DNA of 64,000 nt. It comes from Haliotis rufescens (taxonomy: Eukaryota). Shown here one piece after another: positions 1 through 64,000 of the stretch. The stretch spans positions 34,348,001 to 34,412,000 of the forward strand of contig NW_025963813.1 of NCBI RefSeq assembly GCF_023055435.1, written 5' to 3'. The position numbers were made by a program, and so were the translations under genes. Every line of letters begins with the position of its first letter. Within the stretch, counting starts at the first letter, position 1. The notes below the pieces were generated by a model that saw only the letters and a program-made list of their open reading frames with translations, was not told the DNA's origin and ran no database searches.

Positions 1-424
1 GTCTAAAGAGAGCATAATCCGGGTTGCCATGGAAATTCATCTTGACGTCACTTGGCCACATGCCCTGCTCTTCATCCCATCGAAACGGTGGAAACGCATG
101 TTTGGTTTTGGGGATTTGCAGATCGCGGACTTCATACTGTAAAAATTGTGCTGCCATCAATAAGTCCGACTTACTTGGCTGCGCAATGCACGGCACAAGC
201 CCGACTAGGCAGCAAATGTAGACACAAATCTCCCTGACGATCATGGTGGCAGCTCAGTATGATTCACTGAACGTTTTAATGTTGCCAAAGACCAATAACA
301 GCTGTTTCGTGTAGATATTCTTATCTTATCAGCTCGATCGGAGTACATTCACTTTGTAAGTAGGTTTATTAGTAGATTGTACGTGGTGACCTCAGCGGAC
401 ATGGAATATTCATTTTATTTCAAT

Positions 425-1215
425 TGGTTGGGTTTTTTTTTTTGTTGAACGCCGCGCTCAGCAATATTCCAGCTATATGACGGCGGCTGTAGGTAATCGG
501 GTCTGGACCAGACAATCCTGTGATTGATATCATGAGCAGCGATCCTCGCAATGTGGGATCGATGACATGCATCAACCAAGTCAGCGAGCCTGGCCACCTG
601 ATGCCGTTAGTCGCCTTTTACGACAAGCATAGTCGCGTTTCACGGCAAGCATGGGTTGCTTAAGACCTATTCCACCCCGGATCTCATTTTATTTCGAAGG
701 CAGCTTTATAGCACTGTTGTATCTTTGATTTAATTTATTTGCTAAAATAATGAAAATTATATAAAAGGCGACTAACGGGATCGGGTGGTCAGGCTCGCTG
801 AATTGGTTTGATGCATGTCAGCGATCCCAATTGCGTGGATCGATGCTCATGATATTAAGCACTGGGTTGTCTGGTCCAGACTCGATTATTTACATACAGA
901 CCGTCGTCATATAGCTGGAATATTGCTGAATGCGGCGTTAAACATAAAAACAAACAAAACAAATATTACTTGTGCTTGAAAACATTGATGCAGGACCCGT
1001 GAACATCCGAGGTAGAACACATCGTCAGCAACCCATGCTGCATTGCCGTAAAAGGCGACTAACGGGATTGGATGGTCAGGCTCGCTGACTTGGCTGATGT
1101 ATGTCATCGATGCTGATAATGTCAATCACTGGATTGTCTGGTCCAGACTTGGTTATTTAGCCGTCATATAGTTGGAATATTGCTGAGTGCGGCGTTAAAC
1201 AATGAATCAACCAAC
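425..1215. mobile_element. Three copies of SINE family B (one -, two +)
   Basis: Consensus GACCCGTGAAGATCCGGGGTAGAATAGGTCTTCAGCAACCCATGCTTGTCGTAAGAGGCGACTAACGGGATCGGGTGG...GCTGGAATATTGCTGAGTGCGGCGTTAAAC(AAAC)n. Other copies lie near 2950-3090, 5575-5797, 7100-7280(-), 19417-19685, 20891-21157, 22430-22700, 27566-27840, 32910-33180, 47840-48080(-), 49167-49424(-) and 59560-59822(-). Confidence 0.85.
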
Positions 1216-1384
1216 CTCAAACAAGTTATATGTTGTCCGGCTACTACGTGATGACAAACACTAGCCTGCTGACTACAAAACGTCTTCAAAGTCAATGACT
1301 CACCTTGAATGTGAGCCCCATTTCTGGAATCCCGCGCCGTGATATTGCTAAAAGCGGCGTTAAACCATACTCACTCACTTGAAT

Positions 1385-2950
1385 GTGAAGTAGGTTTTCC
1401 CAACTTTAGTAACTTTTTGAATTGGTTGAGGATACTGGTTGACACCCTTGCTGTGACCCCTATGTTTATAGAAATATTCTCTCGCAATGGTAGCTAGGAA
1501 GGAACCTCAAGTGAAGCATATATTGTACTTATTCTGTGTCTTTGTTTTGATGCTGTCAACAACTCTTGAAGCTTCACACCAGCTGCATGACACATACTCC
1601 TAATAGCATCCCAACCTGGCACATGATATGCTGACTGCTGTGTGTTTGGAAAAACAAGGATATTGATCAAGATTTCCCAACTTTCTTCCTCTTGTCTTAG
1701 TCTGTAAGAATGGACAAGGCACCGACACAGTCTCTTGGGATCAGGACTGGAACTAAATGGTTCCCTTTTCCAGCTTGGTATGCAACCATCATTTCACTCA
1801 AGAGCTTTTTTCTCCCTGCTATTGAACTGTTCCGCTATAGAGTCATCGACCCATCTCCAGGCAACTGCATCATCTAAATTTGTAACTTTTAGTCGTGATG
1901 GCTCACCACCCTATCGTGCATTAAACAGAGTAATCCTGCAGCACACAGCATCTCATGATCAGAGTGTGACATATTCATTGCGCCAAATAAATTCATACTC
2001 TGACATCAATCTCTCAATTCTAGTATGAACCCTCTTCTCTTGCTTGTTGATCTGGCATTCTAAGTTTTTCCTGTCTGCTTTTATTGATCGAATAGGCTGC
2101 AACTCCAAATCAAATGTTTTGATTGAAATCTAGCAAATATATTTTTTTTCTATTTCGCTTGATTCGACATCTTCTTCTTCTCCAAATGCACGCAGCATGA
2201 GAAGATTGGCTGATTGTCACAGGAGATAAAACAAGGAATTTTCTAAGCCATACTTGAGCCTCCCTTCCGTGGTGCAGTCACCTCCTCAACTGCTGGCTCC
2301 AAAATGTTAAAGTTTCGAGGACGAAACATGTCCTCCGCTGTCATGGCATTATGTGACTTGCCTCGGAATGCGATGAGTAATCTCGATAAAGTCATCCATC
2401 ACCGATTTTCTAGTTTCCAACGTCTTTTAAATTTTTCTTAATTTTTTTTTAAAGAGAATTCTGCCTATGGCAAATGTATATTGTAGGCTCAGTTTGGCAT
2501 GTTTTGCCGACTTCATCGGAATGAAAATGAAGTGGTGCTTCTTTAGAAAATATATCTTGCTCCTCTGGTGTACTCTCCTCCAAATGCAGTACTTCTACTG
2601 GCATAGAACTTTGGGCAAATGTGCATTCCTTCATGCATGTGTCCTTATGTCTATGGTAGAGACGCCGACTATAGAATCCCTTACACGAGGAGCAGCATAC
2701 AAGATCTTTCTGTCCTTTACTCTCAGCTTCAAATTCTGATTTATCTTCTGCTTTTTGTTAAATTCATAAATCCCACGCTTTCGAAAATTCTCAAATATTG
2801 TATTTCTTACTTTTGAGTTTTGAGGAAATTTCATAGCCTCTGAAACTTCAGGAATGTCCCGATGCTGTTGGGAAATGTGTCTTGACAATTGTGTTTGAGC
2901 AATTTTGCAGAATGTGCATCTGCGTTCTGGCTTCCTGTATATATCCTGAT
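1385..2950 (-). mobile_element. Decayed tyrosine-recombinase (integrase-fold, Crypton-like) element
   Basis: Manual minus-strand translation gives ordered motifs: RRCTFCKIAQTQLSRHISQQH..EV..AMKFPQNSKVRNTIFENFRKRG (about 2930-2770), RITLFNAR*GGEPSRL (about 1940-1890), YQAGKGNHLVPVLIP (about 1781-1737), NILVFPNTQQSAYHVPGWDAIRSMC (about 1665-1590), LTASKQRHRISTIYASL (about 1560-1507) and YFYKHRGHS (about 1477-1450). The order fits the R...K...(H)xxR...GH catalytic layout of tyrosine recombinases. It has many stops and frameshifts. Confidence 0.7.
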
Positions 2951-3099
2951 GCGCATCGATACCAATATTGCGTGGATCGATGCGCATGATATTAATCACT
3001 GGATTGTCTGGTCCAGACTCGATTATTTACAGACCGCCGTCATATAGCTGGAATATTGCTGAGTGCGGCGTTAAACAACAAACAAACAAAGGATACAAA

Positions 3100-3600
3100 A
3101 AAATTATAGATCACCACCACCAAGAGCATCAGTATGTTTTTTGCTTGGAGCATGCGAAATGCTCTAGACTCCATCTGCTGCATTTCCTGGAGAGACTCCG
3201 CCACAGCTTGAGCATTGCAATTTTTTGTTGTCATCATCATCTGCTCAGAAACAGATCTCCTGCTAGTACCCTGGTTCTCCATGAAGACTGGTCTTCTGGA
3301 TCTAGTGGAAGAATTGTTCCAATGATTGATTGAATCAGTTGGATCAAGTGCTTCCACTGATGGAGATTCCATGGCAACCAGATCTGACAAGTGCGTATCT
3401 GTCAAATTTAATCTTTTTCAAAAGGCTGAACCCCATTTCGGCTTCAACAGAAGTTGCAGGTATTGTCAGCATGAGATCCATAAGATGCAGCATGTTGCAG
3501 CACGTGTCTTTGAGAGCTGTGTTCAGCCTCTGCCTGGTCAGGGTACCACTCATCAGAAGGTCCTGGTAACTGCAACCCAAAACTTACTTTTCGTGCTTCC
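3100..3600 (-). mobile_element. hAT-family transposase C-terminal (dimerisation domain) relic
   Basis: ORF 3344-3580 has NMLHLMDLMLTIPATSVEAEMGFSLLKKIKFD, matching the hATC pattern L.IP.SS...ERGFS....IK. After a frameshift it continues HLSDLVAMESPSVEALDPTDSINHW...RRP. Confidence 0.7.
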
Positions 3601-3751
3601 ATTTAACTTGCGAAATATCAATACTGGAGAAGAAGTGAAGAAGTATTTTCTTCTGAAGTACTGAACAGCTTTTAATTGGGACGCACCTGGGCCTACTTTT
3701 CAAAAGGTGCAAGTCGCTTATAACGGGCGCAGAGTGGACAGCCTTAGAACA

Positions 3752-3915
3752 GTGAGTGAGTGAGTATGGTTTTACGCCGCTTTTAGCAATATTCCAGCAA
3801 TATTACGGCGGAGGACACCAGAAATGGGCTTCACACATTGTACCCATGTCGGGAATCGAACCCGGATCTTCGGCGTGACGAGCGAACGCTTTAACCACTA
3901 GGCTACCCGACCGCC
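3752..3915 (-). mobile_element. tRNA-derived SINE family A copy
   Basis: Reverse complement of GGGCGGTCGGGTAGCCTAGTGGTTAAAGCGTTCGCTCGTCACGCCGAAGACCCGGGTTCGATTCCC (Pol III A/B boxes), with an (ACTC)n tail. Confidence 0.9.
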
Positions 3916-4049
3916 ACTCCGTTGGAATATGACAGTTGTTTTGAATATGAAATTGGATCTAAAATATATAGGCCTCGAGATAATAGATCTGGAGATGTTA
4001 ACCTGCGGTTCTTGTCAGTTTCCAATCGGTAAAGTGTTAACTCGGCAGT

Positions 4050-4874
4050 CTGCGGGACGTACACCTTAATCGTGTTACGCAAAGAAGAGCAACGGTTGGC
4101 GATATATCTTTTTGTTTATTAATATTGCTATGTTGCCTGGGAAGTAGCCTTGGTGGTGAGGAAAGTAAAACATCTTTAGTAAGCTCAGATTGTACGACAT
4201 TGCCACAGAATCGTAACAGGACGGGACATGCTAAATAGCTAAAGAACAGTGTGGGTTACCAGGGATGGCAAATATCTGTAAGAATACGTTTCGCTTCTGG
4301 AAATGTAGTACAATGTGCTGTTATGAGACATTTAGGCCTAGTTTATTCTTACCACAGTGGCCGTGTCGGTTGTTGCGTTGATGGGTCGGAGCTTGACGAC
4401 ACGAACAAAAGGTCTTCACTTGTTTCCTCTTCATCACCATACCTTGTCTTGACTTTGAATTTCGGGAAATTGGCTGTGTAGGTTCAAAAGCATATGGCTT
4501 TACAAGTTCTTGCTGGTCTAATGACAATTCTTCGCAATCAGACGATAAGTCGGACTCGCAGGCCATGTTGTTTATCGTAAACGGGTACTTGATATCTTTT
4601 GCGTAATAGTAAAGAGAGCTCCGCGAAAGGGCTCTCGCTGTGAGGAGCCTGTTATGTCATAATCTAAGGGGGATAACTCAAGCCTGTTTGGCTCGGAAAA
4701 CGAAGGCCTCATAACGGCCTAATATTTTCACACTTATTGCGGGTTTCCTACTTTCACTGTGAGAAATATAGATTGTATATTTTCAAACACTTATATTAAC
4801 TAATTCTAAAATTGCATTTTGTTTCAAATAAGAAAGAAAGTGGTTTTTGCGTGTACACTTCCCGGACCCTTTAA
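4050..4874. mobile_element. Possible Kolobok-like DNA transposon remnant
   Basis: Minus-strand fragment MACESDLSSD...VKPYAFEP recalls the N-terminus of Kolobok accessory ORFs. The region ends in ...GGACCCT|TTAA, like a Kolobok terminus plus TTAA target. The other end was not found. Confidence 0.3.
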
Positions 4875-4962
4875 GTGAACTTGCCCTTTAAGAGGTGACC
4901 AAATAGATTCGGTTGACTTGATTGATTGTATGTCACCATGCCCGGCTTCATAACTGATGAAG

Positions 4963-5130
4963 GGGAGGTCGGGTAGCCTAGTGGTTAAAGCGTTCGCTCG
5001 TCACGCCGAAGACCCAGGTTCGATTCCCGACATGGGTACAATGTGTGAAACCCATTTCTGGTGTCCCCCGCCGTGATATTGCTGGAATATTGCAAAAAGC
5101 GGCGTTAAACCATACTCACTCACTCACTCA
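4963..5130 (+). mobile_element. tRNA-derived SINE family A copy with target-site duplication
   Basis: A/B boxes and ACTC tail. TCATAACTGATGA occurs on both flanks. Other copies lie near 19982-20110, 21945-22101(-), 30594-30712(-), 31570-31732(-) and 52800-52965. Confidence 0.9.
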
Positions 5131-8100
5131 TAACTGATGATTGCTCACAATATCAATCAGCGGTTTGTCTGGTCCAGACTTAATTATTTTCTTGCTGCCA
5201 TCACATTGTTTGAACATTGGAGTGCACTGTAAACAACAAGCCTTATACGTGTATCTAAGTCATAGTTCAGTGAACATATTCTGGTATGAGAAATTATGGG
5301 GTAGACTGCAGTATTTGGGCCCCAAAACGAAACGAACGTTTTTACGTATGCCTCCCTTGGTGTACTGATGAATCCGAGAACCTTAAAATATTCTAATATT
5401 TTCCCCCCGAAAACCTGGGAAAAGAATTGTTACCAAAAAAATGAACTCCAATAGTAAATTGATCAGTGGATGTCCTATATAACATTTGCTGTTTTTGTGT
5501 TTAGTTATCCTTTTCAAAGTAGGAAATTGTATGTTTTGAAGCATTCAGTGAAATATATCTTTTCTCTAACTAACATCCGGTGTAGAATAGGTCTTCAGCA
5601 ACCCATGCTTGACGTAAAAGGCGACTATGCTTGTCCTTATAGGCGACTAATGTAATCGGGTGGTCAAACTCGCTGACTTGCGCGGATCGTTGCTCATGAT
5701 GCCAATCACAAGAATGTGTGGTCCAGATTCGATTATTTACAGGCCGCCGTCATATAGCTGTAATATTGCTAAGTGCGGCGTTAAACAACAAACAACCTAT
5801 ACGACATTTCGCCTTTAGTATCAATAATAATGAAAGCCACAAAACCACATTCATAAGAATTCTATGCTAAAAGCAGATTCGAATGTCTGAGTCCGACTCT
5901 TTCATGGTAATGTGTTCATGAACCCCTATGAAATAGTAATGATACCAGGTGTTCGCGAAAATGCGTTCGCGTATCCTGCCCCAACGGTGGCACCCGTAAC
6001 AAACACATGCAAAAGCAAGTCAATTGTTCACCTGAACAAAAAACGGGAACGGGCCATACTCTGACGTGATGAACGTTTACTGCAGAATGACGGTGACTTT
6101 GATCGATCATCCCAGCAATGGTATCGCATAGACTTACCTTTGTAATTGTGAGTCCTGGGGACTAGGTAATGAATTTTGGTGGTCTCAGGAATATAATCGG
6201 ATACCAGCTTAGTGACCACTGTACCAACAGCAAAAAAACAATACAAATTATCTGTGAGGCCTTTTGCTTCTTTCAGAAAGGGATTTTGTTTGAAACGAAA
6301 TCTAATGACTGAGTAAATAAAACTACAAAACCCATTCCATATCTAATAGACATCTCTGCTCAAAGCAGAGTCGATTGTACGATTCCGACTATATCATGAG
6401 CATATGTTTAAGAAGCACTATCAAAAAGTAAAGATACTAGGTGCTCGCGAAAAGGTGGGCGTATCCTGCCCCACCGGTGGCACCCGTCACAAACACATGC
6501 AAAGGCAAGTCAATTGTCCACCTGAAAAAAACATACGGTACAAGCCAAAATAGGGAATTGCACCGGACATTATTTTTGTCACTGATGCGTCAAATTTGGA
6601 AATGTCCCTCTCTAAATAAATCTGACATGGAATATCCGGACATTGATTGCGTTTCTTATCAGAACAGAATCATCATACAAAATCAAACTTACAGTTTCCA
6701 TTCAATCATTCCAACATCCACCCCCTCCCCCCGTGTATCCAATGGATATTATATTTGCGTCCATTCATATTCGTAATGCGTACAGGGCGCAATATTTACT
6801 GTTTATAATCCCAGGGCGCAATATTTACTGTTTATAATCCCAGTATCGGTGTCTCTGCATATTGTTTTGTTGTATTGAAACTTCTGTTAATAAGTTTGGC
6901 ATTTTCGTGTTCATTTTGTTTGTAAATAATTTCATTATTTTATTAAATATTCAAGCAAAAACAGGTGAGCTCCAGAGCTTTGTGCATGTGGCAGTATATT
7001 TATACCTGTATATATCATTATAAAACTTATTATAAATCCTAGCTCCTTTCCGTAACTTCAGCTTGTTTAATGGGCTTCACACATTGTACCCATGTGGGTT
7101 TGTTTATTTGTTTGTTGTTTAACACTTAGCATTCAACAATAATCCAGCTATGTGACGCCAGTATGTAAATAATCTGATCTGGACCAAACATTGCAGTGAT
7201 TGACATCATGAGCATCGATCTACGCAACTGGGATACAATAACAATTCATCAAACAAGTCAGACCTATTTTAACCCGGATCTTCCGTGTGCGGAATCGAAC
7301 CTGGGCCTATGGCGCGACGTGCAAACTCTGTAACTACCTCAAGGCTACGTCAGCGAAAGCGACCCCCCCCCTAATTATATGAGCTTGATGATTATGGGTC
7401 GTTTTAATTGTTTCCGCAGACAATATCGTTTTTACCTAAAAGACTGAAGCATAATTATTCTTTTCAAGCATTTTCTGGGAAAATTATAACTTCTTTGATA
7501 AAATCCCAGTTTGCTCATTGTTATCAAACCCATATATCGTACAAACTAATGCAACAATCAAAAAACGATATCGAGTCAACTTATCAACGACAATTTTCAA
7601 GCTGGGTCGTCCAGAAACACGGTTTCAAAGAGTAAGCGCTTGCTGTGCCACGTAGTTGCTGCACAGCTGTGTTGCATTCCAAATATATACTGAGGAGCAA
7701 AGGAAACTACATGTACATCTCAGTGGATTTTAGCATATCTTTGATTTTCAATTAAAAATATCTTAAGTTAGCGATATCATACCCAAAAAAGATTATATTA
7801 TTCGGTGGCTTTGTCAGCACTTACAAAATACCCCAACATGGCTTTATTGTTTAACATATGATTTGATTCATATAAATGAAAAAAATCAAGTCGCATAATA
7901 CACAACTGTTGATGGGTATCTAAGATATCTTATCTTGAAAATTTAAAAAATTGCTCTTTTCGGCATATATTTATAACATTTCAAACACGTTAGGGGTCAT
8001 GTGGTTGCAAGTTCATTTCCTACCCCAGTCTGCATTGAACCAATATATGTTTAAACAAATTTCCCAGCTCCAGATTACATTTCACAAACTGTTGCATGAA

Positions 8101-8299
8101 TGAGTGATGGTTAAATAGACATAATCAAATTTAACAACAGTTGTTTCAATTTTCCATTACATAAAAAAACAACTCGGTATTCTTTCCTTTGACCTTCAGT
8201 TAATATCTTTGATCAAAATGTGGAACTAATAAAATCGAAGCCATATTACGGAGAGGGGCGTCAAAATCGGGAGGGGAGTCGACGCTTTAACCTCGCTCG

Positions 8300-8735
8300 A
8301 CAAACCCCACGGCCAATGGCTTAGTCGGTTAAGATTATTTATATAAACAAATGTCAAATCAGGTCAGAAGTGTTGTACATTTCACGCAGGTGTTCACCAG
8401 AATAGCCACGTGATGTCATGGTGACGAGGTTAGCCAATCGGGAAACACTTCCGTTGCACGAGGTTTTCATGCGTGTAAACCAGACTCCTTGGATCGAAGC
8501 AGACGACGCTTACTTTATCAAATGTACCGGTGCATGTTAAATTAATTTCACAAGCTGTTTAAAAATTAATTTAAAATCGAGATTACAATGGGCAATTTCT
8601 CATGTTTATATTATTCACGCGCTACGGTGAGTGCTGTTTTTAAACTTTGGTATGTCATTTGCATTATGAAGACTTTCCTGCCCTGTCGTATGTTTTCACT
8701 CTGGAGAGGACGTTGAACAAAACGACAAGGTAAGT
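8300..8735 (+). promoter_or_regulatory. Putative promoter and first non-coding exon (possibly of the downstream sulfotransferase gene)
   Basis: Locally CpG-richer DNA with CCAAT boxes (about 8313 and 8435), E-box CACGTG (about 8408), ETS-like CACTTCCG (about 8447) and a strong donor AAG|GTAAGT at 8729/8730. Linkage to the gene at 26 kb is not shown. Confidence 0.35.
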
Positions 8736-9602
8736 GCAGCAATGTGTAATTTCGAAATCTGTTGGTGAATATATAATTATGTAAAAGTATAATTGCCGCG
8801 GCTGTAACGATTCACAGATGATGTGATGTTATATTCGATACAAAACAGCACATGCCATAGGCACCAGGCCCGTTTGAGTTTCTCCGTGTGTGTGTGTTTG
8901 TGTATGTGGTGGTTGGGCGGTGGTTTTGTGCCATGTCGTCAATGAATTTAAAGCATATTACAGAGCTCCAGATAAGCTTTTGGTGTTGTGGGTATTTTAC
9001 CCATTCATTTTAAAATCGTTGGGTATCAGTAATTCTATCTGGGTATTCAAATTTCTGTTTCCCACTAGTTTTTACACATGTGGGTATTTAAGTTAAATAT
9101 TTTAAAACACAATTCATCTAGTCCCTGCAAACTGGTGTCGTGTGGGTCCGAGAGCTCTATAGGACTCAAACATACCACAATACTTCCACAAGAAAGTGTG
9201 ATGGCAAATGATAATGATGTAACTGTCATCGTGGAGTTTGGCAAGGTTGGCGGAATGCCTGTTTATAATTTCAAAATAAGTTGCTGATTTGTTAATCGAA
9301 TACGCAGGGTTACTTCACAATATTTTGATGATGCGCACAAGTTTTATTTTTGTAGCGTATCTGTAATGTTCGTTGCGTATTTGATACGCTTGGATTTTAT
9401 TTTACTGCGTATTTTACGCAGATATGCAGCTTATGTGTATCTCTGAATATTATTAAGGTAAGCAAACAGCATGTACATAAAAACTATTGATTTTAAATTC
9501 GGGTTTGCAGCAAATACTCCCGATGTATGCAAATGTACTGGCCTATATGTGGAGGCGTTGTACAATATTCTCCTTGTGAATATTCGTTGAAAGGAATAAT
9601 TC

Positions 9603-9607
9603 GTTGC

Positions 9608-9645
<38 letters not shown>
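9603..9645. repeat. (GT)n microsatellite
   Basis: Direct dinucleotide run. Confidence 0.95.
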
Positions 9646-9647
<2 letters not shown>

Positions 9648-10304
9648 TTAGTACTATTACCACGGGCCTGTGTACGTACACGTTGGGAAAACTGTTGTTA
9701 ATTTTATCTGATAGATATACAAGAGAGTTACAGCCACTATGAGCTCAACTGACATCCTAGTTCCGTATTTGTCATGCTATCACTGATGATCCAAAATGCG
9801 AAGTAAACTGTATCCGAAACTAGGATTTTCAATACATTGATCTTACCTTAAACTGACAAATGATATTCGACTTGTCCGAACCGATGGATTTTAGAAATGG
9901 TATATTAACGCGGCATAATTGTTTTGAATCTGTTTTCTGTTGTTTACATAACTGGTGTTTTATGACCGCCGTCATATAGCTGGAATATTGCCGAGTGCGG
10001 CGTTAAACAAACAAACGAACAAATCTGTGAAACCCATCATTGGTCTTCCCGTGGTAATGCGGCTGAAATATAATGAGAATTGGGTTAGTTGAAAACACCA
10101 ACGACATAGGTGTAAGAACCTAAATGACCCTTTTAACCATTCACTGAAGCTCTATCATGTCCAGCTCCGCTATGTCGCTATATGGCTGAAATAATGCCGA
10201 TGCGACGTGAAATTTTAACTCACTCACTATGACAGGTGTAATAACATCAATGCATGCTGTTTACTTTGTGAAACCTGCAAACTGTTGGTTTACTGTCAAT
10301 AAAA

Positions 10305-11143
10305 AACTTGGCGGGGGATATAGAAATGGGTTCCGTCCGTGTGTGCGTGCGTGTGTATGTGCGTGTGTGTGTGCGAGTGTGTGTGCGTGTGCGTCTCGAA
10401 ATCGTTTCCGGAGCATAACTCAGAAACCGTTAAATATTTCTCTACGAAACTTTGCATGTCTTCTAGGCACATGCTGAACTGGTGCCTTTTGCTATTTATG
10501 AATTTTATAAATTTTTATTTTTTACGTTTCCATTGCAACAAGTTGGACTGGTTCTATAGGGTAGAGTTTGTTTCCGGAGCATAACTCAAAACCCATTCAA
10601 TACTTTCCAACCAAAACTGTGCATGTTTACCAGACAAATACATGCTTTTTAGGAATTTTAGAATTAATTATTTTTCACGTTTCCATTGCAATAGGTTGGA
10701 CTTAGGTTCTACAGGGGTTGTGTTCGTTTCCAGAGTGTAACTCAAAAACCGTTAAATACTTTCTTACAAAACTTTGCATGTCTACCAGGCACATACTGAA
10801 TTGCCGCCTTTTGATATATACCACTTTTAGAAATTTTTATTGTTTATGTTTCCATGACAACAAGTTGGATTTAAGTTTTAATATAGGATTGGTTTACCTA
10901 AGTAGTATAACAAATAAACTGTTGAATATTTCCTTGTCAAACATTGCATGTCTATATATAAAGCGCATACTGAACTAGTGCCATTTGATATTCAGGAGTT
11001 TTAGAAATGTTTATTTTAGAATTTCCATTGCAGCTATTTTGACATGGGCTAAGAGAAATGTTGGATCAGTTACCTGGTTTGGGACCATAACGTGTTAAAG
11101 TGGGCGGGGGATATAGATGTCTTTGTCAACTATACGCTTGTTG
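10305..11143 (+). mobile_element. Non-autonomous Helentron-associated (HINE/DINE-like) repeat with internal tandem subunits
   Basis: GGCGGGGGATATAGA occurs at both ends. A GTCC/GTGC microsatellite lies near the 5' end, followed by repeated subunits of about 160 bp (GTTTCCGGAGCATAACTCAAAAACCGTTAAATA). This architecture is typical of mollusc HINEs. Confidence 0.6.
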
Positions 11144-13159
11144 CAAAATAAACGAGTTTAGCTCAACCGATTCAGCAGTCTTACTCCGACGAGGGTAGTC
11201 GTTTGGTCCGCTGTAAGCAGCCGCAAATTTAGTACCAGTGCCTGAATAGGTTAAGTGTCACGTTTTTCTCCGGCATTATATTTTTATCAACAAATGTTCA
11301 CAAGGTGAGACATTGCTAAACCCTAAATCTACATACATACAAAGATTTTAGAAACCGAATTTAGATTCAATATAATTTTATATATTTATGTATAGATATA
11401 ATAATATAATTTTCAGTTTTGTCTTTTGACTAGAAAATTGTATGTTTTGGGTTGGCACCATACCCGTACTCGTAGGTTTCACCAAAGTGATAAAAGTCGA
11501 ATACTGCATCGCTTCGGACTTTTCTCCCACATAAGCAGACACATTGTGATATGAATGGAATGCTATTCCATGCAGCTCACTCACTCACTTAACAATGCCT
11601 ACTTAAAGTCATATACACACCATGGTCTAGATTTTCGAAACGATCTTAGCCTAGATTAATCATAACAACTTACCTTCAATGTTACGATATCCTAAGATCT
11701 GAAAAGTGTAGGCTGTGAGAGAATTGCGCCCACGCGGCGCTGGAGCTACCTCCGGCTATAACATTACGCAGAAATGTAGAATATTAATTTCCTGTCTGAT
11801 GGTTTAAATTAAAATGCAAGTATTAAATCGGTTTGAAAACAGTGCTAACTGTTGTCCGATAATTTATTCTGCGTTGAAAAACAACAAATTTCGCCGCTTT
11901 TTATCGTACACCGATAAAAATACTGTGCGACGATTGTTTTAATTTAGCTGTTTTACAGAAACTGAGCGAACAAAATATTGACTTATTTCTGAACGACATA
12001 ACTATATATCAAATGGATTTATATGCTTATGTATAACGTTATACATACAATACAAAAAATAGCCTGCCGTAAATGACGAAAACTGTTTTTTTTTCTATGA
12101 CGTCAAAAGACGACAGAGAGTTTACACATGTACAAAAACAAGGGGGCACTCTGCTATACTTAGCACTAGTTTAATTTATTGAAACTCAGGTCACTTAGTA
12201 AAAATTAGCTGTGGATAAGGACAATATATACACGGGGAAGTAAACTATTCCAACACAAATATAGATAGTGAAACTGTATACGTTTATGTATAAACGAACC
12301 CACAAGAAGTAATGATATCGTACTTCATAACAGAAGAAGTAATAGCAAAAAAGATGGCCCTATCTAACCCATGAATTAGTCCTTAGATTCCAACATTCTC
12401 CTGATTGTGGAACGCTAGCCATTGCTTCAATTGTAATGAATTAATATTAAAACAATTTACACCGTTCTATTTGACGTCATGGCTGTTTTTATGGCATTGA
12501 CAATATCGGAGAAGAATGACACTGGTATTTTGATTAATATATATCTCCCCTAATTTTCGGTCATGGTATGGAAAATCTCAATGTGTAAAACAGAGTTTTT
12601 AAAAATTTTTTTGACACAATATAAACTGGCTTCTTTTGCAATGTAAATAATGTCTTGAATATATAAACAATAAGATAGTTTACCGTGTATCTTAATTGGC
12701 CAAGACACGCACCTGTTTTGTATCAGTTTTACGTAATCAAGTACGAATATTTCAAAACAACCAAAATTATATTCAATATTGGACATGTATTTATTCATTA
12801 TTATGTGATTTTTTTCTCTTCATGTCATCTCAGAATCAGATAAAAGATGCGAAGAAAGTCCCTTTGGTTTAGAATTATCAGGATAATCGTACAAGGCTCG
12901 ACCAACGTGGTACATGACAAGGTATATATTTTTTTATACTTTTCACAATTCTTGGAGAAATAAAGTAAACAGTTCAATATCCTGTGAGCACAGTATTTAA
13001 AAAAGGGTGAAGGTAATATAATCAGTTATAGTTTGAAAATAAAACGGCTATTCATTTACCTGTTTGATATAAAATTACAATATTGACTATTACACTCCAA
13101 AGAAATACGTACATGTTGCAGTACAATTACATTTCATCGCCTAATATAACACATCAGAA

Positions 13160-13742
13160 AGATGACATGTCCCCCCCCCCCCCCCCCCCCCCCCCCGGCA
13201 GCTCTCTGTAAAGTAACCACAATTAAATGTGCAATTCCGTATCTAATGAGTCAACAGTTGAATGTTCTTTAAGAAGCATACATTGTTTACCCACTGAATG
13301 GTTTTCAATTTCTGGCCCGGAAACGAACCCGTTCCCCAATGGAGTCTAGGTCCAATTTCTTTCCATTAAAATTGTCAAAAAATATAGATTCGTAAAAAAA
13401 AAATATATAAAAAGGCACCGCTTAAGTATGTGCCTGAAAGATTTGCCAAGTGTCGATCAAATACACTGAATGGTTTTCGAAATCTGCCCCGGAAACGAAC
13501 CCCATCCCCAATTGAGTCTATGTCCAACGTCATTCTATACAAATTTAACCAAATAAAAATTAGAAAAATCCCCAAATATCAAAAGGCACCACTTCAGATG
13601 TGCCTGATAGATTTGCCAAGTTTCGATCAAATACACTGAAAGGTTTTGGAATTCTGCCCCGGAAAAGGAAATGACAGACGGACGGACAGACAGACTGGCT
13701 GATCGCTATATCCCCCCGCATTATATGCCGGGGGATAAAAAT
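13160..13742 (-). mobile_element. Second HINE-like non-autonomous repeat
   Basis: Internal subrepeats (ACACTGAATGGTTTT...TCTGCCCCGGAAACGAACCC), a GACG/GACA microsatellite and the terminal stem-loop TATCCCCCCGCA...TGCCGGGGGATA. Confidence 0.55.
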
Positions 13743-14789
13743 GTATACGACACCCTAAACTTATCAATTTCTTATTGGTTCAAACTAACAGGAGATTATC
13801 AAAGGTTCATACAGTTTGTGTACAGAATCTACGTATGATATCATATTGAACATTGATAAATATCCATAGTGAAATTAATTGTGTGAAAAAATGTATAACA
13901 GATATGCAAAATCAGCATCATAATTGAAACTATCCAAAGCAGGATACAATGATCTTGTGTACTTTCATTCAAGGACCGGTGACCGACGTTTACGAAATAA
14001 CGTGTTCACTGACAACAGTATGCGGGATTTTACGAGAGGACTTTCGTTGATTAAGGGATCGTATATACATACATGTGACCTGTAAGTAATCAGAAACATT
14101 CAGACAATCAGTGTACTGTTATTTGTTGTTATATGTTTCATTGACACCAAGAGAAATAGTCAGAAATTCCGATAAATACCGTTGTCGTTGTGCGTGATTC
14201 TGCGTCAGTCATGGTGTCACGCAGGACGGAATCTTTAACGAATTCTGCTGAATTTATCAAATCATTGCTATGTATCTATTTTCAATTCCCTAATTCTTTC
14301 TACAGTTCTCTTCACATGCATATTCTGAAGACGTTGAGCCAATGCAAATAGACATATGGATAGATTAAAATAGGGCAAAATGCTACGTGTAAAATCTGAA
14401 TTTCGCTTTGTTTACATTTCAAACAAGTGCAGTTTTCCGAGCACAACGTTCGTTTTCACACCTAATATATTTTGCTTGATTTCATGTAGACATTTTATAT
14501 TGGTGACAAAGACCATTTGTCATTTGATTCTAAAATGTATGAGGAGTTCATGGATGAAGGTATCGATGCTGAGTTTTAAATATAAGTGATGTGATTGCAT
14601 GGCGTCTCATAACCGGTATGAGTGAAACACTATCCAATATGGTTGAAAGTTCAGTTCGGCTATTTTTTAAATTCATTTTTCTGAGTAAATATCCGAAATT
14701 TTGATTTCAAAACATGCTGTAAATAACGCCTTGAATGGTGATTTGGTAATGTGTAAAAAATTGCGACATTTACGATGTACTTAATTTTC

Positions 14790-15715
14790 AGGTCATTTTC
14801 AGTAATTTTGCTTTGCCTAAAATGACAGTGGATGATATCTTAGAACAGGGAATTAAAGTCTCTATAGTCAAGTTGCAGAAAATATTTTGAGGGTTTTTTA
14901 CCTTGTTCTATTCATTTGGCCTTTGATCTCATAAACGAGCCTTCAGTTCTTACACTATGCAAATTTTCCAATTCTAGTTTAGCTGAATTTAATTGGTCCA
15001 TTAATTTTCCCTCTCTGTATTTTGTTCTCCTAACTTATTTTCAAGCCGATTTAAATCTTGTTCTAATCTAAATTCCAAAGCTATGTTTTCTTTTTTACGT
15101 GTTGATGGGAATAATCCTCTAATATTTAAAAGTATCATTTCCCAAAGTGGTTGGTCATCAATTGTAAATACTCTCTCGCTTGTAGCTGTCTTGTCTTCAT
15201 ATTGATCTAGAGTATCATTAATAATTGTTTTTTTTAACCATTGCAACAAAGTGTTTATCTTTCAAAAATGAGTTATTAAATTTCCAAAAGCCTGTTCCCC
15301 TTTGTATATCAGAGAGTGAGATAGAATAGAATGGTCAGAATTTATACCAGGTATTATATCGCTGTCTTTAACTAAATGTAGCACATTGTGTGAGACTAAA
15401 ACATAATCCAAACGAGCTTGCTTTATTGGTGTGGGTTGTCGCCAGGTGTATCTTCATGCAGATGGATATAATTCTTTCCATGGGTCTTTAAGATCTAAAC
15501 TATCAATTGTCTCCAAAAGTTCCTTTCTTGCTTTGGGGTGGTTAATATGTTTATAATTACAAGTGTCTTTATCTTGATCGATTATTATGTTCCAATCACC
15601 ACATGTAATGATTCTTTCTCCTGTTAATTCTACAGCTAGTTCCTTTATTTTTAAATGATTTCTGGTTTGTCCGAAATTGGTCCATATAAGTTAATTATCA
15701 TCAATACTAACATCT
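14790..15715 (-). mobile_element. L1/Tx1-type LINE ORF2 apurinic endonuclease fragment (pseudogenised)
   Basis: Minus strand reads NLYGPISDKP...IITCGDWNIII...DLKDPWKELYP...YTWRQPTPIKQARLDYVLVS...NSDHSIL. These are the canonical APE motifs GDxN, YTW, RLDY and SDH. Confidence 0.85.
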
Positions 15716-15724
15716 AATGCCGCT

Positions 15725-16480
15725 TATAGCCCCGTAAACTGAAACGGACACAGTTTTTAGCTGTACACACGTTTTCTTCCGGTGGTTCAGTTAGAAATTA
15801 CCCAGTAATACAACTTTTGAATTTTGATGCAGTGATCGGCAGAATTGTATCTGAAACTATTATTTTATCAGGATTAATATATTCCAGCACTTTAATAGGC
15901 TGAGCGCTATTGTCGGATATTTTTACGTATGGAAGAATTTCACCAGTCACCGTCGAGGATCCCGCCCTTCTGTACGAACACTTTATGTTGACATATTATA
16001 GTCAAACTACAACAAATATGACTTTGAACGAGTAAAAGTATGATATTAATATCCATTCTCTGTCAAACAAAGTTCGTTTCAAGGCGTCATGATCAATAGC
16101 GGGTAATCTGACCATGGTTGCTGTAAATAACGGCCAGTTGTGCGATCTATCGATCACTTCACAAACGTTTTCGTCGAAATTAATGTCAACAAAAATGAAA
16201 GAAATTTTGAATTCAGTTAATGAAATAGGTTACAAACATAAGTCCAGATATACAGTAAACAACTTTTAAACCAGATTGTAATTACATAATGAATTTGCGT
16301 ACTTCAGTACGGCTTTCTTTACATGGTGTTTCCACTGTTAGTGCTCACAGTAATGTCTTTGCATTTGGAAAAAAAACTTCACAAATTATGATGGCGTGTA
16401 TTTTATATTGCGCACCCCTCCCTAAGACAGCTGTGATTTCTTTACAAAGTGTACAAAGTTAGAAACGAAGTGCAGTGTGC
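15725..16480 (+). mobile_element. Internal fragment of the same non-autonomous DNA element as 29074-30186
   Basis: Long colinear similarity to 29370-30160, for example CCAGTCACCGTC..., ATCCATTCTCTGTCAA and GTCCAGATATACA. Confidence 0.75.
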
Positions 16481-16929
16481 AACGTAATTTCTAACCTAAA
16501 GTATGTTTTATCCCTCGCACGTTCTTAGAAATAATAACGATGCACACGTAAATCAGATCATTAATAGACGACATACTTGGCAACTGTCTGTTAAACAAAT
16601 AAACAGAAGCTTAAAAAGGAGGGTAATTATATTTATTATTTCTGATGCAAACGAATTTGTGAAGATGACTGGATGGCAGGGACTATGAATTATTTCGTAC
16701 TGCCTGTCTCAAACATCCTCAATTATCAGATGCAAATTATTGACTGGTGGTTGGATTGAACAATAAGTTCAGAAATTACAAATTAAACTTTCAAGGGAAA
16801 AGCAGGAATATGTTCAATGCTGTGAACATGAACAAGTTATGAATTAACTTAAGTCAGCAAAATATCATGCAATATCACTGAATATATTCGTGAATTTTTA
16901 CTTTATAAAAGTTAATTGCAGAAAATGTG

Positions 16930-19030
16930 TTGGTCTCTCATGTTTCAGCTCATGTTGTGAAGCACCACTTCATATGAGTTGGTCTCTAATGTTTCAGCTC
17001 CAGTTACATGTAGGACGTACCACTTTATATAATGAGTTGGTCTCTAATGTTTCAGCTCCTGTTGTGACGCGCCACTTCAAACATTGAGCTGGTCACCAAT
17101 GCTTCAGCGCCAATTATGACGCACCACTTCATATAGATAGATATGTCCTGTCGCAATGCGTTGCCCTCTAATATTTTAGCTCCAGTTGAGATGCGCCCAC
17201 CTCCTAGTTTAATATGATGCTCTCTAATATTTCAGATCCATTTGAGATGCCACAGATCCAATTATTAGTATTAGGTGTTGGTCGTTTAATGTTTGAGCAA
17301 TACTTAGCAGATTATTTTTCCTGATAGTATCAGTTTTTCAATATTGTGGTTTAAACCCGGCGTTACATTAACTCCATATAGTTTCTATAGTCACCGTGAC
17401 TTTGACTGAATGTAAACGCGTCCTTCTACAATTGTAGGTTATACCCAGACGACCAAGGTGCCTGGACATGGGTTACACACTGCAACTGTCCGTGGTCACG
17501 TGGGCTCCATTCTGAGAAAGCCATGTTATGCTGGACTTTCTCTGTGAAGAATGTGGTCAGTAGATATAGGGGTGTATTTTGCTGGTCCGAATGTTCCGAG
17601 TAGTGGGGAAAGTATAACCTTCCGCATTCATGGTGAAGTGTAAGAATGAGTTGCGGGTGCTGTCCACACCCAATGATACCCCAGTTACCGTAGAAAGGCA
17701 GTTGTTGTGTCAGCTGAGGTCGTCTGGAAGTCTGATCCTTTTGCACTTATATTGAGAGTTATTAAAAAACTCTAAGCTTTTGAATAAAATTAAGCGATAC
17801 ACTGTCTCTGTTTGACCATTTACTTAGCACAATAGTCAGAACAAAGATTTCGAGTTATGGGCCTGTTGTGCGAATCCGTTCCGGCAATTAAATTTTGTCG
17901 AGATGTATGACGATCTGTTATTCACTACCAAAGGATCATTGCAAAAACAAAATCAAGACATATTGAAATGTGCCATCTCCTATACTGATGATTTAGTCTT
18001 TTATTGTTTCAGATCATATTTGAGACGCGCCACTTCCTGTTATAATGGGACGTTGGGACGCGGCACTTCTAAAGGAGTTAGTCTTTTAATTTTAATGTTT
18101 CAGATGACGTTGAGACACGCCATGCCAGTTAAGATGTGCAAAATCCTATTTTAATGAATTGGTCTTTCAATGTTTCAGATCCATTTGAGACGTACCACTT
18201 TCTATTTGATTGGCCTGTTAAGGTTTGGCTCAGTTGAGACCCGCCATCTCCTGTTGTTATCAGTTGGTGTTTTAATATTTTAGATACCGTTAAGACACGC
18301 CACTTCTGTAAGGAGTTAGTTTTTTAATGTTTCAGATCTCGTTGAGACGCGCCACTTTCTGGTATGATCAGTTGGTGTGTAGCGTTTTAAGCTCCAGGTG
18401 AGACGCGCCACTTCAATAATTAGATAGTCTTTCAATGTTTAAGATCTCTATCAATGGGTCTCTTTTGTTTCAGCTCCAGCTGAGAGGCACATTTTATAAT
18501 GATCTATTTGGTAACTTGTTTGATAGGCATTACTTAGAAGTTGACGGATGACAAGATAGACACAATTTTTGATGGATAACAACTTCTTTAATACTGTGAA
18601 AAGCGACGTTTCGGTATAGATCCTTATACCGTTGTCAAGCAAGGACTTGACAACGGTATAAGATCTATACCGAAACGTCGCTTTTCACAGTATTAAAGAA
18701 GTTTTTATCCATAAAAAATGTGTCTATCCTGATCTATTTGGTGTAGAATGGTTTAGCTCCAATTGAGTCCAGCCAACTTTCATAATGAGTTTGTCTTTAA
18801 GCGTCAGTTGAGACGCGCCATTTCCTACTCTGATAAGTTGATCTTTCAGCTCCAGTTGAGCCACGCCACTTTCTGTTCAAATGAGTTGGTCTCTAATCTC
18901 CAGTTGAGATGAGCTACTTCCTATAAGGAGTTATTCTTGCAAAGTTTCAGTTCCAGCTGAGACGCGCCACTTCACCAGTATGAGTTGGTCTTTTAATGTT
19001 TCAGTTCCAATTGTGACAAACCACTTCTCA
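16930..19030. repeat. Degenerate tandem repeat array, unit about 55-60 bp, interrupted
   Basis: Recurrent unit TGAGTTGGTCTCTAATGTTTCAGCTCCAGTTGAGACGCGCCACTTC at 16930-17290 and 17960-19030. Confidence 0.75.
18519..18730. mobile_element. Palindromic (tail-to-tail) Penelope-like terminal repeat fragment
   Basis: Inverted arms of about 85 bp centred on 18640-18645, containing CGACGTTTCG/CGAAACGTCG. A second, similar palindrome lies at 46803-47095. Confidence 0.55.
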
Positions 19031-20254
19031 TTGTAATGGTCTTACCTCCTGTATTCATGGTCAAGTGAAAGAATGAGTTGCAGGTGTTCCAAATGATGGA
19101 GGGTGCCAACCCACCACATCTAGGCAGCCAGCATACCACTTAATTTCCCTTGGGATCCAATTCAAGAACTCTTAAGTGTTATCAATGTGTACAGCTGGTA
19201 CAAGTAAATCAGATTTTCATACAGAAGGCATGACCATGCGAGCGTACAAGCTAAGGGCTATATCTTTTATATATTTTGGTCACTCTTTGCATTCATAACA
19301 ATATTACAAAAATTCCACCCAGTACATTATGGCATCCGCGTACCAGATAAACTGCACTGCGACATCCAGTGTACAAATAGAGGTTTGGTACCCTCATGAC
19401 ACCCCAGTTACTCAAGGACCCGTGAAGATTCCGGGGTAGAATAGGTCTTCAGCAACCCATACTTGCCGTAAAAGGCGAATATGCTTGTCGTAAAAGGCGA
19501 CTAACGGGATCGGGTGGTCAGGTTCGCTGACTTGGTTGATACATGTCATCGATCCCAATTGCATGGATCGATGCTCATAAAATTAATCACTGGATTGTCT
19601 GGTGAAGACTCGATTATTTACAGACCGCCGTCATATAGCTGGAATATTGCTGAGTGCGGCGTTAAACAACAAACCAACCAACCAGTTACTCAAGCTTCTT
19701 CCAAACGCGTGACACCGTCGTCACACTCTCGATAATATCGCTGCCACCAGTGTGGGCGCGGCTACTCGAAGAATCTTGAAATTTGCCCTCTAACCCCAAA
19801 TGTAGTTACGTTCATCCTTTTGTTTGTGTCTTTGGGAAGGCCATCATAGTTTGTTTTGAAAGGTTTGTTATTGACCATGTTTTCCAGATGAATTTGCTTT
19901 GTTGTTTGTATAATCAAATTTGTTCGAGATTGCAGACTAACGGAAAATCAACCAACTTCTCCCTTACATTCTTAATATATCGGGGCGGTCGGGAAGCCTA
20001 GTGGTTAAAGCGTTCGCTCGTCACGCCGAAGACCCGGGTTCGATTCCCGACATGGGTACAATGTGTGAAGCTCATTTCTGGTGTCCCCGTAAAATCATAC
20101 CCACTCACTCTTACTATATCAATTACATGATAGTTTTAATGAAATAGGAATTCAAATTGACAAACAAAGAACGTAATTTAGCAGCGGTAAGTGTATAGGG
20201 CGTCACGACAGTCGCCACTTGTTTGTAAACATAACGGTCATTCGGTTGCGAGTT

Positions 20255-21475
20255 CACCCCAAGCATGGTTGTGGTCATCTATCACTGTTGGGAGTTTTGA
20301 TAATAAGACGATATAACAATATCTTATAATCGATAAGTATCAAAGACTCTATAAAAGCCTGAGACTGTATATGGTGAAAAAACATTCTCTATGGATCAGT
20401 GACACGACTATGTGTATATGAAACATCACATAGGAATCTTGGTGAAACAAATGAAAGGTATTTCCTTTGTATTATTACAAAGTAGTCGTCACTTCCCCAA
20501 ACCATCCATGTGTAATCAGCAATGTGGTCGTCTTTGAGCGAGTTAATAGTGCTGACACGTAAAGTATCATCATCCATGCGCATCTTGCATTCACCCCAAG
20601 CATGGTTGTGGTCATCTATCACTGTTGGGAGTTTTGATAATAAGACGATATAACAATATCTTATAATCGGTAAGTATCAAAGACTCTATAAAAGCCTGAG
20701 ACTGATATTGTACTGATATTGTACTGATATTGTACAGATTTCCACGAAGAAGGCCATAACAGAACTGAGGTAGCATTGTAAAGATTGCTTCTACTTAATT
20801 CAAGTCTATACAAAATGAAAATAATAGGAAATCATAAATAGTAAAAGGCACATCTCCACTATATGGTGAATATGTTTACCAAGTTTCACAGACCCTTGAA
20901 CATCCGGGGTAGAATAGTTCTTTAGCAACCCATGCTTGTCGTAAAAGGCGACTATGCTTGTAGTTAGAGGCGACTAACGGGATCGGGTGGTCAGGCTCGC
21001 TGACTTGGTTGAAGCATGTCATCGAACCCAATTGCGTGGATCGATGCTCATGATATCAATCACTGTATTGTCTCGTCCAGACTCGATTATTTACAAACCG
21101 CCGTCATATAGCTGGAATATTGCTGAGTGCAGCGTTAAACAACAAACAAACAAACCAAATCGTAATGCTCAAGCCCCAGGAGTGCACGAGTGCAATGCGT
21201 GAAACTACATGGTCTTCACGTCGTGATTTGTCTAAATGACAGCGAAACGCGGCGTAAAAACATTCTCTATGGATCAGTGACACGACTATGTGTATATGAA
21301 ACATCACATAGGAATCTTGGTGAAACAAATGAAAGGTATTTCCTTTGTATTATTACAAAGTAGTCGTCACTTCCCCAAACCATCCATGTGTAATCAGCAA
21401 TGTGGTCGTCTTCGAGCGAGTTAATAGTGCTGACACGTAAAGTATCATCATCCATGCGCACCTTGCATTCATCCC
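20255..21475. repeat. Local near-identical duplications
   Basis: 20255-20366 is repeated at about 20590-20705, and about 20380-20597 is repeated at about 21258-21475 (ORF track shows near-identical peptides at 20389-20622 and 21267-21485). Confidence 0.85.
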
Positions 21476-23514
21476 AACGATACACGGGTTCTTGGAATTT
21501 AAGTCATGTCCACTGGAGTTGCGTCAGGTTCAAAGTTAATTGGTAAAATATATGCTCATGGTAATTAAAACGGACGAAGGCCCAGGTTCGATTCCCAACA
21601 TCAGCACGTGGGTACATTGCGCCAATTGTTGGTGCCCCTCGCAGTGATATTGCTGGAATATTGATGGAAACTGCTTAAAACACCATAAAGCATTTACTCA
21701 AATGAGAGTCTGTTCAACTATACGTTCCGTAATTCACCATTATCAATTCTGGATAATGGGCGTGGCAGGCGTGTTCAACACTGACATCGTGTCGAACAAT
21801 TAAAGCAAGGAAATCTGCCGTACTCATGGCAGTACTATTCTCCTAATGAAATGACTATAGGAGAGTAACATAGATTTTACTTATTGCAACAGTTATATTC
21901 GTTACAGTGTATGATTCAGTTTCCTCAGTGACTAGGATCTAAAATGAGTATGGTTTTACGTCGCTTTTAACAATATTCCAGCAATATCACGGCGGGGGAC
22001 ACCAGAAATGGGCTTCAAACATTGTACCCATGTCGGGAATCGAACCCGGGTCTTCGGCGTGACGAGCGAACGCTTTAACAACTAAGCTACCCGACCGCCC
22101 CGTCTAGGATATAAAGACTGACAAGAACATGAAACTTATTTTCAGATTGTGAACTTTGTAAATTGATTAACTCCTTGTGTTTGTTTTCTTACCGTTTTCA
22201 TGGAATAAGGGGTGGTCCACGCACTGGGAATCGTTGTCTTGGTGTCTTTTTGGGCCAGTTGTTGCACCCTTTGTGCGTAGGAATGGTATTACATTCCCAT
22301 GTGTCACTGGATTCTGATGGGAATGTCAACGCAAAGGTACTGCTTTCGCCTACGTAATGACCGGATCTGAACTTCATTGGACATGATTCTGTTAGATTTA
22401 GATAAACATGCATGAGTCATCCTCCTGCAGACCCGTGAAGTTCCGGGATAGAATACGTCTTCAGCAACCCATGATTGCTGTAAAAGGCGACTATGTCGTA
22501 AGAAGCGACTAACGGGATCGGGCAGTCAGGCTCGCTAACTTGGTTGATGCGTGTCATCGATCCCAATTGCGTGGATTGATGCTCTTGATGTCTTCAATCA
22601 CTGGATTGTCTGGTCCAGACTCGATTATTTACCGACCGCCGTCAATATAGCTTGGATATTGCTGCGTGCGGCGTTAAACAAACAAACAAACAAACAAAAA
22701 CATTCCCCTGCAACTCGCCACAAACTGGGCAAACTTTCTGCAAGGTGACTAGTACCCACGATGTTCGACAGTTGTCTGGGTGTCATCATTGTTGTTCAAC
22801 ATACATCTCACGACCACTGAAATTCAGTTCAATTAATGCGATCCTTTATTTAGTTATTTTTTGTGGCTGGATGTGTGATTTGTAGGTTCATTTACTTCTA
22901 CAAGAGTATGGGCTACAAGCCAGTTATCGCGTGTTGAAATCCTAGATTCGCCCTTGGCTACCAACATCATATCCTTGTTCTTTGGTATAAGTTTCCAATG
23001 ATCCTGTTAATGGCAAGACGATATTTCGTGCCAAAGTATGTTGCACTTATCTGTAAGGTATCACTCCTACATATACACGTGAGATTTCACTGATATGAGC
23101 ATAGGGAAGTTAATTTGGAGTCAGGAGATGTCACAGAATTCGAACGTTTGATCCTGCATGGTGAGTATGTGTAGGTTATTACCAAACATCGCTATTGTGT
23201 GTGTCATGATATAACATAATATTATCTATTCTGTACGTAATTACATAGCCCAGCTATTAAGTAAGTAATTATCAAACACAGCTACTGTGTGGGTCATAAT
23301 ATGACATATCTCTTGTGCAGGTAATTACTAGTATATAACCCAGCTACTGTGTAAGTAATTATCCAAAACAGCTAATGTGTGGGTCATGATATAACATATC
23401 TATTTTGCAGGTAATTATAATTCACAGAAACTGTGAATGAAATTATCAAACTCAGCTTATAATTCACAGCCACTGTGTATATTATGATATGTATGTCTAT
23501 TATCTATATTTGAC

Positions 23515-25583
23515 CTACACAGTACCCGTGATATTTAATGACATACACAGTCCCCGTCATGTATAATGATATACCCAGTAGCCGTCATGTACAATGGCAT
23601 ACACAGAAGCCGTTATGTATAATGACATACACAGTCCCCGTCAGGTATAATGACATACACAGTAGCCCTCAGTCATAATGACATACACAGTAGCCGTCAT
23701 GTACAATGGCATACACAGAAGCCGTCGTGTATTACGACATACACAGTCCCTGTCAGGTATAATGACATACACAGTAGCCGTCATGTACAATGGCATACAC
23801 AGAAGCCGTCATGTATAATGACATACACAGTCCCCGTCAGGTATAATGACATACACAGTAGCCGTCATGTACAACGGCATACACAGAAGCCGCCGTGTAT
23901 TATGGCATACACAGTCCCCGTCATGTATAATGACATACACAGTAGCCGTCATGTACAATGGCATACACAGAAGCCGTCATGTATAATGACATACACAATC
24001 CCCGTCAGGTATAATGACATACACAGTAGCCGTCATGTACAATGGCATACACAGAAGCCGTCATGTATAATGACATACACAGTCCCCGACAGGTATAATG
24101 ACATACACAGTAGCCGTCATGTACAATGACATACACAGAAGCCGTCGTGTATTATGACATACACAGTCCCCGACAGGTATAATGACATACACAGTAGCCG
24201 TCATGTACAATGACATACACAGAAGCCGTCGTGTATTATGACATACACAGTCCCCGTCGGGTATAATGACATACACAGTAGCCGTCATGTATAATGACAT
24301 ACACAGTAGCCGTCATGTATAATGGCATACACAGAAGCCGTTATGTATAATGACATACACAGGCCCTGTGAGGTATAATGACATACACAGTCCCCGTCAT
24401 GTATAATGACATACACGGTAGCCGTCATGTGCAATGGCATACACAGATGCCGTTATGTATAATGACATACACAGTCCCTGTCATGTATAATGACATACAC
24501 AGTCCCCGTCATGTATAATGACATACACAGAAGCCGTCGTGTATTATGACATACACAGTCCCCGTCATGTATAATGACATACACAGTAGCCGTCATGTAC
24601 AATGGCATACACAGAAGCCGTCGTGTATTATGACATACACAGTCCCCGTCGGGTATAATGACATACACAGTAGCTGTCAGGTATAATGACATAAACAGTA
24701 GCCGTCATGTATAATGACATACACAGTCCCTGTGAGGTATAATGACATACACAATCCCCGTCATGTATAATGACATACACAGTTGCCGTCATGTACAATG
24801 GCATATACAGAAGCCGTTATGTATAATGACATACACAGTCCCTGTCATGTATAATGACAAACACAGTCCCCGTCATGTATAATGACATACAAAGTCCCCG
24901 TCATGTATAATGATATACCCAGTAGCCGTCATGTACAATGGCATACACAGAAGCCGTTATGTATAATGACATACAAAGTCCCCGTCAGGTATAATGACAT
25001 ACACAGTAGCCGTCATGTATAATGACATACACAGTCCCCGTCAGGTATAATGGCATACACAGAAGCCGTCGTGTATTATGACATACACAGTCCCCGTCAT
25101 GTATAATGACAAACACAGTAACCGTCATGTATAATGGCATACACAGAAGCCGTCGTGTATTATGACATCCGCAGAAGCCGTCATGTTTAATGACATATAC
25201 AGTAGCCGTCATGTATAATGACATACACAGTAGCCGTCATGTATAATGACATACACAGTCCCCGTCAGGTATAATGACATACACAGAAGCCGTCATGTAC
25301 AATAGCATACACGGAAGCCGTCGTGTAAAATGACATATACAGTCCCCATCATGTATAATGACATAAACAGTAGCCGTCATGTATAATGACATACACAGTC
25401 CCCGTCATGTATAATGACATACACAGTACCCGTCATGTACAATGGCATACACAGAAGCCGTCATGTATAATGACATACACAGTAGCCGTCATGTATAATG
25501 ACATACACAGTAGCCGTCACGTATAATGACATACACAGTACCCGTCATGTATAATGACATACTCAGTAGCCGTCATGTATGAT
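23515..25583. repeat. 28-bp minisatellite with 84-bp higher-order structure
   Basis: Unit GTATAATGACATACACAGTAGCCGTCAT with TCCCC/TAGCC/AAGCC variants cycling in threes. This yields the 28-aa periodic pseudo-ORF at 23650-24129. Confidence 0.95.
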
Positions 25584-25584
25584 G

Positions 25585-25750
25585 GGGGGCGGTCGGGTAG
25601 CCTAGTGGTTAAAGCGTTCGCTCGTCACGCCGAAGACCCGGGTTCGAATCCCGACATGGGTACAATGTTTGAAGCCCATTTCTGGTGTCCCCCGCCGTGA
25701 TATTGCTGGAATATTGCTAAAAGCGGCGTAAAACCATACTCACTCACTCA
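25585..25750 (+). mobile_element. SINE family A inserted at the end of the minisatellite
   Basis: Intact A/B boxes. Target-site duplication TCATGTATGATGG on both sides. Confidence 0.9.
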
Positions 25751-26066
25751 TGTATGATGGCATACAACAGAAGTTGTGATATATATCTGCCTATGTGGGA
25801 AACTGTCGGGGATGTAACTGTCATGGATAGATATAATAACTGAACACATTATGGACCGATCACAGAATAAAGATATCTCTCGCGGGACATGCTGGGCCCT
25901 CTGAAGTAAATGTGTTGCTGGTCAAACCAGAGCCTTAAACAAAACTCTCAGACTCATCCTATCATTTTCGTCCGACATTTACCACCGACTTATAATACGT
26001 GAATACGTTGACGTATATGCGCACATTTGCTTATATCTTCCAGGTGACTGGTTTGGTGTCAACGCG

Positions 26067-27034
26067 ATGGTTATTTTGAAGATGTGTCAATCAAACTGTT
26101 TCCATGAATTAAGTCGGTTTCAAATGTCATGGCTTGTCTGGGTTCCGCTGATCCTCGTTTTCTCTCTGGCGCTGTACTGCAGTGACACCATCACCATCAA
26201 CACTCACCACATGTACAACCTCAACATCATCACTTTCCTTGGGCCCGCACGGGAACGGCGGCTGCCTCAGTGTATTATAATTGGCGTGCAGAAGTGTGGA
26301 ACAAAGGCTCTGCTTGGGTATTTAGATCTTCATCCACACGTGGAAACGTCTGAACGTGAAGATCATTTTTTGACGACGACAGCAACTATGGACGAGGCAT
26401 TGAGTGGTATCTCAGCACAATGCCGAGATCACGTGCCAACCAATACACAGTGGAGAAAAGCCCCCGATATTTCATTGACCATAGGGTGCCTGAAAAAGTT
26501 AAAAGTTTAAACACTTCAATCAAACTCCTGGTAATATTACGAAATCCAATGACTCGACTGGTATCGGATTATTTACAGTCACACTATAAAAGAGTCAAAC
26601 GCAACAAGACCCATGTTGATTTTGAAACGTTCGTTCTAGACCCCTTAACACGTGAGATTAATGTTCAATTACAGGCCGTGCAAGTCAGCATTTATCATCA
26701 GTTCTTTTCGAGATGGTTCTTCGTATTTCCCAGGAACCAAATTCATATTGTGGACGGTGAAAACCTAATCATCGACCCTGTAGCTGAAATTTCCCCGATT
26801 GAACATTTCCTCGGCATTGAGCATCGGATAACCTCCAACATGTTATATTTCAATACGAGTCGTGGATTTTACTGCATGAGAATTAATGTAACGAATGAGA
26901 AGTGCCTTGGTGCTTCTAAAGGAAGAAAACATCCAGAGTTCAAGAAGTCTCTGATGAAAATACTTGACGACTTTTTCAGGCCCCACAATGTAAAACTTTT
27001 CCAAATGTTAAATAGACGATTTAATTGGAGTTAA
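26067..27034 (+). CDS. HS3ST: Heparan sulfate glucosamine 3-O-sulfotransferase (HS3ST family), single coding exon, one-base frameshift at 26366-26371
   Basis: Type II membrane anchor (WLVWVPLILVFSLALYC), 5'-PSB motif RRLPQCIIIGVQKCGTKALL, E.HFFD, EKSPRYF, 3'-PB motif RNPMTRLVSDY, F.R.QIHIVDGE.LI.DP and C-terminal CLGASKGRKHP. Adding one T to the T6 run joins the two ORFs into about 322 aa. A splice acceptor TCTTCCAG ends at 26043, just upstream of the ATG. Confidence 0.9.
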
Positions 27035-27899
27035 CTGGTAACTGCTGTTTCATTAAGGGATCCGAGAGATATGTATGTTCACATCTAGAGGTATTTATAA
27101 GTAAGTCTATCTGTATGTTGGAACGTGTGCTTTAAACTGACAAAATATATTTCGAAGTATTAATAAGAATGTATGTATGTGAGCAGGGTATGAAACTCCC
27201 AAAATTTTCAGCCAGACCACAGGACTGGCTAGCTGAAATACTTGCCAGCCCTGATCAAAACCTGCCTGCCCACTATAATCATATGTTTCTCAGGATAATT
27301 TAATTAAAATTTAAATCGAATTCATTGAACATGAAGTAATGCAAGAAAAGAAATAGCAAACACTTTTTAGGTCAGATTTGTATTTAATATGCTAGAATAC
27401 ATCATGTAAATAATGCTTATCATCGGGAAATATTTAGAATATTTTTACATATGAAATATAACCCGACCGTCGGGCAGGGGGATTTGAAAATCTGGCAGCC
27501 CGAGTTGAAATCAACCCGTCTCGGACGGTCGGGCAGGCAGGTATTTCGAACGCTGATGTGAAACACCCGTAAAGATCCGGGGTAGAATATGTCTTAAGCA
27601 ACCCATGCTTGTGGTAAGAGGCGACTAGGCTTGTCGTAAGAGGCGACTATCGGGATCGGGTGGTCAGGTTCGTTGGCTTGGTTGATGCATGTCATCGTAT
27701 CCCAATTGCGTGGACCGATGTTCATGAGGTCAATCACTGGATTGTGTGGTCCAGACTCGATTATTTACAGACCTCTGTCATATAGCTGGAATATTGCTGA
27801 GTGCGGCGTTAAACAACAAACAAACAAACAAACAAAAACAAAACCCCAGCTCCCAGCCACACCTAGTCCCGCTTCCCTTTAGGAATCTAACCTTGTGAA

Positions 27900-28655
27900 G
27901 TGAAATTGGGGTTAACGTCGCGTCCAAGCTTATTGCACTTATATAGCGACACGTGTGTGTGTGTGTGTGTGTCTGTGTTGTCTTGAACTAGTCTAGCCCA
28001 CTGGGATACCATGCCGCAGTTTAACATGAATACCCCACTCAGACACAGTATACTGACTCCGAGCCGACCAGTCCTTGTTTTAGCCCCTTAATGCCGAGCG
28101 CCAGACGGGTAACCGGAGGCGGTCCTATACAGAGGAAGTCTCTTCTGGTTGACTGAAACAATGCATTGATATTGACTGTACATAAAGACTGTGGACGTGT
28201 TAGTATATAAATTGTATTTGATTTGAAAGAGACAGAGGAAATGTCCTCTCGTAGACTGTAAAGTACAGTGAACATACCTAAGCAGCTGGGGAAGTTGATG
28301 CATATATTTTGAATTGAAAGGTGAGGTGAGGTGAAATTGGGTTTAACGTCGCGTCCAAGATTTTTTTACTTGTATGATTGTGTGTGGCTGCTTGTACTAG
28401 TCCGGACTGATGCCGATTTATTGTACTAGCTCACTGAGATACCATGCCGCAGTTTAACATGAATACCCCACTCAGACACAGTGTACTGACTCCGAGCCGA
28501 CCAGTCCTTGTTTTAGCCCCTTAATGCCGAGCGCCAGACAGGGTAACAACAAGTACAATCTTTTAACTCCTTTTTGTATGACGCGGCCGGGGATCGAACC
28601 CCGGACCTTCCGCTCTCCGGGCGGACGCTCTACCACTAGACTACGGAGGCGGCCC
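27900..28655 (-). mobile_element. Two copies of tRNA-derived SINE family D
   Basis: Reverse complement of GCCGCCTCCGTAGTCTAGTGGTAGAGCGTCCGCCCGGAGAGCGGAAGGTCCGGGGTTCGATCCCCGG... Other copies lie at about 33180-33312(-), 39750-40120(+), 40320-40620(-) and 40806-41080(+). Confidence 0.85.
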
Positions 28656-28744
28656 TTGAATTGAAAGAAACATTGAGTGGCATTTGTACATATACATGCA
28701 AATCCATGTTGTCACTTATTTATTGTGTGCATTAGTGTTGGTAC

Positions 28745-30310
28745 TAGAGGTGTAACGATAGGGGAGGGTCGCGATACGATACAGTGTTTACTCGAACAAG
28801 CTAAGCCAAGTTGATGTCTTTCTGCTATCTAAAAGATGTGACAAGTACAGTTGAAGAAGATATAAGGTGTTTATTTACTGTTATAGCAAATTGTCAGCAA
28901 TACTGTTAAACGTATTTCATGGGCGCACCCCCCCCCCCCTTTTTATTTCGAAAAAAAACTTATTTCTGTATAAATTACCACCAAAGACAATAAATAGATC
29001 TTAATTGTGCACCTCCCCCCCCCCCCCCCCCCTCCCCCTTTTCAAAAAAGCTGTATCCGCCCATGTATTTCATGTATTTTCTTGAGTATAGTGCGCACCA
29101 ATGTATAATGCGCACGCCCCTCTAGCGGGTTCAATATTTTGGAAAAAAAGATATTTGAATATTATGCGCAGAAGAAAATTACACCGTACCCCTTCAGCGA
29201 AGTCCGGCAAACGAACGGGTGATGAGAGAATCTTCGTCAGTACAAATTCTAAATTTGAGATAAAAAAATCACAAGACATGTTGATTTACCGTTTAAATTG
29301 TATTTTTTGTTCAGCTAGGCATAGTTTTATATCCAGAGATTAAGGTTACCTTGTGTATTTTCTCGTAAACTAAGCCGGACACAGCAATCAGCTGTGCATG
29401 TAAACACGTTTTCTTGGAATCTACCGGTGATTCGGTCAAGACACACCCAATGATATAACTTCACAGTATTTTAATGCAAGGATCGGCAAAAGTTGTATCT
29501 GAAACTATTTTTTTTATCAGGAATAATATATTCCAATACATTGTTAATTTAGATGCAGCTTTTACTAAACATATTTAAAATTATAATAATCCCAAGCGAA
29601 GCAGCTGATCGCTATTGCCGGGTGTTATTTTTTTTACATGGAACCAGTCTGACCAGTCACCGTCAAGGTTCCCGTGCACGTGATCGCGAGAATTACGTGT
29701 TGACATAGAATCGTCCAACAAAAACAAATATGACTTTTAACGAATCAAAGTATGGCATTTATGATATATGTATCCATTCTCTGTCAACTAAAATTCCTTT
29801 CAAGGCGTCAATAGCGGTAATCTGACCGTGGTTGTTGCTGTTAATAACGGTGAGTTGTGCGATCTTCCGATCGCTTCACACACGATTTCGCCGAAAAATT
29901 AAAACAATATTAAAAGGAATTTTGAATAAAATTAATGAAATAAGTTACAAACATGAGTCCAGATATACAAAGAACACTTTTTTATAGCCAGACAGTGTAA
30001 TTACATGAATAATTTGCGAACTTCAGTATGGATTTGTTGACATGGTATTTCCGGTGTTACGTGCTCACGGTAATGTCTTTCCATGGGGGAAAAACATCAA
30101 AACTCATTAATTCGTGTATAATGCGCAACCCTTTCTACACAGCTGTGTTTTTTGGAAAAAAGTGCGCACTATACTCAAGAAAATACGGTAGGTAAAACTG
30201 TGTTATGAAAATATCGTATGTATCGCGATACATGCTTTCCAAATCGATGCATCGTATCGTGGGCTGTGCATCGGGATACAATACTGTATTGCCGTATCGT
30301 TACACCACTA
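28745..30310. mobile_element. hAT-type MITE with 8-bp TSD, carrying nested insertions
   Basis: TIRs TAGAGGTGTAACGATA / TATCGTTACACCACTA (one mismatch). Exact TSD GTTGGTAC at 28737-28744 and 30311-30318. Confidence 0.85.
29074..30186. mobile_element. Non-autonomous pogo/Tigger-like (Tc1-mariner) element nested in the hAT MITE
   Basis: Perfect 25-bp TIR GTATTTTCTTGAGTATAGTGCGCAC at 29074-29098 and its reverse complement at 30162-30186. The right end finishes ...AAATACGGTA. Confidence 0.8.
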
Positions 30311-30747
30311 GTTGGTACTAGGATATTAGTATAGTAATGGTATTGTTAGCAGTAAAAGATCCCAAAATCATAAACCTGTCTCGTCATCCCCACAGTGTAA
30401 ATGAAGTCAGTTTAAGGAAAAAGGTTTAAAGTTTACACCTACACTTACGCCCAATCCGGAGGTTATCTATATGCTACAACTTCATGTCCGTTATTCAGTT
30501 ATGGCCTGGTGAGACTCGTAGTACGAGTTGTAAGCGCTAGCCAATTAAAAGTGTGTTCAATCTTACTCCACTTTTTTAATTATAACTAAATTGTGAGTGA
30601 GTGAGTGAGTGAGTGAGTGAGTGAGTGAGTATGGTTTTACGCCGCTTTTAGCAATATTCCAGCAACATCACGGCGGGGGACACCAGAAATGGGCTTCACA
30701 CATTGTACCCATACTAAATTGTGCCTGAGAGTTAGAACTTTACTGTG

Positions 30748-30817
<70 letters not shown>
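30748..30817. repeat. (TA)n microsatellite
   Basis: Direct run. Confidence 0.95.
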
Positions 30818-30819
<2 letters not shown>

Positions 30820-32779
30820 GCAGATATGGATGTGATATATGCGGTATAGCATATGTATTGTTAATGGATCGACAAAGTTCATATCTGATATAGCATAGTA
30901 TATGTATAATATATATGTGATATAGCATACCTATTGTAAACGGATCGGCAGATATATATGTGATATAGCATATGTATTGTCAATGGATCGACAAAGTTCA
31001 TATCTGATATAGCATACCTATTTGTAAAGAATAATGTAGTATAATCACATAACGCAGTGTTACCTGTCTTTACGCTTTGTTGACGCCACAGTTTATATCT
31101 GCTACTCTCTTTGTCTCTTTGGTGAAGATTGTTTTCTTAAAGTGAAATAATGTTGTTTTACTACCTATGTCAGCAATATTCCATCTACATCACCTGGGCC
31201 TGTAAGTGATCGTTTGTGGACAAGGCAAACCAGAGGTGTGATGAATGACCACCACAGTAGATGACACATTATCTAACATATAATGATCCAGGTGACATTG
31301 TGACCACCTGATCCCCATTATTCGGGGATCCTGAGACACACTTGAAATAACCGCACACAGTGACAGAATGAAGACAGAAGCTATTTCGTTGGAATGTAAA
31401 GGAAGCCCTATATCTGTACCGTGGGTTTCACACTATTTCTTTAAGTGAGTGAATGAACGCGTGACGAGCGAACGCTTTAACTACTAGGCTACCCCAAAAC
31501 CCCTATTTCTTTAAGATGTAAAGCAAACACTGTATATATGCCTGGGGTTTCACACTATTTCGTTAGGTGTGTGAGTGAGTATGGTTTTACGCCGCTTTTA
31601 GCAATATTCCAGCAATATCACGGCGGGGGACACCAGAAATGGGATTCACACATTGTACCCATGTCGGGAATCGAACCCGGGTTTTCGGCGTGCCGAGCGA
31701 ACGCTTTAACTACTAGGCTACCCCAGCACCCCAATTTCATTCGGATGTAAAGCAAGCACTGTGTCTGTGCCGTGGGTTTAACACTATTTCGTTAGGTGAG
31801 TGAGTGAATGTAGTTTTACGCCGCTTGTCGCAATATTCCAGCAATATCACGGCGGGGGACACCAGAAATGATTAAAACATTATGATTATAAGGCCTGCGT
31901 TAGAAATCTCATATGTAGGAGTATATACTTGTTAGACACATGCAAACTCAAAGTTATTGTGTGAACATTCAAAAGTCAATGCCTGCAATATGATAATTCT
32001 AAACTATTGTACGCCTGCATCTCTGACCTCTTAAACGAAACACACCGATAGCAGCGCATTCGTTTTGACCTCCACATGTTCATACAAACGTCAAAAAGAT
32101 ATCCTTTTGAAAACGTGCATGACACGGTTGCCTCCCTTGGAGTGGAAGCTTGCAGCAATTGTTAATATCTTCATAAATATTAGAAGTGTTTTGTTTGCAA
32201 GAGTACCTCACAAGTCACTGTGCGTATATCACGCATGACTGTAACGGTAAAATCTCACGAGATAACGTTGTCTCGTCGTGGCCTCAATCGTGTTTAGACA
32301 CTGATATGGTGAACCTTTACCAGATGAATAATATGAAAACTATATTATGCATTTAAAATATATTTTAAAAAACCAAGAAAGGCATAGGCGGGAATGTTAT
32401 AGTTATACGTCTATAGAAGGGAAGATCTAGGTTTTCAGAATGCCTTAGGTTATGGATAGTCGTTGAGTTAAATTCCAAAGATAATTTGGCATAATCGTAT
32501 TGGCTAGGTGATAAAGGGGAGTTAACTCTAGCTGCCCTATCGAATGTTTCACCAGGTCGTATCACAAATTCATATACCGCTATGAAAAACAAACGCATAT
32601 TTGATGTTGATATACACTAGGAAAGACATGGATATAATCATTTGCGAGCAGGTTAATAATGATATTTGTGAAATCATTAAACGCAGCAACGACTATAGCC
32701 CATGTTTCACGTGGATATTCTGCACGAAGCGTTGTGGTTCTCTGTTACCAAGTTATTGTCTGTCAGCATCAGTTCAACT

Positions 32780-32905
32780 GCGAACATCATCGCCGGACTC
32801 CTGGACGAAGTACAATCGAATCCTACTGAAGCTAGAGTATTCAACGTGTCCCGGAGAACCATCGCTGGACTATGGTATCGATACTAACACCATGGTACTG
32901 ACAAT
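32780..32905 (+). mobile_element. Tc1-like transposase N-terminal HTH relic
   Basis: IIAGLLDEVQSNPTEARVFNVSRRTIAGLWYRY*HHG resembles the Tc1 HTH pattern (..G.S..EVAR.FNVS.STI..L..RY..TG). It is short and truncated by a SINE. Confidence 0.45.
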
Positions 32906-33464
32906 GCCGGACCCGTGAAGATTCCGGGGTAGAATAGGTCTTCAGCAACACATGCTTGCCGTAAAAGGTGACTATGCTTGTCGTAAAAGGCGACTAACGG
33001 GATCGGGTGGTCAGGCTCGCTTACTTTGTTGATACATGTCATCGATCCCAATTGCGTGGATCGATGCTCATGGTATTAATCACTGGATTATCTGGTCCAG
33101 ATTCGATTATTTACAGACCGCCGTCATATTGCTTGAATATTGCTGAGTGCGGCGTTAAACAACCAACCAACCAACCAACCTTAATGCCGAGCACCAGGCA
33201 GGGTAACAACAACTATCATCAACTAAGCTCTTGTGGGTTAATGGCCGAGGATTGCACAAGCGACCTTACGCTCTCCGAGCACAGGCGCTCTATCCACTAG
33301 ACCACGGAGGCGAGAGAGGTATTGGAGAGGTATTTGGTGTCTATAATTTGAATTGAATATGAACTTGTTTAAATTGAAATGTCAGTGGAGAGTATTGCAT
33401 TAAATGGTATTATTGAGAAGAGAATCATCCACGATGTTAATAAGTCTGATCAATCTTTCTCAGC

Positions 33465-33743
33465 GGGTGCACGGGTGGCCCAGTCGTCTAAGGCGCCGCG
33501 ATTCGGTGTGCAGAGTTGCGTCCCTTGACTATGCCAGAAACCTATGATTGTGGGTTCGAATCCTGGTTCGCCCCGATTATGTTTCTAGGTTTGTCAGCAC
33601 CATACCCATCGTGGGTTTCATCGAAGTGGTAAACGTCTGAGACCTGCATCACTTCGGTCTTTCCTCCCACATGAAGCTGACACGCCGCGATATAACTGGA
33701 ATACTGTTAAAAGCGGCGTTAAACACAACTCACTCCCTCACTC
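33465..33743 (+). mobile_element. tRNA-derived SINE family C
   Basis: GGGCACGGGTGGCCCAGTCGTCTAAGGCGCC...GTGGGTTCGAATCC head and ...CTGGAATACTGTTAAAAGCGGCGTTAAAC(ACTC)n tail. Other copies lie at 38274-38550, 45981-46317 (inverted pair), 51290-51555(-) and 55621-55895. Confidence 0.85.
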
Positions 33744-34764
33744 AATTTCTCAGCAAGTAAGTTTGAAACAAAGATAAGGCTAAGACAGCTGTGGATTAAA
33801 AGGAGTCAACAGGTTGATATTTCATCTGAAGGAGTACATTTCTCTTCATCATATACATACAGATGAGTTCTCGAAAACAAATGATTTGTATTAAAACTAT
33901 GCATGTGTAGAACATCGGAGTCATGAACTCCAAAATATACGTACTTTAAATAATTATGTTGTTTCTGAAATTGTTAAGCCCTTTTTATCGACTCGATTTG
34001 ATTCAAGATACGTTTATTTTTCTCAAAGGGTACTAACATAAATTGATTGGAAAAAAATATACGTATATTGGTAAATTCTCTATTTCTATTCATTCAAATA
34101 TAAAATAGTTGATTTTCAATGTATCTTTTATTCAATAAACTATTATAACTATAACATATAACCACAGATGAACCGTTTTTTGAGACAATCGTCTTCAAAC
34201 AAATATAAACACCTTTTCTCAAGAAATCTCTTGACACTTGAGCCATATTACTGGAATTATTGTTCGGTCATAACACGATTACTTCTGTCGGTATATTACG
34301 ATTAATTCAGCGTAATTTGGCTGATGATGAGCGCTTGTCAACCCTAGAGCAGGAGTGCGATCGTCTTGATTCCAGGACATAGGATGTCATCGATATACTG
34401 GGATGTCCTTCATTTTCCTGACAATAAGACCCGCCCTACACTTGAAAGTGCTGGTTTCCTCGTTACTGACTCAATGAGGACTCAGTGACCTACTTTGATG
34501 CAGTCAGAAATGACGAATAACGACGCAGGATGGACATTAAGTGCATGTCCTGTTATGCCAGCGTTACAGGAAACACTAAAGCTAGTAATATTCTGTAAAC
34601 TCTGAAACGGATTGCAAGCATATTTAGTGTACTGAACCTACTGAGAATATGCAGAACCTGTTGACAATCTGCGTGTTTGTCTAATGTACGGTACGTATAA
34701 TGACGGGATGTGAAGGACTTGAACTTATTTTTGTTGATTTGTTTGGTGTTTAACGCCGGTAGTT

Positions 34765-36900
34765 CTATACATCATGGTAGTCAAGTAGAGCATGGTAGTC
34801 CCCGTAGTGCATGCTGGTCCTAAAGTGCATGATAGTCCTAAAGTGCTTGATAGTCCTAAAGTGCATGATAGTCCTAAAGTGCATGATAGTCCTAAAGTGC
34901 TTGATAGTCCTAAAGTGCATGATAATCCAAAAGTGCATGATAGTCCTATAGTGCATGGGAGTCCAGTAGAGCATGGTAGTCCTGTAGTACATGGTAGTCC
35001 AGTAGTGCATGATAGTCCAGTAGTGCATGGTTGTCCCTGTACTACATGGTAGTCCAGTAGTGCATGATAGACCTTTAGTGCATGGTAGTCCAGTAGTGCA
35101 TGGTAGTCCAGTAGTGCATGGTAGTCCAGTAGAGCATGGTAGTCCAGTAGTGCATGGTAGTCCTGTACGTGTAGTACATGGCAGTCCAGTAGTGCATGGT
35201 AGTCCAGTAGTGCATAATAGTCCAGTAGTGTATGGTTGTCCCTGTACTACATGGTAGTCCAGTAGTGCATGATAGACCTTTAGTGCATGGTAGTCCAGTA
35301 GAGCATGGTAGTCCAGTAGTGCATGATAGTCCTGTACGTGTAGTACATGGCAGTCCAGTAGTGCATGGTAGTCCAGTAGTGCATGATAGTCCAGTAGTGC
35401 ATGGTTGTCCTTGTACTACATGGTAGTGCTGTAGTGCATGATAGACCTATCGTGCATGGTAGTCCTATCGTGCATGGTAGTCCAGTAGAGCATGGTAATC
35501 CAGTAGTGCATGGTAGTCCAGTAGAGCATGGTTATCCCTGTACTACATGGTAGTCCAGTAGTGCATGATAGACCTATAGTGCATGGTAGTCCAGTAGAGC
35601 ATGGTAGTCCAGTAGTGCATGATAGTCCAGTAGTGCATGGTTGTCCCTGTACTACATGGTAGTCGAGTAGTGCATGATAGACCTATAGTGCATGGTAGTC
35701 CTAAAGTGCATGGTAGTCCAGTAGTGCATGGTTGTCCCTGTACTACATGGTAGTCTCCGTAGTGCATGATAGACCTATAGTGCATGGTAGTCCAGTAGAG
35801 CATGGTAGTCCAGTAGTGCATGATAGTCCAGTAGTGCATGGTTGTCCCTGTACTACATGGTAGTCCAGTAGTGCATGATAGACCTATAGTGCATGGTAGT
35901 CCAGTAGAGCATGGTAGTCCAGTAGAGCATGGTAGTCCAGTAGTGCATGGTAGTCCAGTAGTGCATGGTAGTCCTGTACGTGTAGTACATGGTAGTCCAG
36001 TAGTGCATGGTTGTCCCCGTAGTACATGATAGTCATGTAGAGCATGGTAGTCCCTGTGGTGCATGATGGTCCTAAAGTGCATGGTGGTCCAGTAGAACAT
36101 GTAGTCCCCGTAGTGCATGATGGCCCTAAAGTGCATGGTGGTCCAGTAGAACATGTAGTCCCCGTAGTGCATGATGGCCCTAAAGTGCATGGTAGTCCAG
36201 TAGTGCATAGTAGTCTCCGTAGTGCATGATGGACCTAAAGTGCATGGTAGAACAGTAGAGCATGGTAATCCAGTTAAGCATGGTAATCCTACAGAGCACG
36301 GTAGTCCCCGTAGTGCATGATAGTCCAGTAGTGCATGGTAGTCCAGTAGTGCATGGTAGTCCTGTACGTGTAGTACATGGTAGTCCTGTACGTGTAGTAC
36401 ATGGTAGTCCAGTAGTGCATGGTTGTCCCCGTAGTACATGATAGTCATGTAGAGCATGGTAGTCCCTGTGGTGCATGATGGTCCTAAAGTGCATGGTGGT
36501 CCAGTAGAACATGTAGTCCCCGTAGTGCATGATGGCCCTAAAGTGTATGGTAGTCCAGTAGTGCATAGTAGTCTCCGTAGTGCATGATGGACCTAAAGTG
36601 CATGGTAGAACAGTAGAGCATGGTAATCCAGTTAAGCATGGTATTCCTACAGAGCACGGTAGTCCCCGTAGTGCATGATAGTCCAGTAGAACAGGATAGT
36701 CCTGTATTGCATAATAGCATAATAATTATAATAGCATAATAGTGCACGGTAGTCGAGTAGAACATGGTCGTCATGTAGCATATCGTAGTCCACTAGTGCA
36801 TGATAGTCCCCGTAGTGCATGGTAGTCCCCGAAGTGCATGGTAGTCCTGTAGTGCACAGTAGTCCTTTAGAACATGATAGCCCAGTAGGATATCGTAGTC
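34765..36900. repeat. 18-bp minisatellite
   Basis: Unit GTAGTGCATGGTAGTCCA with variants. It explains all the 6-aa periodic ORFs at 34765-37004. Confidence 0.95.
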
Positions 36901-39096
36901 TTGTAAATCCGTGGGGATTCCGGGTTCAAACAGATCCCAAGAAACCTATGCTTGTCGTAAGAGAAACCTATGCTTGTAGTAAGAGAAACCTATGCTTGTC
37001 GTAAGAGAAACCTCTGCTTGTCATAAGAGGCGACTAATCGAAATGGTTGTCATGCTCGTTAATTTCCCTGAATTCGTATCATCGTTCCACAACGGCACTT
37101 AATGATCTCGAGATACATGTAGCTAGCGTATGTGACATGACCATCACAAAATATCCGCTATCTATTCGTTAAACAAAGCAAACCAAGGCGCGTTCTGTGA
37201 ACTCCTTAAGTTCCATGTCCTTCCTTATTCCGTTGAAATGACTAACACGCCATCGCCATATTTTATTACACAGTACACATACCAAATAAACAAAATAACC
37301 TTATATCAATACTATCGTTTATGTATGTAAGGAGAAACGTTATGTGAATATTGGTACACTTAGCTTCACATTCGCTATTCATTAATAGCATGTTTTTCTT
37401 CTTGAAACTGGAATTAAATAGTATCAGAAATGTTGAGGTCACCGCGAACAGGTGCCTGCAGTGCCCCAAATATAAATCGTCACGATATGGCTGAAATATT
37501 GACGTAAAGCATTAACTCACTCACACTCACACCCAAATATAAACAGCAGTGCAGTAATCCTACAGTATATGTATCAGCTATCGGCCGTCATTTCCGTGAA
37601 TATGCCGGATCATTTGACGGAGTTATGTGCAGGGGTCACATCCAGCTGGGACACGAACGACGCCAGACTTACGGTACGTGTACGCTATTTTCCTATTTGA
37701 AACAATTAGTTAACGCCGTCTGTCTGAGTTTAGCGGCCGTTAAAAACTTGTCCCCAGCAAATCTAAATCGCTGACTGTGTATATCCTAAGTGAATTAAAC
37801 TCATTAAGGATTGATTAATCACTGTATCCTTCTTATACCATTCTTCTGTCCTCATGTACCGATGTACATTACTTTGTACTAACCGTTTCCTTTCTTATGC
37901 TAGCACTTTTCATTAATAGAATGTTTTTCTCCTTGAAACTGGAATTAGATAGTATCAGAAATGTTGAGGTCACCTTGAACAAGTGACTGCAGCGCACCAA
38001 ATATAAACAGCAATTCAGTAATCCTACAGTATGTTCTTTCTAAAAGAGCAAAAACGGCCATTATGAACGATTATTATTTTTTATCATGTGGTATTTTACG
38101 CTGTTTGTGTCGTAGGATCTGTTTGATGTCGTGTATCAGGAGTGTTGGTGCCATTCGATGTTATATTTGACAATGTGCTTGCTTATATTTGACATGTCTC
38201 TGTGATTAAAATGAATAATCATGAATAATCAACCCAATTGTGAGCAAAAAGGTCTTTCTCATCTGTAAGACGGTGGCACGGGTGGCCCAGTCGTCTAAGG
38301 CGCCGCAATTCGATGTGCAGAGTTGCGTCCCTTGGGCACGTCAGAAACCTTTGATTGTGGATCCGAATCCTGAATCGCCCCGCTTATGTTTCTAGGTTAG
38401 TCAGCACCATACCAATGCTCGTGGGTTTCACCGAAGTGGTAAACGTCTGAGACCTGCATCACTTTGGGCTTTTCCTCCCACATTAAGCTGACACGCCGTG
38501 ATATAACTGGTATTCTGTCAAAGGCGGCGTTAAACCCAACTCACTCACTCATCTATAAGGGATCTTAGAGTTTTGACACCGGATGGTGTTGACAAAACAC
38601 CATTGCACAGATGGATCTGGTCACGTGTTCATGAACGTTGGTGGAACGGGCGTTTATTCCTAGAATGTGATGACGATTCTCCTGATGAACAGCAAATTCC
38701 GCTTTAAATAGAAAGAAGGAAGTTTTAGATGTCAATCAATGATCTCCTAAATGAGGACATCTTTTACCCAACCGGGTTTTCTTAGTGTCATTGGGTTAAA
38801 CATTATGTAAGGGATGGGCTGTTCTTAGAATCAAGGTTTACTTTAAAGTTCTTTAACAACACAATGATTAAATGACAGAAAGACCTTGTGTGGCGTGGAT
38901 ATGTGTTACTGATATGTTTATTGTTTAATAATATTTTAACGTACAAACATCGAACGGCTGCCATACTTAACACAATGTATACATTTTCGTATTCTTCACG
39001 GATGGGGTTGTAGTCCAGTGTTCAAAGCTTGAAATTGATACCAGTGCGTTGCCGCCGTGATATAACGTGAATATAAATGAAGCTAAAACCGGCGTA

Positions 39097-39420
39097 TCAC
39101 TCACTCACTCACTCACTCACTTACTCACTGATTATGAATATAATATTGATAACTGCGACTCAACTCACTCACTCACTCATTCACTCACTCACTCAACCCA
39201 CTCACTCACTCACTCACTCAACCCAGTCACTCACTCACTCACTCAGTCACTCACTGAATATGAATATTGATGACTGCGACTCAACCCAGTCACTCACTCA
39301 CTCAGTCACTCACTCACTCACTCACTCAGTCACTCAGTCACTCACTCACTCAGGCACTCACTCACTCAATCACTCCGTCACTCACTCAATATGATTATTG
39401 ATGACTGCGACTCACTCACT
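39097..39420. repeat. (ACTC)n tetranucleotide array
   Basis: Interrupted ACTC run, probably an expanded SINE tail. Confidence 0.9.
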
Positions 39421-42149
39421 CTGAGGTTAGAAATTATGTATTGATTTTGGGTTTTATTTAATAAAAATATGAACGTCCTTGGTGCTTATGTAACAAAACG
39501 TCAACCTGTTCACATGAGCAGTGAGTGTGTTTGAGTGCGTGGGCCTATTTGCCAGGCAGCCCCAATATGACGGAAAAGCGACCCATATCTCTCCGTTCAG
39601 ATTTCAAATACTCACGCTAGCAAAATATGTCCGGTTTCTTACACTAAACTTAAGACATCCTCGTGCACATTATTCATTAAACTGTACAGCGAGTTTGCGT
39701 CATCTTATCCTAATATTACCTTCGACCGCCTCCTGGTCTAGTGAAATAAAGACCTCCGTGGTCAAGTGGGTACGGCGTCTGCCGGGAGAGCAGAACGTCG
39801 GGGTTCGATCTCCAGCCGCGTCGTACCAAAAGACGTTAAAATATGGCACTTGTTACCCTGCCTGGCGCTTGGCATTAAGGGGATGCAAGGCTTGGTCGGC
39901 CCGGAGTCTGTATGCTGTGTTTCAGTGGGGCATCCATGTTAATTTGCGGTATGAGATCGCCTCGGGTGAGCACCAATACAACCAACATTTGTCCGGACTT
40001 GTACAAGCAGCCAAACTCGCACGCACGCACGCACGCACGAGCACAAAACACACACACACACATGCTACACGGGTTTTATCATCTTGAAAGCGTCATCAAA
40101 CCCCAATTCACCTCTCCCACCGCGCACATTTCCCTCACTCAAAAACAAAAATCAAATTTTATAATTGATTGTTGAGCAACTGATTATTCAGTTTCCAATG
40201 TAGCTGTATTGTTGATTGTACGTGGTAACAATTTTATGCGGCGCTTATATAATGGCACGCGCTCTGATTGTCTATGGTGCTACTGCCATGACAGCCTGTG
40301 TTATATAGTGATGTGGGGTAAAAATGGGGTTTAACGTCGCGTCTAAGAACATTGCACTTACAGCGACGTGCATGTAGGTGTATGTTGGGCTGCTTGTACT
40401 CGTCCGGACTGATGCCGATTTATAGTGCTCGCTCACTGAGATACCATGCCGCAGTTTAACATGAGTACCCCGAGCAGACCAGTCCTTGTTTTAGCCCCTT
40501 GCCGAGCGCCAGACAAGTACCATTTTTTAACGTCGTTTGGTATGACGCGGCTGGGAATCGAACCCCGGATCTTCCGCCCTCAAGGCGGACGCTCAACCAC
40601 TTGGTCACGGAGGCGGGCAAGTAATACAGTGACCTCTCTTAGTGTTTATAGTACACACTCCGTACCCTTGTTTGACATGTTCGTCACCCTCCCGGCATTG
40701 TGAGCTTGGTACTTCTGTGGGGGTTTCGGGTTCCAACAGGTCCCCAGCGATCTCTGTTACTGGTACGACGCCCTTACACCCATCGCTGATCTTACATGAA
40801 AGTAGACCGCCTCCGTGATCTAGTGGTAGAGCGTCCGCCCGGAGAGCGGAAGGTCCGAGTTCGATCCCCGACCGCGTCATACCAAAAGACGTTAATGATG
40901 GTACTTGTTGTTACCCTGTCTGGCGCTCGGCATTAAGGGGCTAAAATAAGGACTGGTCGGCTCGGAGTCAGTATAATGTGTCTGAGTGGGGTATTCATGT
41001 TAAACTGCGGCATGGTATATCAGTGGGCTAGCACTATAAATCGGCATCAGTCCGGCCTAGTACAAGCAGACACACACACACACACCATACCCGTGCTCGT
41101 GGGTTTCACCAAAGTGGTAAACGTCTGAGACCTGCATCTATTCGGGCTTTCCTCACACATTAAGCTGACACGTCGCGATATAACTGGAATACTGTTAAAA
41201 GCGGCGTTAAACCCAACTCACTCACTCACTAAAACCCATTTCACCTCAGCTTACATGAAAGTAAATTCAAGGCAGTGGGAAATTATGGATGGCTTTACAA
41301 ATATCACTCAAGTCATGTTGTAAGTTTTGTGGATTGAAACGAGATGTTAACGGTAGCGTCAAAAAGAAATATCTATCACCGTCAACACATGCCAGCCGGT
41401 TTATATATGTGTGGCCCAGTGGTTAGCCTAAAGAGTCCTTGGTGTGAATCAAGCTCTGATTGTACTCTTTTACATTAAATTCGACCAAAGTGTTCTGATA
41501 TTTTCTTCCCATTATCAGTATGAGTCTCTTTCAGTTCAACACAAATCAAAATTTCACAAGATTGTTAACACTGCAAGTAAAATGTCTTTCATCTTTATAC
41601 GGGTAGCTAGTAGTAAGCCAAGCAGCCAAGTTATTACTGACTCAGCTAATTTCTTAAATCTTGAATACAAACGTTCCCCTTCGCGCCGCCGCTATCAAAC
41701 TCACGTTGTGAAAACTAGAGCTCTTACATATATTTTACACACACCTCCAGACATTATATACAGGTTTATATTCATGATGCCATTGTAAATACTCGTTATC
41801 TGTTAGTTAAAAAATCACTCTTAAATGCATATAATGTTGCAAATAGTATCTCAATTTACATAATTTTAAGTTATTAAAAACAGGTTTATGCCGGGTGGTT
41901 CTTAAAATCATTTGCTGTCTTATACTTTTTAAAATAACTCTATTTCATTTCAGTGTCCCTATCTTTATATCTTATCATCTGTTTTGTGAACTTTATGTAT
42001 CTATTTAATTCAAATATCCATCATAGTTCGTGTCTAATGTACGTACATTAAATGCTTTATGTATACTTGTTACGCGGCTTTTTGTCTAAATATTAATGTC
42101 ATGATCTGTGATATATGTCAAATTCTGAAAACGTAATAAATTATAATTA

Positions 42150-42913
42150 TTTTTATGTACAGAGTAAAATAAAAAGTGCAACAAAGAGGGATTGTGTGAT
42201 CTTGGCACAGTCAGGCTGGTTAGGCTCATCATCAGCTCAGGGCCCTTGCCCCCTCTACACGCAGCCCACATAGCGAATGGGATTTCTCCCAGGAAGCGCT
42301 GCATAGTCAAACCCACCCAAAACTTTCCGGAGAATGTGAAGACTCCCCAAAAATCTGCATTACCCAGATTGTCAGAAGGGCTGTATTCCTGGTAGCAAAC
42401 CCGGGCACTCTCCCAATGTCAGTCAACAGATTGGGAGGTACCAAACCTAAGGCACCGAGAACAATGGGGAGTCGGACAACTTGGTACTTGGGATGCAAGC
42501 GTGACATTTCGAAGGCGATGTTTGCATATTTACCATGTTTTTCCTGAACCTTGTCAATCACATTGGTGTCAAAAAGGAACGAAAATTCAATAATAAATGA
42601 TTTCATTGGATTTATCAAAAAGGACAAGATCAGGTTTGTTGGCCTGAATACGTCTGAGGCTGTAAACGGGCCTATTCTAAAGGAAATTGTATTGATCATT
42701 TTCCATGACGCCCTCTACATATTCCGGGTCGTACCATGGATGGACCTCTACGTCATTGCGAAGACGGTAATAAAATAATCGAGCCACTCCATCATGTCGC
42801 TTAAGATACTGTGTTTGTGCCAAAGCTGGGCATCCAATGACAATGTGTTGGACAGTCTCATCAAATTCCTTACATAATCTACATTTCATATTTACATTTT
42901 GATGCAAAAGCAT
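42150..42913 (-). mobile_element. 5'-truncated RLE-type non-LTR retrotransposon (R4/Dong-like), C-terminal part
   Basis: Zinc knuckle CRLCKEFDETVQHIVIGC, RHDGVAR, QANKPDLVL (PD..D/E endonuclease), EKHGKY and PIVLGALG. It carries frameshifts and abuts a (TAA)n array at 42913-42980. Confidence 0.85.
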
Positions 42914-42934
42914 ATTATTATTTTTTATTTTTTA

Positions 42935-42982
<48 letters not shown>

Positions 42983-44171
42983 TCCCGTTCGTCCCGCACC
43001 TAGTTTGGTTACAACAAACCCAATCAATTGTAAACCCATTATGTGTGGTATTTCTATGGGAGATTGGACCCTGGCTATTTGTACATGTACATATATATAC
43101 ACATCCATATGATTGTAGGTTTAACTTGCCAAGTCTACAGTATACATTAACATGGACTATTGAATATACAAATATGTAGGCTAATGCTGCATTCAAAAAC
43201 TATTCCTTGCTTATATTGGATATTTATATTTTGTTGAAACTAGTTGCACCTACACTTACCTATGAACATTTGTGTCTCACTGATCTATTATGCACAAGCA
43301 TTCTGATTGGCTGTTCACAAACTCGCCAAGCTGCCATTATATATTACTGTCGGTCTACTGGTTTAGAAGTATGCAGAGACACATATATCGAGCCTAAATC
43401 CTCAGACGAAAAGAAGTTAAATACAATTTAGTTTTATATAAATAAACGCTATGCGGTACAGGAGACTCAGACTAGCGTAGGTCCTATTGCCTTTGGTGTT
43501 TACACTGCACTCCGTCATGCGTAGTATACAGCCTTGACCTACTAGTATCTTATCCCGCTGCAGAAGGGAATAATAGCGCGGACCGTGGATATATACATAT
43601 GTCAGCCCTTGCGCGGTGTCCTGAGGTCAGTATACACACAACGTAATATTATGTTGCCTCTGTGTGACATGTTGTACCCAAGACGGCCCATATACTGGAC
43701 ACGCTATTGTAACTGGACGATATCTATCGTGTAAATGCCAATACTTAAAAACAATGTAAAAGACATGGGCCATGCATGTGTGTGAGTTAATGTATAGTCT
43801 GACATCGTTAAGACTGTACACTTGCGTTGGATGACGGACAAAACGCAAGGTTGTGACGGGCTCAACACAGGGACAATATATACAATACGCGACTACACTT
43901 ATTTGAGGTCATCCGTTCCAGTCAAGGCGTCTGGATCATTCCCGCGCACCCGCCTTGCGTGGGTAACGATCAACTACACGCATTCAGGTCAACGTACGCC
44001 TGTATTGACCCGTTTCACTGACTGTCTACCTCATAATGGATGTACGGGTGTCCTAAAGTAAACGTTCATTGTAGAAACCAAATCTGATGACCTGGATGTT
44101 TAAATGTGAACGCTTTAGCGTTGATTTCAAGTGCAGATACAATGTAGCTTTAGGTGGAATTGAATTTGAAT

Positions 44172-44200
44172 TTCCAGGAATGACGTCACTGGGTTTTTCC
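44172..44200 (+). promoter_or_regulatory. Compact GAS + CRE + kappaB-like motif cluster upstream of SAM gene 1
   Basis: TTCCAGGAA (44172-44180), TGACGTCA (44181-44188) and GGGTTTTTCC (44191-44200) lie almost back to back, about 100 bp before a donor CAG|GTAATA at 44302/44303. Confidence 0.5.
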
Positions 44201-44407
44201 AATGTATTATTAGTAACTGAGCTGTCGTTTCACTATGTCCATTGTTGTTAAATGAATGTAGGTGTACAAGTGATCTATTATCGCACTAGGCTAGATTGTC
44301 AGGTAATATCTGTTTTCTGGGTAACGCAGTGAATATAGGCTGTGGCTCTTACTTCTCTTTGTCTTGTAGCAGTAGGAAGTTTTATTGTTTTACTCTACTT
44401 CAGCTGG

Positions 44408-47400
44408 ATGAAGAAGATGGAGAGACTACCGGGATCTATAAAATTAACAGGGATGTCTGGAGGGCAGGCTACTTACAGCAATGTGGCTGCGGTGGTTGAA
44501 GGGGGGATGGGAAACACCTATCACGGGCCGCAACACAAAGGTAACTATTTTCGTAAATGCATTTTTTGTTAAAGATTGACCATTTCGATTAAATATGATA
44601 TAGAACAATACATAGGCTAGGTCACCAATGGAAACAATGTATATGACGCACTCATCTGAGTAAATATGGAAAGAAACATTATTTGAACGATTGAATTGAT
44701 TTCAGTATAGGCTAATGTTACACTTGCAATGTGTGTAAATGTGTGTAAATTTGTTCAGTGGAAAAGACATACCACAACAACGTGAGCGGCAGCACTGGAG
44801 TGACGACCGTCAATGAGGTCACAGGAGACACGGTCAACATTGGCAGCAGCAGCAGCAGCCCATCCCAACAACCAGCGTCACAAACTGCATCTCAAAGTAG
44901 GGCTCATATATTTATCTATGTTTAGAGAACATATCGAATACCAAACGAGCTCCCGTGTAATACCAATTTTATGAAACGAGTGAATAGTTCTGGTATTTGA
45001 CGAGCGAAAGCGAGTTTCATAAGATTTCTATTAAACGGGAGCGAGCTTAGTATTATATTTATTACTCGCCATTTATAACGTTTTATAGAATTTCACCGTC
45101 GTGTATGAATAGGGAGACATCTACACGACCCACAACATAATCCTTTTGAGTTTAACAGAATACACCTTCAAACAAGTCAAACGGTGACGCATATTAATTT
45201 AATACCATACAACGGCCCTCCTTTAGAACTCAGGCGTCCGTTCCACAAAGTTATCGTAGCGCTAAGGTTATCGTAACTTACCTACTTTAACAGAAACTTA
45301 CGACGGCCGTTGCGCTACAATACGATCGCCTTGTGGAACCACACAGTTTACAATCGCGTAATGAAACAATGACGTACTTTGTGGAATCTTGTTGCAATAT
45401 CCACCGGCGACACAATGTCATGTGGGGTCAGTCCAACAACAGGGTTGCTGAAGTAGTTGAGTGTGCATAAGCTCCTCTCGTTGATCTATCATCTCCTCAC
45501 GCAATGTCGTTGAACAAGCCAAGTGATGTTGGGAGTTTTCAATATTTGTCAGTGAACGTGTTCCCGCAGTAATCAAGCACGGGGTTTGGTATAACGCAAT
45601 GTGTAATACAGCTGTATGTTTATAATATGGGTGATCTCTTCCCGGGCAAGTAATAAATCTCCTTAACAGATATAGGGCCGCGTTGAAATACGATTGTTAA
45701 GCGCTGCGGTGAGTGAATAGTCGCTGTGGCTATATATTCTGCACCTACAGTTTGTGTACAGTCTAAACAAGTCCATGATGTTGGTCGTTTCGGTCTAGGT
45801 TATATTGAAATGAGGAAAACACATCATATGTAGAGGTCACGGTAGCACAATACTGTACAAGGATTACAAGGAAAAGTATTATCTTCATATTTCAGTGTAG
45901 CTATCTCCATTACCCATCATTAAGATGGGTATTATTAGACTTCAACTCGTTAACATTCAAAAACATTTCGAATGTATTTGGGGGGCACGGGTGGCCCAGT
46001 CGTCTAAGGCGCCGCAATTCGCTGTGCAGAGTTGCGTCCCTTGGGCATGCCAGAAACTTATTATTGTGGGTTCGAATCCCGGTTCACCCCACATATCACG
46101 GCGTGTCAGCTTTATGTTGGAGGAAAGCTCGAAGTGATGCAGGTCTCAGACGTTCACCACTTCGGTGAAACCCACGAGCACGGGTACGGTGCTGACAAAC
46201 CTGGAAACATAATCGGGGCGAACCGGGATTCCAACCCACAATCATAGCTTTCTGACGTGCCCAAGGGACGCAACTCTGTACAGCGAATTGCAACGCGTTA
46301 GACGATTGGGTCACCCGTCACACTATTTAGAATGGCTCTCCATATGTGTAGTTTACCTAAGTACCCATATCAGCTGTGATAACACCATTGTCAGACAGAC
46401 ATGGCATATATACTCACCGCCAAAAGAAACGCGAACCAAGAAACATATAGAGAAGTATGTACCTTGAGAAGAGATGTTTCCAATGTGTACCACTTAATGA
46501 CAAAAGTAACAACCTGTAAAATGCTACCACCGTGTCTTTATTCTCATGACGATATGGTGCACGTGATTTTCAAACTTAACACGCTAATCCTGCACGAGAC
46601 AAAAAGTGCAGCTCGAGTCACGGATCTATGGCGTCATGTGTGATGTTCATGAGAGTAGGTTCATACAGTATACCAGTATGTTCGTTTGTGCACGGAACCA
46701 ATCTCATATCTGTTGAATATGAGTAGTTCTTCATGTATTAACCAACATTTATGGTTTTCACGTGTTTTCTGTCGGTGTGTTTCTGTACATATATGTATTA
46801 AATGTTTGATAGGCATTACTTAGAAGTTGACGGATGATAAGGTAGACAAAATTTTACGGATAACAACTTCTTTAATACTGTAAAAAACGACCTGTCGGTA
46901 TAGATCCTTATACCGTTGTCAAGCAAGACTGCATGAGGGACATGGTACAGAATATATATAGCACACAGTACACCTACTATATATATTCTGTACATGTCCC
47001 GTTTTCAGTCTTGCTTGACAACGGTATAAGGATCTGTACCAAAACGTCGCTTTTTACAGAGTTAAATAAGTTGTATCCATACAATTGTGTCTACTATATA
47101 TGAATTATTATTCGGCATAAGGGGTATATCTCTAAACCAGAATGTTGTTTAACGTATATATGATTTAACACACATGTCGAATCATATGATAACATCTACT
47201 GTTTTCCACAGTTCCAGGTCCAGCCTTAGAGCTGATGACAGTTGAAGATGTTCAGGATCTGATGACAAGAGAGCGTTTTCCTGAAACCACGAGAAAAACA
47301 TTTGAGGAAAATGGCATTGATGGCAAATACTTCGTGAAACTTTTAGAAGTGGGCGTTTTGGAAGAGCTCGGTGTCACGTCACCCCTTGCTAAAATGAAGA

Positions 47401-47441
47401 TAAAAACAATTCTCGAAAATCGTTCCAAGAAATCTAGTTGA
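44408..47441 (+). CDS. SAM gene 1: amyloid-like N-terminal modules + C-terminal SAM domain (3 coding exons, 166 aa)
   Basis: Exons 44408-44540, 44759-44896 and 47212-47441 have GT-AG boundaries, are all phase 1 and total 501 nt. Protein: MKKMERLPGSIKLTGMSGGQATYSNVAAVVEGGMGNTYHGPQHK|VEKTYHNNVSGSTGVTTVNEVTGDTVNIGSSSSSPSQQPASQTASQ|IPGPALELMTVEDVQDLMTRERFPETTRKTFEENGIDGKYFVKLLEVGVLEELGVTSPLAKMKIKTILENRSKKSS. SAM signature: TVEDV...F.ENGIDG...L.ELGV. AATAAA follows at about 47640. Confidence 0.8.
46803..47095. mobile_element. Palindromic Penelope-like terminal fragment in intron 2 of SAM gene 1
   Basis: Same sequence family as 18519-18730, with inverted arms around a short spacer. Confidence 0.55.
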
Positions 47442-49533
47442 CTGCCCCATTGATGTTCGCCTATCATTCGGGTCCACTATGCTTCATCCTTCACCATCTC
47501 ACGACATGACATGGACCGTGAACGATGACAATCTTTGTGGCTTCAGTGTTATCAACTGTCATTCATGACATCCAACGATTAATTGTTTTAATCAAAGTAC
47601 ATATTTGTTACCTGATTTTCATCGACTCATATTTTATCAAATAAATATTATCTATTTACTTCAATGTATGCATCACTGTTGTGTTTTCAAGTGTGATTGC
47701 GGAATTAATTTTGGATAGATTGATCCGGCTCTGTGTTTGTTTGTTTGTTTGTTGTAACAACAGGCCTCCAGGTAGGTCCGCGCTTAAGGCTTTATTTTAT
47801 TTCAAGTGTGTTAGTGTGAAGGGTTTGTCCATTACTTATTTGTTTGTTGCTTAATGCCGCGCTCAGCAATATCACAGCTATATGACGACGGTCTGCAAAT
47901 AATCAGGAGGACCAGACAATCCATTGATTGACAACATGAACATTGATCTGAGCAATTGGGAAACGATGACATGCATCAACAAAGTCAGCGAGCCTGACCA
48001 CCCGATCCCGTTAGTCACTTCTTCCAAGAGTAGTTGCTCCCTAAGACAAGCATGGGTTGCTGAAGAGCAATTCTATCCCGGTCAGGCGATGTGACGGGGC
48101 TTGGTGCATGCGGGACACCGTAAGCATTGGTCGTTTCTCATGATTTTTGGGACCCTATTGTCTTCAAGCAACCGTAGCATCATTCACTCATTCAATCACT
48201 CATTCACTCACTCACTCACTCAACCCACCCACGAAACCCACTCGCTCACTCACTCACTCACCAGTCAAGTCCCCGAATGAATTTTAGGTGTTCGCAAAAC
48301 GATGAGCGTTCCCGTCACAAACACATGCAAGGGCATATCAAACGTCAAACGTATGACTGAATACGTGCACGTGAGTAACGTACCAGGTGCACCATCATTC
48401 CACCTTTTGACTTGCAAAAAAAAACGCAACCTGGCTTTGTTATCTAACACTTGACCCAAATTTTACATTCTGAAAATCGTTTCGCACAGGACACTAAAAT
48501 TAGATCCTTGTCATCAACAGATTTACTTCCTGCATGTACATTTGTTGGCAACTGATCAAATGTCAAAAGAGTTGACAGCCTATGCGAGTGGTAACCTGTC
48601 CACAATGGAAAATCTAAATTCGGAGTTGTTGTTGGAAATATTTTCCGAGAAATGTCATGGGCGTTCCCTGAGAAAAGTAGATCCACGTCATGGAAATAAA
48701 AATAAGTCCATGTCATCAGAAATCAATAATGTCAACACTATAGACAACTGTCACTTCGCTAAACCTACAAAGAAACCAGACGTTCATGATATTCGTCCCC
48801 ACAAAGGTAATACTTTATTTCATGAGCAATTATTCAAAGTAATTAAATGCTGAGGTTTTTATTAAGGAGTTGAAACTAAAAAGAATGTAAAGGCATATTA
48901 TAACCGATGTAGTTGGAATGTTGGAATTATTCCAATCACACAAACACTTTTTGTTTATTTTCAATTGTAATGTCATCAGGGTATGCAGTTTGGTATATTA
49001 AACAAATAATTTACGGATCAAAAAGTCGTTTATAGACATTCTGCTTTTATTGAAGAACAGGTAACTTCAACACAACCAAGCACATGCACGTCAAAACGTC
49101 CTGGGGCCTTACGATACATGGCATCTGTAGTGGTCTGGTGTGGGGACCGAGGTTTCATCTTTGTACAGTTGGTTGGCTGGTAGTTTTACGCCGCACTCAG
49201 CAATATTCCAGCTATATGACGGCGGTCTGTAAATAATCGAGTCTCGACCAGACAATCCAGTGATTGATATCATGAGCATCGATCCACGCAATCGGGATCG
49301 ATGACAAGCATCAACCAAGTCAGCGAGCCTGACCCGTTAGTCGCCTCCTACGACAAGCATAGTCGCCTTTTACGGCCAGCATAGGTTGCTGAAGGCCTAT
49401 TCCACCCCGGATCTTCACGGGTCTCTTCTTACAGGACAAGTCGACTTCGGGATAACGAGGTTACAGAACAGTCTGTAAATTGTTTACCACTGTGGTCATA
49501 ATCTGAAGGATCTGTTATATTGCAGGTTAAACA

Positions 49534-50983
49534 ATGGCAACAATTACCGTGACAGGGGCAGACGGAAACGCAAAAATAAAGAACTCAAGCGTTACTGGGA
49601 TTCAAAACAGTAACGGAAAACTTCCATCACAGAAAGGTATGAATTGTTTATTTATCGTTTAATATAGTCGCTTAAAATAACAAACAATAGAATACGACAT
49701 ACACTGTATATGGACAAGCTGTTATGCTAAAGTCTGGATGCCCTACATAGCCAGTTCGTAGCTGGGTCTTCGGCGTTACGAGCGAACGCTTTAACCACTG
49801 GGCTACCCGACCGCCCCCGAAGCATTTGATTGTGTCAACTCATGATATGATTATGGAAAAGGGTTTGTGACTTTTTTTCATTTTTTAAGTATTACTATTA
49901 TTATAATCTTAAATAAGGTTAATCATATATTCATGAGAATTATTTCTTCTATTCACCAGATATCAGGAAAATGGAAGTGACGGGTGTCAAGGGTAATGCT
50001 GAGGTAGACAATTCTGTCGTTGCCGGCATTAATAACGGCCAAATGGGATCTGTTGGTGAGTTTATGTATTCGCTGGAACAGATCCTTATACATTACCATG
50101 TTAATATGGTTGGTCTTTCATCCAAGTATCAATAAAATCAAGAAACGTAATACCATTTGAATTAGACAATTGACTCAATCGGTTTTCTATCTCCACACAT
50201 TGAAATCATCATCGATATCAGTAATAATTTATTCCAGAAAACAGGCAGCAAACATACAATATTGGAACTGCCCACGGCGTCGTAGGTGGGCAGGACATGC
50301 AAGGCGCATCTGTGAATCAAGGGGGAATCACAGGGCCAAGATCAGGACCCATTGCATACTTCAAAGGCAAAGGTAATTATAACATTACTGTTAATCTGCT
50401 GTGTTATATGGATCTTTGAACCGCTAATATTTCATTCCGGGATCAATACTTCATCGGGAACCGAAATATGATTAGCTATGTACACATCTTTGCTGAAAGG
50501 CTCCAACGTTTCTAAAACGAAATTATGTACAAGCGAAAATGAATCACTTCTACACTACAAATAAGTGTCCTTCAAAAAGTATTCATAGATGCTCCTGAGA
50601 CGGAATACTATTAATACAGAATCACTGATCTTAAGGAAATATGCTTATCATAAATTGTTTAAAAATAACTGATAACACTGTGTACCATTGAAACCATCAG
50701 TAAAGCTTCAACGTGACGTAACCTTTGGGTTTTGGCTTTTATTATGAAATATATTTACGACTCCGTTTGCCTTCCAGCTCGTTCGGACATCTCTGAGGAG
50801 GACATTGTTGGTCTCCTACAGGAGAAGAAGCTAGAGAAACACATTCCACTATTCGAGAAACATGGCATTGATGGGGATTTATTGTCTCAGCTCAACGAGG
50901 ATGAACTCAAAGCAAACTTTGGCATTGACGACTCGTTTGAAAGGAAGAAAATACTGAATCTAAAGAAATATATCCCTCAATAA
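49534..50983 (+). CDS. SAM gene 2: three amyloid-like modules + SAM domain (4 coding exons, 179 aa)
   Basis: Exons 49534-49636, 49960-50055, 50238-50372 and 50778-50983 are GT-AG, phase 1 and total 540 nt. Protein: MATITVTGADGNAKIKNSSVTGIQNSNGKLPSQK|DIRKMEVTGVKGNAEVDNSVVAGINNGQMGSV|ENRQQTYNIGTAHGVVGGQDMQGASVNQGGITGPRSGPIAYFKGK|ARSDISEEDIVGLLQEKKLEKHIPLFEKHGIDGDLLSQLNEDELKANFGIDDSFERKKILNLKKYIPQ. An upstream non-coding donor lies at 49060/49061. Confidence 0.85.
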
Positions 50984-52178
50984 TATATTCGCTCAACCAT
51001 CTCGACTGTTAAAAGATCATATGTAATGGATTGTCTGTGTCGATGCTATCAATGTCATTATGAACTATCAAAAGGCTTCTCACTGTAGTTGGATCAACAT
51101 ACTCTTCCTTTATCATTTGAACAGTAGATTTTGCATTGCCTCATGCTATCATCCATCATTACACAATAAACATTAGATCTGAAAACAGTGTTGTTATATG
51201 GGACATGAAAGTTCTGAGAATAAGTAAACAACAATCATACTATCCCCGTTCCCATTAGCATTCATGAAAAAACATTAGTACTTCAACTGAGTGAGTGAGT
51301 GAGTTGGGTTTAACGCCGCTTTCAACAGTATTCCAGTTATATCACAGCGTGTCAGCTTAATGTGGGAGGAAAGCCCGAAGTGATGCAGGTCTCAGACATT
51401 TACCACTTCGGTGAAACCCACGAGCACGGGTACGGTGCTGACAAACCAAGAAACATAATCGGGGCGAACGGGGATTCAAACCCACAATCATAGCTTTCTG
51501 GCGTGCCCAAGCGCGCACCTCTGCACAGCGAATCGCGGCTCCTTTTGACGACTGAGTGAGTGAGTTGAAATTTTAAGTCACATCGGCGATATTTCAGCCA
51601 TACCGTGACTCCTTAGACGACTGCCCCCTTCCCTCCTCTCCCCCCCCCCCCCCCCCCCCCAATCCCCCTTTCCTTCTAGTTCGACTGAAGAATGACTATC
51701 TGTAGAAAATGAAATGTGTAGAAAATGTAGCATGTTATACTAATTAATGCTACTGGTGGGGCAGGACATGCTTACCCTTTTCCCGAGCGCCTGGTGTTAC
51801 ATCACTGATTTTAAGTGGTCCATTCATAAAAGCTTCACAGCTATTTGGCCCTTTAGGCAAAACCTTTTTCGGTGGATAATCAGGGCTGCATTTTTGTGCA
51901 TTGCCATTTTATAATTGCATATTACATCATGAGCACACATCAGATGAACAGACCACATCAATATGGCTCGTCCAATGGGTATACAGATCATTCATAGTAA
52001 AAACTAAACGTTTGCCATTCAATATCAATCCGTAAGTTGACACTAGCGATACACAACCCTGCTCTTTCTGCCTGACATCAGCCTAGATATCTATGACCTA
52101 TTTGTAACGTAAAACATGGTGATAATACCTCATCAGACGTAAAGCTTGAGTTGTCTTCCTTTCATGCTATTCATAACC

Positions 52179-52224
52179 TTGCGTCATTTAAGGAACGTAT
52201 TCCCGAGAAATATGGCTATAAATA
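52179..52224 (+). promoter_or_regulatory. Putative promoter of SAM gene 3 (CRE/CEBP-like, STAT-like, TATA)
   Basis: TTGCGTCA (52179-52186), TTCCCGAGAA (52200-52209) and TATAAATA (52217-52224), then a donor AAG|GTAGGT at 52302/52303. Confidence 0.5.
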
Positions 52225-52571
52225 GATCCATGTCAATGTGTTAACATGTTATACCGGGAATGATAGTGAGGCTCATAACGCGAAGGGCCCTTCAGATTCA
52301 AGGTAGGTTGACTTCCTTGTCATACACAGCTCTGTGTTATTAAAGTTTAAACCATCCAACAGCGGAGTATAAAAAAGAGATAGCATGTCTTCCGCTCGTA
52401 TATAGCCACCATGTAGACACAGTTCGTAATCTAATTTGTTTGTTTGTTGTCCAGTTTGTCAAAAGGACACAACAGTTAGACGATGAAAAACCACGAGAGA
52501 AGCCTGTTGCAAATTTTGGGCAGTTATATTGCATATCATAGTTGTTTATCTTTTTTTATTCAGATTACAAA

Positions 52572-54725
52572 ATGTCAAAGTATGATATCACAATGAAGGG
52601 AGGTGAAGGCACGACGAAAACGACCAATATGGCTGGTATCGTCCACGACGGGATGGGTAATACCTACACTACCAACCACAACCAAGGTAGTCAACTGAAA
52701 GAGTTTTTGTTCACTATTTGTAACATAGACTTAGTGTCCTGTGGATATATCCCTTTGCTGTTCATATCGATGTCATATTTTGAAATGTTCCATTTAACAG
52801 GGGCGGTCGGTTAGCCTAGTGGTTAAAGCGTTTGCTCGTCACGCCGAAGACCCGGGTTCGATTCTCGACATGGGTACAATGTGTGAAGCCCATTTCTGGT
52901 GGCCCCCGCCGTGACATTACTGGAATATTGCTAAAAGCGGCGTGAAATCAACTCACTCACTCACTCCATTTAACGATTCAAATAATTAAAAAAACACAGA
53001 TTCATAATAAATGTCATACATTAATGTGGTAAAAAAAGACATATATACATTATTTGGCAAGAATATTTCGTTATTTACTGGATTTAAAAAGAAGACAAGC
53101 ATACTGTTTTAACAGGGCTAAATTGAACTTGAAGGACATACAGCATTACATGGGTAACATTGCTAGCACTACGAACACTGGACGCTTATCTCCTTTCTTC
53201 AATACATAAAATAAACGGGAACACTTTGTTTGTTTTGGAAAACACTATGTTAGCTGACCTATGTCTCTTTAGCTATTTTTCGATCTGAATAAATGAAACA
53301 CCCATAGTAGTCTTTAAAAGAAATAAGGCCCTGGACATATGCGTGTGCTCAAACATAATTTTATAACATCATAATACTTAAGTTGCACTGAGAGTGTGTA
53401 GCACCTTTTAAGACAATTAAGAGCGCCTTGAAAGATTTGGTTATATAGCAAGCGTCATTATTATGTCATAGCAGCTCTCATTGCTAGGCATTTATTACGC
53501 GACAGTAGGTGAAAGAAGGGAGCCAGAGCCTAGCTCTTTGTTGTCCCTAAAACTTGAAATACTATACCTTAATTAGTCTATTGTTCTCATGTTTACGGCT
53601 AAAAAGGTATTGCAACATATTTTGAATATTGAATAATTATAAATTATACACAATCCCTTATAAACCCTTTCCATATTGATAAGAGGTCTCTTTAAAACTA
53701 TGAATCAGCAATTGGTCAATATGCTAGTTGCGATGACCAAACAAATAATAAAGACCAAATGAGGATAGCGATTCGCAGGAACACATCCTCCAACATTACA
53801 CGGCTAATATGGTTGGCCTTGCATCCATCACATGTAGCAAATAAAATCAAGATTTGATATCGAATTTAAAAATTAACTGAATTGGTTTCCTATCTCCACA
53901 CATTGATCTAATCATCATTAACATTTCATTCCAGAAAACAGGCAGCAAACATACAATATTGAAAATGCCCAAGGCGTCGTAGGTGGGCAGGACATGCGAG
54001 GCGCATCTGTGAATCAAGGGGGAATCACAGGGCCAAGATCAGGACCCATTGCATACTTCGAAGGAAAAGGTAAATTACTGTTAATCATCTGTGTTACATG
54101 AAACTTTGAACCGCTGATGTATCATTCCAGGATCAATACTTCATTGATAGCCGAAATATGATAAGCTATTATCTTTGCGGAAAAGCTCAAACGTTTTAAA
54201 AACGAAATTCTGCACCCGTATTTATTTTAACTAATAAGAAAAAATATGTTTACTTCTGCACTACAAATAAGTATCCTTCAAAATGTATTCATAGATGCTC
54301 CTGAGACGGAATACTATTAATACAGAATCACTGATCTTAGAGAAACACGCTTCTCATGAATCGTTAATAAGAAAACTGATAAACAATATTTTTTAACCAG
54401 CGCCACAGTGACATACTGTTTCATTGTGTAACATGAAAACCATCAGAGAGCTTCAACGTGACATAACGTGTGGGTTTGGGCTTTTATTATGAAATATATT
54501 TACTACTAAGTTTGCATTCCAGCTCGTTCGGACATCTCTGAGGTGGACATTATTGGTCTCCTACAGGAGAAGAAGCTAGAGAAACACATACCACTGTTCC
54601 AGACACATGGCATTGATGGGGATTTATTGTCTCAGCTCAACGAGGATGAACTTAAAGCCTTTGGCATTGACGACTCGTTTGAAAGGAAGAAAATACTTAA
54701 TCTGAAGAAATTTCTTCCCAAATAA
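52572..54725 (+). CDS. SAM gene 3: two amyloid-like modules + SAM domain (3 coding exons, 150 aa)
   Basis: Exons 52572-52686, 53935-54069 and 54523-54725 are phase 1 and total 453 nt. Protein: MSKYDITMKGGEGTTKTTNMAGIVHDGMGNTYTTNHNQ|ENRQQTYNIENAQGVVGGQDMRGASVNQGGITGPRSGPIAYFEGK|ARSDISEVDIIGLLQEKKLEKHIPLFQTHGIDGDLLSQLNEDELKAFGIDDSFERKKILNLKKFLPK. Confidence 0.85.
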
Positions 54726-57700
54726 TATATTCGCACATTCTTATCGACAATTTAATGAACATGTGCAATGCACTGCCGTGCCGATGCGATGCATGCCAAT
54801 ATGAATTATCTGATGGCTGCTCACTGTATTTAGATCCACAGACACTTCCTTTATCATTTGAACCTTAGTTTTAGCATTGCATAATGTTATCATCCATTAT
54901 AACATAATAAACGTTGAATTTGACAACAGTGTTGTCATATGGAACATGACAGTTCTGAGAATAAGGAAACAACAACAATCATCTCACCCCCCTTCTACGA
55001 ATAAGAAAACAACAGTCATATCATCCACCTTCTCATTCGTATTCATGGAAAAAATACTTCTGCAAATTAAGATCGATTATTTGTAGAAAATAGAAACTGC
55101 AGTGTATGTTTGGGTGCATAAGTAATGCTAAAACTGTGATATGTTATAATAATTACTAGCCTTTTATTGCAATTTATCATCCAAAACTGATAAATCTCAC
55201 ACTCATGTCTTTTGATATAAATTATATCAACACTCGTTTTCCACTTTCATCAATTTGTGTTGATAAATTTGATTTTGATGAGCGTGTTCCCTATTGGTTG
55301 AGTTGTCTGTATTGTATGTGAAAATCACATATTGGAGAAGTTCTTCATCCGTAGGGACACGGATGGCGCCGCGATTTGCTCTGCAGAGTTGCGTCCCTTG
55401 GGCACGCCAGAAACCTACGATTGTGGGTTTGAATCCCGGTTCGCCCCGATTATGTTTCTAGGTTTGTCAGCACACTCTGGTGAGATTATCTTTATCTTAA
55501 GATTTTGATAAGCGTGTTCCCTATTTGTTGAGTTGTCTGTATTGTATGTGAAAATCACATATTGGAGTAGTTCTTCATCACTAGGGGGGTTGGGGGGGAG
55601 GGGGGGCACTTTGTTAATTAGGGGGCACGGGTGGCCCAGTCGTCTAAGGCCCCGCGATTCGCTGTGCAGAGTTGCGTCCCTTGGGCACGCCAGAAACCTA
55701 TGATTGTGGGTTCGAATACCGGTTCGCCCCGATTATGTTTCTAGGTTTGTCAGCACCATACCCGTGCTCGTTGGTTTCACCGAGGTGGTAAACGTCTGAG
55801 ACCTGCATCACTTCGGGCTTTCCTCCCACATTAAGCTGACACACCGCGATATAACTGGAATACTGTTAAAAGCGGCGTTAAACAGAACTCACTCTCTTTC
55901 TTCATCCGTGGTCCAAATATTTCGAGTAAACGTGGTCTAAATTGTATTCCACAGTTGGTTGCAAAACGAATACACGCTTTACACTTTTTCCTTTACTTAT
56001 AAGCAAAAGAATCTCTGTACTGGTACAAAGTAGGCTTAATTTCATTTTCTTAACGGATCGGTTTTCTGATTCATCTATCACTTGATTGTCTGGCCTGTTT
56101 TCAGGCTGCCGTCACATGGCTGTGCGGCGTCAGGTAATGAATGCTTGCTTGTTTATGCAACTGGTGTGAATGCCACTGGACATGCTTACCCTTTTTGAGA
56201 ATACCTGGTGTCATCACTGATTTTCACTAGTCCATTCATAAAACGGTCACAGCTATTTTGCCCTTACGCCAAGTGGAGTCTGCTTCGGTGGATATTCAAC
56301 ACTGGTTATTCTCCTTTGCATTGACATTGTACATTTACATATTTTATGCACCTCCTGGTTACTTTCGAAGTTCATATAATACTGGTTAAATAAGATTTAA
56401 TCCAGGTGAATAAAAGCGACAAAACCCTTTCCATATTCATGAGAAGTCTCTGCCACAAGCAATGTCGATCTTGAATCATATCAATTCGTGTCCAATGTTG
56501 AAGATTTGTTGTGAATAACTTCAATAATATCTCCATTCACTCAACAACAGTTAGAGAATCTTTCAATACACCTACACTATTCAAAAGCCTTCAACTACTC
56601 AGTGTGGGACAATGTGACTGATTTATTTATACCCTGCACGGTCATAGTGAGGGTTTTGCAATGGATGAATGCATGCTCTCCTCAGGAAAGACTGAATCAG
56701 ATCACTGTGAAGGGGACACATAAATATAGTGTTTTAAACCGTCTGGTGGCGTTATTTCAGAACCTGCAGGTGAAAACATTTTGACGAAGTTTTCAAAACA
56801 GCATTTCTGATTTCAACGACTTAAAACGACAATTTCTGAACCTATATCTACATCATCATATTTTTATGCACCACAATGGTATGCACGTCAAAAAGGTAGC
56901 ACCCCGAAAGACATATGTCTTTTCTGTGTGGATTTTCATTGGTACAAATCGATATTTCTGAATCGAGAAATACGTGCGTCAATATATGTTACCCTTAGGG
57001 TTATACAAATTCGATCCTAGAATAACCTGGCTGTTAAATGTATCACTGCCTCTTTTCTTAAATCACTTTTTCGTCTTGTGTCTTCCAAAAATGTCAGTGT
57101 CAAATAACCATCCAAATATCGACAGCCAATCGAACGCAATTGGGAATCTAAGTCAGTGTATGTCAAAACGTTCATTATATGTGACATCATAACAAAGCAG
57201 TTCAGCAGTTTTTTACGTCTTTTTTCAGTTGGGCCATCATTACCAGTCGTCGCCCCTTCTGCACACCGGGAGTGTTACTAAACAAATACAACTCGTGATT
57301 GAGCCACATTCAAAACAAGAGACAAAAAAATCCATTTGCAGTTCGTATCAAAAACAAATGCAATAACACAGCAGTTATTTCAAATAGATTTCGTGGAAAG
57401 ATTTCAGTGTCACTATCTGTTTCGGATTACATACACTTAAAAAAACCAGTTAGGGATCATAAATCTTTCAGGGGACAGTTGGGATATTTTTTAAACAGGT
57501 ACAACTCGTGATTGAGTCACTTTCAACAGAGAAAAGACCTCTCGTTCGATTGAAGGTTTAAATTCGCTTATCACTGAAATGATTGTGAAGAAAGATATCA
57601 GTGTCACTATCAATCTCTCGTGATGCTGATTTCAAATATACTCACCACTTAATTGAAAGCGTCAACAAAAGGGAATAATCAGTTTCCTTAATGTTTCTGT

Positions 57701-58428
57701 TATGATTTGGTTTGTTTGTTTGTTGTTTAACACCGCACTCAGCAATATTCCAGCTATACGACGGCTTCTGTTATGAGCACACATGAGATGAACCGACAAC
57801 ATCGATAGCGTTCACACAATAGGTGTACAGTCCGTTCCTACTTAATACTAAACGTCTGCAATTCAATATCAACCAGTTGGTTGACACAAGACTCACACAC
57901 CCTTGCTCTTTTTTGCCTGATATAAGCCTAAATAATCATATGCTTTTTGTCATTTGAGACATGATGTAAGTCAGTGATGACATCAGAATTGAAGTTAGAA
58001 TTGTTTTTTATTGACACAAATCATGACGTTCCGTAATTTACGGAAGGTATTTTCCAGGAAAGTGGTTGTAAATATGTTAATATATGATGACTGGTATGTA
58101 ATAGCGAGGCTCATTGCATGAAGAGCCCTTCAGGAGCAAGGTAGGTTAACCTTCTTGTCATACACAGATCTGTGTTTTTTTAAGTTTAAACTTATCCAAC
58201 AGCTTTGATATAATAAGAAATTAAATGTATTCCGCTTGTGTGTAGCCACTAGTAGACATTTGGTCGTAGCCCAGTATGTGTATTTCTGTTCCAGGTTGTC
58301 AAAAGCGCAATACAGTTCGACAATGAAACGCCATGATAGAAACATGTTGAAATGTTGTCGCCTATTCTGTACTTGTGACGTTATATCGCTCATCATGCCT
58401 GTTTATCCTTGTTTATTCAGAAAACAAA

Positions 58429-60324
58429 ATGTCAAAAATCACAGCTACGGGAGTTGCAGGCGGCACGGTGGAAAAGTCCAATGTTGCTGGTATTAATTAC
58501 GGCGAGATGAGCAATAGGGTCACTACCACCCATAACCAAGGTAGTCAACTCAAAAAGTTTACGATTAATAACATAGGTTTAGTGTATTATGCATTTTTAT
58601 TACAATGTTATGTTCATTGAAATGTCCTTTAATTATTGTTTTCAACAACACCGACTAATCACGTATATATTGCACTTTAATGTGATGAAAAAAACCAACA
58701 TGACATGTATTCATTATTTATGTATAATTCGTTATTGGTATATCATTTTTAACTGATTTAATGAGGAACCATCATTTTGGCACCCGGTATTCACAATTAT
58801 TTTCCATTAAACACATAATCATATGACGGAAGATGGTCATTATCGAATAATAATCATAGACCTAGCTAGATATATTGTAGTCCGAACAAAAGTATTTTCT
58901 TCATTGTCATCCTATAATTTTGTGACCGTCAACATGGCCTTTGGATGAGAGTTGGGTGCCACAACAGACGACTTAATGTCTCCCAACATATACTTTAGTA
59001 TTCTTTATCCTCAAGTCGCATTTACGACACGCATTCTAACTTGTTAACACAAAGTTAGTACCTCTAAATACAACTTAGCAGACCTTGAAAGGTTTAGCTC
59101 TATTACACAAGCCACAATAATGTCGTCACAACGCTCATTGAAAACATTTGAAGTCCCAGCTCTCTGTTGTCCACAAAACTTAGTCGACTGCTAATGTGTT
59201 TTCTGCTGAAAATGTATTCCCATTCATGTTTTGAATATTAAATTATAATAAACAAAAGCAACAAGAAGAAATACAGAGCTCAATGTACGATGCTGGGAAG
59301 ACCACAAGCATGTGTTTATAAATCAAACTTTGGTCAATGCATTCGTTGTAAAATACTAACAAGTATTAAAAGTAATTTATATTCAATCCCAATATGTAAT
59401 AATATGTACATTTTACATTCCAGGAAGTCGACAAATCACAAACCAAGGTAATATAGGTAATATTGCCACAGGTGATAACCACAGGGGGAATATGGCTGCT
59501 TCAGTCGGTGGCCAACCTGCAGCTGGTGGCACAAGAGGTAAGGCTTGTCAAGGACGGATCTTCTTTGTTTGCTGTTTAACGCCGCACTCAGCAATATTCC
59601 AGCTATACGACGGCGTTCAGTAAAAAAATCGAGTCTGGACCAGACAATCCAGTGATTGACATCATGAGCATAGATCCACGCAATTGGGATGCGATGACAT
59701 TCATCAAACAAGTCAACTAGCCTGACCACCCGATCCCGTTAGTCGCCTCTAACGACAGCATAGTCGCCTTTTACGTTAAGCATTGGTTGCTGAAGGCCTA
59801 CTTTACCAGGGATCTTCACGAGTCTACAGGACAGATCTCTATTGTATTACAGCCGAAATTCATGTATACATTAATTTGATATTTTACACTGTTGACCTTT
59901 TCTCAAATTCAATTGTAATATGTTTTGCTTTTATAAACCCATGGTATATAAGATATATATCCTTATGCGATTACTATTGTGGGTATTCAATGGTGTGTTT
60001 GTCAAACTGGTTTCTTTTATAAATCTTCGGGTAAATGGTTCTAATGAATACAATGTACTCATGATAATACTTGTGACATCGAGAGGCATACCTGTAATTG
60101 ACATTATTCATCTTGAACAGATCCTAGAGCACTCACTCCAGGAGAACTGATAAACCTTCTGAGGGAGCTCCAGCAATGCGGACACTATTAAGAGTTTTGA
60201 GACACATAATGTTGACGGGCGATTGTTCATGGACCTAGATGATGAACTTCTTGTCGATCTTGAGATTAACAGCAGGATAGAACAAAGGAAGCTCAAGCGT
60301 TGAAAGGAAGACCTCATTCAGTGA
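58429..60324 (+). pseudogene. SAM gene 4: intact N-terminal modules, frameshifted SAM exon (pseudogene or truncated form)
   Basis: Exons 58429-58540 (MSKITATGVAGGTVEKSNVAGINYGEMSNRVTTTHNQ), 59424-59537 (GSRQITNQGNIGNIATGDNHRGNMAASVGGQPAAGGTR) and 60121 onward (DPRALTPGELINLLRELQQCGHY*, stop at 60189-60191). The SAM core continues in the +1 frame as SNADTIKSFETHNVDGRLFMDLDDELLVDLEINSRIEQRKLKR*KEDLIQ*. Confidence 0.75.
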
Positions 60325-63300
60325 ACTGGATTTACATTACCAAAGAAGCAAGTGAATAACTGTGTTCGCCTTCTCGCTGTGGATACACTTCGCAGTGAAT
60401 AGGAAGGTTTGCAAACATAAGTCCTCATGAAATATAAAAAATAAGCCAATTTCGTTTATTTAATTGTATTTTGTACTTTTCAAATATTAAATAATACACT
60501 TGCATTTCTGCTGCTGTGTTGTGTTTGTTTTTCAATGCAAATGAGCCCTCAGGAGATTACAACTTGAGGGCTAGCTGGCCGTGTCCTCGCATGCCAACAA
60601 TTTGAATGACTTTCGCATTTATAGAAAAAGTACTCAAATGATCAACACCGGGATATCAAAACACATATGAACTTCATCCCTTAAAACCAATGACATGCGA
60701 TTCTATTCTTAATTGCTGACATCGAAACAAGATCACTTTTTGTGTTGCTTTGATTTTCAAGGTGTATTAATTGACCCATTTATCTTCAATTCCTCAGGAA
60801 AAGCTTCCTGGTGCGTCCGAAACATATTGCACGGTCTCGGTATAAAAACTTCTTAGCCATCGTATTTGCGAATTCATGATGCATACTGATACGACAAGCA
60901 TCCGTTGCTGAAGATCGTTGCCACGTTGGGCACCGTCTGGTTCAGACTTGAATGGGTGATGGTCGATATTGGACGAATTCCGTCACGAGTTATTGTAATA
61001 TTCGTTGTCAGATTTATCAGATTGTGTTTAAGCTTAGGTTATCTTTGATTGGTTTTATTCTGCTTTGAGGTTACATCCAAACACCGGAAATACAAGTTGT
61101 TAATGACCGAGGGTTGTTTTTCTGACATGATGCATGTAGAGGTTATCGTGAAATTATGATGCTATTATCGATCTTTCACCCAACTTCGTACATCCGTTTC
61201 AGTGGGTGATACAACATATGACATAAAACTTTGTGTTGTTTCACATATTGTTTTTTTTAAATATTTATCCACACATGCTCCCCTGAGCATATTAAAAACA
61301 CATTGATATCGGTTATTACTTACATATTGACGAGTTTCAAGTTGCAAAAAACTCTTCTTTTATTTAAAATCTCTGTATTGTCCTTTACATATGTATTTAT
61401 AACAACAAAGTTCGTGGAAACGTTACACTTTTCAATAACATTGACTAACGATGGATCTATTTATAATGATTACTTTGATACCCCGGCTCAGTAGTAGTCA
61501 GCAATGGATTCGTAAGCATGGGACCTATGGTCTATTTTAAGTTGTTTTTGTATCGCCATGGCTGCAATATCGACTATAGCGTATTTTAACACGCTGTACA
61601 TTACAATAGTGAATGATATCGATTATGTCATGAATTATGATTGCAGCCCTTCAGAAACATGGATGTGTATTTGTAGTTGAAGATAACATCCTAGGGCGAC
61701 AGAATGTACAAACTTTTTCGGTATATGTCCTTGAAGGTTCATCTAAATCTGGAACACATTTTCCAAAGTAGAAGGATGTCCAAATCTAGTCCATACTGAT
61801 CCATACTTAGTTTCCATACAGCTCAAACTTTTAAAGTACAAAATATTTATTTCATGTAATATCCCAAACAGTGTCAATCAAAGAATCAATATATCAAGTA
61901 TATTTTTGTATAAGGCATTGGGCCAATGTACAAAAGAAATGAACAAAAAGGTTCCACTTTAGTAAGTTTCTAAATTTCATGGTTCTCAAGTATACACATA
62001 AGAGGCACTTAATACTCGAAAATTCTCGAAATTCGACCCGTGAAGATCCGGGGTAAAGGCGCCTATGCTTGTCGTTAGAGGGGACTAACGGGATCGGGTG
62101 GGTTGCTGAAAACCAATTATCCCCGAATCTTCGTAAGTTTATGTAACCCATACAAATTAATGCCAAATGATGATGTTTTGTTGTGAGCACCTTAAATAGG
62201 ATTTTCTTTAACTCCAGGCATTTAGAGAAAAAAAATTTAACACACCCTTCACTATTTAAACAATCAACAACCTTTCAGTGCTGGAGGATGTTACTCATCT
62301 ATGTATTCCAGTACCGTCATGGTTAGACAGATCCTCAATGTGTGATTCACTTACTCCAACAAAACAGAAAAAAACTACCCTGTTTATGTATGTTTATACA
62401 TACTGGTTTAACTATATAAACACTTCATTTCCTTTTACGTGGATCCGTTTAGGGAGATATATAGTGTTCAAAAGCTTTTCCTAACCTCAATGTAAGGCAT
62501 TGTATGTTTGAAGACCACTTCTCTTTCACAGAAACCGTCTATTCTTCTATTGGCCATGATATATAATCATTTACTAAGGAATAACAAATTACTGGTAGTT
62601 TTCGTTCAGTCAGCACGCGAGAAGACCTTATCCATAAAGACGATTCATTTAAGCATGACAGTTTTCATGGAAAATTTACGTTTTTTGTGTGACCAACACA
62701 CCTTCTATCATACACGCAGCAAAACCAACATTCCATAAATGATGATAACTTGTTATCTGTTTTCTCTAAATGTAGGGATTCCGGTGTTAGAATATGTCCC
62801 AAGCAACTTTAGTTCTCGGTAGGAGTGAAGCATTCAAAACCAACATTTCTGATTCTGTATCTCACAATGAATTAAAACGACAAGTTTCCGAATGTATTCA
62901 AGCGTCAACACAATGCTGTGCACATTCCCGAGGAACGCAATGAATGGGTTAATCGATATAAATGAACGGGCTCTGGGATTGACATGCACAATGTGTTACC
63001 TCAAATAATGTTGAAACGTATGAACTTATTCAGATAAAATTTAAGCATACACAAAGTTTACCGTGCTAGTATTTAATCGATAACATACAGCAAAGTGTAA
63101 GTCAGTTAATGTGCCATAACATAAACATAAATTTAAATCCACGTCACGTGCACGAAACTAAAAATAAGTCCATGTCACAAAAAATCAATAATTTCAGTAC
63201 ACAGACTACTATCACATCACTAGGATACAAATACCAAAGCAGCCAGGATATTTGTTCCGCAAAAGGTAATGCTTTATTTCATAAGTAACTCAACTCAATT

Positions 63301-63742
63301 AAATAAGAAGACCTTTATGAAGGAGTTGAAAGAGAGTACAATTTAAGAATATATCAGAACCGATGTGGTTTTGATTGACATATAGTTTTGAATGTTTGAA
63401 TTATCGACAGCTTATTCCAAAGCGGACACGAATTGTTAACTTTCGTTTGTAATGTCATTAGGGTATGCAGGTTGGCATTTTGATTAGTAATTTGTTTATG
63501 GATTATTTATTTCCATACCATAAACAATCTGTATTTACTCTTATTGAAGAACATGTAACTTCAACATTATCGGCACAACAATGTAATGACGCTCGATACA
63601 TGTTAGGTGCCACAGTGTTGGACATATAAATCAACTTCTGCAGGTCAAATCTACTTCGGAATAACCAGGTGTTAGTACAGTCTGTAAATGGTGTACCAGT
63701 GTGGTTGTAATGTGTGTGTTCTGTTTGATTACAGGTTGAACA

Positions 63743-63845
63743 ATGGCAACAATTGAAGTGACAGGGGTAGACGGAAAAGCTAAGGTGAAAAACTCAAGAG
63801 CGGTTGGGATTCAAAACAGTGACGGAGAACTTCCATCACAGATAG
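63743..63845 (+). CDS. SAM gene 5, first coding exon (paralogue of gene 2; continues beyond window)
   Basis: Acceptor TTACAG ends at 63734. Protein MATIEVTGVDGKAKVKNSRAVGIQNSDGELPSQI ends at a phase-1 donor G|GTATAT, the same 103-nt length as gene 2 exon 1. Upstream 63130-63740 is colinear with 48680-49530. Confidence 0.8.
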
Positions 63846-64000
63846 GTATATAATGTTTCTATATCTGTAATTTTGTTCTCACTTTTCAATGATGGCAATT
63901 GTTTATTCATATTTACTTTTCACATGAACACTTTAATTCTTCGTTCGTTCGTTTGTTGTTCAACGCCGCACTCAGCAATATTCCAGCTATATGGACTGTA

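Follow-up and report, generated by a model that had tools for sequence, protein, structure and literature searches.

Whether the RHIM is the sole signalling amyloid of metazoans is an open question in reviews of amyloid signalling, in which RHIM-type motifs alone are established as amyloid signalling motifs in animals (Prion 2021, PMC7889193). A locus of the abalone Haliotis rufescens raises this question in a mollusc. The window, a 64,000-nucleotide stretch of contig NW_025963813.1, had been described in a sequence-only reading as holding five same-strand paralogues in which short modules resembling amyloid motifs precede a single SAM domain. We asked whether these genes are real, what their N termini resemble, and whether the modules occur in other proteins.

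Manual models placed five paralogues at window positions 44408-63845, all on the + strand (as are all window features given below) and with GT-AG, phase-1 introns throughout, and the five modules quoted earlier were located at the positions given for them. The five genes are real and spliced, but G4 is broken and G5 contributes exon 1 alone, so that three of the five (G1, G2, and G3, with products of 166, 179, and 150 aa) are intact in the window. G1 comprises coding exon 1 (44408..44540), which carries the start codon, a divergent module (core NVAAVVEGGMGN; profile E 3.5e-10) and a phase-1 donor; a phase 1-1, Gly/Ser/Thr/Asn-rich X-type exon 2 (44759..44896); and a last exon with a divergent SAM domain followed by the stop codon (47212..47441). 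G2 (RefSeq LOC124151571) has an A-type module in exon 1 (49534..49636), a B-type module in exon 2 (49960..50055; 96 nt, phase 1-1), the X2 exon, better conserved than any other N-terminal element in the family, as exon 3 (50238..50372), and a SAM2-type SAM domain in exon 4 (50778..50983). Two of the five modules previously taken for first exons (49534 and 49971) belong to this single gene, as its exons 1 and 2. G3 (LOC124151572) joins a C-type module exon with a conserved ATG at 52572 (52564..52686) to an X2 exon (53935..54069) and a SAM2-type SAM exon (54523..54725), and is thus a hybrid produced by exon mixing; RefSeq starts its translation in an upstream exon (52260..52302, 5' boundary provisional), adding 17 aa, whereas the downstream ATG is the start codon in its paralogues and orthologues. 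G4 consists of a C-type module exon 1 (58429..58540), an X4 exon (59424..59537; core NQGNIGNIATGDNH; 114 nt, phase 1-1) and a SAM4 exon (60121..60303) that, in this assembly, is frameshifted near 60168-60180 and stops early at a TGA (60301-60303), where its paralogues read on; G4 is a probable pseudogene. Exon 1 of G5 (LOC125371694), an A-type module, lies at 63743..63845. Upstream of the array, a weak SAM4-like match with an internal stop (38645..38725; tblastn E 0.039) is possibly a decayed array copy.

The genes had been thought recoverable only by manual splicing. RefSeq, however, predicts G2, G3, and G5 as "uncharacterized protein" with splicing identical to ours: its proteins align at 100% identity onto the manually modelled exons, that of LOC124151571 is identical to manual G2, and LOC125371694 joins G5 exon 1 to exons downstream of the window in the order A, B, B, X2, X4, SAM4 (249 aa). 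The array likewise does not end at 63845 as first delimited but runs on beyond the window for approximately 60 kb, reaching approximately window-coordinate 123300. The window therefore covers the 5' portion of a tandem array, restricted to Haliotis, of about 80 kb and about 12 gene units, of which approximately nine are intact across three to six exons each and several have decayed; among roughly 13 exon sets, about four are broken (G4, a SAM2 remnant after G5, a truncated module before 'G6', and G10). The family proteins are 141-249 aa long; they begin with one to five exon-sized units in a row, mostly just two, and end in one C-terminal SAM. Each unit corresponds to one symmetric phase-1 exon and is either a 'module' of 31-44 aa or an 'X' unit of 37-45 aa, and Haliotis asinina isoforms differ in having three or four X4 units.

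The C terminus is, with confidence, a SAM fold, nearest to those of SARM1, ANKS6, and CNK. Pfam SAM models (PF00536 / PF07647) matched above the curated cut-off in G2 (SAM_1, 41.9 bits), G3 (SAM_2, 41.3 bits), and the intact paralogues, as had been anticipated, but G1 remained sub-threshold (SAM_1 18.1 and SAM_2 17.3 bits, covering profile positions 4-58 of 64); SAM4-type paralogues scored 20.5-29.9 bits on SAM_2. AlphaFold2 predicted five helices at pLDDT 84-89. The predicted domain aligned with the CNK2/HYP SAM (3bs5_B) at a VIA-align Z of 12.2 (rmsd 1.6 A, 74 residues) and with the SARM1/TIR-1 SAM at a Z of 10.6, and Foldseek gave a probability of 1.0 against many SAM chains. By sequence, the closest SAMs are those of SARM1, the closest solved sequence to the G2 SAM (E 2e-5), and ANKS6; by fold, they are those of CNK2/HYP, DGK-delta, SARM1, TIR-1, Shank3, and PHC3. 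The SAMs of SARM1/TIR-1, ANKS6/ANKS3, CNK/HYP, Shank3, PHC3, and DGK-delta oligomerise or pair, as do those of polyhomeotic and TEL; in TEL, polyhomeotic, and DGK-delta, mid-loop and end-helix surfaces join into a head-to-tail (ML/EH) polymer. Unlike SARM1/TIR-1 and other oligomerising SAM proteins, the abalone proteins carry a single SAM without TIR, ARM, ankyrin, or PDZ domains. Two RefSeq names of H. asinina proteins do not describe their contents: the 151-aa 'ANKS6-like' orthologue has a SAM alone and no ankyrin repeats by Pfam, and in 'PPE62-like' XP_067659248, SAM_2 is the sole Pfam match and the mycobacterial PPE N-terminal domain is absent, the name probably reflecting Asn/Gly-rich repeats.

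The N termini consist to 63-76% of G/N/T/S/V/A/Q/I, with 15-21% G, up to 12% N, zero to two Leu and one to five Pro residues; Lys is not depleted in the A/B modules. Modules begin at residues 1-10, and in A-B and A-B-B arrangements, a Pro-containing linker closes exon A. Across the whole Pfam-A library, exons and full proteins gave no N-terminal match, and the module and X profiles found no sequence match in the PDB. The earlier statement that the proteins lack a signal peptide, a transmembrane segment, and an enzyme domain was borne out, as the maximum Kyte-Doolittle 19-residue mean was 0.25-0.83 and Pfam scans returned SAM alone. When the family profile was searched against all six reading frames of the 1.33-Gb genome, all 17 module exons were recovered at E 5e-14 to 3.5e-10, far above chance, and their alignment showed an invariant Thr, a near-invariant Gly, and conserved N-S and G-M-G positions. 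Relatives of the SAM genes were found in Haliotis alone, with orthologues of the same architecture in Haliotis cracherodii and H. asinina (three species in all). Between H. rufescens and H. asinina, identity was 89% in the X2 exon adjoining the SAM, 72% in the SAM, and 61% in the first-exon module; it is thus X2, rather than the first-exon module originally emphasised, that is under the stronger constraint.

According to the literature, amyloid signalling motifs are about 25 aa long (20-30), rich in G/N/Q/V/I and poor in P/L, with conserved Gly and Asn; they are protein-terminal and may form two or three pseudo-repeats with short Pro/Gly linkers, and in fungi and bacteria, a motif is common to the N terminus of a STAND receptor and a small partner protein. 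The abalone modules agree with this description in length, Gly/Asn, hydrophobic-polar pattern, and N/G/V/I/Q-rich, P/L-poor composition, and equally in terminal position, tandem pseudo-repeats, and short Pro/Gly linkers, which upholds the original view of the N termini as amyloid-motif-like. In these respects they resemble HET-s/HRAM, PP, sigma, and BASS1-10, but they have no sequence match to the Pfam models: the whole Pfam-A scan, which includes the HET-s prion-forming domain and other amyloid-motif models, listed SAM alone. Furthermore, HET-s-type effectors carry a HeLo/Bell-type membrane-targeting domain where the abalone proteins carry a SAM, known fungal and bacterial effectors bear the motif at the C terminus rather than the N terminus, and the abalone module is a candidate for the amyloid state, in an animal host. 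The RHIM and cRHIM adaptors (RIPK1, RIPK3, ZBP1, TRIF; Drosophila IMD, PGRP-LC/LE) are cytosolic immune adaptors with a short beta-arch motif and disordered regions, and their homotypic assembly is likewise proposed here for the abalone module; their partner domain, however, is a kinase, death, TIR, or PGRP domain rather than a SAM, and their (I/V)Q(I/V/L)G core is absent from the abalone modules and X units.

AlphaFold2 left residues 1-105 of a typical member at a monomer pLDDT of about 30, and the N terminus of the three-unit paralogue G8 also stayed unstructured. H. asinina XP_067659248, in which one module and four tandem 36-aa X4 units precede the SAM, gave a best model with strands of period 36 at pLDDT 70-75, and with moderate confidence, its four units are predicted to form a beta-solenoid. 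This fold appeared in one of five models (mean pLDDT 64, versus 43-50 in the others), built on a shallow alignment and near-perfect repeats, inputs from which AlphaFold2 tends to over-predict solenoids. Foldseek found no reliable structural neighbour for the beta part. The sole non-SAM rows near the top were curli CsgA and Pseudomonas FapC (probability 0.06-0.09, TM-score about 0.1), whose tandem imperfect Gly/Asn/Gln-rich repeats are, like the abalone units, each a proposed beta-solenoid rung; these are secreted bacterial fibre subunits, whereas the abalone proteins are cytosolic.

A search with the module profile for other carriers, suggested in the sequence-only reading, was productive. A second Haliotis family, LOC124124938, has two modules (27 and 14 bits) that are 84-92% identical, the flanking windows being mostly 24-52% identical, so that the module is the best-conserved part of the family. 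A cluster of module exons lies on C334. In addition, a module is split across two phase-1 micro-exons, a and b, at C35:39309228-39309925 (-), with strong splice sites and phase 1-1 (micro-exon b, 21.3 bits). An nSTAND3-ankyrin (NLR-like) exon follows them on the same strand, 3-4 kb downstream at C35:39.305 Mb, with a phase 1-1 VQQFG exon in between. Of the six closest C35 STAND paralogues, just one was adjoined by a module match in the searches run. The nSTAND3-ankyrin gene is on the same chromosome as the SAM array but about 4.9 Mb away; the tight receptor/effector adjacency of the fungal and bacterial systems, in which the receptor gene is the neighbour, is therefore missing.

We tentatively favour the reading in which the module mediates homotypic beta-arch assembly and is coupled to oligomerisation of the SAM. 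The N-terminal units of these cytosolic proteins would be beta-arch elements, disordered in the free monomer, which could stack, in register, onto their counterparts in other chains, while tandem units of one chain could stack on each other, yielding a beta-solenoid or cross-beta assembly. SAM oligomerisation would raise the local concentration of the units, or stacking would seed SAM oligomerisation, and by this coupling the SAM proteins would be threshold-type assembly adaptors. The module would also permit homotypic recruitment or templating by other module-bearing proteins, with an activated STAND (NLR-like) receptor as the most attractive partner. By analogy and from the STAND association, its two grounds, a role in innate immunity or cell death may be inferred.

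It is possible, and only somewhat less likely, that the N terminus is instead low-complexity and intrinsically disordered without any ordered cross-beta state, the proteins being SAM scaffolds whose Gly/Asn/Thr-rich tails serve as linkers, condensate 'stickers', or carriers of short linear motifs. The low pLDDT, the lack of any matching domain family, and the fast N-terminal evolution among young paralogues would all fit such tails. Nevertheless, particular positions and entire exons show strong conservation between species, X2 even above the SAM; the modules are the best-conserved part of the unrelated LOC124124938 architecture; and so strict a match of exons to units, with almost no Pro, would be unusual for plain linkers. 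Alternatively, the units may fold within one chain as a small soluble beta-solenoid or beta-helix of two to five rungs that binds a ligand or surface without templated polymerisation, as the periodic strands modelled for the H. asinina paralogue with four units, a composition typical of beta-helical proteins, and a unit number varying through exon duplication and cassette isoforms might suggest. This we consider improbable: the two units of most members are too few for stability, the three-unit G8 is not predicted to fold, and the beta part of the H. asinina paralogue is without a structural neighbour, FapC and CsgA included.

Still less probable is that the array is a young, largely non-functional duplication product, its gene models representing annotation artefacts or copies that are decaying and poorly expressed. 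The broken exon sets are in keeping with decay, as is an N-terminal dN/dS near 1 among recent copies (0.45-1.7 among young paralogues, with few substitutions), a range also expected from relaxed constraint; but about nine reading frames are intact over several exons each, orthologues in three species keep the same architecture, the X2 exon and the SAM are conserved across the genus, and the deepest paralogue pairs combine saturated dS with a dN of 0.28. The least probable reading is that the motifs are divergent RHIMs and the genes RHIM adaptors of a necroptosis- or IMD-like pathway. By eye, the X-exon strings N-I-x-N-x-x-G-V-V-G-G and I-A-T-G-D-N resemble N...(I/V)Q(I/V)G...N, and canonical VQIG motifs are present elsewhere in the abalone genome. 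However, with E values up to 10 allowed, Pfam RHIM (PF12721) matched none of the exons or full-length proteins, and a six-frame genome search with this profile (cut-off 20 bits; defining core (I/V)Q(I/V/L)G) returned no site in the cluster but four canonical ones in other parts of the genome (27.8, 25.5, 23.7, and 20.2 bits). In hhalign comparisons with the abalone's own VQIG RHIMs, the X exons reached a probability of 0.9% and the modules one of 0.15%. The kinship with RHIM or HET-s suggested at the outset is thus not sustained.

A wider extension of the homotypic-assembly reading, which we regard as speculative and on balance doubtful, would make the module, perhaps together with the X unit, the first amyloid-type signalling motif of animals that is not a RHIM, displayed by an expanded nSTAND3-ankyrin family on N-terminal phase-1 cassette exons. 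Activated receptors would then template the small SAM adaptors and the LOC124124938 coiled-coil family, with SAM polymerisation as the amplifying output, and the receptor-to-effector amyloid relay of fungi and filamentous bacteria would be reproduced in a mollusc.

The locus offers a concrete and cheap test case, with short exon-delimited modules, natural one- to five-unit versions, fusion to a well-understood oligomerisation domain, and the same module ahead of an NLR-like gene. Should the modules fail to template one another, the array would still be an uncharacterised cluster with rapid gene turnover, confined to one genus, in an animal that is farmed and relevant to conservation. Should templating occur, amyloid relays of the fungal and bacterial style would operate in abalone, and perhaps in other molluscs with huge STAND repertoires, SAM would join the domains coupled to amyloid signalling motifs, and phase-1 exon cassettes would be a means by which a signalling motif spreads between gene families.

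Between positions 44408 and 63845 of the window, on the plus strand, we rebuilt five paralogous genes (G1 to G5) from six-frame ORFs and tblastn, setting the exon ends on splice signals. Their introns were all GT-AG and all of phase 1, so that the internal exons are symmetric 1-1 cassettes of 96, 114, 135, or 138 nt. G1 (166 aa), G2 (179 aa), and G3 (150 aa counted from the conserved ATG) are intact; the SAM exon of G4 is frameshifted and carries a TGA at the point where its paralogues continue, and only the first exon of G5 lies within the window. Acceptor-like sites were present upstream of the coding first exons, and the RefSeq model of G3 has an upstream exon at about 52260-52302. The sequence-only reading had held that these paralogues were recoverable only by manual splicing. 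The splicing was correct, the RefSeq protein of LOC124151571 being identical to the manually spliced G2, but RefSeq already annotates the genes, each as an "uncharacterized protein": besides LOC124151571, these are LOC124151572, which is G3 with 17 additional N-terminal residues, and LOC125371694, which begins with the G5 exon and extends beyond the window. The same reading had quoted five modules as separate first exons, and those at 49534 and 49971 turned out to be consecutive exons of G2. Queries for searches and folding were single exons or database proteins, with joined spliced models used only for reading-frame checks. Elsewhere in the window, two overlapping ORFs at 26067-27034 (+) encode putative pieces of a carbohydrate sulfotransferase, which by eye resembles heparan-sulfate 3-O-sulfotransferase, and long ORFs of short tandem peptide repeats at 23650-24129 (+) and 35543-36566 (-) are most likely minisatellite DNA and not genes.

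The last exon encodes a SAM domain, as had been read by eye; it scored above the Pfam cut-offs in every intact member tested other than G1 and a four-repeat H. asinina protein. AlphaFold2 folded this part confidently (pLDDT 84-89), and its structural neighbours were the SAM domains of CNK2/HYP (Z 12.2), DGK-delta, SARM1/TIR-1 (Z 10.6), Shank3, and PHC3, all of which pair or polymerise. The solved structures nearest by sequence were the SAM domains of SARM1 (E 2e-5) and ANKS6.

The N-terminal part, of 78-181 residues, consists of modules followed by X units, and 63-76% of it is G/N/T/S/V/A/Q/I, with 0-2 Leu, 1-5 Pro, and 0-6 aromatic residues. It contains no hydrophobic stretch of the signal peptide or transmembrane kind, confirming the earlier observation that both are absent. 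Searches of the N-terminal 78-181 residues against Pfam, PDB sequences, and the ESM Atlas gave no match, the module and X profiles returned chance rows or none when run against PDB sequences, and hhalign detected no relation between module and X exons. In the AlphaFold2 model of G8, a three-unit paralogue of G2 further downstream in the array, residues 1-105 had a pLDDT of about 30 and showed no globular fold. Of five models of the H. asinina protein that carries four 36-aa units of the X4 type, the best showed strictly periodic strands over residues 40-176 at pLDDT 70-75, with three strands per X4 unit and a leading module below 35; the other four models were poor (mean pLDDT 43-50). This prediction hints that X units could form the rungs of a beta-solenoid, a fold that AlphaFold2 over-predicts on near-perfect repeats. 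FapC and CsgA appeared as Foldseek neighbours of this protein in rows too weak for use, and in the VIA wide structural search the neighbour list was filled by SAM. A four-copy complex prediction for residues 1-78 of XP_071111848 scored 0.02, which is evidence neither way.

Orthologues of H. rufescens and H. asinina were 89% identical in the X2-type exon, 72% in the SAM, and 61% in the module. With this conservation, the N-terminus is not a linker that drifts freely. The first-exon module had been taken as the key N-terminal element; these values place the strongest constraint instead on the X2 exon, which adjoins the SAM. Among young paralogues, with few substitutions, dN/dS was 0.45-1.7 in the N-terminal part and 0.2-0.8 in the SAM.

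To define the extent of the array, the module profile was searched against the genome, and 17 exons were found at E < 1e-9, all in a single cluster on the window's contig. With the units beyond the window modelled on 70 kb of downstream sequence, the array comprised 13 exon sets, two of which are joined in one RefSeq gene, giving about 12 units, roughly nine of them intact. Two exon combinations recurred, namely modules of types A and B with an X2 exon and a SAM2-type SAM exon, and modules of type C with an X4 exon and a SAM4-type exon. Mixed forms were also present, G3 being C+X2+SAM2 and LOC125371694 being A+B+B+X2+X4+SAM4. Between G3 and G8, dS was 0.10 in the SAM and 0.43 in the N-terminal part, a contrast compatible with exon-level recombination. 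A further copy resembling the downstream unit G13, with a module exon and a SAM4 exon, was seen on a small unplaced contig (C357:118779-121027) and is either a haplotig or an additional paralogue.

When 1.84 billion representative proteins were searched with a profile, only members of this SAM family or exon-1 fragments were returned, apart from two partial matches; these, a 1918-aa repetitive protein and a 564-aa repeat protein, were repeat-driven and were treated as spurious. Named members came only from H. rufescens, H. cracherodii, and H. asinina, although four short database fragments hint at further species. Literature searches on the LOC/XP identifiers, on RHIM or amyloid in bivalves, and on SAM in Haliotis turned up no account of the family. 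The H. asinina gene with four tandem X4 units has RefSeq isoforms (XP_067659247-50) with three or four of them, differing by one 36-aa unit, and one isoform begins inside the X2 exon of the neighbouring gene, which suggests that cassettes are skipped and that splicing reads through from gene to gene along the array. Domain content does not back 'PPE62-like', the name given to these isoforms in RefSeq.

Weaker matches to the module profile outside the cluster are, judged from sequence, true relatives. Sharing of the module with other host proteins, which the sequence-only reading had proposed to look for, was seen in the LOC124124938 family; module exons were also found on contig C334 and, as micro-exons, upstream of an nSTAND3-ankyrin exon. 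The LOC124124938 family is found only in Haliotis and lies on contigs other than the array's (C46:438925-440037, with paralogues on C40 and C46), under the RefSeq names 'caldesmon-like', 'trichohyalin-like', and 'egl-27-like'. Its proteins, in which Pfam detected no domain, comprise a conserved N-terminal stretch, acidic HVT..VTG repeats, two modules scoring 27 and 14 bits on the module profile, a Glu/Gln/Arg-rich stretch, and a Pro/Val/Ala-rich tail. Between species the modules were the best conserved part, 84-92% identical versus mostly 24-52% in the flanking windows. The C-terminus of this family is short, basic, and amphipathic-looking, and the heptapeptide IAYFEGK occurs both in its N-terminus and at the end of the X2 exon of the SAM family. 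On C334, four module-like exons were found at 58.86-59.27 Mb; at two of them the module exon appears to be the first coding exon of a gene, and a conserved 320-aa exon lies about 2.5 kb downstream. This large exon had no match in Pfam, PDB, or the Atlas, and the ESM Atlas gave nothing usable for it or for the N-terminus of the SAM family.

On the chromosome bearing the array (C35), a module at 39.309 Mb on the minus strand is split across two micro-exons, a and b, of which b is duplicated (39309881-39309925, 39309562-39309633, and 39309228-39309299). They have polypyrimidine-AG acceptors, GTATGT or GTAACC donors, and phase 1-1, and a then b, read in order, give about 30 residues that appear to resemble the G3 and G1 modules. 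A VQQFG motif is present in a phase 1-1 exon some 2 kb farther downstream, which is followed by an exon starting near C35:39306200, whose visible start matches that of an nSTAND3-plus-ankyrin ORF at C35:38.51 Mb. The latter (C35:38509001-38516000, minus) has an open frame of 1112 aa, 809 aa of it inside that interval, and the STAND loci at C35:39.305 Mb and C35:38.51 Mb are 89% identical over the NTPase query. The nSTAND3 NTPase family has more than 100 genome matches, with six copies on C35 at 89-100% identity. With about 16 extra-cluster matches and about 277 STAND candidates, the probability that one match falls by chance on the strand of a candidate and no more than 5 kb upstream of it is approximately 1%, a rough and post hoc estimate. 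The a-then-b pair was found at two more loci (C35:40.977 Mb and C212:6.594 Mb). Tandem copies of a unit of about 270-330 bp, each with micro-exon a or b in a near-identical acceptor context, were seen at C35:39306001-39313000 (minus). The micro-exon units may be either STAND cassette exons or part of a dispersed repeat. The exon before the C35:38.51 Mb ORF carries VQQQIG and NLNIGG..NIG strings and did not match Pfam RHIM at E 0.1.

How the N-terminus works was weighed among five readings. That the modules are true RHIMs, as their look might suggest, is hardly to be expected: the Pfam RHIM model found four canonical sites in the genome (N..VQIG..N.M; C35:4328554, 4289066, 19245429, and 6864065; 20-28 bits), all outside the cluster, and no match on the cluster itself. 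Profile-profile comparison of the abalone VQIG sites with X exons or modules stayed at noise level. The kinship with RHIM and HET-s motifs raised by the sequence-only reading was accordingly not upheld by Pfam, nor, for RHIM, by profile-profile comparison, and the likeness, on sequence grounds, is one of class and not of family. Two of the four RHIM-type sites are near-identical neighbours 40 kb apart. A decaying, non-functional array, with G4 disrupted and about nine units intact, is very improbable, and a soluble solenoid domain built from the units of a single chain, which the periodic strands of the best four-X4 model would fit and the unfolded G8 model would not, is improbable. A plain disordered scaffold, which the low-confidence G8 model would fit and the constraint on the N-terminus would not, is a doubtful but more serious alternative.

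The best-supported reading, which we hold tentatively, is that a homotypic beta-arch assembly motif is coupled to an oligomerising SAM. It is favoured by a class-level fit to the published criteria for amyloid signalling motifs, by the prediction of a disordered monomer versus a stacked multi-unit form, by the N-terminal sequence constraint, and by the way the module has spread, carried on exons of compatible phase 1, to two or three further architectures, one of them the cassette region at the N-terminal end of an NLR-like gene. The SAM family may have an immune or cell-death role, as its SARM1-like SAM, the association of the module with STAND, and the birth-and-death turnover of the array would suggest.

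Follow-up and report, generated by a model that had tools for sequence, protein, structure and literature searches.

Swappable, non-RHIM tag exons precede the SAM domain in a tandem gene cluster of the abalone Haliotis rufescens

The window analyzed here is a stretch of 64,000 nucleotides of Haliotis rufescens (contig NW_025963813.1, positions 34,348,001 to 34,412,000, forward strand) that holds part of a tandem cluster of small abalone genes and gene remnants (n=13), the remaining ~59 kb of which extends past the end of the window. These genes follow a common plan of one or more A tags, a B tag and a SAM domain (Table 1). The module exons of genes 1-4 are all phase 1-1, and each pre-SAM exon has GT-AG borders, is phase 1 on both sides and lies directly 5' of the SAM exon. 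A preliminary description, which assigned these proteins an own G/N/Q-rich exon with RHIM-like tetrads before SAM, was thus right about the modules, which are real phase-1 exons, and not about the tetrads. The peptides it quoted for genes 1, 2 and 4 are located at 44767, 50249 and 59432; the string given for genes 2 and 3 together is that of gene 2, gene 3 having YNIE instead of YNIG. Exon joints were taken from contigs of four runs presumed to be RNA, which provide contigs only and no expression level. Such contigs join the three exons of gene 1 in 4/4 runs, as well as the first exons of gene 2 and exons of the gene-4 type, and none of the contig joints listed belongs to gene 3. The SAM exon of gene 4 is 2 bases short relative to a paralogue and is therefore frameshifted in this assembly, reflecting either a pseudogene or an assembly error. 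Several cluster copies are broken, in a pattern of birth-and-death evolution, and all named homologues are from Haliotis.

Table 1. Tag and SAM exons of the cluster in the window (positions counted from the first letter of the window).
Feature	Position	Strand	Evidence or remark
Gene 1 exon 1, coding part: A-family tag, receptor-matching type	44417..44540	+	contig joint 44538>44757 in 4/4 runs; A profile
Gene 1 exon 2: B1 tag with VNIG, borderline RHIM likeness, then S/Q/P linker	44759..44896	+	
Gene 1 exon 3: SAM domain, divergent type	47212..47441	+	SAM_1 E 0.0034, under cut-off; contig joint 44896>47212
Gene 2: untranslated exon	ends near 48806		
Gene 2, first coding exon part: A2 tag	49534..49636	+	contig joints; homologue P0001
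Gene 2: A3 tag, tandem homologue of A2	49960..50055	+	contig joints
Gene 2: B2 tag with YNIG, VVGG and VNQG, then linker	50238..50372	+	contig joints
Gene 2: SAM domain	50778..50983	+	
Gene 3, first coding exon part: A1 tag	52572..52686	+	homologues P0002, P0005
Gene 3: B2 tag, YNIE variant	53935..54069	+	
Gene 3: SAM domain	54523..54725	+	
Gene 4, first coding exon part: A1 tag	58429..58540	+	gene-4-type contig joint, possibly from paralogues
Gene 4: B3 tag, core NIATGDN, unrelated to B1/B2 and RHIM	59424..59537	+	
Gene 4: SAM exon, frameshifted near 60172 in assembly	60121..60324	+	intact paralogue type passes SAM_2
Gene 5, first coding exon part: A2 tag	63743..63845	+	

The SAM domain has a Pfam SAM_1/2 match and a canonical five-helix fold, with VIA Z up to 12.3 and rmsd 1.6-1.8 over 74-79 residues in fold comparison, the nearest PDB SAM domains being those of ANKS6 and SARM1. 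Every intact copy keeps the full SAM domain, in keeping with an output role. The B exons fall into two families, B1/B2 and B3, B1 being homologous to B2 (z 4.3, BLOSUM profile alignment against shuffles). Their cores consist of 57-60% G/N/Q/S/T and 13-20% V/I, contain no proline, and are kept across four Haliotis species while the tails drift. NIATGDN, VVGGQD and VTG.TV.IG are conserved core sequences. The dN/dS ratio of B3 is 0.18 in the core and 0.71 in the tail (7 paralogues), which shows that the B3 core is under purifying selection; the ratios of the B2 core (0.65) and SAM (0.80), derived from few changes in non-independent pairs, indicate no clear constraint.

A, B and SAM types recombine freely: B1 is followed by different SAM types in the window and in P0006, B3 is combined with the gene-1 SAM type in P0013, and up to six tags occur in the chains of P0007 and P0008. 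Tandem homologous tags occur only as A2-A3(-A3) and B3-B3, with four B3 copies in tandem in P0009 of another abalone. B3 is also found as a stand-alone ORF of 60-61 aa spliced 5' of a papain-like ORF at two loci, the gene that carries it being SAM-less and keeping B3 in frame. Own-genome searches, which begin with a loose first look and so give only a weak negative, found no B1 or B2 outside SAM genes, which leaves B1/B2 with no outgoing partner. A tags also occur in proteins without an immune hallmark (P0014-18, P0021, P0024). Viral contigs gave 74 pattern matches for B3 and 51 for B2, none of them a relative; the ESM Atlas returned no usable feature match, whether for the tag region or for the C-terminal part of P0021, and its structure rows reached TM 0.42 at most; a PDB search with the A profile returned nothing meaningful. 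In AF2 predictions, all tags of P0001 had pLDDT 30-38 and B2 formed no strand, and for P0009 the best of five models was strand-rich over the four B3 copies (pLDDT ~58-79) while the other four were poor, which is only suggestive of cross-beta fibrils that tandem B3 may form. The rows of a fold search with the P0009 model were filled by SAM, and a row for the amyloid FapC (E 0.022, probability 0.08, rmsd 20) was discounted. A complex prediction for four B3 copies scored 0.02 and speaks neither for nor against their association.

The tag adjoining SAM is not a true RHIM. The RHIM core tetrad, (V/I)-Q-(V/I/L/C)-G as described in PMC9444067, is present in 0/4 B exons of the window and 0/13 family proteins, and the G-phi-Q-phi-G signature of RHIM, PP and BASS3 (bioRxiv 10.1101/2020.01.06.895854) is lacking in 4/4 B exons. 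The proposed near variants of the core do not stand out from chance: VNIG agrees at 3/4 core positions, matched by 19% of shuffled exons, VNQG and YNIG agree at 2/4, matched by 97-100% of shuffles, and no tetrad in the B module of gene 4 exceeds 2/4. Tetrads also vary among homologues, VNIG being present in 3/4 B1 rows, YNIG, YNIE and YHIG in 3, 5 and 1 of 9 rows at the first B2 site, and VNQG, VDQG and VEQG in 4, 4 and 1 of 9 rows at the second. The suggested likeness of 'TYNI..A.GVV.G' to the RHIM frame is marginal: on a frame set in part from the three abalone RHIMs, gene 3 agrees at 6/10 positions (P 0.03, uncorrected) and gene 2 at 5/10 (P 0.23).

Profile methods were applied with abalone RHIMs as controls. 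None of the 17 queries matched Pfam PF12721 at E up to 10, in a search where weak matches are removed by the HMMER filters, while 3/3 abalone RHIMs passed the cut-off. A genome-wide search for the RHIM family yielded no site in the cluster; true RHIM genes are present on the same contig, and abalone RHIMs lie at C35:4.33M and 19.25M. No RIPK chain was returned from the PDB by the B1, B2 or B3 profiles, the abalone RHIM control retrieving RIPK1/3 in 6/6 rows, but only at E 0.1-0.85. In profile-profile comparison with hhalign against the abalone RHIMs, B1 reached P 0.0054 and a probability of 6.7%, B2 0.7% and B3 0.2%. Relative to shuffled sequences, B1 reached z 3.3 (2/300 shuffles), B2 z 0.1 and B3 z 0.5. 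The B1 result is one of 15 comparisons, and the RHIM profile had three rows, two of them near-identical; RHIM likeness of the pre-SAM modules is borderline in B1 and unsupported in B2 and B3. Weak B2-like and RHIM-like matches near nSTAND3 genes (L179, L182, L186) had no exon borders and were rejected.

The A tag extends beyond the SAM genes. An A profile made from SAM-gene A exons only detected 11 sites in 10/41 windows upstream of nSTAND3 genes, all sense, and none at E<1 on the antisense strand of these 41 windows. Eight of the windows had been chosen for an A exon or its clade and 33 for the NTPase alone, and among the latter an A match was found in 4/33 (E 0.005-0.52). Profiles of B1, B2, B3 and joint B1/B2 matched 0/41 windows (33 of them spanning only 10 kb), and a cluster-derived SAM exon profile likewise found no SAM exon in the 41. 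At C534, the gene model links A exon, mini exon and NTPase exon into a conserved chain that stays in frame, and 6/6 other closest paralogues also have the mini exon; A exons lie 5-36 kb from the NTPase, the splice between them being a prediction of the gene model only. The tag-bearing nSTAND3 genes closest to the cluster lie at a distance of 4.8-6.6 Mb on C35 or belong to other contigs, and the window contains no NTPase ORF. At the level of these gene models, the A motif appears common to the N-terminus of NLR-like receptors and to a separate protein. Fungal and bacterial amyloid signalling motifs are defined by such a pattern, in which an NLR N-terminus shares a short motif with a separate small protein (bioRxiv 10.1101/2020.01.06.895854).

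We read the pre-SAM exon as a conserved, swappable, non-RHIM tag of two families (B1/B2 and B3), and the A-B-SAM protein as a likely adaptor for NLR-like nSTAND3-ankyrin receptors, with a probability of roughly 0.5. The adaptor role is suggested by the presence of the A tag in predicted exons upstream of immune-type ATPase genes. The earlier idea that several distinct tags per protein form a bridge gains support because A recurs upstream of nSTAND3-ankyrin genes and B3 in an unrelated gene; its RHIM reading of the pre-SAM tags does not hold. In the proposed mechanism, an activated receptor oligomer would align its A tags, and on this template the adaptor A tags would stack to form a cross-beta polymer. 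Homotypic stacking of the B tag would follow, so that the polymer is amplified or other proteins with a B tag, for example the B3 microprotein, are drawn in; SAM domains brought together in this way would attract SAM partners further downstream. The adaptor would thus receive the receptor signal through A and relay or amplify it through B and SAM, by homotypic stacking that would probably be of amyloid type. More tentatively, abalone may run a fungal-style amyloid code in which nSTAND3-ankyrin receptors carry non-RHIM A tags, an exon-shuffled, possibly combinatorially spliced multi-tag SAM switchboard turns the A signal into SAM scaffolds and polymers of B1/B2 or B3, and one output is a papain-like acyltransferase-type enzyme with a B3 tag on its transcript.

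The same proteins could act as decoys or dampers that join receptor polymers via A (and B) and cap or divert them. This we consider unlikely: the small size of the proteins, their lack of a catalytic or death domain, the birth-and-death evolution with several broken copies and the tag-only B3 ORF would suit it, as does the RHIM-bearing inhibitor Rudra/Pirk of insect IMD signalling (PMC4262963), but a full SAM in every intact copy, closest in the PDB to ANKS6 and SARM1, fits an output role, and the sign of the effect is unreadable from sequence. It is less probable still that the B exon only keeps A tag and SAM apart, as a low-complexity stretch that itself carries no binding code. B occurs on no receptor (0/41), one slot is filled by three different B types and B2 is without clear constraint; however, the cores are conserved in four Haliotis species beside drifting tails, the B3 core has the low dN/dS given above, and B3 was amplified in tandem in P0009 and retained in frame in a SAM-less gene.

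We give little credence to the B modules, B1 above all, being divergent or cryptic RHIMs that cross-seed with abalone RHIM proteins. The B1 scores, the homology of B1 with B2 and the true RHIM genes on the contig point in this direction, and a VxxG core, which VNIG, VNQG and VVGG fit, defines cryptic RHIMs (PMC13506858); yet VxxG is trivially common in these modules, 2/4 matches occurring in 97-100% of shuffles, and the core tetrad is absent from the family, Pfam and PDB searches returned no RHIM match where their controls did, B2 and B3 score only z 0.1 and 0.5, and the B1 value comes from one of 15 comparisons with a three-row profile. Least probable, and by our estimate very unlikely, is that A and B fold within one chain as a two-rung HET-s-like solenoid, as had been proposed, or as a structural beta-helix. 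The modules are alike in length and composition, and tandem homologous tags exist (A2-A3(-A3), B3 x4), but profile scores of A against B do not rise above background (z -1.2 to 1.4), so that A and B are not detectably homologous and HET-s-like pairing between them is unsupported. The free combination of A and B types also speaks against an interface of fixed complementarity, and AF2 leaves the two unpaired.

If the adaptor reading is true, three non-RHIM tag families in a mollusc, one of them common to NLR-like receptors, would extend to animals a mechanism of NLR-associated amyloid signalling that PMC9815663 calls specific to fungi and bacteria; RHIM is named as the sole known animal family of such motifs in PMC9815663 and PMC12261475. 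The chaining of several tags in one adaptor would add a motif-converting adaptor to the known mechanisms, and a candidate output route would be gained for the nSTAND3-ankyrin genes, a family that in this farmed mollusc is large and unexplained. Searches of open-access literature turned up no motif-converting adaptor, and passages of PMC8195603 contain nothing on a tag-SAM system.

The abalone tags resemble the fungal (HRAM/HET-s, PP, sigma, PUASM) and bacterial (BASS1-10) motifs in that a short G/N/Q-rich motif is common to the predicted N-terminal region of an ankyrin-repeat STAND NTPase and to a small protein, on which it is doubled (A2-A3). In contrast to those systems, the host is an animal, the NTPase is nSTAND3, receptor and partner genes are unlinked, two or three unrelated tag families occur per chain, and the tags lie N-terminal to SAM, whereas theirs lie C-terminal to a HeLo, Bell/MLKL-like or enzyme effector. 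No Pfam motif family matches the abalone tags, the fungal and BASS sets having been compared through Pfam only. With RHIM (PF12721; RIPK1, RIPK3, ZBP1, TRIF) and the insect cryptic RHIMs, the tags share the form of a short, low-complexity, strand-prone motif in several copies per chain, and the B1 second half and the B2 upstream strand align weakly; unlike RHIM, the B tags have neither the (V/I)Q(V/I/L/C)G core nor G-phi-Q-phi-G, and no profile or PDB match. The SAM adaptors SARM1/TIR-1, ANKS6 and Hyphen/SAMD12 have the same canonical SAM fold, but the abalone proteins have no TIR, ARM or ankyrin part and consist of a single SAM preceded by exon-encoded tags only.

The window occupies C35:34348001-34412000 of genome G000. 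Splice-signal exon models define four genes within the span of interest (genes 1-4) and a fifth beginning at 63743, and the window together with 100 kb of downstream sequence holds a cluster of 13 units across ~79 kb, several of them broken. Each unit runs from one to three A tags (A1, A2, A3), which are short exon-encoded G/N-rich peptides, through one B tag (B1 in gene 1, B2 in genes 2 and 3, B3 in gene 4) to a SAM domain. Every tag exon of genes 1-4 ends in phase 1, and all internal exons also start in phase 1. Among the joints listed for contigs from four presumed-RNA runs, gene 1 is fully joined in all four, gene 2 is joined from its untranslated exon through the third coding exon (two to four runs per joint), and gene-4-type exons are likewise joined; annotated relatives match the layouts of genes 2 and 3. 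The homologues found for the gene 2 SAM exon are Haliotis proteins throughout, with tag types and SAM types recombined across species. The gene 4 SAM exon is two bases shorter than that of a paralogue, and contigs carrying these bases mismatch it at 20/444 letters and probably derive from paralogues. Annotated proteins concerning the window from 63743 onward and the Haliotis homologues P0007 and P0008 have tags from adjoining units joined, up to six before one SAM, a pattern that suggests read-through, combinatorial splicing or fused annotations.

Profile alignment with column shuffles resolves three tag families: A1 with A2/A3 (z 5.0), B1 with B2 (z 4.3, VNIG being placed opposite VNQG), and B3 alone. 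The B cores consist of ~60% G/N/Q/S/T plus V/I, with zero proline. The best AF2 model of the homologue P0009, in which B3 occurs four times, is strand-rich at the B3 copies with moderate confidence, the remaining four models being poor; for P0001, AF2 resolves no structure in the tags.

The preliminary description regarded VNIG, VNQG and YNIG as RHIM-like tetrads. All quoted peptides occur in the window, VNIG in gene 1 and YNIG and VNQG in gene 2; gene 3 has YNIE, and the gene 4 B exon lacks a tetrad. The RHIM core tetrad is given as (V/I)Q(V/I/L/C)G in the accessible text of PMC9444067, and G-phi-Q-phi-G as common to RHIM, PP and BASS3 in that of bioRxiv 10.1101/2020.01.06.895854; neither occurs in the four window B exons, and the former is also absent from all 13 family proteins. 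VNIG fits three of four core positions, as do 19% of shuffles, and VNQG and YNIG fit two, as do nearly all shuffles; the tetrads vary between homologues while other tag positions stay fixed. Pfam RHIM matched none of 17 queries, yet it does detect RHIMs at three other sites of this contig, each above cut-off, and the B1, B2 and B3 profiles recovered no RIPK chain from the PDB, where one abalone RHIM recovers RIPK1/3 chains exclusively. Profile alignment with RHIM gave z 0.1 for B2 and 0.5 for B3 (hhalign probability 0.7% and 0.2%). The B1 signal (z 3.3, 2/300 column shuffles; hhalign 6.7%) is a single result among 15 comparisons and was obtained with a RHIM profile of three rows, so it may serve only as a lead. 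Downstream of the RHIM exons at 4289066 and 4328554 lies a putative death-domain-like frame, by reading of the sequence.

The A tag is also present outside the cluster. At one such site it sits 7.4 kb upstream of an nSTAND3-ankyrin ORF (Pfam nSTAND3, E 1e-19), an NLR-like receptor-type NTPase gene of the same genome. The DNA of this copy recurs upstream of 5/6 of the nSTAND3 genes closest to that one, and of a further nSTAND3 gene at C35:39.3M; the predicted gene model is an in-frame phase-1 chain from A exon through a conserved mini exon to the NTPase exon. The upstream sequences of 40/46 NTPase matches and of the C35:39.3M gene (41 windows) were surveyed with an A profile built exclusively from SAM-gene A exons, which found 11 sites in 10 windows, all sense and none antisense; the B profiles matched 0/41. 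Eight windows had been picked for clade or exon, and among the other 33 four had an A match (E 0.005-0.52), with plausible exon borders in those displayed. One nSTAND3-ankyrin clade has the A motif divided between two exons; at C35:39.31M the A-like exon is duplicated. The tag is found too in proteins without an immune hallmark; carriers include coiled-coil-containing acidic repeat proteins, a 485-aa protein and a model annotated gag-like plus FYVE.

Coordinates of the features (genome G000 unless marked as window)
Feature	Location	Strand	Remark
B3 + papain-like ORF, copy 1	C35:35358446-35359316	(-)	two in-frame stops between ORFs
B3 + papain-like ORF, copy 2	C35:38728776-38729714	(+)	one in-frame stop between ORFs
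nSTAND3-ankyrin genes preceded by A-like phase-1 exons	C534:27615-41432; C212:6.52M and 6.60M; C35:39.3M and 40.9-41.1M; C445; C146; C583
A tag in other proteins	C46:0.44M and 1.43-1.54M; C40:0.116M; C334:58.89M and 59.25M
Further tag-SAM loci	C35:30.93-30.96M; C357:118-121k		extra divergent A-like exons and frameshifted SAM at C35:30.93-30.95M
Canonical RHIM exons	C35:4289066, 4328554 and 19245429
Sulfotransferase gene	window 25905-27031	(+)	Pfam Sulfotransfer_1, E 3e-20
28-nt tandem array	window 23399 to about 25700		at least 72 copies

In the accessible text of bioRxiv 10.1101/2020.01.06.895854, the defining signature of fungal and bacterial amyloid signalling motifs is a strand-prone short motif found both at the N-terminus of an NLR-type protein and on a distinct small protein. 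The A tag at NLR-like gene models and the small tag-SAM proteins match this signature, from which we infer an adaptor mechanism: an oligomerised receptor would template the adaptor's A tag, the B tag would stack with its own kind so that the signal is amplified or handed on, and the clustered SAM domains would recruit outputs. We give a probability of about 0.5 to tag-SAM proteins being receptor-linked adaptors, their anatomy being observed and the binding steps and amyloid state presumptive. The earlier multi-tag adaptor proposal stands in part and is extended to a receptor family through A upstream of nSTAND3-ankyrin genes; its RHIM component is not sustained.

It is unlikely that these proteins instead act as decoys. 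Doubtful, too, is B as a spacer; dN/dS in B3 is 0.18 for the core vs 0.71 for the tail, and the values for B2 (0.65) and SAM (0.80) rest on few changes and are uninformative. A divergent RHIM, for which the B1 lead would speak, is improbable given the missing core, the shuffle-level tetrads and the lack of Pfam or PDB RHIM matches. The HET-s-like two-rung A-B solenoid proposed earlier is the least probable and loses its basis, because the A vs B profile score is at background.

As receptor-linked adaptors, the abalone set would resemble NLR amyloid signalling motif systems in its working; its tags fall outside RHIM, and it departs from fungal and bacterial motif pairs in gene linkage, effector type and motif position. 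According to the accessible text of PMC9815663, amyloid signalling tied to NLRs is specific to fungi and bacteria, and SAM is among the fungal NLR N-termini. Listings and abstract openings of the open-access literature yielded no paper on these abalone genes.

No occurrence of B1 or B2 was found beyond SAM genes, and the B3 profile matched six Haliotis database proteins, every one of tag-SAM type. At C35:35.36M and 38.73M, B3 forms the end of a 60-61-aa ORF beginning MG, which shares its frame with a stop-separated papain-like ORF bearing His and Cys motifs; contigs of 2/4 presumed-RNA runs splice it to the exons of this ORF, and a third run has a loose end that fits the joint. The enzyme matched no Pfam family, and its profile matched one PDB chain, 5xn7 'Putative RTX-toxin' (E 6e-8), taken to be the RID fatty-acyltransferase domain. 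Two more paralogues lie nearby, with no tag found on them. Within the window, the sulfotransferase gene has an apparent frameshift near 26400-26500, and more low-complexity repeat frames lie near 34700-36900.
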